The position numbers and the translations under genes were made by a program. A stretch of 64,000 nucleotides of DNA, taken from NCBI GenBank assembly GCA_008632985.1, contig QPGO01000006.1:310001-374000 (forward strand), written 5' to 3'. This stretch comes from Psammoneis japonica (Eukaryota). Below, one piece after another: positions 1 through 64,000 of the stretch. Positions within the stretch are counted from its first letter, which is position 1; every line of letters begins with the position of its first letter. The notes beneath the pieces are model-generated. The model saw only the letters and a program-made list of their open reading frames with translations, did not search any database and was not told the DNA's origin.

Positions 1-2000
1 ATTCCATCTTCTTGACCACATCAAGATGATTGAAGATCTGATGGTTGAAGCACTCAGACAAAGCTTTGGAGACACCACCTTGATCAAAACCTTGGAACCT
101 GTGCCAGCTGCTGCCAACATGTGGAAGTGTGCCACACTGAGATCTTTGTGAGCTGGAGGGAAGAGTTGCCAAAGAAAAATCTGTGCAGTCTTTGCCAGAG
201 TGGGAACTCAAAAGTGAGAGCTTCCAGAGACTTTTTGTCACTCTCAACATCTCCAAGAGCACTTGAGTTGCAAGTGTCTGGTTTGGTCATGAAAAGCACC
301 ACAGAACCAAGAAAATCCTTGCAGCCCCCAAAAAAGTCAGCTGGACATTGATTTTCTCTTTTGGCAATTCTTGGTTGAACCAAAAGTTGAGACAGCTGTG
401 ATGAAGCTTGACTTCATTGTGGGCAAGGTGCTGGCAGCAGTCAGCTGGGTTTTGTGCTGAGCTTTTGGGTTGGCAGCATCAAACTTGTGGAGATGGTCTC
501 AAATGAACTCATGACCTTGATGCCAGATTTGTTCTTGACATTGTGGGGCAAGACATTTCTTGGCAATGACCTTTTTCCAGTTCTTGGGCAGTTTGGATGA
601 AACAATCCTTGCCCAACTCATCAACAGAGGTGTGTAAAAAACCAAGTTGGCTGCTGAACTTGGAAGTCATTGCAGAAGCTTGTTGATGTCAACAAGAGCA
701 TTTGATTGAGCCAGTTGCTTCCAGGTGGTGTGGCACTGTGATGCAAAGCTGCAGGCAGTCGACAGACTCTTTTGCTTGCAGCTGCCATCTGATGTGGAGT
801 GACCAACATGACAAGTGGCATGAGGCAAGTGTTGGACCCTGCCATCAAAGAACCCACAAACTTGGAGTTGCAGCCATGGCAGCCATTGCTGGCTGCCTCA
901 ACACTGGCATTGAAGACACTGGGGCTTTTGTGCTGTGTCCCTCACATGGCAGCAGGGTGCTTTGGCAACAACACTGTGCCCAACTTGTTTCCGGGCTCAA
1001 AGCAAAATGGTCATTTGCGGTGATGACCTTGTGAGGAGAGCTGCGGGCTGTTCAGCTGAACACTTGATGTTCCTGCTTCTGAGCTGGAGTTCACCACACC
1101 TCCATGCAAGGGTGAATGGCAGCACCAGCACCAATTGGTTCAAAAATTGTGGTCATTGCTGCAGTTGCATCAAAAAGGCACCAATCTTGAGACATTGTCA
1201 AATTGAATTGCAGCCAGCCCCAACACTCTGCACATCACTTGTGCTGTCTTTCTGCACGCTGCTGAAGCTGTGCAGCCACATTCACACTGTGCAGTGTTGC
1301 AGAGCTGCAGCACCACACTTGCCAAATGCAGTTTTTGAGCTGACTTTCCTCTTCTCACCCAAAACATGCACACAGCACCTTGAAGCTTGCCATGGTCTGT
1401 GTGCACTGAATCTGCCATCAAGAAATGGGGTCCAAGCACAGAGACAAATGCCAGAGTGTTTTCTCAGAAACACACAAAACAGCCACATCAGAGCCCAGCT
1501 GCTGCCACTGAGCATCTTTGGAAGCCTGGTGATTGGCAAAACAGATGTTCTTGGCTGGAGGTGATTGACTGCAATGTGAGGCCCTGCATGTGACTCATCA
1601 TTCTGTCAGCACTGGTGTTTTGTGATTGAATCACAGCCACCATGGTGGCCGAGTGCTTTTTGAAATGCATGGGTGATGCTTGGGTTGTTTCTCAATTGGA
1701 TGCCACCCAAGCTTGCAATCCCAACTGCACCAAAAACAACAATTTGCAGTTGTGCTTTCATTTGAAACAATTGAACTGGCACCAGTGGGAAAAATGATCA
1801 AGTTGTTCACCAGTGGATTGGACAACATCATCATCCCCACTCCAGCTTCACGAGCCTCTTGCTTCTGGAAAGCACACCGCAGCCAATGCAGCCATGATGA
1901 TTGGGGTTTTCCAAATCAACCAAGAGATGCTCGCATGGCACTCAAGACAAGAGCCATCATGGTGGCAAACCGAGGCACATGTGAAAGTTGGCATCTGCTT
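1..2000. other. TA/CG-depleted island A (degenerate repeat or TE-like DNA, class unresolved)
   Basis: Only one TA seen by eye in 2 kb (635-636, in TGTAAAAA) and about ten CG. TG/CA-rich, with overlapping Cys/His-rich ORFs nearly lacking Tyr and no recognisable intact gene. TA resumes at about 2004. Confidence 0.8.
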
Positions 2001-2235
2001 GACTACAATGCTGATTTGCAAACAATGTTGGCACGCTATTCTGCTTCTTTTTTACTGAGGCGGTTCAAAAGATGGACAATGTTGTCATGGTGTTGGGAAA
2101 AGAAGGAAATGGCAGTGGGCACTGGATAAACAGCACGAAACGTGCTGGGGAGGTACAGTAAAAAAAATTGTATCGAATCAAAGAGCGATTGTAATCAATC
2201 TTCGTAGCTATGGCTCAAGTTTTAAAAAGTATTCA

Positions 2236-3721
2236 TTATGGCGGCGCGAATTGCACGAGCTCTTGTGCGGGACTGTTGTGTAGAAGCGACAGGCTTACAT
2301 CCCATAATCGTTTGCTCCATTTCTCATCCGCCGCCCGCAAAGCTTGAGCTGAATTCTTGTTTACGGTAATGTTGTGACTGTTCCACAGCTTGACAGTGAC
2401 ATGCTGCGCTGGCCGGTGGTCGGTTGGCAGAAAAGGAATGCAAAGACAGTCCATGTACTGTCCTCCCTCTTTGAGGCTTCAGGCTTGTTTGCAATGGCGG
2501 CAAACAGCAAGGCGTGTGCCGCTTGCTTGGGAGTTCTCCACGACAGTGGCAGGTAAAGACGATTCACAAGCAAGGACAAACCCGGCACGTACCCGCGAAA
2601 CATGTTGGTCAAGGCCGTTCTGGCGGAATGTGTCAAGACGGCTCCAGGGTGCAAGGCATGAGCAATCACGGTCGAGTTGTCGGCTTTTAAACGTCGATTC
2701 AATTCCAACGCTGTCAATACATTACACAGTTTGGCCCGTCCATAGGCTTTAAACCATTCCACGTTGTTCCGTCGGCACGAGTCACTTCACCCCTCAAGTC
2801 CCCTTCGCCAGTTCCGACATGGAAATTTTCACCAAATACATTGGGTCCAAACACTCCCACCGCAGATGTGACGGCCATTTCGCTCGAGACAAACACGACA
2901 CGTGCTTCTGGAGTAGCTCGTTGCAAGGATGGCAAGAGTCCCAACGTCAAGGCAAAGTGGGCCAGATGCATCCCACCAAAGCCGTCTTCCAGTCCCTCGG
3001 CAGTCAAGTTGTGAATAGGAGTAGATCCCGCATTGTTAAAAAGATAGTGAATCACTGGATACTGTGTCGTGAGTTGTTGTGTCAATCGAAACGCCGATTC
3101 CAAACTGCTCAGCTCCAACGAAAAGGCCGATCCCGTCGAACGTCTTGACACCTCGTCCAATGCGACTTGGCATTTTTGTACAGTACGACACGTTACAACA
3201 ACATGAGCACCCCGTTTGGCAAGAGCCTTGGCGAGAGCAAAGCCAATCCCCGTATTGGCACCCGTCACGACGCACACCTTGCCCGAAAGGTCGGCCTTTA
3301 TTGCGCTGCTTGGTAAACCCGCGTGGTCCACTGTGAATTTTAAAATCAACATGGAAGAAAACATCCAACCCAGCATGGTCAAGGCGTAGTGTTTGTAAGA
3401 TTTACAATAGAAAATAAAGGCAACCGGCATGGCTGCGCATACCACGAGTGGTGCCGGGTAATTGTGTATCAGGCTGGACCACTCGGGCTGCCGAAACAGA
3501 CCGAAAATAACAGTGATTGGCACCACGACATATGCAATTATGAGAGCTGAAATTAGCGTATTTTTCAGTATCGCCTTGTTTCGTTTGGTTGTTTGGGGCG
3601 TGGGAGGAGGAGAAAAGACCCCTGCTGATATTGCTGCCGTTAGCGTCAAGGGTGAAATGTGATTGATCAGCAGCGATGGCTTTGGTAGCAGTTGAAGCGG
3701 ATTGGGATTACTCGACGTCAT
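2236..3721 (-). CDS. Membrane-anchored short-chain dehydrogenase/reductase (retinol dehydrogenase-like), frameshifted
   Basis: N-terminal hydrophobic helices, VVTGANTGIG Rossmann motif, NNAG, YGRAK (YxxxK), HPGAV and C-terminal RLWDVS. Split over ORFs 2714-3721, 2361-2762 and 2236-2454. Confidence 0.85.
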
Positions 3722-3870
3722 AAGTACCGGTTTTCATAACTTGTTTCAAGCCATTAAAGGCGGTTAAACGCAAAGTCCTTTAGCAAGATGACGCGATGAG
3801 AGAGTCTATAGTACTGAGATTAGAGGTGACACCTCCATTGGCATGTGATGATGCGATGCGTGAAGTGTGA

Positions 3871-4790
3871 GACCCCGTCCAAACTGGATCGTACTTCCGT
3901 ACTATCGTACTTGAGTATGGCCTGCTTTATGACGTCACGAGCCATAAAAGGAGTCGTGTCAACTGCATCGTACTTGCGTACATGAGTACTATCATACCCC
4001 AAAAATTAGTCGAGTTACTCATTTCTGACATCACCGGAGCGCGTAACGAGTGGATGCGATACAAGTCGCCATGGAGATGTGTGGTTGTTTTTGACAGCTT
4101 CTTTCGATTTTACCACTTTATAAGTAACACCAATCGATAATATGAAGCGGATATGATATGTTACGGCAAGAAAATGTTAAAATATTGTGCACTTGTTGCT
4201 GAAATAGACCTTTTGTATTCAAAGGAATTTTTTCTGTCTGTTGCATCATACAAAGTCAATGCATAAGGTGGCTAAACTAGATCTGTTAGGCCCAACAACA
4301 ATCTTATCGACTAATTTAGATACGAAGGATTTAATGGGTTTATTTGTATGTGGTGTGACTTTAGAGTAAGGGTCGATATGGCCCGAGAAGAATGTGCAGA
4401 AACGTTCAAATGAAAAGTTTCTGAAATCACCCCGTAAGTCTAACGTTATTTCACTGAACAAAACAAGAAACCACACCTACACACTAAGTAAAATATGGCG
4501 GTTCTAATAAGGTTACTTTTATCATCATAAGGTAAAACTTTGATGCCGCTGTGGGCCGTCATCTTCATTCGTCGTGATGCTGTTTTTCGTGCGAGCGGGG
4601 GTATGATGTCAGGGGTATGATGTCGCGAAGGAACAGACAGGGCCGGTGGTCTCTGTTCCTGACGCGAGATCGTATGGCCTAAATATTGTAGAATCATAGG
4701 GCACATAACCCTAAAAAAGTCGCAAAGCGCCTTTTTTAGGCCATACTCAAGTACGAAAGTACGCAAGTACGATCCAGTTTGGACGGGGTC
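3871..4790. mobile_element. Non-autonomous DNA transposon (MITE), PIF/Harbinger-like by its 3-bp TSD
   Basis: 53-bp terminal inverted repeats at 3871-3923 (GACCCCGTCCAAACTGGATCGTAC...GAGTATGGCCT) and 4738-4790, with 2 mismatches. Flanked by TGA at 3868-3870 and 4791-4793. AT-rich non-coding interior. Confidence 0.9.
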
Positions 4791-5171
4791 TGATGCAAAA
4801 AGAAGGCATGATTGATGGCCGCAACGGGGAAAAGGGGGCTTTCACGGCGGAGCCCCGCAACGACGCCAAGACGCACGAGGCAAAGCGCACGCACCTTGCA
4901 CGAAGTCACATCAAATCCACTCCCCGCCCCCCCCCTTACCCCCCTTTTTCCTCTGACGACCGACGCGACGACGAGAAAAAAAAGTGTGCACTTCTGACGT
5001 CGTAACAGATCCCAGGGCGTTGGAGTTTTAAGAGACCAACCCTTTATACTCTTCCTCTTGTTATCATCCATCGCTGTCTTTGTTTTACTTCTGTGTTGAG
5101 ATTTCTGTTTGATTTTCTTCGTCGGGAATCTCGTTGGGAGTAAAATATAAAACTTGTGCGGCTCTATCGCC

Positions 5172-6344
5172 ATGCGCCGTCGACAACGGGCTTTGTTGTT
5201 TGGAGCTATAGTATTATTTGTGATTCTTGTGTTGATCAACGACGACAAGAAGGTGATTGTCAATAATCAAACAGAGACGAAAGCAATAATTGTCGATGCT
5301 CATGATGATAATAAAGATACAGAGGCAATGCGGGAATCATCGCCTCGACGACCGACTCGACAGATTTCCATCTTGGGGGAACGAAACTCGGGGACACGAT
5401 GGATTTACGAGTGAGTATATACTATAATCAACTCAACTGCTTTCTTTTGCTCTCCAGTCAAACAATTCAATTCGCCCTAACGTCCCAGTGTTCTCATTTT
5501 TTGTTGCTGTTGCACTACCTGTTTTGGTTTCAAGTCACTTACAAACGTGCTTTAATCATTCGCTTTGGGTAAGCAAAACCTTATTGTATGTTTTCTTGTC
5601 TTTACCAAAAGTCGAAACTGACATTTGTATACTTCGTTTTACTACAGGTGAAACGAGACTTGACGCGCTACAAGCATTGGTTTCAATATGACAATGCAAC
5701 AAAATACCATCACAGCACGCTCGTGGTGGCAATGTTTCGTAACCCCTATTCTTGGCTTGCCGCCATGCGAAGAAAGCCTCATGGCGCACCGAATCACTTG
5801 AGACTTAACAACTATACAGAGTTTTTAACAAGAACATGGACCATGAATCGCATTGGAAGTGATTTGACAGTCTCAAAGGATGTCAAGGAAGGAAACGTTC
5901 TTTGTCAACAGGATTTCAAATACAACGAGATTGTTTCATGTGAAGTAGAGCCCGTGCCAGCAGAGCAATACAATCATACATTGGCTTTTTCGGAGCAACG
6001 TCCTTTTTATGAGATGAAACCGGGGGTGAGCCCTTTGCCAACATTATGGAGCTACGATCCGCAAAGATTCGAAACTTTTTAAGCGTCCACAAATACAAAG
6101 GCATTTCGAATGTTTGGCCGACTCAATACGAATACTTATTGTTCAAGGGACCAAGGCACTGTTGAACGATATTTCCGAATTGACGGGTGTCCCGTACAAG
6201 TGCGAGCCGTTTCCGCCGCAACAAGACCGTATCGTGCGACGTGTTACAAGTGACTTGGTGCGAATTGTGAATGCCAATCTCGACTGGAGCGCCGAGAAAC
6301 TTATTGGATATTCCCAAATGGCAGAACAGAATGTGAAAATATAG
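5172..6344 (+). CDS. Type II membrane protein with a sulfotransferase-like loop (ILGERNSGTRW), function unknown
   Basis: ATG at 5172 followed by a TM helix. Introns at about 5411-5534 (GTGAGT..AAG) and 5569-5647 (GTAAGC..CAG). FRNPYSWL motif. Frameshifts near 6025 and 6115. Confidence 0.65.
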
Positions 6345-6440
6345 CTAACAGACTAGAGACATTGCCATCACGGTTCGTTTTGATACGACTACTAGCTAGA
6401 GTAGGCCCTCTAGCTAGTAGCTAACTCTAGTACGGTTAGG
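6340..6440. repeat. CTAG/TAG-rich low-complexity intergenic tract
   Basis: ACTACTAGCTAGAGTAGGCCCTCTAGCTAGTAGCTAACTCTAGTAC, lying between a gene 3' end and the next promoter. Confidence 0.7.
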
Positions 6441-6804
6441 AGTTGAGCTCCTGCCGTCGGCCTCTTTCTTCTCGGTCTGATCTGCTGGAGCGAGCCTGGA
6501 GACCGCAGAGGTGCGTGGTGCGTGCGTGCGTGCGTGGTCAAAAGCAGTGGCCGTCTGTCTGTACGTACGGAAGAATGTAGCGAAAAAAATGAGAACTCCG
6601 ATGTCAACAACAGGCACGACTACTGGCAACGACATGATCTCAATCGCGAAAGCTGTCAGCGACAGCAAGTCGTGACGATCAGCCCAAAAAGCGACGTTTC
6701 GGTGTAATCAACAGCAGATAGTAGAAGAGCGTTCTAAACAAAAGTCGAAAGTGTGTCGAAAACAAACAGTACCTCGAGGTGTGTGCAAAGACCTTGATAT
6801 AAGT

Positions 6805-8313
6805 ATGAAAAAGAATTTTGTCCTGGATACGAACGTGCTCTTGACGGATCCACTGGCCCTGAGCAAGTTTGGTGACAACAACATTGTCCTTCCCATTACA
6901 GTTATCGAAGAACTTGATAAATTCAAACGGGACTTGAGCGATTTAGGACGCAACGCACGAGAAGTAACTCGAACACTCGATCACTATCGAGAGACGGGGG
7001 GCAGTCTCTCCAAGGGTGTCAGGACTCAACAGGGAGGATTGTTGCGAGTGTGGACTGATTTGGGCAAGGAACCTCCACTTCCCTTTCCGACTCTGTGGAA
7101 GACGGGAGACAGTTTGATTTTGGCGTCCGCGTTGCTTTTGAAAAAACGAGAGGACCTGCCTGTGGTTTTTGTTTCTCGTGATATCAATCTCCGATTGCGA
7201 GCAGATGCGGTTGGATTAAAGGCCGAAAACTATGAGGAAGGTGAGACCAGATCTATTGAGGAATTGTATTCTGGTATTGTAAAAGTGGAGCTTGAAGACG
7301 AGGCAATCGAACTTTATGAAAAAGAACAAGTGTACCTTCCGCCCGAAACGAGCTCGCTTCAAGCAAACCAGTGCGTGGTGTTTCAAAGCAAGCAAAATCC
7401 AGACCAGAAACCTTTGTTGGGACGATACTTGTCAACATCCGAGGGTGTGAGGCCCATAATTAGTGAGCACGAGGAGTTGATGGGCATTCGAGCTCGAAAT
7501 ATGGAGCAGCGGTTTGCAATGGACATGCTGCTAGACGATGAGATCAAGATTGTCACATTGGCCGGGAAGGCTGGGACCGGCAAAACTCTTTTAGCGATTG
7601 CCGCGGGATTGCGAAAGGTTGTGCAAGAGCATGAATATTCCAAACTTGTCGTTGCTCGTCCGATAATGCCTTTGGGGAAGGAACTGGGTTTCCTACCTGG
7701 CGAGATTGGCGAAAAGCTACGACCATGGATGGAACCGGTTTTTGATAATCTTGAGTTCATCCTCAAGGTACATAATCATGTAAGCGACAGCGACGATGAG
7801 GATGAGCGGCCAAAGGGACGACAACGTAAAAGATCATCGGCAGATCAAGATGTCTTACAGAAAAATCTAGATCAAATCATGAATAAGCACCAGAAAAGCC
7901 GCAGCGAACACGATGAAAACGGACAGCAGAACCATCAGAAGCATTCACGAAGGCATCGAAAGAAGTATTCTGTCGACGGCGACATTGGGGAGATGCTTAG
8001 CAGTGGTATGCTTGAAGTTCAACCATTGACGTACGTGCGGGGGAGGAGCCTTCCTGGTCAATTTCTTATTATTGACGAGGCTCAAAACCTGACACACCAT
8101 GAAGTCAAAACGATTGTCACTCGTGCCGGAGAGGGCACCAAGGTTGTGTTGACTGGCGATCCGTACCAGATTGACAATCCCTTTCTCGATTCCGTTAGCT
8201 GTGGCCTTGCGATTGCTGTGGAGAAGCTCAAGGGTCAACCCCTGGCAGGACACATCACTCTAAACAAGGGAGAACGTTCCCAGTTGGCTGAAATGGCAAG
8301 CAATCTGTTGTAG
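6805..8313 (+). CDS. phoH: PIN-PhoH fusion protein (PhoH2/YlaK-type RNase-ATPase)
   Basis: PIN motifs FVLDTNVLL, VIEELDKFK, GDSLIL and SRDINLR. PhoH motifs GKAGTGKT, LGFLPG, RGRSL, IIDEAQN and GDPYQID. Intronless and intact; ATG at 6805. Confidence 0.95.
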   Translation: MKKNFVLDTNVLLTDPLALSKFGDNNIVLPITVIEELDKFKRDLSDLGRNAREVTRTLDHYRETGGSLSKGVRTQQGGLLRVWTDLGKEPPLPFPTLWKTGDSLILASALLLKKREDLPVVFVSRDINLRLRADAVGLKAENYEEGETRSIEELYSGIVKVELEDEAIELYEKEQVYLPPETSSLQANQCVVFQSKQNPDQKPLLGRYLSTSEGVRPIISEHEELMGIRARNMEQRFAMDMLLDDEIKIVTLAGKAGTGKTLLAIAAGLRKVVQEHEYSKLVVARPIMPLGKELGFLPGEIGEKLRPWMEPVFDNLEFILKVHNHVSDSDDEDERPKGRQRKRSSADQDVLQKNLDQIMNKHQKSRSEHDENGQQNHQKHSRRHRKKYSVDGDIGEMLSSGMLEVQPLTYVRGRSLPGQFLIIDEAQNLTHHEVKTIVTRAGEGTKVVLTGDPYQIDNPFLDSVSCGLAIAVEKLKGQPLAGHITLNKGERSQLAEMASNLL

Positions 8314-8551
8314 CCAACGAGACGATCCTGTACCAAAAAAATTATCATTTTACTGGAGCATGGAGTAGGAACTATAGCACTGTACTGTACCGGTAGGGTA
8401 GACTGTACTGTGTCAAGAGGGCAAAGAGCATTCAGAGAAAAGGCTTCTTGGGTGAGTGCGGCATGTTCACAAACTGAGCATTCAGCACCTAAGAAGTATG
8501 ATAGTCCACCTACCGTACAGTAGTATGATCTCATGTAGTATCTTTAGCTTC

Positions 8552-9411
8552 TTAAATACGGGCTTTGATCCATTCCACGGTGTGTGCAATAACTTCATCT
8601 TTTTCCGGCTCATTAAGAATTTCATGAAAAAGACCATCATATGCTTTGTATTCCTTGTCTTCTGAAGCTGCGTTTTCGTAAAGAGATTTTCCACCGTCTG
8701 GGTTGGCAAGCACATCCTTGGTACCCTGCATAATGAGGAGTGGCACCTTCATGTCGCTGTACTTGTCCGCGACTTCATCAAAGCCATACAACATTTGCGC
8801 TCCAATTCCTGCGCGGACGCCTCCGTGGAAATTGAGTGGATCTTCGTCATAGGCTTTGCAAACTTCCTTGTCACGAGAAAGATTATCGGAACCGAGTTGG
8901 TCCAGCTCTAGCGAAGGAACCAATAGCCGAAGAATCGAGCAAGATAAATCATGACAGTTCTAATGTCATCCCCAACCTTGAGCGCCGGGGCGGAGAGCAC
9001 CAAACCTTTAATGTTGGGCTTGAATCTTAGATTGTACAACGAGGCTAGCAATCCACCCATGCTATGACCCATTAAAAAGATGCCAAGCTCCTTGGAAGAA
9101 CCCCCCTCCGTTTTCTTTACATGCTCAAAGAGACAATCCACATCCGACAGAATTCTTCAATTTTCGTAATGTAGCACTTTGGCTCTCCATCGGACTTGCC
9201 ATGCGTACGAAAATCCATTGTGTAGACACTCAAGTTTTGTTTCGCAAATTGTTCCGCCGTGTAGACATAACGACCCGAGTGTTCTCCCAAGCCATGAAGG
9301 AGTACAACGATTGCCTCCGGCTTGGCGACACGCCATTGACGAACAAACAGCTGGAGATTGCTCTCGGGGTTCTCCACCTTGCCTTCCCAGTATCTGCGTC
9401 TTTACCGACAT
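8552..9411 (-). CDS. Alpha/beta hydrolase, monoacylglycerol lipase/lysophospholipase type, frameshifted
   Basis: HGLGEHSGRY, D-x-R-x-HGKS, GHSMGG nucleophile, QGTKD and HEILNEPE motifs. Spread over ORFs 9117-9377, 8908-9141 and 8552-8923; likely start MSVKTQ at 9411. Confidence 0.9.
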
Positions 9412-10002
9412 GGTTGAAACCAATCACCAGGTCAAACTCTCTATTTGTGGAAGTACCTATTCTAATAGCCAGTAGTATAGAACCGACTGCTCCGGATAGT
9501 GAGCATGATGATGTTGTTGTTGTGACAGCACGATCGTTTTGACGACGACACACTGACGACACCGCGTGGCGCATAATCGCGCATGCACGACTCAACTACG
9601 AAGTCTACGGGAAGTAAAGTTTCAATGCGAGCTCGCATCGGTCGACGCATAGTTTTCGTCATTTTTTGCCTATTACGGTTTGAGTATCGTCCATCTCACC
9701 TATTGGCGTTCTATACGTGTGCTATTGAACCTCGAGACGTCGTAGTTTTGTTGTCCCCACTGAGTTCAGAACATGGATAACCAAGATCTATCTTCAGCTT
9801 GCTGGACTGTCTAGTATTACCGGATTCCGGATTTCCCACAACACAAAGATTTTTTGTGGCATTTATGTGTCACATTGGTGCATTGGTCGCATTGATTTGT
9901 GTCATCACAATGGAAATGGTGTCCTTCTACACCTTTGTCGGAACTGCATCTGCAGTAAGTCTCTCCGTACTCAGATGCCTTCTACTAGGATTCTTCTTGC
10001 TC

Positions 10003-12342
10003 TCAGGCTTCCGGCTTATCTACCCAATCTCTGAGTTTCTTCTTTTTCAATTCACCCCAATGAAGCTCAAGCATTCGAGAGCTCGTTTTCACGTGATGCT
10101 CCACAGTAATCAACCCCATCTTGGGTTTGATGGGAGGATAAAACACAAAATCATCCTTTCGGCAAGTGACACCGTCACACTGTCGACTAAGCAGACCAAT
10201 GGATGTGTCTTCCCAGGGCAGATACGTGGTGTTGCTGATCTTGCTAGCAGCACACTTGACAAAGTTGCGAGACAAGGCAAATCCCAACCCCTGGGCATAT
10301 GGTGGGAACAACTTGTCCGGGTACATGACCTCGGGTGTATACCACTTGTAGGTAGTGTTTCGATTGGCAACTCGGAATTCCTCTTCTTCGAGACAATATC
10401 CCCAATATTCCGGTTTCCACTTTGAGAGGATGCGTGCAACCTCGGTAATCCCCACGTAACTGTCGTCGTCTGCTTTCATTGCGTAGTCATATGATTCGAC
10501 ATGAGTCTCAACCATGTGGAAGAAAAGTTGCGTTTTGTACGTCAACAAGAGGTATTCTTCGGGCATGTCAATCCACAAAATGTCACCATATCGGAAAAAC
10601 TCGTCTTGTATCTCCCTCCATGGCCCGCTGACAACAAAAAGCACCGAGTCGCGATAATCTTCTGCCCAAGTATTGCGAGCTGCAAACCTCCCCGCTCGTT
10701 GCGGTGCAGCGGACAATACTCCCACAACCACTACTGGCTCGTTCCGTTGGGATCGTTTTGGACAAGACGAGAAACTTGCGGGAAATCGATATCGCAGTTT
10801 CTTTCCTGAAATTACGACAGTGTCTTCTGTGATTTCGATTGGTGTTCGAGCTGCAACACTGGGCACAACTCTTTGATTTGCAATCACAGCTTCTTTCAAG
10901 AAAGCCTCCACAAAAAGTGTATTGGGATGATCGGGCAAGACGACAGACTGGGCAATTGCCAAGTTCTGTAACTTGGATTGAATCGTCTCGCTTGTAATAT
11001 TTTGCAACCCTGCAATCACGGACGCCGCGTCCTTGATAAAGGTCGCCTCCTTGACAAATATACAATAATCGTTCATCTTTAGACTTGATCGGAAAGGACT
11101 TGCGTACTCTTCCAAGTAGTCGCTCACAACCACTGGAATACATCCCGCTCGAATGGCAAACATCAAGGAATGAGAATGAGGTGTGTCGCCTCGAATCACC
11201 AGACAAAACTTGGACGACGCAAAGTGCTTGGCCCACTCGTCTGGTTTCAAATCGTTCCCAATACTAGAAGGCGGAAAGGAAGCCAATCTTTCTTTGTCGA
11301 GATGCAACAGAGCTTGTCTGAACGGCGTCGAGCCGTATCCAAATGATTTTTTGTCGTTGCTGTGATAAAAGACAAAGTAGTCGGACTGCTGAAACTTTGC
11401 CATGGTCGGTTCCTGAATTTCAAACTCGGCGCCAATGCCCAATCCAATCGAAAACGCCTTGGTCACAGGTCCGTCATGTGGAAACAAGTAGTTGAAACCT
11501 TTTTCGCTTGATTTTCTCGATGCCAAGTTCATGCTTGCAAACGCATCGTAATGAGTCGCAACCGTGACATTTTCAAGAATCTCGTAATTTCGTGATAGCG
11601 CCGGAATAGCACCAGCATACCGTTTGCTGAACGAATATTTACCAAAGGAAATCAAAACATGATTGTGTCCACATGTCCTTTGAAAAATCTCGTGCTGTCG
11701 GAGCTTTTCAAAGGCGTAATCGTACTTTTTGCAATCGTCCTCCTTGCATCCAGTGGCATAGAGTTCCGAAATTGGAGTCGGAACAATGTAGAGCTCCACC
11801 TCATTGGGGTCCCTCGTTCTGAGAGGGTGTTTCTCTAACGCATGCAGAGTCGCACGTTCGGATCGTATAGCATTTATTATAGTTTGGTCTTCAAAGGCGT
11901 ATTCAGCAAGCGATGATGATCCCTGAAGTCGCAAGACCCTGGCGACTAACTCTTGAGTGATGGAGTAGTCTTCGTAAATGTAGAATTTTGTGTTTACTCG
12001 TTCGAGCTCTTGCCTCACTAAATCATCGTCGTTGTTGTCTCGCCTCACTTGAGCCACGTGATTATTGGAGTTGCGGTCATCCAGCACTGTGATGGTGGTG
12101 AGAGATACTTCAGGTGAACCAGAGTGTGAAAACTCCGGTTGGAGGACAATCAGAGTAAACGAAGCAACCCATATTAAAGCTATGAATGACAAAACGACGC
12201 GATATTTACGACCCATTCGCAAATGGACCTTTGCTGGCATTGCGTTGACCGCCATGTCGAACGCAGTATTTTGTGAGAGTTGTTTTGCCGATCCCATGAG
12301 CGAGCGAGACCCAGACCAAAAAGCAAGCACACCAGCCCACAA
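10003..12342 (-). CDS. Exostosin (GT47) + galactosyltransferase (GT31) fusion glycosyltransferase
   Basis: TM anchor; exostosin motifs KFYIYED and SSKFCLVIRGD...AIRAGCIPV; GT31 motifs LTYKT, MKADDDSYV, PPYAQGLGFALS and EDTSIG. The true start may be a downstream ATG. Confidence 0.88.
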   Translation of the reverse strand: MWAGVLAFWSGSRSLMGSAKQLSQNTAFDMAVNAMPAKVHLRMGRKYRVVLSFIALIWVASFTLIVLQPEFSHSGSPEVSLTTITVLDDRNSNNHVAQVRRDNNDDDLVRQELERVNTKFYIYEDYSITQELVARVLRLQGSSSLAEYAFEDQTIINAIRSERATLHALEKHPLRTRDPNEVELYIVPTPISELYATGCKEDDCKKYDYAFEKLRQHEIFQRTCGHNHVLISFGKYSFSKRYAGAIPALSRNYEILENVTVATHYDAFASMNLASRKSSEKGFNYLFPHDGPVTKAFSIGLGIGAEFEIQEPTMAKFQQSDYFVFYHSNDKKSFGYGSTPFRQALLHLDKERLASFPPSSIGNDLKPDEWAKHFASSKFCLVIRGDTPHSHSLMFAIRAGCIPVVVSDYLEEYASPFRSSLKMNDYCIFVKEATFIKDAASVIAGLQNITSETIQSKLQNLAIAQSVVLPDHPNTLFVEAFLKEAVIANQRVVPSVAARTPIEITEDTVVISGKKLRYRFPASFSSCPKRSQRNEPVVVVGVLSAAPQRAGRFAARNTWAEDYRDSVLFVVSGPWREIQDEFFRYGDILWIDMPEEYLLLTYKTQLFFHMVETHVESYDYAMKADDDSYVGITEVARILSKWKPEYWGYCLEEEEFRVANRNTTYKWYTPEVMYPDKLFPPYAQGLGFALSRNFVKCAASKISNTTYLPWEDTSIGLLSRQCDGVTCRKDDFVFYPPIKPKMGLITVEHHVKTSSRMLELHWGELKKKKLRDWVDKPEA

Positions 12343-12537
12343 ATCATAACAGCTATTCCTGCGAATGTGATGGATAGACCGACCCCATCATGGATCATAA
12401 CTATCTAACTACTAGAGCAGCATTTCCTCTTGCTGTTGCAATGGGTCTGATCAATTCAATGGGTTCACTAAATCTTGTTTCAGGCTCTCGAAGACTTTGC
12501 ACCCCTTTGAACTGAATAGAATTTGCCCACCTTTTAG

Positions 12538-14063
12538 CTAGCCGTTGCTTTCCTCCCCTGAGCCTCCTTCCTGCTTCTCTCTTATCCATTTGCGCACATT
12601 CTCCATCTCCAATTTGCGAGCGGCAGTAAGAGCATCCGTGTCGTAAGGATTCGAAAAGAACAAATCCACATGATGAGCGGCTTCCTCAATGACAAACGCA
12701 ATCAGAGAGTCATTTAAATCCTCAACTACTCCGCCCCCTCTCCAAGGGTCGTATTCCCCTTGTGACCAGACGATATTGGATGCGTGTCGAGCCCAGTCGC
12801 TCGGGTTTCCATAGGATAACGCCATGTGGAGACGATCTGGATGGATTCCATATTGCGCTTTACATCCTTCAGCTCGGGCATCCCCATCCCAAGGCCTATC
12901 CGAGAACATGTCGTTCTCGTCCGTGGTCTGACCAAAGACTTGAAAGATTTGAGAGCAGTATTGATATCCCCACAAAGTATTTACAATTGACCTCTCCTCA
13001 TTGACAGGAGCTTTCAGATTGTAGCATTCCATTGTAGATGTGTAGTTGTAGTACACGCCTGCAAAGGATGCCAGACCGGCAAGCCACTCTTCGATTTGGT
13101 CATCACCTGTCATATCCTCGGCCAAGTACTCACACGCAACGCGAACCGGAAATGGTGGCAAGTAACCCTTGCCATTCAATATGTACGTGCTTGCATAGGG
13201 AATGTTCCCAAGTGACATGTAATTAAGGGCATCATTGATCCAAAGATTAATCCGTGCTCCAAGGACAAAATCAAAAGTGTCATCATCTGGACAAATGTGG
13301 AAGGCTGAACGAAGAAGAGAAGGATGTACATTATCGAGTCCATTGTTCGCAAAGACCTTGCGAAGGTTTCGTTCACAATATTCACTTGCTCCAGCGGCTC
13401 GGCCGACATTGTACGTGACCCTTCCGCGTAAAAGTTTGGTTTCACCGGTGGATTCATGCCTTCAAACGACAGAATGGGTGCGCTTGAAGCGATACATCCA
13501 TCCCAAATGTGAGGATATTTGAAACGACCCCACGTTGCCAGCATCCCGCCGTAACTACCACCAAAGCCAATCACGGCATTCGTTTCTTGAAAATTGTACA
13601 TGGACTTGACATGAGAAACTAGTGCGACGTAGTCCATGACTGCCTGTTCTGTAGAAAGAAAACTGAGATTCGACAGGGGGTCATCCGGGAACAGTTGACT
13701 CTTTCCATAATATCTGTGTTCGGCAAAGACAACCAGTGCTCCAAAGTCTTGGGCATTCTCCCAAACGAGACCAATCGAGTTCACGTAAAGCGTTACATCT
13801 CCCTCGTGACCAAAGTAGAAAAACATTGGACCGCCTTTTCTGTAATGATCATCGTTCAGAAAGTACCGTTGCTGAAATGTTGCGGCAGAAGGGGTAAAAT
13901 GATCTACTTCTTGCTCGAAATATAACTCTGAACAGTTCACAACCATTCCTGCTGGTGAAGGAGGATGCATGGCAACGCTCATTTGCCTTGAAGCGTGTGC
14001 CAAGGTAACTCCCACGGATGAGGCCACGAAAAGCAATGGTATCCAACTCGACGACACCATCAT
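12538..14063 (-). CDS. Serine carboxypeptidase S28 (lysosomal Pro-X carboxypeptidase-like), frameshifted
   Basis: Signal peptide, QEVDHF, FQQRY, EHRYYGKS, GGSYGG, SSAP, SQGEYDPW and AAHHVDL motifs. Confidence 0.92.
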
Positions 14064-15304
14064 GTCACAGAGTATCGGTTTGTCGTTCCATGGGCTGCAA
14101 AGCGGTGCATTTCCCTCGATTTCGTCGGCTAATTGGGTTCCGCAACGGGCGATCGATCAATTTTCAAATTTTGATTTGTCGATGCATGACCCAACGGCCG
14201 CCCGCAACGGACGGGCGCGCGACACAGTCAGGACGTGCGAACGCCGGCTAGAGTCTACGTGGATATTTCTATGCGCAAATTTTTCCCAAGACAATCGTCG
14301 TCAACTTCAACTTCGATGTGCCGATCTAATTGAAAAGGATGGTCCGCTTCGCGTCGGGCTTCGGCGCCTTTCATGAACGACGTCAGCTATGAAATTTACT
14401 CTTCACATTAAGTAAAGATGACATCATCCTTACCCCACCATCTATTCGGCCCGTGCGTCGCCGCCGCCGAGCAACTTCAAAAATTGTCAAGTCCCCAAGA
14501 GCCAAGAGACGTGAAAAAAGACAACACACTGTGTACGCAAACAGCACGAACCGCCCATGACAGCGGCAACTTTCGGACTGGTGAGCATAAAAATAACACC
14601 ATTAGAACCGCAGCATTCTTGTTAGTATGTGTTCGTTGTTTCTCTTTTTGTTCAATGCAAGTCCGACACTCTTAAGGGATAATTTCTTCAACTTTCAAGT
14701 AGAAAGTTTTGCACCGTCCTTCTCGGGCCATTTAGTCCACCTATACTAAAATCATTTAGCTTACATATAACACCGTTCAATCCGCTATATCTAAATTACT
14801 CTCTATGGTAGTTTCTGTGTCATAGAGATCTAGTTTAGGGACCTTATGCATGGCCATCTGCGATGCAAGAAAAGACCTGAAAAATTCTTTCAATACAACA
14901 GGTCCATTTTGGAAAGAAGTACGCAAAGCGTTACCATTTCCTTCTCGACACGTATCATAACTACTTCATATTATCGATTGATGCTACTTCTACAGTCATA
15001 AAGTAGAGAGAAGTTGTCCAAAACAACCACACACCGCCATGGCGACTTGCACAAAAACAATTCTATGTACGCGCGGCTTCAGTAGAAGTACTTGACGTGA
15101 TGCGTCTGATACAGTGTACAGTACTGTACGTACCGTACTGTAGGTAGATTGCGTGCGTGCGGCTACCGTACCGGTAGTAGCTGGGGGGGCAATAATGATG
15201 TCAACATTACTTATTGTGAACAACAAAGTTTTTAGCTGACGTCGTTTGTCCAATCAGATTTCCATACCGCCGTTATGACCGCACTTACCATACCGCGGAT
15301 ACGT

Positions 15305-17085
15305 TTTCTGGCCTTTCTCCTTCCATGTTGCTCATGACGCCGCCATCGGCGATCGTCGCCATCAGACACCATCAGCAGCACTGGCATTCACAGCATTTTC
15401 TTGTGTTGTGAGGTTCATCAGCTCCTGTGGTGGTTTCAAAAGGCGGAAGGCGAGGAGGCGACAACTCTGTGTGAGGCGAGATGTGCTGTGAGCGAGGAGA
15501 GAGGAGGAGAGTCCCAGCTCCAAGCAAGGAGAATTCACAAGAACACATGAACCAACAAGTGTTTGCAACAACACAGGAGTGCTTGCTGGTGCCTCAACTG
15601 ACGAGATGATGCCAAACATGTCCCTGAGCACTGCCGCAGCTGGAGAGCAGAGAGCACACCTCAAAGCCAAAAAATGAGAGACAAGAAGCCACAGCACATC
15701 ATCTGTTGCTGTTTCCAATCATGATGGGAGCAATCAGCTGAAAAAGACTCACAATTCCTGTGAATTGTGTGACTTGTTTTGTGGCTCTTCTTTCAGTGCC
15801 ACAACGCCACAGCGCCACAATGCAGACCTTTGCTGTGCCAAGTCACACAGCGCTGGTGACACAACAAGTGGGAAAACCAAAAACAATGGCACTCCCCCCC
15901 CACTGATGGTGGTTGCATCAAGCCTTGCAACCCATCATTTCAAAAAGCAAAACTGTGTGTCATTCCATCATTTGTCTTTGGCTGCCTGCTCCATCACTCG
16001 CACAGCTTTTGGTGGGCCAAAAAACAGTGCACAGCACCACACAGAAGCTGTTCTTTCCTCTGCCTGAAAAAAAGAGTGGCACACAGCATGCTTGTTCTGC
16101 CAAGCCTGGAAGTCATGCCTGACTTTCAAAGCATGCCAGAGCCTCTGTCCAGCCAAACTGTTCAGCTCAAAGTGTTGCAGCAGGCGGTTGTTGTCGATTT
16201 TCAAAAAAGCTGCAGGAGTGGCTGCCAATTGTGAGTGCAAGAACAAAGATGGAAATTTGTGGGTTTGGAGACATTGGCACTCCCTGAGAAAGGAAGTGCT
16301 GTCACCACTTCAGGGTCAACAGGTGAGATTTGTCATGCTCAAAGCACTCCTCTTTGTGTTTGCTGCCCCTTGCTGCCTCCAAATTGATGTTCATTTGGGG
16401 TCAACATGCTTGCTGCATCTGCCTTTCTTGTGAGAGGAAAGGAAGGCCAATCCCTTCAAAGAGATTGCCAGCGGAGGATGCAAAGGGAGCCAATGCCTGT
16501 TTTGCCACCATGATTTTGATCTCTGGATGCCTGGACTGTGCTCTGCAGAACTGACCCTGGTGGTGCATGCCGGCCATCTGCGTGCTTTTTTTCTTGTTGA
16601 TGTGGAACCTCCGATCTCAAAAACATGTGAGATGTTTGCACAGAGATGCTTTGCCATGCACAGTTGAGAATCCTCTAATGCCCATGCATTGCAACCAGTG
16701 CACCAATGCTCTTTTCCTTGCCACCTGCTGGCAAGAATTCAACAGGGCTGCATGTCTCAGCGGTCAGTTTGGGGCAACATTGCCAAGCCATGTGGCGGCA
16801 TTTGGTGTGCCAAGTTTCTGCAGGGCCACATTGGGATCACTGGTGCCTTGACCCAATTGCATGTGAGAGAAAATGCTGTGCCATTGCTGGTTGTGGTGGT
16901 GTTTTTGTTCGTTGTGACAAGGGAAGACTCCACCCTTCTTGACAAACGTCTGTCCAGTGGCATGTTGACGTCGTTCGTGGGGGGCGCGGTGCACAGTTTC
17001 GTTGTCGGCACGCCTGAAGGATGAGTGACGGCGTCATTCAAGGAGCAATGACCATTGAAGCCATTGTGCATGACAGTTGTTCTTC
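15305..17085. other. TA-depleted island B (degenerate repeat or TE-like DNA)
   Basis: One TA seen (about 16676) in 1.78 kb. CG is rare in the core but frequent at both edges. Confidence 0.8.
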
Positions 17086-17199
17086 TGTAACTAGCGTTGA
17101 GACAAAGACTAAGAACACCATAGAGTAGTAGGTTACAGGTTATCACTTGCAGACATTAAAGGTCGTGGCGGTTTTACGTTCAGCATGCATGGGTTTTGC

Positions 17200-18458
17200 T
17201 TAAGTCTCGAGAGCGGCAACTTCCTTGCCAAGAGTTTCCTTGATGCTCTTCATGGACGGACGTTCGGAAGCATTCTCGGACCAACCGCGCAGAATGAGAT
17301 CGCGAATCGCCTGTGGCCACGATTCGTCTGCCTTGAGTCGATGCCCACCAAGAATGACACGCTCTTCATGCCTCTGCAAGCTATATCCAGCGTAGGGCTT
17401 GTTCATAGCCATCATTTCCCACAGCAAAACAGCGAATGCAAAGGAATCACTGCTATAGTTGTAAGGTAGTCCCTTGTACGTTTCGGGCGCCATGTAACGT
17501 ATGGAACCAGTCTTGGCAGAGAGTTTCCAGTTCCCATCCGCGAGCTTGTCCGAATTGTGGAGCTCCTTGGTGAGTCCAAAGTCAAACAAGGTGATTGTGC
17601 CATGAACATTGAAACCTGTTGAGGGACGCACAACAAACCATGAGAAAACACATTGCGTATTCATTTGGAATTAGCAGAAACAACCAGTTTGGTATGATTC
17701 ACCTATGTTCTCAGGCTTAATGTCACGATAAATGATGCTGCAAGAAGAAGAAGAAGCAGCATAAGAAGATGACTAGCAAAAGCGCGAGACCCAAGGCAAT
17801 GGCTGGTGGAGCAAACTTACTTGTTCCGATGCATGTACTCGACAGCGTCACTGAGATCTCGAGCTGCTACGAGGCGTTCCTTGAGCAAGGCCTTGGTCTT
17901 TTTTCCTCCCCTGTCCGTCACCTTATTGAACCGCTTGTTCTGCTTACCCCACTTTGGTATTTTTACGTCCAAGATATCCCACAAGCGATCCAGGACGAGA
18001 AAGTACTTCTTGTCAAAGGGTGTTCCCTCAGCCACCGCTCGGAGCTTTACAATGCTGGGATGATCGAGGCAGGTCAGAAAATGGGTCTCCGTAGCAAAAT
18101 CTACAATCCCTTGTAAAAAGCGGTGAGGATCGTTGATGACGTCGGGTCTCAAGTACTTGATGGCATATCGCGCATCGCCGTTGGGGCGCTTCCAGTGCTC
18201 TGCAATGAACTTTTGATCTTCAAACGGTACTTCCTCGTTGCTCTTTTTACTTTTTGCACCATCCACCTTGAAGCCCCGAATATCCTCTACCTTGCAAAAA
18301 CCACCTTCACCCAAGAACTTCCCCTTGGTCAAATCGTCTCGGGTGAACCTTGGAAGTTTCGTTTCCTTCTCGCGATCGATAATCAAGGATCGATCCCAGT
18401 GCGCCTGAACCGTCTCGGCTGATTTCTTCTGAAGGGCGGCTAGTTTAGATGGATCCAT
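17200..18458 (-). CDS. Protein kinase (TKL/MAPKKK-like), 3 exons
   Basis: GEGGFCKV, AIK, IIYRDIKPENIG, DFG, GSIRYMAPE and ERP motifs. Exons 18458-17821, 17737-17703 and 17615-17200 are joined in frame by GT-AG introns. Confidence 0.93.
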
Positions 18459-18884
18459 GCTGATATCTAAAGGTAAGCAATGGTTGTTTCAGGCGTCGAC
18501 ACTCCGACAGTATGGTATGGCATCGTCGTGTGTTGTGGCTGTCCCTCAATCGAATCCTGCATACAGAATCCATATCTTCCCTCACTTTTTCGGAAGTTTG
18601 GCGCTGACGACCCCCGCGAATAAAAGAAAGCGCAATGTGCTGAACGAACAATACCCAACAGACCGCTCCCCGTTCCACTACAGCACAAAACTCCTTTCAA
18701 TGGCGGCACTGCATACAAGAAGAGAGACGTGGCGCTTCACACAGTCAAAACTCGCATCATCATTGTCGGGGAGATGTACCGGCAGAGTTGCGCAACGCGC
18801 GAACGCGCTTCCCGGCTTGCTATGCGCGCTTGTCGCGCGCTCTTCGCTTGCGTCACATCGGAGGGAAGTTTTGGCTGATGTCTC

Positions 18885-18950
18885 CTTACTCGTACTCTCT
18901 CTTACTCTCTAGAGCTAATTGAGTAGATACTGTCTCTAGAGAGGAGTACC
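18885..18950. repeat. CTAG/CTCT-rich tract at the edge of island C
   Basis: TACTCTCTCTTACTCTCTAGAGCTAATTGAGTAGATACTGTCTCTAGAGAG. Confidence 0.6.
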
Positions 18951-18979
18951 CATCACGCCTGCTGTGTACCCATGACATG

Positions 18980-20470
18980 TGGCATCCGACCCAACAACGG
19001 TCGCTCTGAAAATGTGAGGAGGAGCGCAGAAGGCCCACAATGCATTGTGCCAGTGTGGCGTGTTTTGAGATGTTTCACAATCACGAGCGTCACTCGGAAA
19101 CTCTTTTGCCTTGCTGAGGATGCCGACGGCTTTTGTGCTGATCCGAGTCTTGGCAAAGTGTCGCATCTTTTTCGAGACCGACGAGCTCTCAGAACAAGGT
19201 GTGCAACCCACACTTGGTGGGCAGAAACTCGAGTAGAATGATTTGGATTGATGGTTTTGCCTGAGTGAGCAGGTTGATGCCACGACCCCACGACCCCACT
19301 GGTGTTGCAACTCCAACGTCGATGATGAGGTGCAGATTCCGATGCATGGTGTGATTCATGGGCAAATCATTGTCGTCACGTGTGGTTGGCGCCATTGTGA
19401 AGTTGTTTTGAATCTAAAGAGACTCCATGTGACATGAGACTTAAAACTCTTTTTCTCTGCATTGTGCAAAAGATCGTTTCTTGTTCTTGACGGTGTGCAG
19501 GCTCAAGCCAGGTCGCTGCCAAACGGATTCGTTGTTGCTTCACCAAGACTGCAGAGATCGAGTTTGTGTCTTTGAAGTTGCTGTGGGGGCGGCAGTGGCA
19601 CTGTCACAGCAAACAAAAAGACGAAACAAAAATCCAAACAAGATGATGACAACGGTTGCGCCATGGGCGACAGGCCCCAGTGTGGCAAAGATGGCTGCGG
19701 GTGTGACAATGGCAGCATCGGTTGTTTCCAGCAAGCGCCCAATCGATGATGAATCCTTTGAGTGGATGTGCACTGCGCAGTTTGGCAAGTGACATGAATC
19801 CCAGCATGGCTGCAAGTGAAGTCATGTCACCCTCCATGTCGTCCATTGGTGGCATGCAACAGTCACCCTGTCGACAATCATCGTTGTTTCGCATGGCGGC
19901 TCTTGCGAGATGGCAACAACGACTGCAAGAAGAAGAATCATCATCATCATCAGAAGAAGAAGAAGACATGTCTTTTTCCATTGATCACATGGCGGAGCAT
20001 TGTGATTTGCACACGATGACGACCCATTGGAATGGACAAAAATCCATCAATTGTCATCGTCAAGAGCACGCAGCATGCCACAATCCAAAGAAACCTTGTG
20101 GTTGCATCTGTGTCTCTAGAGAGTAGAGTGCGAGCAGTCATGTGGTCGGAAGCTCAGCATCGCTCCGGCCCACCACCGTCGTAAATGTAGAACACATCAC
20201 ATCAACCACAAACACTGCAGAATTCAAAAGACAATCAGTTCCAAACAAGCATTGTGTGCATACAGAGTAGGTGTCGTTCGCAGCATCATTTTGACGAGTT
20301 CTTTCCATTCCGACGCAGCTAAATTTCCCCAAAAGCAGAATTCAAATGTCACGTGCAGGATTGCTTTTTTGTGTTGTCTCACGACAGGTTCCCACATTGG
20401 TGAGGCCGCCACGCACATGTGGACCACAGCGTTTATTTCGGCCAGAACCTTTTTGAGCTCAACAAAACTT
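18980..20470. pseudogene. TA-depleted island C, containing a decayed gene-like sequence (about 19640-20120, + strand)
   Basis: Few TA but many CG. Tyr-free frames such as RWQQRLQEEESSSSSEEEEDMSFSIDHMAEHCDLHTM. Confidence 0.55.
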
Positions 20471-20568
20471 GCCATGCTGACATTATTTCCCTGCTTCGTT
20501 CAAATTCGTCCTCGTCGTCGTCAAAATCGTCTTCGAAATGCTTGTGACGAGTTGGAGGCAGCTCTTCA

Positions 20569-21633
20569 TTAACTGCGACTCATCCGTTTGTAGATTTCTT
20601 TTTTGTTGGGCAAGAGGATGGTGTAGTAGGGAACTAACTTGTCATCGAAATGCACCTTGAGAATTTTTGCTCGCATTTCGATGTGCCCCGAACCCGGTTT
20701 GAGAATTGCAATTTGTCCTCGTTTGCACTTGGAGTCGAGCAACTCAATGGTCGACTCCAGTCCCTTCCTGAAATAGCCTTCATTGTAACACTTGAATGTC
20801 CACGGAGCAAAGCGCCAGAAAACCAGAGATGCAAGTCCCATGCATTGTGTTGAGTCAAGTCCATGTGCCGACGCGACGAGCAGATAGATCACAATGCCAG
20901 CAATCTTCTTGTCAGCTGGCACAAACGACTTCTCCAATGTCAACACTCGCCAGCAAAGTCAAAGGGTCTTCCTTGGATCCGACACTGGAAGCACACCCTT
21001 TGACTGCGCTGAGTGCCTTCTTGCAAACGAATTTGACGAGCGCTGTCGCGATTGGAGTTGTTTCACCCACCATCTTGACTGTGGACTCCATCAATGCGCT
21101 CGACAGATCGCGGAAGAAGATAATGAACTTTTGAATCGTGCCAATGAGCTTTTTGAAGAGATTGATGCTTGCTTCCAAAATGATGTGCACCGTCAACAGA
21201 GACACCTGCTGTTGAACGTCGGGCTACGAAAAATGCGCCACGCCCGCTTCGCATCGACGCCGATTACACGACTGTAACAAAAGACAGCAAACATCCGAAC
21301 CAAGAGATACATGGTGCACCAGAAGCGCTTGATGTCCTCTTCTCCACAATCGCGGCCTTCAACAAACACCGGCTCCTACATCAAGGCGGCAACAACGCAA
21401 GAACACAGTCAGATGTGATTGTCAAGGTGAAAACTTGGTGCACAAGCCAGTTGCTCACTTGCCGTTGTCGTCCAGCTCTTTGGAAACACCCAAGAAAAAA
21501 GCCGAAAACATAGCGACGGAAGAAGCGAATGTAGATCTCGATGCCCCCGACAAGAGCTGGAAGCCAGAGAAGGAAGTGCGCGATGGCGAGTGCAACAACG
21601 ATGTTGTTCATCAGTAGATTCGGAAAGATCCAT
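20569..21633 (-). CDS. Hypothetical membrane protein with a C-terminal SH3/Tudor-like motif, fragmented (possibly a pseudogene)
   Basis: Hydrophobic segments in ORFs 21381-21914, 20912-21205 and 20569-20946. Motif AKILKVHFDDKLVPYYTILLP. Several frame breaks; boundaries uncertain. Confidence 0.4.
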
Positions 21634-21962
21634 GCTTTCAAGGCAATTGAGTCAATGCAATACGTCGATTGAATCAATTGTGTGCCCTTGAACGAGAAAG
21701 CGTGGGTCCGTGCGAACGATCGTGTCGTGAGATCTGCAGATGGTTTTGCGAGGAGCGTGTTGTGTGATTGGCAGGTTTCACGTAGAAATATGTACCATGG
21801 TTTGTGTAGGACGACAATTGCCCATCTGACTAATTCAAAGTCTTCATGATTGATTGAATATATTAGATTTCCCGCGCTTTCGGCCTTTGCGTTTCGGCAT
21901 GCTGGATGCTTCAATTCACAATGCTCGAACGCGATGGGGAAATGCGGGAAGCGGGAATTAAT

Positions 21963-22240
21963 GTCAAATCCAACCTATCAGCACCTTCTCCATCTTCTCT
22001 CTAACGCAAGTGGTAGTTTAAAAGGTCCAGCAATAGAATGGATAGGGCCTGGCGCAAGCGAAGACGGCAAACGGTAAAATGGCATCCAGCGTGTGCGATG
22101 CGGGCCCGAAGATGTTCAAGCAACGACTGCCGGCCCAATTGGACCACCATTATGCGATGTTCATACCGTGCGTACGGTGCGAGTAGTCTTCCCATTATTG
22201 CGAGTAGCAAGGATGAGCCACTCACTCTCTTTTGCTCTAC
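21963..22240. repeat. Diverged non-coding repeat, copy 1
   Basis: Shares collinear blocks with 26102-26302, including the exact 20-mer AAGGTCCAGCAATAGAATGG (22022-22041). Confidence 0.8.
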
Positions 22241-22357
22241 GTATCATATGGTAGCTTGGCGCTTGACGTTGTTATTTGGGAGAGTCCTTTCTAGTCGTAC
22301 CCAGACAAGCATTCCTCCAGTAGGGCCCTACCGAATGACACCGAACCAGGCTGGGCC

Positions 22358-22789
22358 TTGTTGGAAGTCGTTATGAAGGAACGGCATCCAGACCGTTCGT
22401 ATGCCGACTGCGTAAAAGCCATTGCCCAGTACAAGCTTTTCCTAGAGCTAAAGCAGGAGCACAATGAATACCAATCAGAGAAATTCTCTCCCTCCATCGC
22501 AATCGACGAAGTGTGGCATGCGCATCTGAGCATGTTGGACCGGTGCCAGAAGGACGTCCAGGCCATGACGAAAACTAACAAGATTTTCGAGCACAATCCA
22601 GTGCTGGGAAGTGCATCCAGGGAACATTACGCTGCTGCTCGAGAAGCGCATGCGACTCGAATGCAAAAACTGGGAGAGAAAGTAGACATCAGGTTTTGGC
22701 CGACGGAAACACCTCGAGAGGTTGGGGAGGATCATGACGGAGATTCTTACGACGGATTGTACCTTCCCTACTCTGCCAGCTGTGGCTAG
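22358..22789 (+). CDS. GRDP/DUF1399-like small protein
   Basis: AIAQYKLFLELK...FSPSIAIDEVWHAHL...HNP motif. The start is uncertain because of a probable frameshift just upstream. Confidence 0.7.
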   Translation: MLEVVMKERHPDRSYADCVKAIAQYKLFLELKQEHNEYQSEKFSPSIAIDEVWHAHLSMLDRCQKDVQAMTKTNKIFEHNPVLGSASREHYAAAREAHATRMQKLGEKVDIRFWPTETPREVGEDHDGDSYDGLYLPYSASCG

Positions 22790-23778
22790 AGAAAAGGCAC
22801 AACTGTTTCAATAAACTGTCGTAACCACATTATTAGCGTCTGTAGCAAATGAGATAGCTGTCCATCTTGGTGGCTTCTTGTTAATCTTGATTCGTTGGAG
22901 CCGTCGCCTCGGCCCAAGGCAATGCCGCAACCCTCAAATGGCCCAATGAATGACTCACCTCCAGACAAAAAAGCCTTAAAAAGAGTCCGACCAAGAACCT
23001 TGGCATTGTCTAAGACTCCATCCAAATACTGCGACAAAGACACCATCGTCTCCGGTTTCGTCCAAATCGTACGGATGTTAATTCAAGGATTATCGGATGC
23101 CGTGCAAAAAACAAAGACTGTCGCCAGCAAGCACTCCAACATGACAACGCCACGACAAACAGTCTTAGATGCGCCAAAGACATGAAGCGAGAGGATGGCA
23201 GGCACACGATGAATCAAGTCTGAAGCGAATCCATTTCTTTTTTGTAACACGGCGACTCGACTCGACTCGACTCGTACCGTACAAGAAGTTCTTGATGGAA
23301 ATTTGTACTTGCTGGAGCCACCCCGAGTGAGCAATCAATGCCATTGACACCTGATCATCCACTCATCTGGTCCATTAAGGACTATCGCTGCGATTCTCCT
23401 TCCGTGTGGCGATTGGCGACACCCAAAAGCAGCAAGTACAATAAGACAATTTTCCAGTGGCGATGCATGGTTCAAGTTGTGCTTTCAGCGTCCCTCTAGA
23501 GTAGAAGATGAGTTGGATGAACCTTATCGGTGCGGGCCGTCTCGGACTATAATTTCACATTGTAGGGTCAAGTTTCTCTTCCCGAGATGAATTGACCACT
23601 GCTTGTTGCGACTTGTGAGCTTTGGCGTTTTTCATCTGAAATGTGAACTCAAAAAGGAGCTGTTGGCATTCTACCCAAGACGGCATCATGAGTTGCTACC
23701 CACTCTTTCTCCTCCTCTTCATCTGAGGTCCCTGAAGAACAAGATCGGTGCCACCCGTTACAACAGTGCATCTTATCT

Positions 23779-26112
23779 TCATTTCTTCTTGTCTTTGCTC
23801 TTCTTCGCGCCCTTGCGATTCTTATTGCAAAATTCCTTATGATGTGGCCAGTCTCGCAGCTGACAGTCTCTTCCGCAATAAGAGACTTGTGCACAGCGGC
23901 TGCACGCCCTCAGCGTACTAGTGTTCCAGCAGCCAGGACCATTGCACATGTTGACAACCGCATTGCGTCCGGCTTTCGCACTGTCGTCAGTTTCATGCAA
24001 CTGTCTCTTGAACGCGCACAGTAATCCTCCAATTGCGATTTTATCAGCCACCCAGGAGAAACATTCTTGCTCTTCCTCGTCAAGTTGCTGTCGCACGTTT
24101 TCTCCGCTAAGAAGAATATCTCTGATAAGTTCAAGGTGGACACCAACAATGCGATCGAGTGGATCCATTGCAGACTGGTTATTTCGAAAAGAGAGCATAA
24201 CCTCGCGGCTTTTGATGTCTTCAATGACGCTCAGATAAGGACGGCCACGGACTGATCGCCGACGTAAAAAGTTCAAAGCTTGCTTTAGCATTGCGATTTG
24301 CGGTGTGATAGCCCTGTACAGCGTCAACGTTGTGTGGATGAAATTCATGGCAAGATATGCCTCCTGAACTTGCAGTGATGCTGCAAGAATCGGGTTATCA
24401 AAAAGCTCAAGGAGTTGAGCAAATATTGCATCACACAATTTGCTCATCACAGACGACATTGAAAGGATTGCTGAAGCATCTCGATCTGTATGGGAACTGT
24501 ACGCCTGCAAAGCACCCTGAGCAGCTTCCAATGCTCCGTGTAACAATTGATCATCAGCCTGCATCTTGGGCCAAGTCGGATCCCAGTTACCAGGTTTGTC
24601 ACCAAGAGAAAATCCAGGTACAAATGCATCAAGAGCACGGTTGGCCCATCTAAGCATAGGCATTTCAGCGCCAACGTCATGGACAAGTAGACGGCCTTCG
24701 GTTGTCCTCGCCGTCATCTTATACAGGCTATCACAAATCAGAAAGTTGATCTGACCAAAGCCGTCATGAGGGGAAGCCTGTATAAAGTACTGCAAGATTT
24801 CGACGTATCTACCAAACAAGCGCTTTCCACAAGTTTCTGCCACTAACTTCTGCCGTGCTGCCGATCCTCCGATGGCAAACCGATAGCATTAATCATCGAG
24901 CACATATTCCACCAGGACGTTGCGTACCCATCTACAATATTTTGGATCGAATGATTTCGACACATCAATGTCTCCGGAGACTCTGTAGTCTCTTCAACAA
25001 TTTTCAGCATGCGCACCAGATTTCTCGGTTCACAAAGTTGGTCTTTGGCATCCTCGTTTGCGTCCATCATATCTTTCATGAGATTGCACAGAGTGTGGCG
25101 AGTCAGGTCAGTCGCGTCACATGTCATGAATGCATCCACTACAGATTGTATAGAATCTGATTTCATGTTCTTCTCAGTTGTAGATGTCTTCGTGTTTGCT
25201 TGTAACGACTGGATAAGAGATGCCGAGAAGGCCCTCACCTTATCGCTGGGACTGGTGTTGAATGAAAGCAGAACCTTCAACACATCGGCAGCGTGCAACG
25301 CCTTTACGAATTTCTTTTCCTCCTGAAATTCTCCGACAAACTCGCAAAAGACTTGCTGGAGTGTACTAGAGATCGGTGCGTCACCAGTGTTACGAGCAAG
25401 ATCGACTGCGACTTGGAAACCGCCTGATTTGAGAAAGACCTTTGAGAGCTCTGGCTTGGTTCTTATGGCCGCTCGAATGAGGAAGAGTAGGTAGTAATTG
25501 AACATTTGAAAAAATGGGATAAACTTTTTTTCGTCTTCCAGCGTCGTCTTGATGGTTACTCCAACTCTAGTGAGATCCTTGAGGGAGCATCCTTTCATGA
25601 TGTCGCCGTAATAGCGAGCCCTCAGCCGCTTGGTCTTGTCGGAGGGAGAAAGTCGAGGGTCTGCACACCAGACGGCAAAGAACGGATAATGTCTTGCCAG
25701 ATTAATAAGGCCTCGAGCGAAAGACTTGGATATTGTGTTCTTTACCTGTCCTGTAAAGTATGGCGTGTGTTTGTACCCTCTTTCCCTCATGCTGTCGGTC
25801 AAGCGTTCGAGAGATGGGAGGATGGCCAAATGCCCACCGGCGTTTTCGAAGAGACTCGGAATCGCAAGATCTGTGTTTAGCAAAAGGCACACCAAAGGAT
25901 ATAGATTGTATAAGTGAAGTACAATGAAACACTCTAGAGGGCCCTGTGTAAGCCCAGAGGGGGTAGCGCGCCTCCTCACTTCAGCACTTACGTTTGCTCT
26001 CTCGAGATGATGCTTCGTCACTGAGGTCAGGTGGCGGAAAGTTCTCGAATTCTGCAATCGCCTCCGCCACCTTTGGCGCCGACATGTGCTGCACCACCCG
26101 CATCGAATCCAT
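23779..26112 (-). CDS. Helical (ARM-like) protein with a C-terminal MYND zinc finger
   Basis: Exon 1 is 26112-25992 (MDSMRVV...). Intron 25991-25871 (GTAAGT..CAG) joins in frame to ORF 24843-26132. A frameshift near 24850 leads into ORF 23779-24843, which ends CNGPGC...CSRCAQVSYCGRDCQLRDWPHHKEFC. Confidence 0.85.
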
Positions 26113-26302
26113 CGTATCAGCACCTTTTTCACCTTCTCAAACGCCAGTGGGGTAGTCTAAGGTCCAGCAATAGAATGGCTGTAGCGCACGCAAATACCGG
26201 TAATGCAAAATGCACGCAAGCTCTCGATGCCAAAGATTTTTTCTGAAACAGGCAAGGCCGGCCCAGTTGGACCACAATGCTACTCACTCTCTTTTACTCT
26301 AC
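26102..26302. repeat. Diverged non-coding repeat, copy 2 (directly upstream of the MYND gene start)
   Basis: TATCAGCACCTT, AAGGTCCAGCAATAGAATGG (26159-26178), GCCGGCCCAGTTGGACCAC and CTCACTCTCTTTT, in the same order as copy 1. Confidence 0.8.
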
Positions 26303-26430
26303 CGTACGTAGGTCTCTCTACTCTAGCTCTACTATCTACTCTCGGTCGCTCTCTACTCTCTACTCTAGCTAGAGAGAGTAGCTAGCTAGAGTAGTAATAG
26401 CTCTCTAGCTAGCTAGCTAGAGTAGAGAGA
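26303..26430. repeat. CTAG/TAG-rich intergenic tract
   Basis: CTCTACTCTAGCTAGAGAGAGTAGCTAGCTAGAGTAGTAATAGCTCTCTAGCTAGCTAGCTAGAGTAG. Confidence 0.8.
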
Positions 26431-26555
26431 AGAGACAAGGAGAGCGTATTTACAAAATCGGCACCTAATTGCTCAGTTTAAAACGGATCGGAGGAGGGTT
26501 CTTTTGAAGTGTTTGCGGACCAAAGCAAGCAGTACATAGTTTCTCTCTACTAGTA

Positions 26556-28887
26556 CTATTCATCTTCACCGTAGCTTGGCGCTTTACGTGACTTGGGAGA
26601 GTTATCCTTTGTAGTAGTAGTACCCTTTGCTTGTTGCGCCAGCTGCTTGAGTTCAGGAGGCTTATCCACCCATTCGAGTAGCTTTTGCTTTTTCATTTGA
26701 TCCCAATGAATCCAAAGCATGGATCCACGCAATCCAACGTTATGCTGCACGGTCGTGAGGCCCATTATCATTATCAAATTCGTCACGTTGACATTCGAAT
26801 CCACACTTGCTGTCGTGGGAAAGAATCCCAATCGCCGCGTCTTCCCACGGCATGTACTTGGCCGTGGCCACATGGGGTAAAATGCATTGCACGTGCTTGC
26901 GACTCAGTGCATAGCCCATTCCCTGGGCGTACACGGGATACTTGTCCTTGGAGTACATGGCCTTGGGTGTGTACCAATAACTCTCCTCGTTTCGTTGCAC
27001 CGTCAATCGTTTTTCGTCCAAATTACAAATACCCCAATAGTGTGGCTGATGCTTGGAGAGAATGCGTGAAATTTCGGGTATACCCACATAACTATCATCG
27101 TCCGCCTTGAAGACATAATCATAATGATCATCCACCAACATCGTCTCGACGGCGTGTAAAAAGACAAGAGTCTTGTACGTGAGCAAGAGATAATCTTCTT
27201 GAATGTCAATCCACACCAAATCTCCAAAATTGTAAAATTCTCTTGAATGTCTTCCCAAAATCCACCCACCAAAAAGAAAACACGATGGTGTTTTTGTTGT
27301 GCTGCTGCCCACGTGTTGCGAATGTTAAATCGTGGATCCGGTTTGGATGCATCCGAGAGAATACCAAAGACAATGACGGGTTTATCGTCGCCGTCATTGT
27401 TGTTTGGATTGCCAAGTGGATATCGGTAACGGAGTGTTTTGCCCGAAATGATTGTTTGGTTTTCACCCATTTCCACCGGCACTCGTTGCTCGACTTGTGG
27501 AACCATCCTCTTGTTGGCCTCCAGAGCTTCCTTGACAAAGGCTTGTACAAAGAGTGATTTGTGGTGATCGGGCAAGACAATGGATTGAACCACATCAAGA
27601 TTGTGCAACAACACTTTAATCTCATCGTCTGGTACATTTTGTAGTTGGAGTAGCGCCTCTTTTGGCTTGGCAATGAAATCGGATTCCTTAATGAATATAC
27701 AAAAGTCCTTCATTTGAATACTCGACTGAAAGGGACCGGCATAATCTTGGTAATGGTCGCTAATCACAACGGGTATACATCCCGCTCGTACCGCATAGAG
27801 GAGCGAGTGAGAATGCGGCGTGTCTCCCCGAATCACGAGACAAAACCTGGGACGAAACAAAGTGCTCAATCCATTCGTCTCGTTCCATCTCCATACCAAT
27901 ACTGGATTTTGGAAAGTTTTCCATTTGGATGTCAAACGGAGCCTTGCGAAAGGGTGTCGAACCGTACCCAAACGGATCCCACGTGGCATTGCGGCTGTGA
28001 TAGAATACAAAATAATTGGAAGCTTTGAATTTGTCCAGCGTTGGTGTTTGGATTGCAAAGGGTGCATCCACACCCAAACCAATCGAAAAGGCCTTGGTGA
28101 CGGGCAATTCTTCCGGAAACAAATAGTTGAATCCCTTTTCTGTGGAATTGGTCTTTTGCTGTTTTATGAGTTTCAAACACCCAAACGCATCATAGTGACT
28201 GGCTACCGTGACATTTTCCAATACACGATAATTCCGTGATAGAGCCGGAACGTAGGCTGCAAACCGTGGATTAAAGGAAAACCATCCATACGAAACAAGC
28301 ACATGATTGTGTCCCTCTTGATACAGTGCATGTTTGCGCAAAGCCTCGACGGCTTGATCGAAATCATGACAATCCTCCCAACGACATCCCTGTGCCACCA
28401 TTTCGGAAATCAACCACGGAATAATGTAGAGACGTGCCTCGTGGGGATTGCGTGTGCGAAGATTATGTCGTTCTAGAGCTTGCAACGTATCACGTTCGGC
28501 TTGTAAATCTTTTTCCAAATGATCCAAGCCTTCCGCATCGGGTGAAATGGGTGTCTTGACGGATCGTTTGATATTGAGAATGAGTTTGCGTGAAATGGCG
28601 TGATCTTCGTAAATGTAAAATTTGGTTTGAATGTTCTTGAGAGCGTCCGTGTTGATTATGGATCTTGTGGTTGTTTGTAATTTTCGGCGTTGTTGCAGTG
28701 TCGGAGTGGCAACAGAGACTGCTTGAGGTCGTTGTTGTTGTGACGATTTGTTGTTGTATGGAAGAAGCACCGAAACAGACAACATGGCTACAAGGACACA
28801 TGAGACAACTGCCTTTGTTTGCCAAGAGTATTGATTATTAGGATGCGTCGTCATTTTTGTGCTTGACGTCGACCGTCGCGTCGCCAT
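26556..28887 (-). CDS. Second GT47 + GT31 fusion glycosyltransferase, frameshifted
   Basis: Collinear with 10003-12342 (KFYIYED, EKGFNYLFP, FCLVIRGDTPHSHSL, KADDDSYVGI, MGLTTVQH, WVDKP). Split over four ORFs; likely start MATRRS at 28887. Confidence 0.85.
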
Positions 28888-29006
28888 GGCCAATTTTCTG
28901 TTTTTTTTTTTGAGTTGAGAGTTGAGATTGAGAGTGACCGCGCGGGCAGAGGACCGCGCGAGGTAGGACATACGGCAAGGCGGCTTCACATTGAAAGCAT
29001 TCATGA

Positions 29007-30164
29007 TTGAATAAAATGTATATCAATATTCAAAAATTGGACAAATTTGACATTTTTGGAATGAAATTTGGAAAAATCAAAAACGCGTCTGCGGTCGGTG
29101 CAAATAAAGCACTTCACAAAACCGCAACAACAACAATGACAATCTTTACAAAACATAAAAAGAGCATCGTCCAGTGTCGGTTGCTCTTCTTTCATAAGAA
29201 ACCCACCTTATTGATTCTATGCGTCTTTATAGCGTTGAGTTGGAGATTTCTGTCGACATCCTTTACAAACAACAACACAACTACAAGTCTACAGTATCAT
29301 CATCCTCATGATCCTCCGCCTCGCTTACACAATCATTCGCAATCATTACCCATTCATCGCACCTTTACTCCAGGTGATTATGCCGGTGGCAAAGATCGTC
29401 CTCCGATTGTGCTAGAGCAATACAAGCTCATCTTTTTTCCCACCGCCAAGGTGGCAACCACAACGTTTCATTTTTTGTTTCGTCGCGTCATGGGCTACCA
29501 AGATTGGTATACCGTTTCCAAGAAATTGCCACACACCATGGGATCTAATGGATTGGTGTATCTGACGGACTTTTCCAAACAACGTGCACATGAAATCATG
29601 ACGGATCCCACATGGACCAAGGCTATTTTTGTACGAGATCCAAAAGAACGTTTGCTTTCAGCCTATCTCAACAAGGGCGTACACAAATTTGAACACTATC
29701 TTTGGAAAATTTGCAAACGAAAACACATTTCCAAACAAGAGTGTCAAGATCAACACGCCTCGAGTTTGGAATCCTTTTTTCAATTCGTCACGGCGAATCA
29801 TCCCGAATTGGCCATGGACGAACATTGGATACCACAATACGAACGCATGCAACCCGAATATTGGCCTTTTATGAACTTTATTGGAAATTTTGAAAGGATC
29901 CAACACGATGCAAAGCGATTGTTGCAACGACTTGGCATGTGGGAATTATACGGTCAGTACGGTTGGGGCAATGAAATTCGAGACGTGATTCAAATCACAA
30001 ACAAAAATGAAAGTATATTTGCCAGCACCTCGCATCACTCGACCAATGCCAAAACCAAATTGATGGAGCACTACAACAATACAGAGTTTGAACAACGAGT
30101 ACAAGATTTTTACAAGATGGATTACAACAATAAATTTTATTCGCATTTTTTCAAAAAAGGATAA
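29007..30164 (+). CDS. Carbohydrate sulfotransferase (Sulfotransfer_2 family)
   Basis: TM anchor, 5'-PSB-like AKVATTTF, 3'-PB-like FVRDPKERLLSAY, HWIPQ, FIGNFE and terminal FYKMDY. The real start is probably a downstream ATG (about 29136). Confidence 0.88.
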   Translation: MNKMYINIQKLDKFDIFGMKFGKIKNASAVGANKALHKTATTTMTIFTKHKKSIVQCRLLFFHKKPTLLILCVFIALSWRFLSTSFTNNNTTTSLQYHHPHDPPPRLHNHSQSLPIHRTFTPGDYAGGKDRPPIVLEQYKLIFFPTAKVATTTFHFLFRRVMGYQDWYTVSKKLPHTMGSNGLVYLTDFSKQRAHEIMTDPTWTKAIFVRDPKERLLSAYLNKGVHKFEHYLWKICKRKHISKQECQDQHASSLESFFQFVTANHPELAMDEHWIPQYERMQPEYWPFMNFIGNFERIQHDAKRLLQRLGMWELYGQYGWGNEIRDVIQITNKNESIFASTSHHSTNAKTKLMEHYNNTEFEQRVQDFYKMDYNNKFYSHFFKKG

Positions 30165-30304
30165 AGTTGCTCCAGTGATACATGGGCGGTAATCAAAATT
30201 GCATACATTCGGCGGTTACTCTTTGAGTAAATACTTGCAGTGAATAGTCGATTTTTTCACTGGTACAAACTGCAAAAGCCCGTCATAATATATATAATCA
30301 CTAT

Positions 30305-30365
30305 TCTCTTTCTCTCTAGAGACTCCCTCTGCAGTAGAGAGTAGAGACTAGCTAGCTAGAGAGAG
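30305..30365. repeat. CTAG/TAG-rich intergenic tract
   Basis: TCTCTCTAGAGAC...GTAGAGAGTAGAGACTAGCTAGCTAGAGAGAG. Confidence 0.7.
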
Positions 30366-30633
30366 CAGCGAGCAAATAATCTCAAGAAATGTTGCAAGAC
30401 GGTGCATCTCGATCGCAGATTGACGTCTGTGCTGTGGACTCATTGAACCACTAATAAATTTACTTACAGTATGACAGACTGTATTTGTTTTATTATTCAA
30501 TGCTAATGCTCAAATTAGGGTCTGAATAATCATATTTCCGTTGCGTCTTGGCGCGTCTCCCACCACCTTGAAAATTGAAAAGCGAGAGAAAAAAGGTGCA
30601 CAAACGCCCTGTGTTGTCGTCGTCGCTCTCACC

Positions 30634-33600
30634 ATGAGTCAACAACGACACGATAATCACAAAATAAGAATGGAGATTGGTGGATACTACCTTGATGATG
30701 ATGATGAAATACAGCATCAAGAACCGCTAGTGCTGGATCCTGCTCGTCCAATTTCACAACAACAAACACCGCCACAAGAAGGCATGGTACAAAAATTCTT
30801 ACAGGCAGCAACTTCAAAACCAACCACTCGATTCATCAAACAACGCAAACAAGATACAACCGAACAACAACAACAAGACGATGATGAAGTTTATATTGAT
30901 TCATATTATTATACAGCAGCCAAATGGGCACAAGATCCAACTTGTGTTGTTTATGCGGGATACTTGTTGAAATTGGGAACGAGAATTGTAGAATTCAAAC
31001 GACGCTTCTTTGTTCTGACGAGACCCATTTCGTACCTGTATTACTTTTTATCACCTCAAGATGTTGAACCACGAGGATGTATCAATTTGCAAAATTGCAA
31101 AGTCCAAAAAGACGAAGCCGGAAATAATCGAATACACGTGACACTCTCGAATAGTAATCAAGTGATTGTCTTGGAGGCACGCAACCAACAAATACAAGAG
31201 GAATGGTTCGAGGCGTTGCAAAACAATCATGAAGCGTGTCTCGAAGAATTGAGAATGGCAAAAGACACACAAGAAGAACAATCTCAAACCATACAAACAT
31301 TGCAAGAGACCATTCGAGAATTAACGTCCAAGCAACAAACGGCCGAGTCGAGAGCAAGCGCGTGTGAAACCAAATTACAACACTTGGAGCAAGGTATACG
31401 GCTCCTTACAAGACATGTGACTGTCCAAAAGGATGATGAATCAGCCGAACAAAAGGATACTGAACAAGAAGAGGAAGAACCAGAAGAGAGGAGCGACGAG
31501 GACGAAGACGACTCGTCATTGGTGAATGGTGTGAATCAATCGCAAGCGTCACGAGAGAATGCCCTATTGGACTCGGCCGACGAGGACAGCACAAGGACAC
31601 CCGAAGAAGACTTGCTCACTGTCATGGATCAAACACCGTTTCCGGGTTCGTTTTCGTCACTCTATTGTGCCTGCAATCAATTGAAACAATTTGCAAATTT
31701 GAGTGCCAACGAAGCATCCACGGCGGTACACGATTTGCATCAGGCTCATGCAACGTTGCAAAAATTACAAAAGCGCATGACCAAGGCCGAACAGTATCTC
31801 TTTCAATTGTGGCAAGACAATTGCAATCAACGAAAATCTCTTAAAAAACTCAAACAAGAAAAGAAAGTGTTGGTCAAGGAAATCAAAAACTCACTCATGA
31901 TGGTGTCGAATTCGAGCAATCAGAATCGTGCTACTACTACCAACTCGAGCAGCGCGGAAAGAAACACCACAAACGAAGCAACGACGCAAACAACAGCAGC
32001 AGAGGATGAACAATTGCTGAATGAGTTGGAAGAGCACGTCATGACGAGTATTAAATTGCATGAAGAGTTGTTGTTGGCGGGTGGTGGCACCAATACTGCT
32101 AATTTTGTTCGAGACTCGTTTTCGTCGTCGTCGCAACCCGCCGTAATTGCGTCACTCATGGACAATATCGACGACGATGATGGATCCATGGAGAGCAATG
32201 ATGACGACGATGAAAATTCCATGGCTCCGTCATTGGTATCGTTTGTTCAGGGTGGCAAGTGTGCACAAGAATCAAAGGATGATGGAGAAACTGCAAATGG
32301 ACAAGAAGCCGGTCTCGACACGATCGAGTCGGATACGGTGCGACATTTTGAGGGGGCTGATCAAGCAAGAGCTACCGAGGAAAAGGATCTCTCCAGCAAT
32401 GATGACGAGTCCGCTACAGTGAATGTGAATTTAAATCGATCTGCAGCGGATGAAACTCCTGAACCTACACTACGTTTGTCGCAGCACGACGTTTCAAAAG
32501 AAGATGATGATGACGATTCTACCGAAACGGAAGAAGAAAACCCACTCGTGGCACTTGACGCAACCGAGGATGAACAGGACGTGCCTGCAGTACCTACAAG
32601 GCAGTCTCTTGTCACACAAAATGGCAGAGCCACATCGCGTCTCATTTCTCCCCTAGCCGACGTTGTGGTTGTTGATGGACGACGACAAGAAGGAGAAAGT
32701 GTCGAAACGACGAGCAACAAGGACGATGGACGTGTCTATCACCTTTTGTTTTATTCACGCAAAATTGGAATTCAATTTCAAAAAGTTCCGATACCACAAA
32801 ACAACTCAACAACGAAAACGGGATTGTTGACGCATGCCATGACGAGTGATTTGGGTCCAGCCGTAATTGTCAATGGTCAAGAAAAAACAGCGTCGGAGCT
32901 TCAACGGATTGCCGCCATTTCGAGATTGGCAACAGACAAGGAGGATGGATCCAATGATTTTGAACAACAACAACACTGTCCTGTAGTGGGTCCTGTCGAT
33001 GCCGTGTTGGTTTGTGGTTTGGTTGGATTTGATCATTCCGCCAACCCAACGACTTGTTGTCGTCGTCCCAAACTGGGATCCCGACTCGTGGCGTTTGATG
33101 GTGTTAGTTTGGAAGTTGGTCGTTGGACCTTTGAGAGTGTCCGAAAGGCTATTCAAGCCCGTGGTCGACCGCTCACGTTGAGTTTTCGCGACGACATGCT
33201 GACTACGCATCAGCGAGAAATTCTTACAAGGGCCATTGTCGATATCAAGGGTCGAACTCCAACAAGGGAGCAGCATTATCATCATCTTACTCCGCCCCCA
33301 TCCATACCCCGGCCACCATCCAGTGATAGCGAACCTCGGATACTTGTCGGCAGTAGTGGTCGTATTCATGAAGTTGTAGGACGAGACGATGCCGACGACC
33401 AAAGCAGTGTGTCAACCATGGCTAGTGTCTCTATTGCCAGCGACCGCCAGTCGGTTGGAGGTGGCGATCGAGGAGTGCCTTCGAGACGGAGTCCCTATTC
33501 GTTTAGCGAGGCTGGTTCTTCCAGTATCGTCTCTGCTGCTCTTGTTGGACCTCTCATGGCGAATTTAATGTCCAACTTGTCCTTGACGCCAAGCAATGGC

Positions 33601-33702
33601 CAGTCGTCTACTAGTAATGTCCCCAACTATCTTTTAAGTGACGCGGCAGAATCAATCGAAAACAAGGCTCAACATCGGCAGTTTGAGGAGAGCCTACTGT
33701 AG
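30634..33702 (+). CDS. PH-domain, coiled-coil protein with a PDZ-like C-terminal region
   Basis: PH motifs AGYLLKLG...FKRRFFVL...PRGCINL...EEWFEAL; acidic and coiled-coil middle; GSRLVAFDGVSL...RPLTLSFRD. Confidence 0.85.
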   Translation: MSQQRHDNHKIRMEIGGYYLDDDDEIQHQEPLVLDPARPISQQQTPPQEGMVQKFLQAATSKPTTRFIKQRKQDTTEQQQQDDDEVYIDSYYYTAAKWAQDPTCVVYAGYLLKLGTRIVEFKRRFFVLTRPISYLYYFLSPQDVEPRGCINLQNCKVQKDEAGNNRIHVTLSNSNQVIVLEARNQQIQEEWFEALQNNHEACLEELRMAKDTQEEQSQTIQTLQETIRELTSKQQTAESRASACETKLQHLEQGIRLLTRHVTVQKDDESAEQKDTEQEEEEPEERSDEDEDDSSLVNGVNQSQASRENALLDSADEDSTRTPEEDLLTVMDQTPFPGSFSSLYCACNQLKQFANLSANEASTAVHDLHQAHATLQKLQKRMTKAEQYLFQLWQDNCNQRKSLKKLKQEKKVLVKEIKNSLMMVSNSSNQNRATTTNSSSAERNTTNEATTQTTAAEDEQLLNELEEHVMTSIKLHEELLLAGGGTNTANFVRDSFSSSSQPAVIASLMDNIDDDDGSMESNDDDDENSMAPSLVSFVQGGKCAQESKDDGETANGQEAGLDTIESDTVRHFEGADQARATEEKDLSSNDDESATVNVNLNRSAADETPEPTLRLSQHDVSKEDDDDDSTETEEENPLVALDATEDEQDVPAVPTRQSLVTQNGRATSRLISPLADVVVVDGRRQEGESVETTSNKDDGRVYHLLFYSRKIGIQFQKVPIPQNNSTTKTGLLTHAMTSDLGPAVIVNGQEKTASELQRIAAISRLATDKEDGSNDFEQQQHCPVVGPVDAVLVCGLVGFDHSANPTTCCRRPKLGSRLVAFDGVSLEVGRWTFESVRKAIQARGRPLTLSFRDDMLTTHQREILTRAIVDIKGRTPTREQHYHHLTPPPSIPRPPSSDSEPRILVGSSGRIHEVVGRDDADDQSSVSTMASVSIASDRQSVGGGDRGVPSRRSPYSFSEAGSSSIVSAALVGPLMANLMSNLSLTPSNGQSSTSNVPNYLLSDAAESIENKAQHRQFEESLL

Positions 33703-33769
33703 TTCTCAAGTCTATGGACCTGGTATTTAATTTTAAGACGTATTGATCCAGGGACGAGAATTACGCCCA

Positions 33770-33890
33770 ACTAGGCTACTAGCTAGCTCGGTTGAGTAGT
33801 CTCTACTATCTCTCTCTCTGCTTAGAGAGCCCCTCTAGTAGCTAGAGGGCCTCTAGCTACTTCTAATAGTAGCTGTTGGTACTACAGTAA
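33770..33890. repeat. CTAG/TAG-rich intergenic tract
   Basis: CTAGGCTACTAGCTAGCTC...CCCTCTAGTAGCTAGAGGGCCTCTAGCTACTTCTAATAGTAGC. Confidence 0.75.
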
Positions 33891-34520
33891 TACTCGTCAA
33901 CCTTATCATTTTATGAAGCACAGCACTGGTTCGACCACTACGACTCTCGCAATCCTCGGAATGTCTATTATGTTGTATACAGAAGTAAATAAACTTATGC
34001 CGATCATTGGAAAGTCATTTTATGTTTAGTATCCGAATCTGTTGCTTATATTTGATTTGAAGTGATAATACTGTTTATACATAATTTAAATTGACATATA
34101 TAAAATTCTGTGATATCATTCCTAATATTACTTATACACACATATTTTTTGCCATACTCGCTGAAAATTTCAAAATCGCCCATGCGATTTTTTTTGTACG
34201 GAAGTGGCTGTACAATTTACGTTGAAGACTAAAATTTTGGCGCGAAGCATTCGCATCGCCGGATTCGTTCGTTTTCATGCCTGCTGCCAACACAAACAAA
34301 AAAGCGTGACGGTAAGTGTTGCCAACCATGATGGCCATAGGCCTTTTGCAAGCTCAAGTGGAGGTGTTGTAAAGAGTCATATGGACTTGACATGGGGTTC
34401 ATGGATCACTGTTGCCCTTGTACGGTTGCTGAATCGACGCACATGTCGACTGCTGTGTTCTTTCTGACAAGTTCTGTTTTCTGTTTTTGTTTTGTAGAGC
34501 AGAGAAAATATCAAGTAAAT

Positions 34521-35945
34521 ATGAAATTGATTACTGCAGCCTTGGCGTTGCTGGGCGCTGCCGTCACCGAGGCAACAACAAGTAGTCTTCGTCATCATCA
34601 CAAAATGATGGACCTTCACAAGCTCAACCGCAAGACCCTACTCCGTAACGCTGTCCCCTATCATCATGGTCGTCGACTTGATCAAGAAGAAGAAGAACAA
34701 GGATATGAAATTTCGTCTCAAGAATCGATTCAATTTAGTGATTGCGTGTCTCTCAAGGTATTGAGTGATGAAATTATGAATAATAATGATGGAGACGATG
34801 GAGACGGCGATGGAAACGAAGTCAACGTTTATCAATATGCCTATGAAGGTCAGGTGATTGCACAGCAATCCTATGTGATTGTGGATGTATGCGATTCGGA
34901 CGATTGTGGATACAAGAGTGACAATAACCTCTTTGTCGTACCCTTGGCCAATTACATGCAAGCTCTTGCGGAGTATAATAAGCAAAAGGCGGAACGCTTT
35001 TGTGAAGCTTGTGAAGAAACGTGTTGGGCCGAAGAAGAAGAAGCAGCAGATGAAGAAGAAGAAGGCGATGAAGGAGAGAAGAAGAAGATGGTGGCGATGA
35101 ACGACGCAAGCTTGCCAATTATGTGGATTGTGAAGAGTGTGACGAAAAGGCCGAAATGTGCGCCGAACAGGACGAGGAGGGCGGCAATGACGATGGTGAC
35201 GCTCCCAAGGATGCCTTTGAATGGCTCGAGCAAATGTCAGAATGCCAAGAGACGGGTAGTCAGTGGAATGGCATGGACTTGTTTGCCGGATACATTTGCA
35301 ACAGTGAAGGAGATGGAGTGGAGATTGCAGTCTTTTTGGATGAAGAGTGTTCGCTCTATACCAACCAAGAGGCCTTTTCCAACGTCATGTCCAACAATGA
35401 CAAGCAATTCTTGGAAGACTCGGAAGAAATGATTTACGACGCCTTCAAGACTGCCATTTCGTGTGAGGACGTTGAATATGATAATGGCGATGGTGGTAAT
35501 GACAACAATGGCGAGGATGAAGTGAATGAGTTTTGCAAAAAAGTCATGGAGGAAGATGCACTCCCCTTGACAATTGCGGCGCCTATGGAGACGAAGCACA
35601 AGACGACAACGGCGATGGAAACGAGAATGCCGGCAATTACGATTGGTACGAATACGATCTCGACGAAGAAGCCGCCGACAATATTTACGAGGTTTGTGTT
35701 GTGATCGAAGGAATGCAGGGAGAATACAGCACTGTGTACGACAGCTCTTCTGGTGGATCTGGTAATCTTTACGACTTTCACAAGGGTGAAAAGTCCTCAG
35801 GTGGCGGAGGAAAGGTCTTTTTGATTCTCTTGCTCATTGCGGCTGTTGCTGGAATTGCATACTACATGCTTGTCCTCCAGAAGAACAAGGGACAGACTCC
35901 AAGAAGGAGCCTCTCACCAGGAAGGATGGTGGTGCCATGGCGTAA
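34521..35945 (+). CDS. Silicanin-like type I membrane protein, frameshifted
   Basis: Signal peptide MKLITAALALL, RRL motif, acidic Cys-spaced luminal domain (FSDCVSL, FCEAC, ICN..G.GVEIAVFLDEEC), C-terminal TM and a short basic tail ending GGAMA. Paralogous to 40730-42142. Confidence 0.7.
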
Positions 35946-36059
35946 AATGACAACATCGCAGCTGTAAACCACCCGTGAGACTGGTGTTGTGGACTAGTCA
36001 CGTTAACTTTTGTAGTTTCATTATATCTCATATGTTAGTATTCATCATATTACGTTTGA

Positions 36060-36120
36060 TTTTCTAGAGAAAGTGTAGCTAGCTAGCTACTAGCTCTAGA
36101 GAGAGTCTAGAGACCTAGCC
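36060..36120. repeat. CTAG/TAG-rich intergenic tract
   Basis: TCTAGAGAAAGTGTAGCTAGCTAGCTACTAGCTCTAGAGAGAGTCTAGAGACCTAG. Confidence 0.75.
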
Positions 36121-36557
36121 CTTGTATTGTATGGTAAAGTTTACTACAGCATGGTAGAGAGGATCTGAAGAACCTTCGGACTATCGGAGTACAGTACATT
36201 GCGGCTTGATTGTCGGCAAACAGAGCGAGTTGAGAGGGCGTCATCGCGAGGGTGCTGCGTGCTATCGTACCTACTGCGGCGCCGTTGGTCTCCGCCGCGA
36301 ACATTCGGACAAGCGTACTGTAGGGTACTTTACAAGGACGGGCGGACGGTCTTCTGCGCGAGGTGCGTGTTGTGCGTGAGAAAAAGCGCGCGAAAACCAG
36401 AAGGTGCGAAAGTTCAACCACCCAAGCGTTTCCTCTTTGGCGCAAGCTGGAACACATCTTGAACATAAAATATGTTATTGACTCCATCTGTGTCCTTGAT
36501 CTCTCCTGCTTTTTGATTCCTACATCCTTAGTACAATTCTCTGTGTTTGCTTGAACC

Positions 36558-38172
36558 ATGTCGGAGGATGACTTGTTACCATGGACGACTGTAGTAGCTG
36601 CCGCTGTCGCAGCCGTGGCGGGTGTTTCCTTGTCTGTTTTCAGTTGGACGTGATGTCTCGTTTTTTATTGAATCCCTTGCGATTGCAGTCGAAACGGCAC
36701 TCGGAATACAAGTACCGTTGGACGAAATACTTGGAAAAGGCTATATTTTTCAAACGCAAGCAATACAATTTTTTCAATGATACAGAACAAGAACAGTTGC
36801 GTATGGATATTGTCGACGAAAAGCTCGAACTGCAAAAATTGATTCAAGAAATCGTTTCGTTGGATGGGAGTACGTTTGATATTGTAGCGATTGAAAAATC
36901 CAAGGAATTCGCACAAGGATACAATGTTGATTTTGTGTTTGAGCAAAAGAAATACCAAGCTCCGTTGGTGGACTTTGGATTGGAACTGGACCGTATCATG
37001 CAAGACAAGCTCACATCGACGGCGTTTTGCATTGTCGCCGATGCAAGTTCAGGATACGGTTCGGAACTCATCACGACGCTAGTCAAGAACGATTTGAGTG
37101 ATATTGTGGTAAGCTGTGCAACAAATGGCTTTTTATGGATGCTTCTCTACTACTTTTTCTTTCTCTTACAATTCTCCTTTTTTTGCTTCAGTCGATTGTT
37201 CCGCCAGAGTCGTCTACGTTTTGGATGACGCTACTGGCCGATCTTGCCGCCAACAATGAGGTTTCTAAACAACACCTCGAACGCATCTTGTATGGTCTTT
37301 GTCGACTCGAGGCGTTGCGGTTTCATACCAAAGCTCGGACGGTTCTTTTTGAAATTCCTGGACAAGCCTGTGTCCCACAACTCTTGCCCCTGTTGCAGCA
37401 AGCCTTTCCCTGTGAACGACATTTATTCATTTACAGTGGTTGCGTATCGGCAGTCAAGTATGAACAGTCGCATCATCAGACGTCGTCCCGTAGTCGAGTC
37501 TTGACATCGACACCCATGTCTGTTTTGAAATTGCGTGGTTTGCCCGAGGCTCTAGCCAAACTGCCACTCCATCATGCCGATACGGTCGAAACATGGATGA
37601 CGGCCGTGGATGCGTATTTCAAGCTCAAGGACAATGAAAAGAAAAACAATTATCTACCCTTTTGTTGCAAACTGGATAATCTGATGGGCGGTAGCAATAC
37701 TACCACACAAGAATTGGCCTTGACCAATGTGTTGCAATTCATTACGGGATCCAAATCAAGGCCGCTGTCGGAACAACTTGTCGACGCTGCCATGGAGACC
37801 TTGCGAAGCTTTATTGAAACGCACACCTCTACTACTAACGCTGGAGTCAATCAGGTCAATGTTCAAAATTGTGTATTCAATCACAAGTCCATTTTGATTG
37901 AAAACAAAACCTTGGTGGATACCGTGACGCCCAGCAAAGAGTGGACACTCAAGTCGGCCAAGCGTATATCTGGGTGTCTGTGTTGTGCTCCCGAAGAAGA
38001 AGAAGACGAGGAAGAACAGCAGCAAGGCATGAATAACACCAATTATGTGGATGGAAAGAATACATTTGCCTTTGACCCAAACAATATTGGTGCAGCAGCC
38101 ACTACGACAAAGAAACGACCCAACTATGTCGATGGAAAGACCACATTTGCGTTTGATCCGAGCAAATTCTAA
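36558..38172 (+). CDS. Hypothetical protein with an N-terminal TM and a duplicated C-terminal peptide
   Basis: ATG at 36558 (MSEDDLLPWTTVVAAAV), early frameshift into ORF 36581-37228, intron at about 37109-37190 (GTAAGC..CAG), then ORF 37135-38172. Confidence 0.7.
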
Positions 38173-38284
38173 TAACATTTTTAAAAGATTGTATTTGTAG
38201 CCTTTCAGAACCTAAGGAGTCGTCAGCTCTTACGATCTTTGCGTGCGTACAACATTGTTGGCGCGAGATTGCGTTCTGTCTGGC

Positions 38285-39715
38285 TCATGGTTGAGTTGTA
38301 CCGTCGTTTACACTGAGCATGAAGCTTCCATTCGCGTCTTCGTAAGGATCATCATCAGCACCTTCTGTTACGGCAGCTGGTTCAGGAGCATCGTCTGAAC
38401 TACCAGCCAAATATCCGACACCTGCTCCGACGGCTGCCGCTAATGCAACGCCCGTTCCAGTTCCCGCCTCACCCAACATGCTACCAATAGCTGCACCAAT
38501 GCTGGCCTCGTCCGTTGCTGACGTTAATAGGCCCACCGCCATGCCTTTGGCACTGGCTCCAACTTGTGGGTTATTCAGTGCGTCTTCCACGGCATCACTG
38601 ATTACGTCTGGTACTAGAGCGCTCGTTGCATTCTCGATGTTAGAAAAAGCAACTTCAACCGCGTCGCTGACGGCCTCGACAGCGTCCGACACTGAATCTG
38701 GAACGAGCGCATTCGTCACGTCCTCGAGCAGTACCGCATCCGTGGCACGGTTGACGGCCCCCGCATTCACCGGCATGACTGTAACCACTCGCTCTCCCTC
38801 TCGATCAATTGCAAAAGACGTTTCATAAACAACGATATTAGAGGGAGATGCCGCAGGTGTCGTTGACCCACCAATGGAGGATAGTATACAGTCCAACAGA
38901 GGCTGGCACAGCACACAAAGGGAATTTGCCATTCGGGTGCACAACCAGAAACTGAAAGAATTGTGTCGGTAGCCAGAAGAGATAGGAGCGTCTTATAGCG
39001 GCACGAAAAGGGCCTGCGCTCGTGCCACGATCTTTTTGAAATCTAAGCCGCCCATAGCTCCAGTTACAGCAAAGAACAGAGGCATGTAGAAAGTAGGAAC
39101 AACAACAAATTGGTTCAAGACTACTTTGGCTGCCGCCAGCGTAGCGTCCGATGGTGGGTCCTGTAGTCGAGAGAAAATGTCTTCAATTTGTGCACGTATG
39201 TCAAAGTACTCCCACCAGTCCTCCTTCTGGATAAAGTTCATGATCTCTATTCTCTTTTCTGCAGGATGTCCCCATATTCCAATGTTCTCGCCCCAATCCA
39301 AAATGTGATTGTTTAAGAAATCGAACCAAAAATGCTGAAAAAGACCTGTATACATTGCGCCAAATAGCAAAAACGCCGCACCGCGTTTTGAATCATACTC
39401 AAAGGATTTATTTTCGTTCCGATTGGACTGATACTGCGCTACAAAATCTCCCGTAGATGCCAGAATAGCTGCCGTAATGGACTTTGTTGTGACAGGATTT
39501 GCCCTTAGCAGCGACGAGTACGACTGCAGAAGTGATGATACCACAGAGCCGTGGTGAGTAGGCATAGCATTTACCATGTCGTGTGGAATCATGAGACTAT
39601 TCAACTGCTGCGCATTGGCTTGACGACGGTGCGGCATGCGAGGCCCCGTCACAAATGCTGCCTTTGCACATGGCGAAAGAAGCAAGATGGTGCTGAATAC
39701 GAACGAATATCTCAT
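38285..39715 (-). CDS. Mpv17/PMP22 family protein, probably plastid-targeted, frameshifted
   Basis: Signal peptide ending AKA-AF; YSSLLRANPVTTKSITAAILASTGDFVAQ and AAKVVLNQFVV. Continues across frameshifts (YLFWLPTQFFQF..WQIPFVC) into ORF 38285-38944. Confidence 0.82.
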
Positions 39716-40729
39716 TGCTCTTAGGAAAAAGTTATTATAAATGCTTTCGTAAGTGTCGAGATCAACTATTGTGCTGGTGTCTGAAGCCATGTTCAAGTCA
39801 GCATTCGTTCTTTCTCTCGTTCCCTTCAACATCCAACGGTTTTTCGACTCTTCTGTCTTCGGAAGAAGGATGAGCAAAAAAACATCAACGAATCAGACGA
39901 AGGAACAGCGCAGATCGGCATTTTTGAGTCGTGACGATAATTAAGTATTGGCGTTTTCATTCGTGGTTGTGAGTCTTGTCGCTTGTCGGGACCGCCAGCA
40001 TGCACATTATTCTATCGGTGCCGTGCCAAAGAGCCAGTTCTGGAGAATAGCGGAGCTTGCGAAAAAATCATGATCGACATGAAATTGTCACAGCAACATA
40101 CATTTTTCCATTCTACAGTATCCACATGGTTGTCATGCGCATTTTTCAGCCTTGGCAACTGACATCCATGTCGGCGTTGACGCTTCTTCCCATTGTCCCT
40201 GTGGGTGAGACCTCACCGTATGCAGCTGTAAGTGGGCGACTGTTTCCTGACAACGGATTCCACGGGATCTTCAAGGTAGAAGGATCAAGATTGATGGCCT
40301 TGATTTGAAAGCGAAACTGCTCCACCGAGGCGTTGTAAAACGCAATCTAGAAAACAACGCTTCGTCTGTCTGCGAAACGCAGGCTCGCAGCTGTCGCAGA
40401 GCGACGATCTGAAATCCAAAGCATCAAATATGGTGGCTCAACTAAAGAGTGTAAGAGGTCAATGGGGTGGTCTCTCAAGTTTGATGCAAACTTAAAACAA
40501 CTTTGGTTTGGTGCAAAGCATGGACCGACTCTTGGAAGCTTCGAAACAACTCGTACATAATCATGGTAGAAAGACTACCTAAAACGGAGGAGCGCCCCGT
40601 TTCGATTTCGCATGCCGCGGAGTATCAAATTAGCTAGCACAGCACATGATACATAACATTTTAATACTTGAAAGTGTACCTAAAGTAACAATAACATCCA
40701 CAACATGATCATGTGACCACTACCATATT

Positions 40730-42142
40730 CTAAGCCAAGGCTCCACCCTGGTTCTTCGTAAGAGGTTCAGCCTTGCTATCCTTCTTGTCCTTCCCAAGAG
40801 CCTTGACAGCAAACACAGCCGCCACTGCAACGAGTGCGACGAGAACAATAATGCCGATAATCTTTCCAGCAGTGGCAGCACCCGAGGCCGATGACTTCTC
40901 CGAGCCCTCGTAACGCGTCCAGTCGTAGTGGTGACCGGAGGTAGTTTCATCAAAGTCAGAGCCAGCAGCCTCGCCCTCGAATTCCTGGAGGAACTTGCAA
41001 ACGTCCTCAATATCTTCAATCTGTTCAGCGTCAATATCATAATCATACCAGGCATAGTTTGCTTGGTTTCCGCCATTGTTGTTATCGTCCTGGTCGTTAC
41101 CATCGTACGCACAGGTTTCAAGGTCAACGGCATTCTCCATAAGCTGACCGCAGATTTCGTTGGCTTCCTCCTCGTCGTAGTTGTTGCCGTCCTCCTCTGC
41201 ACCGTACTCATCATACTCAACGTCGGCAGCACAGTCGGTGTCGTTCAACACGGTGTACATCACATACTCTTCCGCCAACGCATACAATTGCTTGTCTTCG
41301 TAGTCCACAATGTTGTCAAAGTTCTCCTGAGTGTAGTAGACGCCGCAGTCGTCATCCAAAAAGACAGCGACCTCGATACCGGATCCGTCGTTGTTACACA
41401 TGAAACCACCGTTAAGATTCATCTCGTTACCTTGGCTGTTGTAAATGACAGATTCGGTTTGCACACATTGAGACATTTCCTCGATCCATCCCACGACGTC
41501 TTCGTCACCGACATACCCATCTCCGTCTTGATCTTCGTTGTAGCAACCCTGGGCGAAGCACTTGTTACAGTTAATGTAGTTGGCGAGACGACGTTCGTCA
41601 CCCTCTTCATCCGCATCTCCCTCGCCATCCTGGTCTTCATTACCATCAGCTTGTTGGTCTTGATCCGGGTTGCAAAACTCTTCGTTTTGCTGACAGGCTT
41701 CGCAGAAGGCTTCCTTCTTGGCAGGAATGTACGCAGCAAGAGTAGCGACATACTCGCCCAACTCCACCATGTACAACATCTCCTCGCCTTCGTATCCGCA
41801 GTAGCCGGTCTGGCAAACGTTGAAAATGACAAAGGACTTCTGCCCAATCGCAGTGCCGGCGTACGCAAACTCGTAAATGTCCTCATCAAAGAGATTTTCG
41901 TCGTTGGTACGGAGCGACACACAACTATCAAAAGAGATGGAGTGGTATGGTTGGATTTCAAATTCTTGATTTTCGAGCTGACGTTCTGGAATGGGCTCTC
42001 CCTGCCTGTTGACGCGAACGGCAGTCTTCATGAGTGCCTCCTTGTTGACCACAGTGTTCTTAGCGAGAAGCTTGTGCAAGGACTTGGCGGAGGCCGTGCT
42101 AGCGAGCATGAGCCCAGACAGGGCTGCAGAGAGAAACTTCAT
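40730..42142 (-). CDS. Silicanin-like type I membrane protein (intact)
   Basis: MKFLSAALSGLMLASTASA signal peptide, RQL and RRL motifs, D/E/N-rich Cys-spaced domain, TM IIGIIVLVALVAVAAVFAV, and a basic tail ending GGALA. Confidence 0.75.
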   Translation of the reverse strand: MKFLSAALSGLMLASTASAKSLHKLLAKNTVVNKEALMKTAVRVNRQGEPIPERQLENQEFEIQPYHSISFDSCVSLRTNDENLFDEDIYEFAYAGTAIGQKSFVIFNVCQTGYCGYEGEEMLYMVELGEYVATLAAYIPAKKEAFCEACQQNEEFCNPDQDQQADGNEDQDGEGDADEEGDERRLANYINCNKCFAQGCYNEDQDGDGYVGDEDVVGWIEEMSQCVQTESVIYNSQGNEMNLNGGFMCNNDGSGIEVAVFLDDDCGVYYTQENFDNIVDYEDKQLYALAEEYVMYTVLNDTDCAADVEYDEYGAEEDGNNYDEEEANEICGQLMENAVDLETCAYDGNDQDDNNNGGNQANYAWYDYDIDAEQIEDIEDVCKFLQEFEGEAAGSDFDETTSGHHYDWTRYEGSEKSSASGAATAGKIIGIIVLVALVAVAAVFAVKALGKDKKDSKAEPLTKNQGGALA

Positions 42143-43044
42143 GGTTGTAATACCTAAACCTAAAAAGCCAACAAAACAAGCACAACAGTGAGTCAAAAGT
42201 CAATTCCAAGAGTAAATAAAGATAAAAATGAGCGAAATCGACTAATTCGATTGTATCGCATTCAGAACTCCAAGCGAAAACAAGAGCGGACGCCAATAAG
42301 AACTGTTGTGAACACCCTCGTCACCCCTACTCCATGAAACCGCACTTATGAACGACACATAAGCCTTACACAGCGGTTGATTCCTCCATATGCTTACGGT
42401 ATGACCCGTAGCGACACGAGATTCATTCGTAAGGTACGGACAAAAAAGATACCAATGGCCACACCGTCAAACGCACTATCTCGTCGTCGTCACGAGGGAC
42501 TGAAGCAACGCTCTTCCTAAACAGCATACACAACAAATATACGCACACAAGGCTCCACCAAAGGCGGGCGGTTGGCGTCGTCATGGTCAACAACACACAC
42601 AGGTACTCACGCTTCTTCGTTCAGCACACGGTTTGCGATTGTGAGTCCGTTGATGGAATTTTGTTAGATGTCTCCACGATAATTTTGGCGATTGAGCGTT
42701 GATTTTCACAATCGAAAAGATTCGTGAATGAAGGACATGAATAAGGAAACACACACAGAGTGATTCAAATTCAATTGTAAACGTAATCGAATAACGCATA
42801 AAAAAATTAGAGAGTTCCTCGAGAATGCCGTCCAATCAATTTCGCCGAAAAAAGCCACTACGAATTAAATAGGCAAAATAAATAGCATTGTTCGATACTG
42901 CCGTTAATGTTCGTACTAACGTTGAATGTTGATAAAAAGATGCATTGGTTTCGGCCATTCTTGAAAATGGCGCTCATAATTTCAAACGTGGGCCTTTTGG
43001 GCCTGTGCCTCACGCTGTTTCGGTTTCGGGAATACCTGTCATGT

Positions 43045-43140
43045 TACGCTCTCTCTAGCTAGAGGACTAGAAGAGCCCTAGAGAGTATCCCTATACTCAA
43101 TACTAACTAGTACTCCTTAGGCTCTTCGTAGGTCTAGAGA
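43045..43140. repeat. CTAG/TAG-rich intergenic tract
   Basis: CTCTCTAGCTAGAGGACTAGAAGAGCCCTAGAGAGTATCCCTATACTCAATACTAACTAGTAC. Confidence 0.7.
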
Positions 43141-43787
43141 CGCTGAGGCGACAGCTCGAGCTCAGCAGCAAGTGCCTGTGGTGCTATTGTGACTACTGTA
43201 TTACACCCTGTAAATCTGGAGTTGAGCCTAGTTTAGTTTCAAAGTCGTCCCGCACTGTAGATTTCGCAAAACTATAGACGAAATAAGAACTATAGCAGAC
43301 TCCACTTTAATAGTCAGAGAGAAATACCCATATTCCACTCTCTACATGCCCATAGAGACTCTTAAGTAGCGAGGACCAACTCACCGTAGAGCACGAACTC
43401 ATCATGGACCCCCATTGTATTGCCTACTAGAGTTGCTTCGATGGCAATTTTTCCTATGTAGTTTCAGTAGACCTCTGGTCGAGACTTGAAGAACAACCTA
43501 GTAGTTGCGCATTACCGTAGTACGATCGGTGTAGTTTGCTGTAGGGTAGTTGGATATTATCTCTACCTCTTTCGAGTCAGAGAAAGGACAAATAATAGGA
43601 TGCATCATACCACAATGCTGTCTAGTTGTGACACAGTAGTACTAGCCAATCATCTGTGATCAAACGGTCATTCCATTACTTTTCACAAGTAGCTAACAGT
43701 TCTTCATCTCTAAAAATGTCTTGGTAGCCGCCATGTAACCTCTCTAGATATTCATGCAGCATCGGTGTACGCATCATTCCTCTAGCT

Positions 43788-45587
43788 TCAGTTCACATTC
43801 ATCCAAGCTGTTGGCATCATATCATCTGGAATCATCATGGAGTGTCGAAATGTGGACTGCATTTGATGATCTCGCGTATAGGGAGAGTCCTCAAAGTAAA
43901 AGGCATCGCTTGGCAAACCAAACACCACTCCCAGTAAAACTTCGGACGAGGTATCCTGCTGGCTCTCGTGTTTTCGCTGAATGACTTCTGCATTGTACAA
44001 GTACTTTCCGTCTTTATCCTTGTATCGACCGACAATGCGTACCAAATGAAAATCCACATTTTCTCTGCCCGAAATAGAGACTCCTGCCATATTCACGTAG
44101 GGGCCATAAACCCAAATCTTCATTGAGGGTGGGTAGTAAGGATACTCGGTGTTGAGCCAAAACGTGGCGTCCGGGTCGTCCGTCAATTCCATTCCCGAGG
44201 TATAGCGGTCGGCGTCCTTGGGTGGTTTCCAATTTTTGATATGATTATTCCATGCGGTTTCCCACTCGTTCCCATAATCAATCAGAACCTCCTCTCCTTG
44301 TTGGATATCTCGTAAAGCGACATAGTCAAACATGAGTCCGGCATATCCCTTTTTCGCCATTTTGTCCACAGTCAAGTTCATCCATTCGGGATGTGGTGAC
44401 AAGTCGGACCAAACAATACGAGCATTGGGATTCTTGGATGAGTGATTAATGAGATTTGTCATTGCTCCATACGAATTGAGCAACATGGTAGAGTTGCTAT
44501 GACCAAAGCAATAATTCAACAACAGTTGCTTCCTTATTGCCCCCCTGGCCAAATCTCGCTCTTGTACGTCACCTTTATCAATAAAACCGTAAATGTCCAA
44601 ACGGTGTGCTTGAGGAATGTGAATCAATGGAGCGGGTGCGACCAAGCCACCCTTGGGGATGAATCGAGTTGCAAAGGCTCCACGACCGGCTTGGGGTATC
44701 TCTGACAGACCCGGCCGGATATTGTCCATACACTTGCCATTCTCTTCCAACCACTCAATCGAGTGAAAGCTACGGTTGTAATCCAAATAGGCGGTTCCCG
44801 TTTCAGCGACATAACCAACATGCGAGAAGTTGGCTGGTAGCGCATTAAGGACACGAGAAGTTTTTCCAGCAGAAAGCTTGTTGGAGGTCAAGTCCCAGAG
44901 AGACTCAATGAGCTTGGATGTGGTAGTTTCAGAAGCTGACGCTAGGACACCGGAGATCTGCAATTTCTTTTCCAAGTCAAGAAACTTGTGGATAATCGTG
45001 TCGGCCTTTACAAAATCTTTCTCGAACGGAATGTATCCATAATGTCTATTCCTAGTCCTAAAGTAATGCGACCCGTACGAGACAAACAGTTCTTCTCCCT
45101 TTTGAATATCACGTGTTGCAATGGATGTGCGACCATGATAGGGAGTGAAGGCCCCGATACCTGGATCTTTGGAACGATGCAATCCTGCGTAATTGCTGGA
45201 CGTGTAACCGCCATCCACATTGACTAGAGGCAAGAGCGAATTCATGGCGGCACCCAGACCAAAACTGGCCATGGACAGGTCATCGGGATCATCGGTTTCT
45301 TCGTCCGCAAAATCAAATTGCCCTGAATGCCAAGTGTAGTCGTCCCACACAAATTGCCAGTCATCAGTATGTCCGTTATTCCAATCAACCTCTTCCAAGG
45401 GCACCATCAAATCGCCGTCTAAAACCTCGTCGCCATGGCGATAGGCGCGACCTGCAAACATGCCAAGGCCCGCGTTGGGGATTGTGGATTTGGCTAGATA
45501 AACGCCGCATTCTTGAGACTGAGCAGCGGCGTTTGATGAGTATATCAGGAAACTTAGTAACATCAATGACTGAAACGACGGCATCAT
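43788..45587 (-). CDS. Secretory-pathway protein with two SET-like domains (diatom-type methyltransferase)
   Basis: Signal peptide; first domain STIPNAGLGMFAG...ATRDIQKGEELFVSYG; second domain SEIPQAGRGAFA...LINHS...ALRDIQQGEEVLIDYG. Confidence 0.88.
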   Translation of the reverse strand: MMPSFQSLMLLSFLIYSSNAAAQSQECGVYLAKSTIPNAGLGMFAGRAYRHGDEVLDGDLMVPLEEVDWNNGHTDDWQFVWDDYTWHSGQFDFADEETDDPDDLSMASFGLGAAMNSLLPLVNVDGGYTSSNYAGLHRSKDPGIGAFTPYHGRTSIATRDIQKGEELFVSYGSHYFRTRNRHYGYIPFEKDFVKADTIIHKFLDLEKKLQISGVLASASETTTSKLIESLWDLTSNKLSAGKTSRVLNALPANFSHVGYVAETGTAYLDYNRSFHSIEWLEENGKCMDNIRPGLSEIPQAGRGAFATRFIPKGGLVAPAPLIHIPQAHRLDIYGFIDKGDVQERDLARGAIRKQLLLNYCFGHSNSTMLLNSYGAMTNLINHSSKNPNARIVWSDLSPHPEWMNLTVDKMAKKGYAGLMFDYVALRDIQQGEEVLIDYGNEWETAWNNHIKNWKPPKDADRYTSGMELTDDPDATFWLNTEYPYYPPSMKIWVYGPYVNMAGVSISGRENVDFHLVRIVGRYKDKDGKYLYNAEVIQRKHESQQDTSSEVLLGVVFGLPSDAFYFEDSPYTRDHQMQSTFRHSMMIPDDMMPTAWMNVN

Positions 45588-46086
45588 TGATGGTATGGTG
45601 GTGCTTCAGAGCAAATGATTGATGTCCTGCTGAGATTCTTCACACTCTTCACCCATCTCACATGCCTACCGTAGAAATGCACAACTCGCATCTCGCATGG
45701 CTTTTCAAAACGAAGTCGTTTTCAACGTCAAAAAGATCTGGCAGCTGGCAGCAACGGAAAGATCGTTCTGGCGACAAACCGTTATTATTATACTAGTGAT
45801 TATATACATTCATATATAATGGTTTTTCTATTAATTTTGGAATTTTGGTTCGTGCCGGCTCGTGAAGTTGCGACAGCGCTCCGTCCATCGCAAATTTGGC
45901 ATTCTTTTTCTCCATCATCCATCACCAATCACCATTCACCAACCACAGAGGCTTTCATGCAGTACGTATGAGCTGTCATCTCATTGAAAGGCTTTCGCGT
46001 AACAGTCTCACTGTTTAAAGATACCTCGGTGCAGCACCTGGCATCACTTCTGACCGAGGCCTCCAGCTAGAAACCAGTGTCAAAAA

Positions 46087-46815
46087 ATGCCTCCAACTCC
46101 CGAACAAAACAACACTCCTCGACGCCGTCGGGCGAATCGAAACGACCTCAATTCTGATACCTCGCCATTTCTAGACCGCTGGCGATTGGATGTACAAGAA
46201 GAAAGTGAAGAAACTTTTGAAGAGAGCGAAACGGGCACACCCACACCCGTCACTGTCAAGCTTGTCGATCTGATTGATGTGCAGCACGAGCAAGAATATC
46301 TAGATTGGCAACGCGGTATTAGCAAGTCCATGGAAGAAGCCGTGCATCCCTCAAGAGTGGCGTCCATCCTGTTGAGAGAAGTGGTCAATACGCAAATTCG
46401 GTTTGTGCTTTTGTTTCGATTTGAATCGAAATCGTCCGCCGAAAGGTGGCATGATTCCGACGAGAGAAAAGCATGGCTTCACAAATTGCCCGAAACCAAC
46501 TTTTACAAACGAACCAATCATGAGGAAGAAGAATCGGCGACCAGCAGCATGGACGAATTCCCATTGTTTCACGTTTCTTCTGTGGGAGAACCCCGGCAAA
46601 GATGGAGAGCCGCGTTTCTCGTGTGGCTACAAGTGTTTGGTTTGGTTGAGCTCTTGGGCGTGCTGCTGCCGCTCATGTTGGGCCACGTCACGTGGCAGTC
46701 GCTATCGTTGCACTTGCAGATTGCAATGTCTACTGCAATAACCACCTTGTGCATTGAATGCTGTACCATGAGAGTCTTTGTCGCGATGGCTCGATTGCTG
46801 CGCTTTCTTCGTTGA
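46087..46815 (+). CDS. Antibiotic-biosynthesis-monooxygenase-like domain plus two TM helices
   Basis: EYLDWQRGI...LFRFESKSSAERWHDSDERKAWL followed by PRQRWRAAFLVW and two hydrophobic helices, the architecture of a bacterial ABM-membrane family. Confidence 0.6.
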   Translation: MPPTPEQNNTPRRRRANRNDLNSDTSPFLDRWRLDVQEESEETFEESETGTPTPVTVKLVDLIDVQHEQEYLDWQRGISKSMEEAVHPSRVASILLREVVNTQIRFVLLFRFESKSSAERWHDSDERKAWLHKLPETNFYKRTNHEEEESATSSMDEFPLFHVSSVGEPRQRWRAAFLVWLQVFGLVELLGVLLPLMLGHVTWQSLSLHLQIAMSTAITTLCIECCTMRVFVAMARLLRFLR

Positions 46816-47329
46816 TGATTGTCCGAGAAAGTGGCATGGGAGAGCAATCGTTTGCGTGCAAAGTCCATCCCTCAATACTAAAAGTATCTGTACTTGTTTC
46901 TTAAATGCAGTAACCAGTGTTTGTCTTCGCTGTTTTGGCGACGCCTTGAACATGTCTTCCCGAGTGGTCTCGAAGTGCGCATCGGCTTGCATTCGCAGGT
47001 CGTATGTACTGGTGGCACCGGTGCAGTGCATAGACCCAAGATGAGAAGAAACTAGTCGAGCAATTCTTTATAACATCCTCGTATTTTACTCCTACTTTTG
47101 TTTCGACGTGGTTCGTCTTATCTCTATAGAGAGCAGTAGGAGGTAGTAGCTATGCGCCTTTTGTGCTCCCGTTCCTCGCGCATTCGCGCAACAAAAAAGC
47201 GGTGTTGCGGTGTTGATGTTGTTGCTGCTGCTGCTGTTTGCGTTCTCACCCAACAGTCTTTCCATGCCGGTAATAGTATTATCAAGTGCACTTTCTAGAA
47301 GCTTATAAGGCGCTCAATACGAAGACGAG

Positions 47330-48508
47330 ATGGAGGAAACATCTTCTCCAGACGCAAAGGATCAAAACGACGTCATGGATAGCACTGATGCTGTCCCTGA
47401 AACGAAAAACGAGCCACCACCGCAAGATGTTGCAAAGAGTAACAGTAATGGTGACGACATTACGCAGGAACGGTGGTATGCAGCCGACGATGGATCGTAC
47501 TTTATGGAACGCCGAGATCCTTTCTTTTATTTCAATCTCTTGTCCTACGTCATTACCATGGGAGTCTTTTTGTACATGACTGTGGTGATTACAGAAGATT
47601 TATCGATCAGCAAAACGATCCACCAACGTCCAACAAGGTCAATAAGGAAATCGGTCAGCCCTTTCCTGGTATGATTGTGTGTAATTTTGACAACCAGGCA
47701 TCTCTCGATTTGATTCTGGCATCGTTTGAAACGAATGACCAAGTCGTTGATGTTTCGGGTCAAGTTCAGGAAATTGACTGCGGAGATGGTAGCCCATCGT
47801 GTCTCTTGTTGGATGGAAAGTTTCCTGCGTTCGAGCCGGATCCCACCAACCCCAGGACTTGTAGTGAAATCAATACTCTTTCTCTTGCGGTCGATATCAA
47901 CGTTGACGGCTATTCTAACGATACCATCTTTGCCGGTATCGATGGGTATCTTTTCACTCCCGGTAGTGGCCAAAAGATTACGAGTCCTTTTGCGATGAGG
48001 TTTTCCCTCGCTGTCAGACACTGGCAACATCGTCCGAAGACTGTCCCCCGGACCTTTCTGCCTTGTCGTTGGATCCCTTTGTGGCCAGTTCCAACCAGGG
48101 CAGTATTGTGAAGCTCCGAAGGAGCGAGGTTCAGAGCACACCCAAGTGTGATCAGTCCCTGTTGAACTGGAGTCCCGTCATTACCGCCATGCAATTCAAT
48201 CCCTCGGCCCTGCCAGTGGAGCAGTCGGAAACCGTTGTGTTTTTGGCATTTGAATTTGATACTCCGCTCGTGAGCAAAACAACTTACAATCCAATCAGTG
48301 GACAGTCCATGTTTGGATCGCTGTCGGGGTGGTGTAAGTCGAGTTTTTGGGTGTAGTTGGGTCCTTGTCATTGTCTCATCTCTTATTCTTTGTCTTCTTG
48401 CTTGTCGTATTTACAGTTGGATTCTTGACCGACGGGTGGGGTGTAATTTCTGTCTTGTTCTTTTCCGAGCGCACATTTATGTTTTTGAGGGATAAGTACC
48501 GTCGCTAG
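47330..48508 (+). CDS. DEG/ENaC-like two-TM channel subunit, frameshifted
   Basis: TM1, then PTS...PFPGMIVCN, a Cys-containing loop, and VFLAFEFDTPLV...SMFGSLSGWFGFLTDGWGVISVLFFSE after splicing intron 48334-48416. Confidence 0.55.
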
Positions 48509-48833
48509 AGTGAGTCAATCCTTCACGATTGACGGGAGAGGACCCTAGCTAATTGAAAAATAGGTTAAACTAGTTTCTCGGGACGGTAGTTTCTCGCGAC
48601 TTGCACTACTTTGCCACTGGTATTTTATTAGCACGAGCAGGGACGTGCTCTTCAGGACTGTCGCATTGGCAAACCTCTACAAGTGCTGTAGCTTATTGCG
48701 AAGCTCTTAGTGGTCATACTTCTTCGAATCCCTGCTCCTTCCGAGTACATTGGCCACACCATAGCTCTAGCACTAGTCTTTCTCGTCTACCAGCATAGCT
48801 GCAACTCTACCTCTTTCACTTTTTCTTTTTAAT

Positions 48834-50152
48834 TTATTTCTTGTTTTGCTGGACACTATCTTTTCCTCCACACATGCGTGATCCCTTGACGCGACTGTAA
48901 AAGGGCACAACAAAGGGCGGTTTCTTGTTGGCCACAACCACAAAATGACAGGCCCGTCTCGTTCCGTAATTGGGTGGCGGAACGTGTGGAAACCATTCTC
49001 GCTTGTACAAGACTTCTTGCCATAATTCAATAGCATCATGCTCGTTCTTGTTTTGACGATAACATCGTCGTGTGCCATTTTTAAAAGAACGACACCCAAC
49101 GGCTTTTTCCAAATTACGCAGTTTGCCTTGATAGTATTCCACAAAGAGTTCCAAATACCGATACAGAATTGCATGTTGCGGCGTTGCTCCAATAAAGGCT
49201 TGAAAGTAGGATCCCCGATGCTTGGAGGCAAGATGCACTTGTGGCACAACAAATTGTGTTGTTGGATGGACAACCGTCCACAGTGACATGCGAGCATGCA
49301 AATCCACATCAAAATACAAACCACCCGTTTCGTACAAGGCCGCTCCGCGACAAATGTCGGCCTTGTACATGCCCACTTGCTCATCTTTGAAGTATTGTAC
49401 CAATGGCGAATCGTGGCCCATGACATTTTAATGCTAGTGATACAATCGTCATTGGTTAAAAAGCGAACAGTAGCATTGGGGTGCAACCGAATGGTGTTTT
49501 GAACATTGTGCTTCAACACCAAATCTTCCTCGTCTTCAAAGTTTGTAGTATTCAACAAGTTGACCGAGTGTGTAAAAATTAAAACATTGGGAATGACGTG
49601 AGCATGGGTGTTGTTGAGGTCGTTGTTTGTAACTGTGTTGCCACGCAAGTTTTTATTTTTCTTGCGTTTCCCGTGTTTCTTTCTGGGCTTTACGTTCAAC
49701 TTGTCGTGACCATAATGTTTTGCGTCATGACCTTTCTTTCTTCCATGACCATAATGTGGCTGCTGTAAATGGTGTTCTTGTTGTTCATGTTCACGTTGAA
49801 TTTCTTTCAGGACATGCAAATGATGCAACTCTTGAGCCTGTTGCACTTCTTCCACCTGCTCGGGCGACAGCAGAGGCTCGGGTGTTTCAATACGCTTCAA
49901 AAAGTACAGCACCAACACCAACGTAATTATCAGTGGCGTCACGAGAAAGGTTGCCAATAGTTTCCAATTGCTCTTGGACCATGATGTGCTTTTGAAAGTT
50001 TTGCGTCGTCGTCGTCGCGATCCTCGTTTTGTCCTGCTTGGAGGCAAAATACCACTGCTCCCTGAAATCGGACTAGTGTACTGATTTTTCTCTAAGGGGA
50101 AATCACTGCTGCCATTGCCGCTGCTTATGGATCTTCTGGTGGGACGTTCCAT
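48834..50152 (-). CDS. DXD glycosyltransferase (GT32/Och1-like sugar-binding region), frameshifted
   Basis: TM anchor, IPNVLIFTH, YKADICRGAALYETGGLYFDVD and FQAFIGATPQH. Confidence 0.85.
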
Positions 50153-50419
50153 GACTTTTCAATAGTACTAAACTTATAATGGGGACGCAGTTTAGGTGAT
50201 GAGAAGATCGTAAAACAGAGTTGTTTCGCCGTCGGTCATGGTCATAGTAGCGCCGGCTGTTGTCTGTTGTCGACTTCTGTGCGGTTTGGTGCGGTGTGCT
50301 TTCGTGGGAACAACTCGCGCATGTCAGATCGAGATCGCGCGAGGTCATAAGAGACCCGGATTACGATTCCAAGATCCAAGATCGAAAAGAAGATCTTGAA
50401 TCTCACGAAAAACACTAAA

Positions 50420-51340
50420 AGCCATGATGTTGTCGATTCTTTGGCTTTGAGCCAGTCTCCTGATGACAGCATGAGTTGTGTGGCAGTGGAAACAAAGCTT
50501 GCATCGCTGAAGCGGCTGCTGCAGTTTGTGGATGAGCGAAGTCGCTCCCCGTCAATGCAGCGCTCATCTTGCGCATCCACAAAACTTGACAAGCCAGCAC
50601 TTGGATGGACCGGCTCCACTTTAGCATTGGGCAAGGACAGTCCATTGGATGGCTACCTCAAGAGGCAACAGAAGCTTGCGGCGGCCCTGCTTTTGCATCC
50701 GTGCACAAAATGCACCCCCACTGCAAAACGCCTTTGATGGTGTCAATTTTGGAAGCAATCCATGGGGTGTGTTTTCAGCAATGGCTGACAATCACCTTCA
50801 TTCCTGGGAAGTGGGTGGTGCAGAGAACGCAGCACAAGTCTCGCACTTTCGACTTGCCAAGACAGAGAAGAAGGAGAAAACTTTTTGAGACAGAGCTGAA
50901 AGCTGCCATTGGAAGCTGCAGGTCCATCCATGGCCTTGGCACAACACCCAAGAGTAGGTCGCTTGAGTTCTGGTTTTGGCAAAGTGACTCTTTAGACCCA
51001 CTCTGAAAAAATGGGTTTGCTTGAGATTTGAGTCCCACAGTTGCAGAGAAGAACAAGCAAATTGAGGTTTTCATCATCATGCATGATGGCAGTTGCTGCA
51101 ACCATCCAACAAAATTAAAGACTGCCTCGTAGAAGCCCACTTGATTTCATACATTCCACTCCCCATTCTCCCATCCATCGGAAGGAACAACAGAATTAGG
51201 GCCCTGCGGACTCTCTGGCAGAGCAGCAGGCCGCCTTGCTGAGCTCACTGCATGTCGAAAGCGACACACAGACTGTCAGACAAGCAGTTGACACAAAGAT
51301 CGCGCATCCGCAAAAAAGATCCGCATTCTTTCTTCTTTCA
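50420..51340. other. TA-depleted island D (degenerate insertion between divergent genes)
   Basis: Fewer than ten TA in about 0.9 kb; TG/CA-rich; no intact gene. Confidence 0.55.
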
Positions 51341-51364
51341 CAGCACAATACGTGCATACCACCC

Positions 51365-52920
51365 ATGGCGTCGCGTCGCCGATTCGGCTACGAGCCAGTT
51401 CTCGACAACAACCATGAGGAGTCGTTCAGAAACAATGGAATGAAAGCGTTAGTGTTGACAAGTCTAGCGGCGACAGTCGTGGTTGTCGCCGTGTTTGCGA
51501 GTCGTATTACTCCAAGCAACAACGACAATAATTTGCATACCGATTTTCCAATCCTGGGACTGTCACAAGCAGCTCAAGAACGATGTGATTATGTGATTGA
51601 TATTTTCGAGAGTGGCAACAGGGGTGAACCACATGACGTGGTTGCAGAGGCATATCACACACAGTCAGAAGATTACAATGTCTTCTACCGAGCCACGGCG
51701 GAACTCTTTTGGAAGGATTTTGTAGCAAACGACTGGGACGATTTGATTCTCAATTCTGTTTCTGACAAAGAGTTGGATGATAAGTCAACATGGACGTGGA
51801 TTACAGGAGATCAGCATTTAAGCAATTTTGGAGCGTGGCACAATCGTGGCCACAAGGTAGTGTTTGGTGTCAATGATTTTGATGAATCGGCAATTTATGA
51901 TTTTCATGTTGACGTGATTCGTTTGGCTGTTTCCATTTGCAACCATGCCAACAAGAATGGATTTTCCGAAAACAAACTCGATAAGCTCTTGGAGGCCTTT
52001 GCGGTTTCTTATATTGATACTGTAACAAACTATGTCGGCAATGAACGTGCCTTGACGTTTGAATTAACCGCAGACACGAGCAAGGGCGTGTTGCGCCAGT
52101 TTCTAAAAGACGTGGTAAAGGACAACTCCCACAAGGAGCAATTGGAAAAGTATACGGACCAAAATGGAACCTTTGTCATAAATGACCACACCCATCTTGA
52201 ACCCGTGGATCCCGAGGTGGAATTGCAGATTCGTCAAGCCTTTACATCGACACAATACGGTGCAACGCTCATGAAGACCGGGGTGGCATGTGCCAAAGTG
52301 GAATGATGATTACTTTGCTGTAACGGACGTGGCGAGGCGCGTAGGATCCGGAGTCGGGTCGTATGGAGTGGATCGCTACTACGTTTGCTTGCAGGTCAAG
52401 GGGGGTTGGAATCATTCTGGATGTCAAGTACGAACCTGAGTCTGCCGTATCCAAAGTGTTGAGTGACGATGACAAGGCTTGGTACAATGTGTTGTTTCGA
52501 AACGCGGCAGATCGAGCCGTCCAAGGACAACGACGATTGACGTCGTACGTGGATCCCTTTACGGGATGGGTTCAAATCAATGGCAAGGCTTTTGTCGTGA
52601 GGCAGAGATCGCCCTGGAAAGATTCGCCTGATTTGGACGACTTGACAGATTTCAAAGATTTCAGGGGCTTTATTGAAATGGTGGCGATCGCCACGGCCAC
52701 GTCGCATACGCGCGGTACGCAAGCCAAGGCACCCGGGGAGTTCAAACAAGTGATTGCGTCCGTGCTGGGAAAAAAGAAATCAATCACGAAGAAATGGGGT
52801 AAAGCCGTGGCGCAAGTAGCAAAAGCCTATCATGAACAAGTGCTGCTTGACTTTGACTGCTTCAAAGGCTTTGTCGAGACAAACTACCCTTTAGATCCAC
52901 AGAAGGAAGAAGAGACTTAG
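51365..52920 (+). CDS. DUF2252 family (kinase-like fold) protein with an N-terminal TM, frameshifted
   Basis: FYRATA, GDQHLSNFG, FGVNDFDES, RRVGSGVGSYGVDRYY (in the shifted frame), ILDVK, VRQRSP and ATSHTRG. Confidence 0.85.
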
Positions 52921-53049
52921 CAGAGATAGGACAGTAACGCGCTCGAAATCTTTTCCGGGGTCACTTACTCTTAATAGAAAAATTTACACTTCATGATGTT
53001 TCTCCACACTTGCGAGCCCTACTGTACAAGCCATGCTTCTCTTGTATGT

Positions 53050-54990
53050 CAAGAGAGATTGGAGATCTCAAAGAAGTGGCCAGACAATGGGGGGGGCATC
53101 TGGACAGCTGCTGTCAAAAGAATCTTGCTGTCGATCAGTGCGTCCAGCAAAATGCGTTTTCCGCACAACACCAGCATTTTCCGAGAGTTGCACCATTCTC
53201 TTTGTGCATTGGAGGAACAACATTTTACACTTTGTGAGGCATTGATGCTGAAAGCACAAATGATTGAACAACACAAAAAGAGAGATCTTGATTGCAAAAA
53301 CCACTTGACACAAGCAACTTGTTGTTCTCACTGGGATCCAGATGATGCTTTGTTTTTTGATCACCAAGGGGTGCAGATGGCATGGCAAATGGTGGTGGGG
53401 TTGGTGAAATTGGGTCATTTTTCAGGATGCTGGAAAGTTTGTTGGGCAACAAACTGATCTGCAAGGGATCAGTTGACAGCATGGATGATGTTCTGAAGAC
53501 TGCACTGGGAGGGAGCAATGGAGTGGCAAGTGTGGCACCACAAAGCAACAACTTTTTGTTGGGGAAGAAGAGATTGTCATTTCTGAATGGCCAAAGCCAA
53601 AGGAAGCAGGCAGTGGGGAAAGGTTGTCACAAACAAGAAGGCATCAAAGGCATTGAAAGGTGTGTTGAAAAGAGGAAGCAGAAATCCATGGCAGAGAAAG
53701 AGAGGTTTTGGCAAAAAAGCAGATTTTGAGGTGCCAAAGAGAGCAGGAGAAGGTGGTGGGCAAAGCAATGCATTGGGGCTGGAAACCAGGTGATCAATGA
53801 CAGTGCTGAAAATGGGGCAGTGCAAATCTCTCTGTGGTTGAGCCATGACCTGCTTTGTGGCTGACATTGTGAAATTTCCTTTGGTGCTTCCCATGGTCGT
53901 GTTCCCAGGCTGAGGAGTTTGCAGGGGAGTGAAGCAGTGGACAGCACCAGCTTGAGTCAGATGCTGACATCTGTGTGGCACACTCAAGTCTCAAGTGGCA
54001 GCTGCAGCAGAAGGTTTGCAAGTCTCCGCAGCGGTGGTGGGCTGCAACCGCATCTTGGTGCAAAAATCAGAGAGAGTGGCCAGCAGTCAGGGGGGCACAA
54101 AGAGAAGGCCATCTTGCAAAGAGCAAAGAGTTGGAAAGGGTGGTTTTGCAATTTGATTTCTGTGCAAGTCCTCAGCAGCACATTGTTGTGAGATGGGCAA
54201 AGCGTGGGATTGGGCTGATGCATGAGAAAACTGGTGGTCTTGCAGCTTGTTGTGCCACACTGCAGCACAAATGGTTGAAAGAGGATGTGGACAGAATGCC
54301 TTGTCATGTGACCCCCTGGGCAGCACTTTTGCACTCCGTCTCAAGCCCCTTGGTGCTCCACCCTGGTGGCTGCTCAAGTGCATGCACATGAAAAATCATG
54401 ATCACAGCTCCCTGCCAAAAAGCTGTCTGCTTGACAGCGTCAAACATTGTTGGGAGCCTTTTGGCATCACAAAGCACCTGCACCCAAAAGACATGCATGC
54501 AACAACAGCAGCAGGCAAAGCAGGAGCGCGGCTCATTTGCATGCTTTGGTGGCTCTTGTGGAGCTGCTCCAGAGATTGGAGCGATGGCCATCATCATCAT
54601 GAGGTGGAAATTGGGCGCCAATCCAGGCGGTCATTTTTGTTGTCGTGCAGGGTTGTGGGCACCCACTTCTTGAGAAAATGACGAGCAAGGCACACAATTT
54701 TTTGACACCAACACACATTTGAGATGGCCGCACATGGGCGCCATTTGCCTGGTGCTAGAGCAGGAATCAGGTCTCCTTCGAGCACCCAAGGCAAGCTTGC
54801 ACATGGCGATGACTGACCAGCCATCTCCAGAGCACTTGTGGGAAGGGTGCATTCATTGCAGCCGCTGCAACACAGCACTCACTGTTTGGTGCCACAGCAA
54901 TGCCTCGTGGTGTGTTGTGGCTGACTCGTGAGAAATCAACATTGTCAACACACAAAAAGTGGGTGGCGGCCAATGGCCCAAATCGGGTGA
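53050..54990. other. TA/CG-depleted island E (degenerate repeat or TE-like DNA)
   Basis: About two TA seen in 1.9 kb (about 53226 and 54756); dense Tyr-free Cys/His ORFs in all frames. Confidence 0.8.
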
Positions 54991-55380
54991 CCTGAATTAC
55001 GGAAAACGCGCGTAACCCTTTTGCTCAGAGGTCGTGCCTGCAGACAAATGACAATGATCATGTATGAGTTGGTTGGCGCGGTGCAGGTCATTGGGTGGAG
55101 TTGCGTTCGTGAGTCGTGAAGGAAAAATGTCATTCGACGAAGCTTTCCGTTGTGAAATTGACAACGGCTCTTTGTAAAATTATACTCATATTCGTCATTT
55201 TAAAACACTCAATTATGATTGGTCCCGCCAGTTTTGTAGACACGACTCCAACCTCGAGGAGGTCGAGAATGCTTCTTTTTGAAAATTATTGACCGCCGAC
55301 GGAAGCCATGCGCATCATACTGCTGTAGGGCCTACAAACACTCTACTGTAGAGTGGCTTTCTAATCCATCGTTTTTGACC

Positions 55381-55623
55381 ATGACGAGGATTGTTGCTGC
55401 GCTCACGCTCTTTGCATGGGCCTTTTTGGTCATGGTTGTTCCAGCTCAAGCCGGTTACCACGTTTTGCGTCGCCACTGGAGGGAAACTGTCAACGACAAG
55501 GAAACGAGAAACAATAAGATTGCTGGAGACAAGACGGCCCAAGAATTTGCAGAGAGGCAGATGATCAACGAGGAACAGAGGATGGCGCAGGAACTGTCCA
55601 TGTCTATGTCCATGTCTTTCTGA
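55381..55623 (+). CDS. Small secreted protein ending in an SMSMSMSF motif
   Basis: Clear signal peptide MTRIVAALTLFAWAFLVMVVPAQA; 80 aa; C-terminus RMAQELSMSMSMSF. Confidence 0.7.
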   Translation: MTRIVAALTLFAWAFLVMVVPAQAGYHVLRRHWRETVNDKETRNNKIAGDKTAQEFAERQMINEEQRMAQELSMSMSMSF

Positions 55624-55913
55624 CGTTGAGCCTGTATGAGATCTCCGAGGGTCAGTCGATGCGTGCAGTGAGGATTGCAGCGGTCGGTGGCTGCTTAGAT
55701 GATGAAGAAAAGGGGGGAACAAACTTGTCGTGCAGTGACAAAATCAGAATGTAGGCTTTTTAGCCAGCTTTAGCCAGCATCTTTATCTTTATCTCCTCTT
55801 CATCTGCCGTGTGTGTTGTCATTTTCTTCCACCAATTGCGCACTGGATCTAGAGATCGCCCTACAGTCCTGGGGGTTGAAAAAATTGCTCCATGACCCAT
55901 GACCGCCATTTTG

Positions 55914-55957
55914 CATCTTGTCTCGCTCATGCGACATCTTGTCTCGCTCATGCGACA
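55914..55957. repeat. 21-bp tandem duplication
   Basis: CATCTTGTCTCGCTCATGCGA, two exact copies, inside a short TA-free patch (about 55865-56035). Confidence 0.9.
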
Positions 55958-56304
55958 CCTCGTCGCTGTGGGTTGTCATTCGGTCAACAACATGTGTTCG
56001 ACCAGGGCCCGAGACAGAACCGCAGCGCCACTCGCTCTAGTAAACGACCTGTGCTATTGTGACAGAAGCACACTTAAGACTCATGCTAACGAGAATTTCG
56101 GCATGGTCGGAGACGGTTACATAAAAATATGGTATGGACAAAAGGCGGACGACGATGAAGAGTTCAACTCTGTGGATTCGCATCTATCACTCAGAATCAT
56201 TCACATTCTTCTAACTTACTGTTTCGAATGCCGGCACATGGCTGTGTCTCACGCAAAAGATATTGCGAAAACTGTGTGTACAGTAGATGGAATCTATGGG
56301 CGTG

Positions 56305-57048
56305 CTACCACTTCGTCACTCGAGTCTCTGCGGAGATAAGATGAGAAGACACGACACGCATAGCATTCCGCATTGTGTGCCCCGCGTAAGTGAGAGACTT
56401 GGACGACAACAAGAATGCAAATCACAATAGAATAGAAACTATCACCCACTCGTAGCACATACCTTGTGGAAGTCGATCTCGCAAATAGTACAGCTTCGCT
56501 CGCTTAATTTTCTTTTTACCTTTGTGTACGAAATTCTCCTCCAGCACCTTGAGAGACTTCAAGAGCGGCGAGTGCAGAGGTATTTTGCGTTCAATGGTTT
56601 CTCCAAACACAACGTCCCGCAGAATCACAGAAGATCCCAAGCCACGATTAACTCGTCCCAAGACAACACCACGAATCTTTTCGATATCCTTTCCATTCAC
56701 ACCGCCTGTAGCAACCATTTCAATCTCAATCGCATCACCCACCCGAAAGGGCACCTTGAGGACGGACGGATTCTTTTCTGTAGATTCGAGAACCGATTCT
56801 TGGTTGAGAGTTGCAAATAGTTTCGAAGCGCGTTTGCGAGGCGACTTGAACTTGGGTGAGGGATATCGAGGGCGTTTCCCGTGATGAAAGTACGGCATGT
56901 CTCGAGGAGCGACACCGCCGGGAGGAGAAGTGCTGGTTGAAGTCGTGCTACTCATGCTAGCAGCGTTCACGGTACTACATGTATGGCCCTTCATGAGGGA
57001 TCTCCATGGCCTTGTGATTGTTCCCATGGATAAGGTGGGACGCAACAT
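56305..57048 (-). CDS. rplS: Organellar (probably mitochondrial) ribosomal protein L19/bL19
   Basis: PFRVGDAIEI...RGVVLG...GLGSS..LR....GETIER..PLHSP...KRAKLYYLRD. Intron 56462-56328 (GTATGT..CAG) gives the C-terminus ETRVTKW. N-terminal presequence-like extension. Confidence 0.93.
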
Positions 57049-60000
57049 GGCTACGATGCAGTTTTAAGGACTCCTCCCTTTCACCTCGCTTATGACATTG
57101 CTTTGTTATGGATGGTGCGTGATGTCGCTCCAACTTCGATGGTGGCTGGGTGCGTGTGCGTTTCGCGTGCGTCCGTGAGCTCGCTCGCTTTATCCCGTGT
57201 GCTTGTGCTTGGCTCTGTGCTGGTTTTCATGGCCAACGTTGGAATGTGCAAGAAGTTGAGGTGGTCACCTTGGGAGTGGGGGTCTTCATGAGTGGTGAAG
57301 TCAGGGACATGGTGAAAAATCTTTGGCAGATGTCATCCATCTTGGAGGACACGCCGGCGGTGCTGAACTGTTGGGCCTGACAACGAGTGCACCAGCCAGA
57401 AAATGTCTCACTGAGCCAGCAGCCAATGAGCATGATTGTGAGTGCCAGGACATTGGCCAGGCACATGGCCATTGCCAAGCTGGGTCAGAAAGAGTGAGCT
57501 CTGATGTCAAGGCAGGCTTGCACCCAGCTTTGCCAACATGTTCTGCCATGGTGCAAAGATGCACAAGCACTGTGCCTTGGACTTGAGATCGCAGAGACCT
57601 TGGAGTTTCGGCATGTGGCTGGCACCACCAGGGTGTGACAAGATGTGATGAAAAGTGGCAGCCCAAGTTTTGAAGGGGCACATCAGTGAGCCATGCATGT
57701 GGTGTGCTGGGTTGCAGTCACACCCCGCTTGTTGTTGTTCTTCTCTGAAAGATGGGGCAACAGAAATGCCATCTGCCACACCAGGTGCAGCCCAGTGCCA
57801 TCATGTGTGTGTGGCAATTCAGCTCATTGCCCACAAAAGAAGTGCAAACTGGCAAGGGCAAGAAGTTTCATGTGGCATTTCTTGCCAGACACTTTGGAGC
57901 ATTTGTGAGAGGACACATCAAAGAAAAAGGCTCTCGAGCAAAAGCTTGCCTCTCAAGCCTCACACACAGTGGGTGGGGTGTGATTGCCTTCAGTGTGCAA
58001 CCTTTGAGTTGTCATTGCAGAAACTGGCAAAGCTTGCCTTGCTCATTGTGGGTGGAGGTCAAGGGTGGTGGTGAGCTCTGCAGGTCTCAGCTGCAGCATC
58101 GATGGTTGCACGAGCTGTGCCAGCAAGATGCTGGCACTGAGGCTGACTTTGCACCCACACAGCACTGGGTGGCATTGGCTCAATTGGCAGATGCAAAGGC
58201 CTCAAGGATGTGTGCTGTTTGTCACACAGTTTGAGGCCTTTGAGGAAAGGGTCATTGCTGACTTTTTGATCTGACAAGCAAAAAACCAAGTGCAGCCACT
58301 CCAGAAGTGTTCTCTGCACCAGCCTGGACAAAGCCCCTGTGCCCCATGAAAAGGAGATCCCAGACAGAGCAAACACCATGGCAAAGTCTGGCTGAACTGC
58401 CAAAGGCCTTGATGGTGGTTGGAGAGTCAGCACCTGCAGTGCAGCCCCAGCCTGGCACCACTCCCACTGGCGAGCCATCAGTGTGGCAGAGGCAGGAGCT
58501 CAGCAGCAACATGGTGGTGGGCACTGCACCCTGAGCACCATCATGGCCACTCATGGCCAAAATGGTGGTGGCATTCTTGCCCTCTGGGTTGAACAGAGCC
58601 CTCAAATCTGTGCAAAGCTGATGAACAAGTTGAGCGATGTTTCAAATGAATGTTTTGAATTTGTCCCAGCAGGTGCATTAGAATTTCTCAGATTTTGGCA
58701 CCAGACACCACAGATCATTCACCCCTCAGACATGCTGTTGGCATGCCCAACAAAGCACCCAAACTGCAAACGTGCACAAATCATTTTAAGCTCTTGCAAC
58801 AACAGCAGGTGAAAAGTGCGTGGTTGGTTTGAAAACTTCCAATCATTCTGGAGCTGCTCTGGAAATTGCAGAGTGATGGTGTCATGCTGCCATGCCAGTT
58901 TGGTGTCTTTCTTTTGGGCATGACTCACACAATCGTGTTCAGAAAGGCCCTGGGCTGCTGATGGGTGGTGTGGAAAGCACAAAAAAAGAGTGGTTGTTTG
59001 TGGCTGGTGGCATTGATCAGGCTTTGTCGTGCATGCTCTTGGTGGACTGCAGTGTGCACGTGCACACGTGCGTGACACATGCACAGGGAGGCAGCTGCAT
59101 GGACTGACCAATGGACCGCAGCGCCAGATTTTTTGATTTTACGATTGTGCTGCAATGATGACACTCTCTTCTTTGTGTCATGGGTTTTGTTTTCTCACAT
59201 CATGTGCGTCATTGTCTTGCAAATGAGTTGTTGGCGGTGATGTTGCTGTTGTCCAACACATCATGACAGCATGAACGCATGCACTGAATGTTTGTCATGG
59301 AAGTTGAGAAGCCCCCTGATGCTGCTGCTGCAGCCGCCCCTGCTCCAGCAGTGCCTGATGCTGCTCCAGCTCTGGCTGCGGTGCCTGCAGCTGCAGCAGG
59401 TCCCACTCCAAACCCTGTGGCAGCAGCCCCCGCAGCCACAACCCCACCTGCGCATGCACCAGCTCCTTCTGTCAATCTGGTCCAGGTGGCTCCCACTCCT
59501 GCCGTTCCAGCCCCTGGTGCCCCCACCCCGGTTGCACCAGCTCCTGCTGTTGCTGCTCCAGTCTCTCCAATGCCCACCCCCAAGAACCCAACAAGAGCAC
59601 CAGCTCTGCATCTCAACTGTGACCCCATCATGCAGCAACACAAGAAAACAGAGAAGTTCCTCCACATGAGGAGCAAACCTGTTCACTCCTTTGGCTGAAG
59701 GGCGTGCATTTCCATTCTTGTGATTCCATTTGGACCATCAACAATGAGGATTTTTTTGCAAGCAATTTCACTTTTTGGATGCCATCCAATGTCAAGGACG
59801 TCTTGGAAATGTGGATCCAGTGGCCAACTTTGCAGATGGGTTTCCAGCTGTGCAAAGGATCATCTGCTCTGGTGACAGCAGGACAACCATGTAAATTTTC
59901 AGAGGGATGTCTTTGGCCAAATGCACCCAGAACTGGCACATTTAGTCTCTCACATGCCCACTGCTTGTGCCACATGCACAGGGTGTTGGCAGAAGCCGCC

Positions 60001-61595
60001 ACCATGGGAGTTGGGATGAGCACACCATTGCAGCAAGCAGAGCTGGTGAGAGGGACAAAACAATGTGGCCAAGAGAAGAGAAGTGGTCTTTGGCACAGTC
60101 CATGCAACCTTTTGCTGTTGTCTCAACAGGGCAATTTTTTTTACAACCTCCCCCACATGATGGTCATTCCCTGCATTTGTCTTCAATTTGTTCTCAATTG
60201 GACACCCCCAGGCAAGCGCATGATTGCATGTTTGTCACAGGTGGTCCCGCCGTTGACGGTGAAGGTGATGCCAAACCAATCAATTCCTGCAGCACTTTGC
60301 CAGGGAGGATCCATCTGCATCACAACAAACAAGAAGCTGCTGATGCAACAAACTTGCTTGCCATGTTTGTTCGTGCTGCAACATGTTGCACTGGGAATGA
60401 ACAAAGTCTCTCTCTGTCTTTTTGATCATGTCACAAATCAGGCTGAAAGTTCCAGGTTTTGAAATCTTTTTGCAAACCCCATCTGCATGGAATTCTGGTT
60501 CCATTGATGAGGACGGGCATCAACTTTCAAAATCAATGACTTGCAAAGCTTGGCTTTCCAATTTAAGACACAGACACAACCACATGCCAGACCCACTTTT
60601 GTTGGTCATCAAGGCCATGGTTTCCTTTTTTGCTGGCCAGAATTGCAAGCTCATGCCACGTGTGTGTTGTCCTTCACACTTTGATGACACCAGTGAAGAA
60701 AACAAGGACAGGGACTCAGTTTCTCTGGAGTCAGAAGAGGAGGGCTTGGGGATTGATCATGTCAGCCATTCTCCTGTTTTGATTTGTTTCATGGAGGCCA
60801 AAGCTGGTGTAGCTTGAAGGCAGGCATTGCACGCCTGAGTGAGACTTCCTGCATTCTAACTCTTGGAAGAGTCCTGAAAGTGAAACTCTGCCAGTTAGAA
60901 GACACATGGCTCTGTTGGCCAGCCATCTCCATTGTTCATTGTTCCAGGAAATTTTTGCATTCTGGTGAGTCAGGAAGTGGCTGCATTGTGTTTCAGATGG
61001 TGGCCAATGACACTTCCACTCTGCTCATCTCTGCCGGCACTCTGCTGTGGTTGCCGCAGCTCTCTGGCTGCTGGCTGCTGCTCTGGCTAGAGCATGAACA
61101 GAGAGTGGAGAGCAGAGAGAGATTTTTCTCTGTCACACACAGCACTTCTGATTGACCAATGGATGGACGGGACCAGCACCAGATTGTTGATGTCATGATG
61201 ATGTAAGACAGACATGGGCACATTGTTTCGACAGAAAATGGAAATCTTTGCGGCGCCAACCAACATTCAACAGTGTCGTTCAACACACGATGCATGCACG
61301 CACCGGCAAATGCCAACACCTTCAATGAAGGACTGCTGAGAAACATGAATGAGCAAGAGCATGTGCAAAAGCCATGATGATCTTTTGTTTTGCACTCCTT
61401 CTTGCAGTTGCTGTCAGCAGCTCTGTTGAGGTGTTCAGTCCTGTGCAACCCAATGTGGTCCGCAGAACAAAAAGCATCAACAAGCTTTGGTCTGACCGAG
61501 GCGGAAGTTCCCACAGAAGCCATGTTTGCAAGGGGCAACTGTGTGTTTTGGCTTTTTGGTGCTTTGGGGGGTGCTGGAATTGCCTGAAGTGCACT

Positions 61596-61637
61596 GCCCG
61601 CCCAGTTCCAACGTCACCTTGAGTTTCAGAGTCTCAA
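61596..61637 (+). repeat. 42-bp direct repeat, copy 1
   Basis: GCCCGCCCAGTTCCAACGTCACCTTGAGTTTCAGAGTCTCAA, identical to 63959-64000. Confidence 0.95.
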
Positions 61638-61689
61638 AGAAGAGGGGCCCACCAAGGGGGGCAAAAAACTCGGCTCACCAACGGCCTTT

Positions 61690-62154
61690 TTGGGTCATCC
61701 CCAAGATGTCTGCATTGCCAATGTGGAGCAAATTGTCAACAATAAATTGACAGTCAAGCAAATGGTTGACAAGTTCTCCATGGAAGGCATTCACCTGGCT
61801 TTCAAAGGACATCTCAACTTGATGGCGTTTCAGCAAGCAAACAAGGATGATGCGATTTTTTACAGTTTTGCTCAAACTGCCAACAATGTTGGCCCAACAG
61901 TTGCTCAAGAGAAGATCAATGTCCTCAAGACTGGGAACTTGGGAGTTTTGAAATCTGACTTGATTTTTTGCAAGGCAAAACAGTTCTTGGCTTTGTTTTT
62001 GCTTTTGTTCTTGTTGGGTGTTGCGGACATCATTGCGTTTTCCGACGTCTACAAAGGATGGTTTCCTGACTGGCCTGGTGGATTGAATTTCCCCATTGGC
62101 ATGTTTGCGGAACCCAATGGCAGCCCATTCAGTGTTCCTGACTGCTGGATCTAA
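61690..62154 (+). pseudogene. 5'-truncated, mutated fragment of a host-like membrane protein gene
   Basis: Protein-like frame with no ATG start, a TM helix, and the C-terminus YKGWFPDWPGGLNFP...PDCWI-stop. Resembles an uncharacterised algal protein tail (recollection, not searched). Confidence 0.55.
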
Positions 62155-62211
62155 TGATCACAGAACAAATGTCATTTCGCCAAATGCAAAGTCCCAACCT
62201 GTCGATGACAC

Positions 62212-63003
62212 TTGATTCATCCACGGGGGGCAGCACTGACAAAGAAGCAGCACATGGACGATGCCGACCGCAAGCAGGCCAAAGTCGAACCCGGCTGCTG
62301 CTCACTGGATGATGACTCTGTTGTCATTGCTCTTGAAAAAACACCTGACTTTTCTCTGACGTCCACGCTTGGCCTTGAGCATGTTGCCGACCCAGCGAAA
62401 ATCGGTCGCTCTGTTGCTGTCCCTGCTAACGGCAACTGTGGGTGCCACGCTGTGCTGAAGGGACTGGAGGAGGCTAGCTCAATCAAAAAAGGCACTTGCA
62501 ACAAGGACATGACTGGTTTCCGAAAACACATGCATGGTTTTGCTGCACAGAACTTTGAGGGCTTGTGCGGTTGGCCCTTGGATGATGGTGCAGGTGAGGA
62601 CAGAGGTCTCTTGGCGGCTGCGTGCGATGGGAAAGTCATCGGGGAATTTGTTGTCGACAAGAGGAATGAGCACAATGCTGGTGCAAGCCGGAAAGATCGA
62701 TTTCTAAAACTGCTTGCTTGCATCTGGAAGACTGGGATTGACTTCAATTCTGGTTGTGGCAAAGGTTGTTGGTGTGATGCGAGTGCATGCAGCACCATTG
62801 TCGCTCTCAAGTGTGAGCAATTGATTGTCTGCCATGGAATGGGAAGCAACAAAAACACGTCCATGTGCCATCATTCCAATGGAAAAGTGCAGCTGTTGTT
62901 TGTAAGAGACACTTGGCTCTCTCCTCCGGCCAATTCCATCACCACAACCCACGACGGCGGCGGCCATTTTGAACACTTAAGTCCAGCAAGTGCAAAAGGA
63001 AAG
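62212..63003 (+). pseudogene. OTU-like cysteine protease remnant (TE-associated type)
   Basis: VPANGNCGCHAV matches the OTU Cys box (V.gDGNC.yhA). W-x-D helix region and HDGGGHFEHL His box. No Tyr in about 265 aa. Confidence 0.65.
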
Positions 63004-63958
63004 GCATGTTGTTGTGTGCTTGGCCAGAGTCATTTTCATTTTAAAAAAAGCAACCTCACAATTTACTCCCATTGTGCTTGCTTGCATCATTGGGACATTC
63101 TCGACTCCGGCCGTGAAGGATGTGGTTCCTGCCATTGCCACCAAAGCGAGCACCGAAGCTGACAACAATGAAAAGGCAGCGGTAAGTTTTGAGGTGTGCC
63201 ACAGTTCGTCATGCAGTGCAAGGCAATCCAACCATGTCATGTGCGAAATGAGTGCAGATTCAGCAGCAAGACTCGTTCCATTGCCGCAACAACTGAGCCA
63301 GCCTGCCGTCTCGGACTTGGGACTCACTCAGCATTCCATCCAAGCACCTTTTGGGACATTCGGCATTCCGTGGGAATGGAAGGCGGTCAAGGTTTCATTT
63401 CTGGTGGCCCGTCTGTCCGCCTGTCGGTTTTCGTGTCTCAAAGCCACAGAAAAATTGAAAATTTGGGTCGCGCGCATCACTCATCACAAACCGCACATGC
63501 CAATGGCGTCACTTTGGAGTCCTCATTTCGCGTCAACCACAGATTGAACCATGGGTGCACCATCTCCTGCTTCCACATTGTGGAGGACGAACAAGTTGCC
63601 GATTGATTTGGCCATTGGAGCCATTCGAAACATTGCCTCAAAGCTTCATCACCAGAAGACCACACTTCAAACTGATGCCGATGGCAGTGCCGGCAGCGAC
63701 ATCATGAGTGTCGACATTGTGCCCCCTCGACAGCAATTAAAAGTGGCTCTGGACGCCAATCTCATTGGCAACAGGCATCTTGGAGATCGCTCTCCATTTG
63801 ATCCCGATCAAGCCGTCATGCACATCGCCGAGGCGTTGTCCAGCATTCACGTTGATGTGGCAATTTTCGCCAATCATCCAACGGAACGCCATCCGTCAAA
63901 ACAAGCAACTTGCAAGTGAAGGGCTGACGCAGCAAAGGCTGGTGTACAACTGACAATG

Positions 63959-64000
63959 GCCCGCCCAGTTCCAACGTCACCTTGAGTTTCAGAGTCTCAA
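63959..64000 (+). repeat. 42-bp direct repeat, copy 2 (truncated by the window end)
   Basis: Identical to 61596-61637. Confidence 0.95.

What the first reader, a model, noticed from the sequence alone, without database searches (positions are those of the whole stretch)
57195..64000. Candidate 'reverse-RIP' genome defence: targeted TpA->TpG/CpA (A-to-G) hypermutation of repeated DNA
Seen: six islands (about 1-2000, 15305-17085, 18980-20470, 50420-51340, 53050-54990, 57195-64000; roughly 15 kb) have TA strongly depleted. There is 1 TA in 2 kb in island A, 1 in 1.8 kb in B, about 2 in 1.9 kb in E, and none over about 57195-58675. TG/CA abounds, while adjacent genes have TA on nearly every line. 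Tyr codons and TAA/TAG stops vanish in all six frames, hence the dense Cys/His-rich spurious ORFs. Known: 5mC deamination explains CG->TG/CA but cannot remove TA, and fungal RIP does the opposite (CA->TA). Inference: a second, strand-symmetric process converts the A of 5'-TA to G in repeats. Candidates are a DNA adenine deaminase (TadA-derived base editors favour TA context), a mutagenic modified adenine, or biased T:G repair. It would inactivate TEs and erase TA target sites. I know of no characterised system that does this.
Basis: partly seen in the sequence, partly recalled or inferred. Interest (0 to 1): 0.92.

Follow-up and report, generated by a model that had tools for sequence, protein, structure and literature searches.

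The report
TA-erased DNA islands in a diatom
Six stretches of a diatom chromosome have had almost every TA step (and most CG steps) rewritten to TG or CA, the footprint of a locally aimed A-to-G hypermutation that has so far been described only in one unrelated alga.

Summary
About 14 kb of the window, in six sharp-edged islands, holds 0.5-6 TA per kb against 42 per kb elsewhere. TG+CA rises by the amount of TA+CG lost, so the sum of the four pyrimidine-purine steps stays the same. De novo contigs of a public DNA run reproduce the TA-free sequence at about 60-fold word depth, which makes a base-calling artefact unlikely. The one recognisable gene relic is an OTU-fold protease ORF at 62209-63159. 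It has Cys, His or other residues at all 11 columns where its relatives have Tyr, and six of those codons are TGY or CAY. This sets the direction as TA to TG/CA, on both strands. Two islands lost TA but kept about 80% of CG, so TA loss is a separate and faster process than methyl-CpG decay. The organism is a diatom. The same TpA-specific hypermutation was measured directly in the chlorarachniophyte Bigelowiella natans in a 2026 preprint, so the kind is no longer unknown. My searches found no report for diatoms. Repeat dependence and the enzyme remain untested.

The parts
1..2004 (.). Island A, cut by the window start. TA 0.5 per kb, CG 5.0 per kb, TG+CA 236 per kb.
   Evidence: no Pfam match in 6 read-through frames
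15300..17088 (.). Island B. TA 1.1 per kb, CG 21 per kb.
18967..20117 (.). Island C. TA 3.5 per kb, but CG is largely kept (45 per kb against 55 in the background). A partly depleted tail runs to about 21120. The island is flanked by a 16-nt direct repeat (15 of 16 identical) at 18931-18946 and 20111-20126.
50416..50955 (.). Island D. TA 5.6 per kb. Several diverged contigs of run X1 pile up here (summed word depth 531 against about 60).
53226..54998 (.). Island E. TA 1.1 per kb, CG 13 per kb. It lies inside one 4807-bp X1 contig that continues into the flanking genes, with 5 differing letters.
57191..62000 (.). Island F, older part. TA 3.1 per kb, CG 13 per kb. One 4222-bp X1 contig covers 57420-61625 with 14 differing letters.
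62001..64000 (.). Island F, younger-looking part, running off the window end. TA 6.0 per kb, but CG 43.5 per kb. Diverged copies pile up at 62143-63076.
62209..63159 (+). Relic ORF (317 codons, stop to stop) of an OTU-fold cysteine-protease family. It has 1 Tyr codon, 23 Cys codons and 22 His codons. At the 11 columns where relatives have Tyr, its codons are TGC, CAT, TTT, TTT, TGG, TGT, CAT, CAT, TTG, TTT and CAC.
61596..61637 (+). A 42-bp exact direct repeat whose second copy is at 63959-64000, cut by the window end. The spacing is 2363 bp and the two copies bracket the OTU relic. X1 contigs break at this point.

Best explanation
The islands are segments of non-host or silenced DNA in a diatom nuclear genome. 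At least one is a multi-copy element that carries an OTU-fold protease gene. A locally targeted mutation process acting on the DNA itself has driven them to near-total loss of TpA. In this process the A of 5'-TA on either strand becomes G, so TA becomes TG or CA. This is the same kind of process that was measured directly in Bigelowiella natans.

The most likely chemistry is enzymatic deamination of adenine to inosine by a deaminase that needs a 5' T. tRNA adenosine deaminases of the TadA/ADAT2 type meet that need at U33-A34. This step is inferred, not shown.

A second, slower process, the deamination of methylated CpG, removes CG in the same islands and also feeds TG/CA.

Because TA to TG/CA can never create an in-frame stop and destroys TAA and TAG, the result is a stretch of long, Tyr-free, Cys/His-rich false ORFs.
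For: Shown:
1. TA 0.5-6 per kb against 42.1 per kb in the background, with sharp edges.
2. TA+CG+TG+CA is 237-258 per kb in the islands against 244.7 per kb in the background, so the loss of TA+CG equals the gain of TG+CA. Converting all TA and CG of the background in silico gives r=0.94 to the island dinucleotide profile, against r=0.63 for the unconverted background.
3. Direction: ORF 62209-63159 has 23 relatives at E<=1e-3, the best at 1.7e-25. At 11 Tyr columns the window keeps 0 of 11, against 79 of 119 for the 12 aligned relatives (leave-one-out, Fisher p=1.6e-5). Six of the 11 codons are TGY or CAY.
4. Both strands are hit inside one gene: 2 TGY and 4 CAY. TG and CA interleave at random in all 7 island parts (runs-test z from -1.5 to +0.7).
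5. Independence from CpG decay: islands C and F2 keep 45 and 43.5 CG per kb (background 55) but only 3.5 and 6 TA per kb. If the ancestral densities equalled today's background, TA loss is about 8-13 times faster (inference).
6. Not a long-read artefact: de novo contigs of DNA run X1, at word depth 57-62, reproduce 50782-55585 with 5 differing letters and 57420-61625 with 14.
7. Those differences cluster in the islands: 18 letters in 7776 bp against 2 in 4107 bp (p=0.019). Twelve of the 18 interconvert TA, CG, TG and CA, including two TG-to-CA double changes.
8. Of 34 surviving TA, 1 is ATA and 0 are TAT, against 935 of 1990 in the background (p=1.9e-8). Against island composition p=1.4e-6. 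This points to an enzyme-like preference for the neighbouring base.
9. Precedent: 230 of 231 de novo mutations in two viral inserts of B. natans were A>G or T>C, and the preprint states that all of these fell on TpA (read).
Against: - Only one of the islands could be polarised. The other five have no recognisable relic: 0 Pfam matches in 36 read-through frames and 17 ORFs. For them the direction rests on composition alone.
- Foreign or mobile origin is shown only weakly: one OTU-fold multi-copy relic, a possible 16-nt target duplication at island C, and pile-ups of diverged contigs at D and F2.
Its platform is inferred from depth and contig length.
- After simulated conversion the islands still differ from the background: GC 79.6 against 56.5 per kb, GG 62 against 47, and AT 52 against 71. 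Either the ancestral composition was different, or further A>G changes occur outside TpA.
- No de novo rate, no methylome and no enzyme were examined. The window encodes no deaminase.
Confidence: 0.6

Rival explanations
1. The directional, local TpA to TpG/CpA process is the same, but the cause is a mutagenic base modification laid symmetrically on the palindromic TpA step of silenced chromatin. This could be a modified thymine that mispairs with G or a modified adenine that reads as G, by analogy with 5mC at CpG. It would not be a free-acting adenine deaminase.
For: TpA, like CpG, is self-complementary, and both vanish from the same islands. The strand symmetry is perfect and TG and CA interleave at random. 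The edges are sharp, as for chromatin domains.
Against: No modification data exist here. TA loss and CG loss are uncoupled in islands C and F2. The survivor bias against TAT and ATA fits an enzyme's neighbour preference, but it would fit a modifying enzyme equally well. As far as I recall, no such TpA mark is known in diatoms.
Confidence: 0.2
2. The islands arrived with, or are kept at, this composition. They would be foreign DNA from a source that avoids TA and CG, or host non-coding DNA under selection against these steps, with no hypermutation in place.
For: After simulated conversion the islands still differ from the host background in GC, GG and AT. Five of the six islands have no relic that fixes a direction.
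Against: No protein-coding source can do without Tyr codons and TAA/TAG in all frames. The OTU relic has lost 11 of 11 Tyr columns, with six one-transition replacements. The sum of the four pyrimidine-purine steps is unchanged. Differences between the reads and the window concentrate on TA/CG/TG/CA interconversions.
Confidence: 0.06
3. A sequencing or assembly artefact: modified DNA in silenced regions is miscalled, TA and CG both being read as TG on each strand, so the true sequence still holds TA.
For: The window disagrees with both runs at small indels (52383, 52399), as long-read assemblies often do. Three TG-against-CA double differences between the window and X1 contigs (54479/80, 57871/2, 62328/9) are what strand-specific miscalls would produce.
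Against: Independent de novo k-mer contigs of X1, at word depth 57-62 and 4.2-4.8 kb long, carry the same TA-free sequence. Only 2 of their 18 differences in the islands restore a TA. Such depth and contiguity are not expected from noisy long reads (inference, since the library type is not on record). The Tyr to Cys/His pattern sits in an otherwise alignable ORF.
Confidence: 0.04
4. ADAR-like A-to-I editing of double-stranded RNA from retroelements, followed by reverse transcription and insertion of the edited copies.
For: ADARs favour a U before the edited A, as stated in the preprint's discussion. A>G hyperediting of repeats is well known in animals.
Against: One RNA strand would be copied, giving A>G on the sense strand only. 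Here the sense strand of the relic shows both TGY (2) and CAY (4), and TG is about equal to CA everywhere. No reverse transcriptase or integrase relic turned up in 36 frames. Near-total saturation over kilobases is beyond what I recall for typical hyperediting.
Confidence: 0.04

Closest known systems
TpA hypermutation of integrated NCLDV and virophage DNA in Bigelowiella natans (Mettrop et al., bioRxiv 10.64898/2026.01.13.699255; I read the abstract, all of Results and Discussion, and passages found by term)
   Same: Exclusive TpA to TpG/CpA on both strands. Confined to discrete regions. Long-term footprint of low TpA with high CpA+TpG (124 clusters in that genome). Higher polymorphism inside the regions. 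Single-copy targets are possible. Many un-annotatable ORFs.
   Different: The lineage is different: here a diatom (stramenopile), there a chlorarachniophyte (rhizarian). Here depletion is almost complete (0.5-6 TA per kb), whereas their NCLDV insert still has 3.3% TpA. Here CpG is lost too, which the preprint's main text does not mention (0 occurrences). Here no viral hallmark gene is seen and no de novo rate was measured. The neighbour-base bias of surviving TA is not discussed in their main text.
Repeat-induced point mutation (RIP) of ascomycete fungi
   Same: Local, saturating, transition-only mutation of unwanted DNA that leaves a dinucleotide footprint and sharp islands.
   Different: RIP turns C into T, mainly at CpA, and so creates TpA and stop codons (abstracts seen). 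Here TpA is destroyed and no stop can arise. RIP needs duplicated DNA. Here the longest tracts show a single laid contig.
Deamination decay of methylated CpG in transposable elements
   Same: CG to TG/CA in silenced DNA. It explains the CG part of the islands.
   Different: It cannot remove TA. Islands C and F2 lost TA while keeping about 80% of CG. That diatom transposons are CpG-methylated is recalled, not tested here.
TadA/ADAT2-type adenosine deaminases and the adenine base editors derived from them
   Same: They deaminate an A that follows a U or T (U33-A34 of tRNA, recalled). The preprint proposes an ADAT2 homologue as the candidate.
   Different: No such gene lies in the window and none was tested. 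The natural enzymes act on tRNA. Activity on duplex chromatin DNA is not established.

Membership tests
Localised TpA to TpG/CpA hypermutation (B. natans type) | Changes are A:T>G:C transitions at TpA only, on both strands | tested here: met
   This is a footprint, not de novo events. The sum of the four pyrimidine-purine steps is conserved. Tyr columns kept are 0 of 11, with 2 TGY and 4 CAY codons. TG and CA interleave at random.
Localised TpA to TpG/CpA hypermutation (B. natans type) | Confined to discrete regions next to normally evolving genes | tested here: met
   TA-free runs of 1.4-1.5 kb end within a few bases of normal sequence. Flanking genes have TA obs/exp of about 0.4-0.9.
Localised TpA to TpG/CpA hypermutation (B. 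natans type) | Targets are foreign DNA (viral or mobile) | tested here: inconclusive
   There is one OTU-fold relic whose relatives come from marine eukaryote metagenomes and transcriptomes, pile-ups of diverged contigs at D and F2, and a 16-nt flanking repeat at island C. The other islands have 0 Pfam matches in all frames scanned.
Localised TpA to TpG/CpA hypermutation (B. natans type) | Mutation rate raised about 1000-fold in mutation-accumulation lines | not testable with these tools
   There is only a weak proxy: 18 read-against-window differences in 7776 island bp, against 2 in 4107 non-island bp (p=0.019).
Fungal RIP | C>T at CpA, giving an excess of TpA and a deficit of CpA/TpG | tested here: not met
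   The sign is opposite: TA obs/exp 0.00-0.14 and CA, TG obs/exp 1.5-2.1.
Fungal RIP | Acts on duplicated sequence | tested here: inconclusive
   The islands do not match each other within the window. E and 57.4-61.6 kb have a single laid contig, while D and F2 have many. The tool warns that summed depth is not a copy number and that holes prove nothing.
Methyl-CpG decay | Loss of CG with a gain of TG/CA and no effect on TA | tested here: not met
   CG loss is present, but TA is lost more completely, and is lost even where CG is kept. This process explains only part of the pattern.
OTU cysteine proteases (for the relic ORF family only) | OTU fold with a Cys loop and a His loop | tested here: met
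   An AlphaFold model of relative P0207 built on 34 sequences has pLDDT 81 and pTM 0.77. Every Foldseek PDB hit listed down to E 6.2e-3 is an OTU deubiquitinase, and 24 chains have E<=1e-3 (best 1.6e-4, TM by target 0.42-0.58, rmsd 8-12 A). Pfam OTU or Otubain match only 3 of 34 members, below cut-off. The motif naming is recalled.

The most novel reading that the evidence does not exclude
Diatoms and chlorarachniophytes share an old, chromatin-guided DNA adenine-editing defence. It marks incoming or silenced DNA, whether repeated or not, and erases TpA about ten times faster than methyl-CpG decays. It prefers TAT and spares TAA. It disables genes purely through missense changes (Tyr to Cys/His) and loss of stop codons. 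If so, it is a widespread and so far overlooked counterpart of fungal RIP in the SAR supergroup, and its enzyme could be found by comparing genomes with and without the footprint.
Probability: 0.3. Interest if true: 0.85.

Novelty: new member of a known kind. Interest (0 to 1): 0.66.

Why it matters
A TpA-directed hypermutation was first reported in 2026 for a single rhizarian alga, and its enzyme is unknown. Finding the same footprint, driven to saturation, in a diatom would place the process in a second major lineage. Diatoms are ecologically dominant and genetically tractable.

It would give a sharper motif, with a 3' T favoured. It would show that the process runs alongside CpG methylation decay but independently of it. 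It would also allow a comparative search for the responsible gene.

On the practical side, such tracts produce long, Tyr-free false ORFs that inflate gene counts, and they hide transposons and viral inserts from homology-based annotation.

Tried and rejected
- No whole genome is held, so no genome-wide scan, repeat intersection or deaminase search was possible.
- Rfam: 0 matches in the window.
- Pfam: no credible match for the 17 longest island ORFs (one sub-threshold CCDC23 hit, E 0.0036, 17.7 bits against a cut-off of 27) and 0 families for all 36 read-through frames of the six islands.
- The word-index homology search of the OTU relic found nothing. Only the exhaustive HMMER search did.
With a tighter alignment, and with the ORF alone, there were 0 confirmed loci in metagenome contigs (47, 64) and in viral contigs (48). 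No DNA of other copies could therefore be fetched for polarisation at the nucleotide level.
- The first structure model, built on 7 sequences, was useless (pLDDT 34). The PDB sequence search gave only E 0.038 and 0.56.
- The atlas and the PhoH search gave no help with taxonomy. The atlas hits for P0204 (clusters with OTU on 19-20% of members, score 0.90) are leads only.
- Earlier findings of this scan: nothing on this genome or sequence. The word hits were phage cases that do not bear on this.
- Sequencing runs: no RNA holder is listed. Run X2, from the same sample, has a contig that skips 56328-56462 (ends CT..AC) and was laid only on gene parts. It and X3 gave no cover over islands D, E and F, which proves nothing about expression.
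- The 30-letter loose end of an X2 contig at 57074 is not in the window.
- Clustering of TG against CA, which would indicate strand-processive tracts, was not found.
- No terminal inverted or long terminal repeats were found at the island edges, apart from the items listed under parts.
- Literature: four searches gave only the B. natans preprint for TpA hypermutation and nothing for diatoms. Papers outside the held library were not searched.


Full report
OBSERVATION

In 500-bp bins the window shows six islands where TA obs/exp falls to 0.00-0.14 and TG and CA rise to 1.5-2.1. The flanking genes have TA at about 0.4-0.9 and CG near 1. TA-free runs reach 1369, 1376, 1530 and 1488 bp, against a median TA spacing of 14 bp. 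At the background rate of 42.1 TA per kb, each such run has a Poisson chance of 1e-25 to 1e-28. The island edges are 1-2004, 15300-17088, 18967-20117, 50416-50955, 53226-54998 and 57191-64000, together 14,067 bp. Over all six frames of 57195-64000 Tyr is 0.10% against 2.42% in the gene-rich middle, and Cys and His are raised.

IS THE SEQUENCE REAL?

No genome is held. One public DNA run, X1, holds 89% of the sampled words of 52001-62000. Its de novo contigs cover 50782-55585 (4807 bp, 5 differing letters) and 57420-61625 (4222 bp, 14 differing letters). Their word depth is 57-62, the same as the contigs on the neighbouring genes. Only 2 of the 18 differences in the islands restore a TA.

There are caveats. 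The library type is not on record, and X1 may be the sample that the assembly came from. That the reads are accurate is inferred from depth and contig length. With these caveats, a base-calling artefact of modified DNA is unlikely.

WHAT HAPPENED TO THE SEQUENCE

The sum TA+CG+TG+CA is 237-258 per kb in the islands and 244.7 per kb in the background. TG+CA gained what TA+CG lost. Converting every TA and CG of the background to TG or CA in silico gives r=0.94 to the island dinucleotide profile, against r=0.63 without conversion. The leftover differences are more GC, GG and AG and less AT and TC. TG and CA alternate at random in every island part (z from -1.5 to +0.7), so both strands were hit without long one-strand tracts.

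Islands C and F2 keep 45 and 43.5 CG per kb (background 55) but only 3.5 and 6.0 TA per kb. TA loss is therefore separate from CpG decay. If the ancestral densities equalled today's background, it is about 8-13 times faster (inference).

DIRECTION

Pfam sees no credible domain in the islands: one sub-threshold match among 17 ORFs, and nothing in 36 read-through frames. The exhaustive HMMER search of the longest ORF (62209-63159, 317 codons) found 23 relatives at E<=1e-3, with the best at 1.7e-25. They come from marine metagenomes, one MMETSP transcript and similar sources, and none carries a functional name.

In an alignment with 12 of these relatives, there are 11 columns where at least 40% of them have Tyr. 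The window has H, H, H, H, C, C, F, F, F, W and L at these columns and no Tyr. The codons are CAT, CAT, CAT, CAC, TGC, TGT, TTT (three times), TGG and TTG. The relatives keep Tyr at 79 of 119 such positions in a leave-one-out count (Fisher p=1.6e-5). Other residue classes are kept at ordinary rates, for example G at 11 of 16, L at 9 of 14 and F at 5 of 10. The whole ORF holds 1 Tyr codon, 23 Cys codons and 22 His codons.

This fixes the direction as TAY to TGY or CAY, with both strands hit inside one gene. It follows from the genetic code that TA to TG/CA cannot create an in-frame stop and that it removes TAA and TAG. This explains the dense false ORFs.

WHAT THE ISLANDS ARE

The relic family has an OTU deubiquitinase fold. 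A model of relative P0207 built on 34 sequences reached pLDDT 81 and pTM 0.77. Every Foldseek PDB hit listed down to E 6.2e-3 is an OTU protease, and 24 chains have E<=1e-3 (best 1.6e-4, TM by target 0.42-0.58, high rmsd). The viral library gives OTU domains of nairoviruses, an iridovirus and giant viruses. Pfam matches are sub-threshold, in 3 of 34 members.

The relic lies between two copies of a 42-bp exact repeat, 2363 bp apart. Many diverged X1 contigs pile up on 62143-63076 and on 50468-50934, with summed word depth 250-346 and 531 against about 60. Of the 156 laid pieces, 115 are under 99% alike. The tool warns that summed depth is not a copy number.

Island C is flanked by a 16-nt direct repeat, 15 of 16 identical, that still holds its own TA. 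I estimate about 0.04 such pairs by chance in that region (my own arithmetic). It may be a target-site duplication.

The islands do not resemble each other. The two longest tracts show only one laid contig each. So mobile or foreign origin is plausible for some islands and open for the rest, and dependence on repetition is not shown.

FINER SIGNATURE

Of the 34 TA that survive inside the islands, 1 is preceded by A and none is followed by T. In the background 935 of 1990 are ATA or TAT (p=1.9e-8). Against island composition p=1.4e-6. Read as half-sites, the base 3' of the target A among survivors is A 32, G 20, C 15 and T 1. The process therefore seems to favour TAT and to spare TAA.

Read-against-window differences are denser in the islands: 18 in 7776 bp against 2 in 4107 bp (p=0.019). 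This count uses X1 contig records 1, 2 and 4-8. I dropped record 3, a diverged second version of 55685-56044, and the 153 pieces that the tool did not list. Twelve of the 18 differences interconvert TA, CG, TG and CA, including two TG-to-CA double changes, as expected if one ancestral TA or CG mutated independently in two lineages. Five of the other six are A/G or T/C differences after a purine or its complement.

ORGANISM

The named relatives of the PH-domain protein at 30634-33702 are all diatoms, among them Cylindrotheca, Pseudo-nitzschia, Cyclotella, Cyclostephanos, Skeletonema, Thalassiosira and a taxon whose name is cut off at 'Coret'. Identities are 26-53%. An X2 contig skips 135 bases with CT..AC ends, which is GT..AG on the minus strand. 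So the window is nuclear DNA of a diatom that has no close sequenced relative in the protein collection.

COMPARISON WITH WHAT IS KNOWN

A 2026 preprint (10.64898/2026.01.13.699255) reports a mutation-accumulation experiment in Bigelowiella natans. I read its abstract, all of Results and Discussion, and passages found by term. In that experiment 231 of 302 nuclear point mutations fell in two integrated viral regions, and 230 of the 231 were A>G or T>C. The preprint states that all of these fell on TpA. The rate was about 6e-7 per site per generation. There were 124 genomic clusters low in TpA and high in CpA+TpG. The authors propose an ADAT2-like deaminase.

The present islands show the same specificity, strand symmetry, locality and raised polymorphism. 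They differ in lineage and in near-complete saturation. They also differ in the accompanying CpG loss, which the preprint's main text never mentions, and in the neighbour-base bias, which is not in its main text either.

Fungal RIP has the opposite sign: C>T at CpA, which makes TpA (abstracts seen). Four literature searches found no report of this process in diatoms.

VERDICT

The reading as a TA-directed A-to-G hypermutation is supported for direction and strand symmetry. It is not established for repeat dependence or for the enzyme. It is no longer without precedent. I file it as a new member of a recently described kind. Interest is 0.66.

Noticed in passing
window 6805-8313 (+): An intron-less PIN+PhoH ATPase gene. 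Four unnamed proteins are 75-78% identical to it. All the named relatives are bacterial, for example Candidatus Sumerlaeota at 57-59%. This looks like a bacterial gene acquired by this diatom lineage.
   Followed up: partly
window 18931-18946 and 20111-20126: A 16-nt direct repeat (15 of 16 identical) that brackets TA-poor island C and still contains TA itself. It may be a target-site duplication of an insert, with the hypermutation confined to the inserted DNA.
   Followed up: partly
window 52383, 52399, 52404: Contigs of runs X1 and X2 agree with each other and differ from the window by two 1-base insertions and one substitution. These are probably small errors in the assembly.
   Followed up: no
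window 55685-56044 and 56463-57074: A second, diverged version is present in run X1 (349-bp contig, 26 differing letters and 41 gaps). A version about 3% diverged occurs in both X1 and X2 (20 differing letters over about 610 bp). This means two alleles or paralogues of this gene region.
   Followed up: no
protein P0205 (MMETSP transcript, relative of the ORF at 62209-63159): It keeps Tyr at only 4 of 10 family Tyr columns, with H at 2 and C at 1, and has raised Cys and His. This may be a partly TpA-mutated copy in another marine protist.
   Followed up: no
window 59300-59620: A Pro/Ala-rich low-complexity reading with short imperfect direct repeats (CTGCTGC-type) lies inside island F. It accounts for part of the 279-codon ORF at 59623-60459 and its neighbours.
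   Followed up: no
window 20117-21120 and 50955-51340: These are tails next to islands C and D with intermediate TA depletion (obs/exp 0.19-0.28) and near-normal CG. They may be regions where the process is incomplete or spreading.
   Followed up: no

Follow-up and report, generated by a model that had tools for sequence, protein, structure and literature searches.

The window, by which we mean the whole 64,000-nucleotide stretch of DNA that was analysed, is eukaryote-like, and the host genes recognised in it by Pfam lie in long single frames. They encode a short-chain dehydrogenase, a PhoH+PIN protein, a GT47+galactosyltransferase protein, an S28 peptidase, a kinase, MYND and SET proteins, a sulfotransferase, a DUF2252 protein, and ribosomal protein bL19. 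Two long host frames have best protein matches of 78% and 51% identity in a collection of 5.8 billion proteins that includes NCBI and JGI, and their only named match is from Thalassiosira oceanica, at 30% identity. The window also contains five TA-poor islands, the last of which holds a gene for an OTU-like protein.

1-2004, island, truncated by the start of the window
15301-17088, island, complete
18968-20117, island, complete
53227-54756, island, complete
57192-64000, no strand assigned, island holding the OTU-like gene, TA-poor, CG-poor and TG/CA-rich, continuing past the end of the window
61596-61637, + strand, first copy of a direct repeat, 42 bp exact, with a sharp left edge
62209-63162, + strand, stop-to-stop frame of the OTU-like protein, 317 codons, first ATG at 62254
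62356-62994, + strand, OTU-fold domain, frame residues 50-262
62428-62454, + strand, Cys box NGNCGCHAV, with the presumed catalytic Cys77 at codon 62437-62439
62950-62979, + strand, His box HDGGGHFEHL, with the presumed catalytic His253 at codon 62965-62967 and Glu255 two residues later
63959-64000, + strand, second copy of the direct repeat, 42 bp, truncated by the end of the window

In 13 of the 64 one-kilobase segments of the window, rho TA is at most 0.12, and in the same segments rho CG is 0.04-0.76 (median 0.27) and rho TG and CA are 1.45-2.05. The islands have edges that can be placed to within 10-20 bp; up to position 15300, for example, successive TA dinucleotides lie 5-20 bp apart, and the next 1376 bp contain none. 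The island with the OTU-like gene spans at least 6.8 kb, and its left edge is marked by the last TA at 57191 and the last dense CG at 57196. Its seven consecutive 1-kb segments (57001-64000) have rho values of 0.03-0.12 for TA, 0.11-0.76 for CG, 1.45-1.95 for TG, and 1.47-1.91 for CA. The loss of TA and CG and the gain of TG and CA are spread across the whole of this island, and the non-coding sequence beside the gene and all six reading frames are alike free of TA.

The Pfam search of the 150 window frames of at least 110 amino acids returned host genes only, with no match from any island frame. Within island 57192-64000, none of the other 24 frames of this length matched a Pfam family, and no transposable element, viral, or reverse transcriptase domain was found by Pfam among the island frames beside the OTU-like gene. 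The frame upstream of the gene (61588-62151) had no usable match in the Atlas search. The 42-bp direct repeats bracket the OTU-like gene with a spacing of 2363 bp, which fits both a tandem unit and a terminal repeat. Comparison within the window found no sequence shared among its islands, and the search at 15301-17088 and 53227-54756 revealed neither terminal inverted repeats nor convincing repeats in the flanks. A possible target-site duplication was seen at another island of the window.

The earlier note on this DNA, made from the letters alone, drew attention to about 265 codons that lack Tyr and are rich in Cys and His, and this description was borne out. Positions 62212-63003 of the + strand translate without a stop to 264 residues, among them 15 Cys and 13 His but not one Tyr. 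Cys and His together make up 10.6% of this product, compared with 4.3% in six host genes of the window, in which Tyr amounts to 3.28% (123 of 3755 codons), Cys to 1.12%, and His to 3.14%. Among 22 homologous proteins, described below, the share of Cys and His is 5.7% and that of Tyr 3.7%. At the Tyr frequency of the host genes, the probability of finding no Tyr in 264 codons is approximately 1.5e-4. The 792 bases contain five TA dinucleotides, with rho values of 0.11 for TA, 0.60 for CG, 1.72 for TG, and 1.45 for CA, whereas five host genes in the window have rho TA of 0.42-0.60 and rho CG of 0.91-1.12. The complete stop-to-stop frame, 62209-63162, is longer than this segment. It is free of internal stops, which number 9 and 17 in the remaining frames of the + strand, and it is the longest frame of its island, where 0.09 frames of such length are expected by chance. 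The absence of Tyr and the openness of the frame in 62212-63003 are not separate observations, since TAY, TAA, and TAG codons all need TA.

The window protein had no Pfam match at E<=10 and no match at E<=10 among the sequences of the PDB, and a word-index homolog search with the frame returned nothing. When 1.84 billion representatives were searched exhaustively with phmmer, 23 proteins scored E<=1e-3, with a lowest E-value of 1.7e-25. One of them, P0023, is a repetitive Ig/cadherin-like protein and was dropped as spurious, leaving 22 credible relatives, which originate from ENA, Logan, and JGI metagenomes (marine), with two from MMETSP protist transcriptomes. Blocks common to the relatives and the window protein are GDGNCG[YF].A, FR..L, IW..G.DF..GC, ALKY..FV.Y, W.SPP, and H.G.NH[YF][DE]YL. 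When 48 family proteins were compared with the window by tblastn, 46 of them matched, each at the same single locus (62224-63012), in a single HSP and without a frameshift; the C- and N-terminal modules of the longer relatives had no counterpart in the window in this search. Several family members carry an unannotated C-terminal module.

The Pfam OTU model PF02338 matched none of the 29 relatives scanned, a criterion that is operational and does not define the fold. Two relatives, P0021 and P0045, reached the otubain model PF10275 at E=0.0018 and 18.2 bits, under its cut-off of 24.3 bits. A broad profile built from the window protein and its 22 relatives (A1) matched two otubain-like chains in the PDB at 9.9e-6 and 3.8e-5, and the OTU domain of Taggert virus, a nairovirus (6dx3_A), at 2.1e-4, with both boxes aligned. 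As a negative control, a narrower profile (A2) was built from 12 relatives, leaving out the window protein; it found no OTU chain in the PDB at E<=1. Support for OTU membership at the level of sequence therefore depends on the broad alignment that includes the query.

The structure predicted by AlphaFold2 with the family alignment has residues 50-262 at pLDDT >90; the model is driven by that alignment and thus speaks for the fold of the family rather than for the foldability of the window copy. Foldseek returned nine PDB matches at E<=1e-3, all of them OTU domains. In the VIA re-alignment, the top 50 entries were likewise all OTU, with Z of 12.7-8.3, rmsd of 2.9-4.6, and 109-153 residues aligned; the Z was 12.7 for a Wolbachia OTU (6w9o), 11.6 for yeast Otu2 (7pl7), and 11.4 for nairovirus vOTUs. 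Matches in BFVD were generic OTU domains, and a weak lead in the Atlas pointed to a giant-virus cluster (score 0.91, with 167 features in common and OTU present in 19% of its members).

The two boxes that the note had picked out were located at 62428-62454 and 62950-62979. Residues N74-G-N-C77-G and H253-F-E255 align with DGNCG and NH[YF][DE] of the relatives, and the Asn in place of Asp at position 74 is found also in relatives P0016 and P0021. We take Cys77, His253, and Glu255, all intact in the window copy, to be the catalytic residues, following what is generally held about the definitions and roles of the OTU boxes. Judged by its predicted fold and its motifs, the window gene is a member of a divergent OTU-fold family that lies outside Pfam's model. 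The assignment to OTU proteases made in the note is thus upheld by the motifs and the predicted fold, although PF02338 fails.

The relatives provide a reference for the residues that the window gene has lost. The comparison used the 105 alignment columns in which at least ten homologs have a residue and the commonest residue accounts for 40% or more. The window protein agrees with the consensus in 62 columns, all of them among the 97 non-Tyr columns, and in none of the eight columns with a Tyr plurality (p=5.2e-4). Six of these eight Tyr columns hold Cys or His in the window protein, whereas the homologs have these residues in 9 of their 146 cells there (p=7.5e-6).

62443-62445, + strand, Cys79 (TGC), relatives Tyr 8/16 and Phe 5/16
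62533-62535, + strand, His109 (CAT), relatives Tyr 8/17
62812-62814, + strand, Cys202 (TGT), relatives ALK-Y, Tyr 13/21
62833-62835, + strand, His209 (CAT), most conserved Tyr column, 19/20
62872-62874, + strand, His222 (CAT), relatives Tyr 17/19
Residue 230, + strand, Leu (TTG), relatives Tyr 8/19
Residue 254, + strand, Phe (TTT), relatives Tyr 12/18, rest Phe
62974-62976, + strand, His256 (CAC), relatives Tyr 13/18

The ancestral residue at these columns was Tyr. The note had proposed that TAY codons of a once-normal gene became TGY or CAY, and the loss of all eight Tyr, six of them to Cys or His that the homologs rarely have there, supports this direction of change. In the Cys box, where the relatives read GNCG-Y-HA, the window has GNCG-C-HA with a TGC codon, as the note had suggested. 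Its reading of the His box holds as well: from NHY-E/D-Y-L to GHF-E-H-L, the last Tyr was replaced by His (CAC). The Phe of HFE is not a product of TA loss, and its column contains 12 Tyr and 6 Phe in the relatives. Leu230 (TTG) and Phe254 (TTT) are the two residues at Tyr columns that cannot be explained as products of TA becoming TG or CA.

The same types of change appear in columns other than those of Tyr. Changes of the TA type are Leu to Pro, twice, with CCA from CTA, and Ile to Met (ATG) and Ile to Thr (ACA), both from ATA; those of the CG type are Ser to Leu, with TTG from TCG, and Arg to His, with CAC from CGC. Departures of the types predicted by the loss of TA or CG within a codon make up 15 of the 43 departures of the window protein from the consensus, compared with 44 of 785 when the homologs are scored one by one in a leave-one-out manner (p=3.5e-8), and those of the TA types alone 13 of 43 compared with 24 of 785 (p=4.5e-9). 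At the codon level, 12 of the 15 predicted-type changes are compatible with such an origin and three are incompatible (GCG, AGC, ACC). The overall departure from the consensus, 43 of 105 columns (41%), is the same as the average of the homologs (785 of 1926). The DNA of the one homolog recovered with profile A2, a 1666-bp metagenome contig, has an ordinary composition, with rho TA of 0.5-0.69 and rho CG of 1.1.

A working, lineage-specific OTU protease, in which the Cys and His residues have a function such as metal binding and mutation bias plays no part, would account for the 317 open codons, the presence of the catalytic Cys, His, and Glu, and the lack of frameshifts relative to 46 relatives. 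The open frame is, however, expected without selection. By the code table, the change of TA to TG or CA turns no sense codon into a stop, either within a codon or across codons; only the change of CGA to TGA does. Since the loss of TA destroys TAA and TAG and makes no stops, long apparent open reading frames fill all six frames of the island, and the intact frame of the OTU-like gene is no evidence of selection. A functional role of Cys and His would also have to accommodate the same substitution logic in the Ile, Leu, Ser, and Arg columns, and a bias that covers at least 6.8 kb of surrounding DNA. We consider a working protease of this kind barely credible.

Further copies of the gene were found in sequencing run X1, which is the only run matching this DNA and possibly the sample of the window's own assembly, so that it is not independent. 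The search of sequencing runs listed no RNA run that matches this DNA. In total, 71 X1 contigs fall on positions 57000-64000, and 50 of them are less than 99% alike to the window: the likeness is at least 99% for 21 contigs, 95-99% for 12, 90-95% for 21, and below 90% for 17. The diverged contigs concentrate on the OTU part, where the summed depth is 250-438, compared with 57 elsewhere, which shows the OTU-like gene to be multi-copy in the X1 sample. Transitions account for 127 of the 168 places at which X1 contigs differ from the window. Among the 40 of these places that were listed, ten make up five adjacent doublets in which TG faces CA (57871/2, 62328/9, 62767/8, 62786/7, 63091/2), and 14 of the remaining 30 represent single steps within the set TA, CG, TG, and CA. 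The doublets fit copies that each resolved one ancestral TA or CG independently. Two residual TA dinucleotides of the window, at 59141 and 62428, read TG in other X1 contigs, which indicates that the loss of TA went on after the copies had split.

This timing bears on the possibility that the element, for example a virus, was poor in TA and CG before its integration, its OTU protein having adapted to Cys and His in place of Tyr. Possible pressures on the donor side are a nuclease that reads TA or RNases that cleave UA. Because the islands share no sequence within the window, mutation triggered by repeats is not required, and the intact frame, the kept catalytic residues, and the ordinary overall divergence from the consensus also favour this possibility. 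Functional selection, however, would protect columns conserved at 85-95%, and it is there that Tyr was lost (19/20, 17/19). The equal freedom from TA of the non-coding flanks of the gene and of all six frames also speaks against this possibility, and the TG-CA doublets and the single TA-TG differences among the X1 copies indicate that the loss went on after the copies had split. The A2 profile search found no relatives of the family in viral_contigs. Selection on the donor side is, in our judgement, improbable.

A process with the observed signature has been described in mutation-accumulation lines of Bigelowiella natans, in which two integrated viral regions, one of an NCLDV and one of a virophage, mutate approximately 1000 times faster than the remaining genome (Mettrop et al., bioRxiv 10.64898/2026.01.13.699255, 2026). 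According to that preprint, 230 of the 231 mutations there were A to G or T to C, all at TpA, and an ADAT2-like deaminase was put forward as the agent. Its thresholds for hypermutated clusters are a Rho TpA of at most 0.43 together with a Rho CpA+TpG of at least 1.52 in three or more windows, and the island at 57192-64000 passes them.

The counts of TG and CA in this island are near-equal (756 and 731), and their interleaving is random in the five islands (runs z of -1.5 to +0.4), with no strand-coordinated patches. Both strands were thus hit site by site, which argues against an intermediate of single-stranded RNA or cDNA. Such an intermediate belongs to an alternative in which an ADAR-like activity edits A to I in a double-stranded transcript that is then reverse-transcribed and inserted. 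The preference of ADAR for a 5' U matches the TpA context (10.64898/2026.01.13.699255, Discussion), and the 42-bp direct repeat around the gene could begin an LTR. Editing of a transcript would leave the loss of CpG unexplained, no reverse transcriptase was found by Pfam among the island frames, and the B. natans signature, as presented in the preprint (10.64898/2026.01.13.699255), arises in place in chromosomal DNA. Together with the equal hits on both strands at single-site grain, these observations make RNA editing very improbable.

Based on the composition of the island, the protein family, and the diverged copies, a course of events can be proposed. It is highly probable that frame 62209-63162 is a copy of a multi-copy divergent OTU protease gene that was nearly saturated by TpA transitions, with partial decay of CpG. 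The gene would have come from a family of OTU-fold cysteine proteases that occurs in marine protists. The target DNA was presumably foreign, and mutation probably acted on it in place after insertion. At TpA steps, the change of A to G on one or the other strand would have produced TpG or CpA until the segment was near saturation, while part of its CpG decayed to TpG or CpA. In coding terms, TAY would have become TGY (Cys) or CAY (His), ATA would have become ATG or ACA, CTA would have become CCA, and TAA and TAG would have been erased. The two losses are separable, since the OTU part has a CG content that is only mildly low (rho 0.6) while its TA is almost gone. The agent may be a host-directed TpA hypermutation of foreign DNA like that measured in B. 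natans, possibly by deamination of adenine. The window copy may no longer work, as the note's term remnant implies, although it has diverged from the consensus no further than its relatives have and its Cys77, His253, and Glu255 are in place.

We raise, tentatively, the more general idea that a TpA-directed, deamination-like genome defence exists also outside Bigelowiella. It would be saturated on insertions with sharp edges (approximately 10-20 bp) and coupled to the loss of CpG, so that all YpR steps turn to TG or CA, and it would spare long frames free of Tyr and rich in Cys and His. Perhaps one enzyme acts on both the A in TpA and the C in CpG. Island proteins free of Tyr and rich in Cys and His may still be translated.

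To date, a single 2026 preprint on a single alga has reported the hypermutation of foreign DNA at TpA, and no enzyme is known for it. The window adds a second, apparently unrelated genome, in which the same signature has reached saturation, its direction is recorded in a protein, and the loss of CpG co-occurs. These three features suggest that the process is more widespread. They also provide a simple test for it, namely whether, in the alignment of a family, Cys or His stands where Tyr is conserved. TA-poor islands can hide recognisable genes: this OTU is missed by Pfam but recovered by exhaustive sequence search and structure prediction. A mechanism that spares frames, unlike repeat-induced point mutation (RIP), matters for the annotation of the many long apparent open reading frames in such islands.

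The window family resembles OTU deubiquitinases (vOTU, Wolbachia OTU, yeast Otu2, OTUD3, and otubains) in its fold, with 131-153 residues aligned at the top Z of 12.7-11.4, and in the forms of its Cys box, [DN]GNC-G, and His box, H-x-[DE]. It differs from the known enzymes by its low identity of 10-19%, by its failure to match PF02338, and by conserved blocks of its own (IW..G.DF..GC, ALKY..FV.Y, W.SPP).

Among mutation processes, the CpG decay of methylated repeats resembles that of most islands of the window in its rho CG of 0.04-0.35 with an excess of TG and CA, but it cannot remove TA. RIP of fungi, the closest of the classical analogues, works in the opposite direction and converts CpA to TpA (PMC2621366). 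Like the process in the islands, it restricts dense transitions to discrete segments that are probably foreign or repeated, and dinucleotide indices make it visible. RIP enriches TA and creates stops, whereas the islands of the window have lost TA and kept their frames open, and they are not repeats of each other. The high TpA/ApT index that marks fungal RIP was not found in the islands, in which a 10- to 30-fold depletion of TA goes with an enrichment of CA.

The host genes of the window are long and free of introns, which does not fit the intron-rich genome of B. natans. The best matches of the host frames, 78% and 51%, are not near 100%, and the present organism is apparently another one. 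Our literature search found no report of a signature of TpA becoming TpG or CpA besides the B. natans preprint, whose supplementary gene tables might mention OTU-like genes; in its main text, the words tyrosine and OTU do not occur. The regions of B. natans are viral, whereas the island described here yielded no recognised viral gene, and the direction of mutation was measured there in mutation-accumulation lines and is read here from a protein family. The depletion of TA is near saturation in the window (rho 0.03-0.12), compared with 0.45 in the hypermutable NCLDV region of B. natans. CpG is co-depleted here, and part of the signature is without precedent because the main text of the preprint contains no mention of CpG. 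The two cases share the change of TpA to TpG or CpA on both strands, clustering in 1-kb windows, the gain of CpA and TpG, and targets that are mostly unannotatable. TpA hypermutation as a phenomenon has already been described, and the window is a further example of it, apparently from another organism.

The borders of the TA-poor, TG/CA-rich islands at 15300/15301, 17088, 53226/53227 and 57191/57192 are sharp to approximately 10–20 bp. Outside the island borders, TA dinucleotides occur once per 5–20 bp; inside, none occurs for more than 1 kb. The limit of the proposed TpA to TpG/CpA mutation process, whatever sets it, is the boundary of a discrete segment. Direct repeats bracket one island and the OTU gene (62209–63162, forward strand):

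18931–18946 and 20111–20126: 16-nt direct repeat, 15 of 16 positions identical, bracketing the 1.1-kb TA-free island 18968–20117
61596–61637 and 63959–64000: 42-bp exact direct repeat, spaced by 2363 bp, with the OTU gene between the copies and a sharp left edge

The copies of the 16-nt repeat retain their own TAs, and we estimate that chance alone would yield about 0.03 such pairs in the surrounding 2.1-kb region. The repeat looks like a target-site duplication, in which unmutated host DNA would flank a mutated insertion. The right copy of the 42-bp repeat is truncated by the limit of the window, and the repeat may be terminal or may mark a tandem unit.

Stop codons constitute only 2.6% of the codons in all six frames of island 57192–64000, and both strands contain open frames 150–280 codons long, as a side effect of the loss of TA. 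Over-calling of genes by gene finders is to be expected in such islands.

The nearest relative of the C-terminal half of the OTU-like protein is an MMETSP transcript, P0003. It contains cysteine in the most conserved tyrosine column of the family alignment (FVCC vs FV.Y in the others) and histidine in a second one. These two cysteine or histidine residues among seven tyrosine-column cells are the maximum among homologs, shared with P0019. Judged from its sequence, P0003 may be a partly mutated yet transcribed copy from another protist.

The host DNA contains two diverged duplications:

4062–4522 and 14587–15049: inverted duplicate pair, 466 bp, 72% identity
10395–11670 and 27028–28314: paralogous GT47+galactosyltransferase genes, 67–70% identity

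The closest named relatives of the PhoH+PIN gene (6676–8310) are bacterial (Sumerlaeota and others; 55–61% identity), and four unnamed relatives share 75–78% identity with it. The gene may have been acquired from bacteria.

Both CpG and TpA are depleted in islands 1–2004, 15301–17088 and 53227–54756, and in 57192–62000, as determined from dinucleotide ratios (rho) in 1-kb windows. The CG rho is 0.04–0.35 in most TA-free 1-kb windows, compared to about 1 in host DNA. The segments 62001–64000 and 19001–20000 are TA-free, yet their CG rho is only mildly reduced to 0.59–0.76. Therefore, the loss of TpA is separable from that of CpG, and the two may differ in rate or agent. Whereas the main text of the preprint on TpA hypermutation in Bigelowiella natans (Mettrop et al., bioRxiv 10.64898/2026.01.13.699255) does not mention CpG depletion, it is present in the islands of the window.
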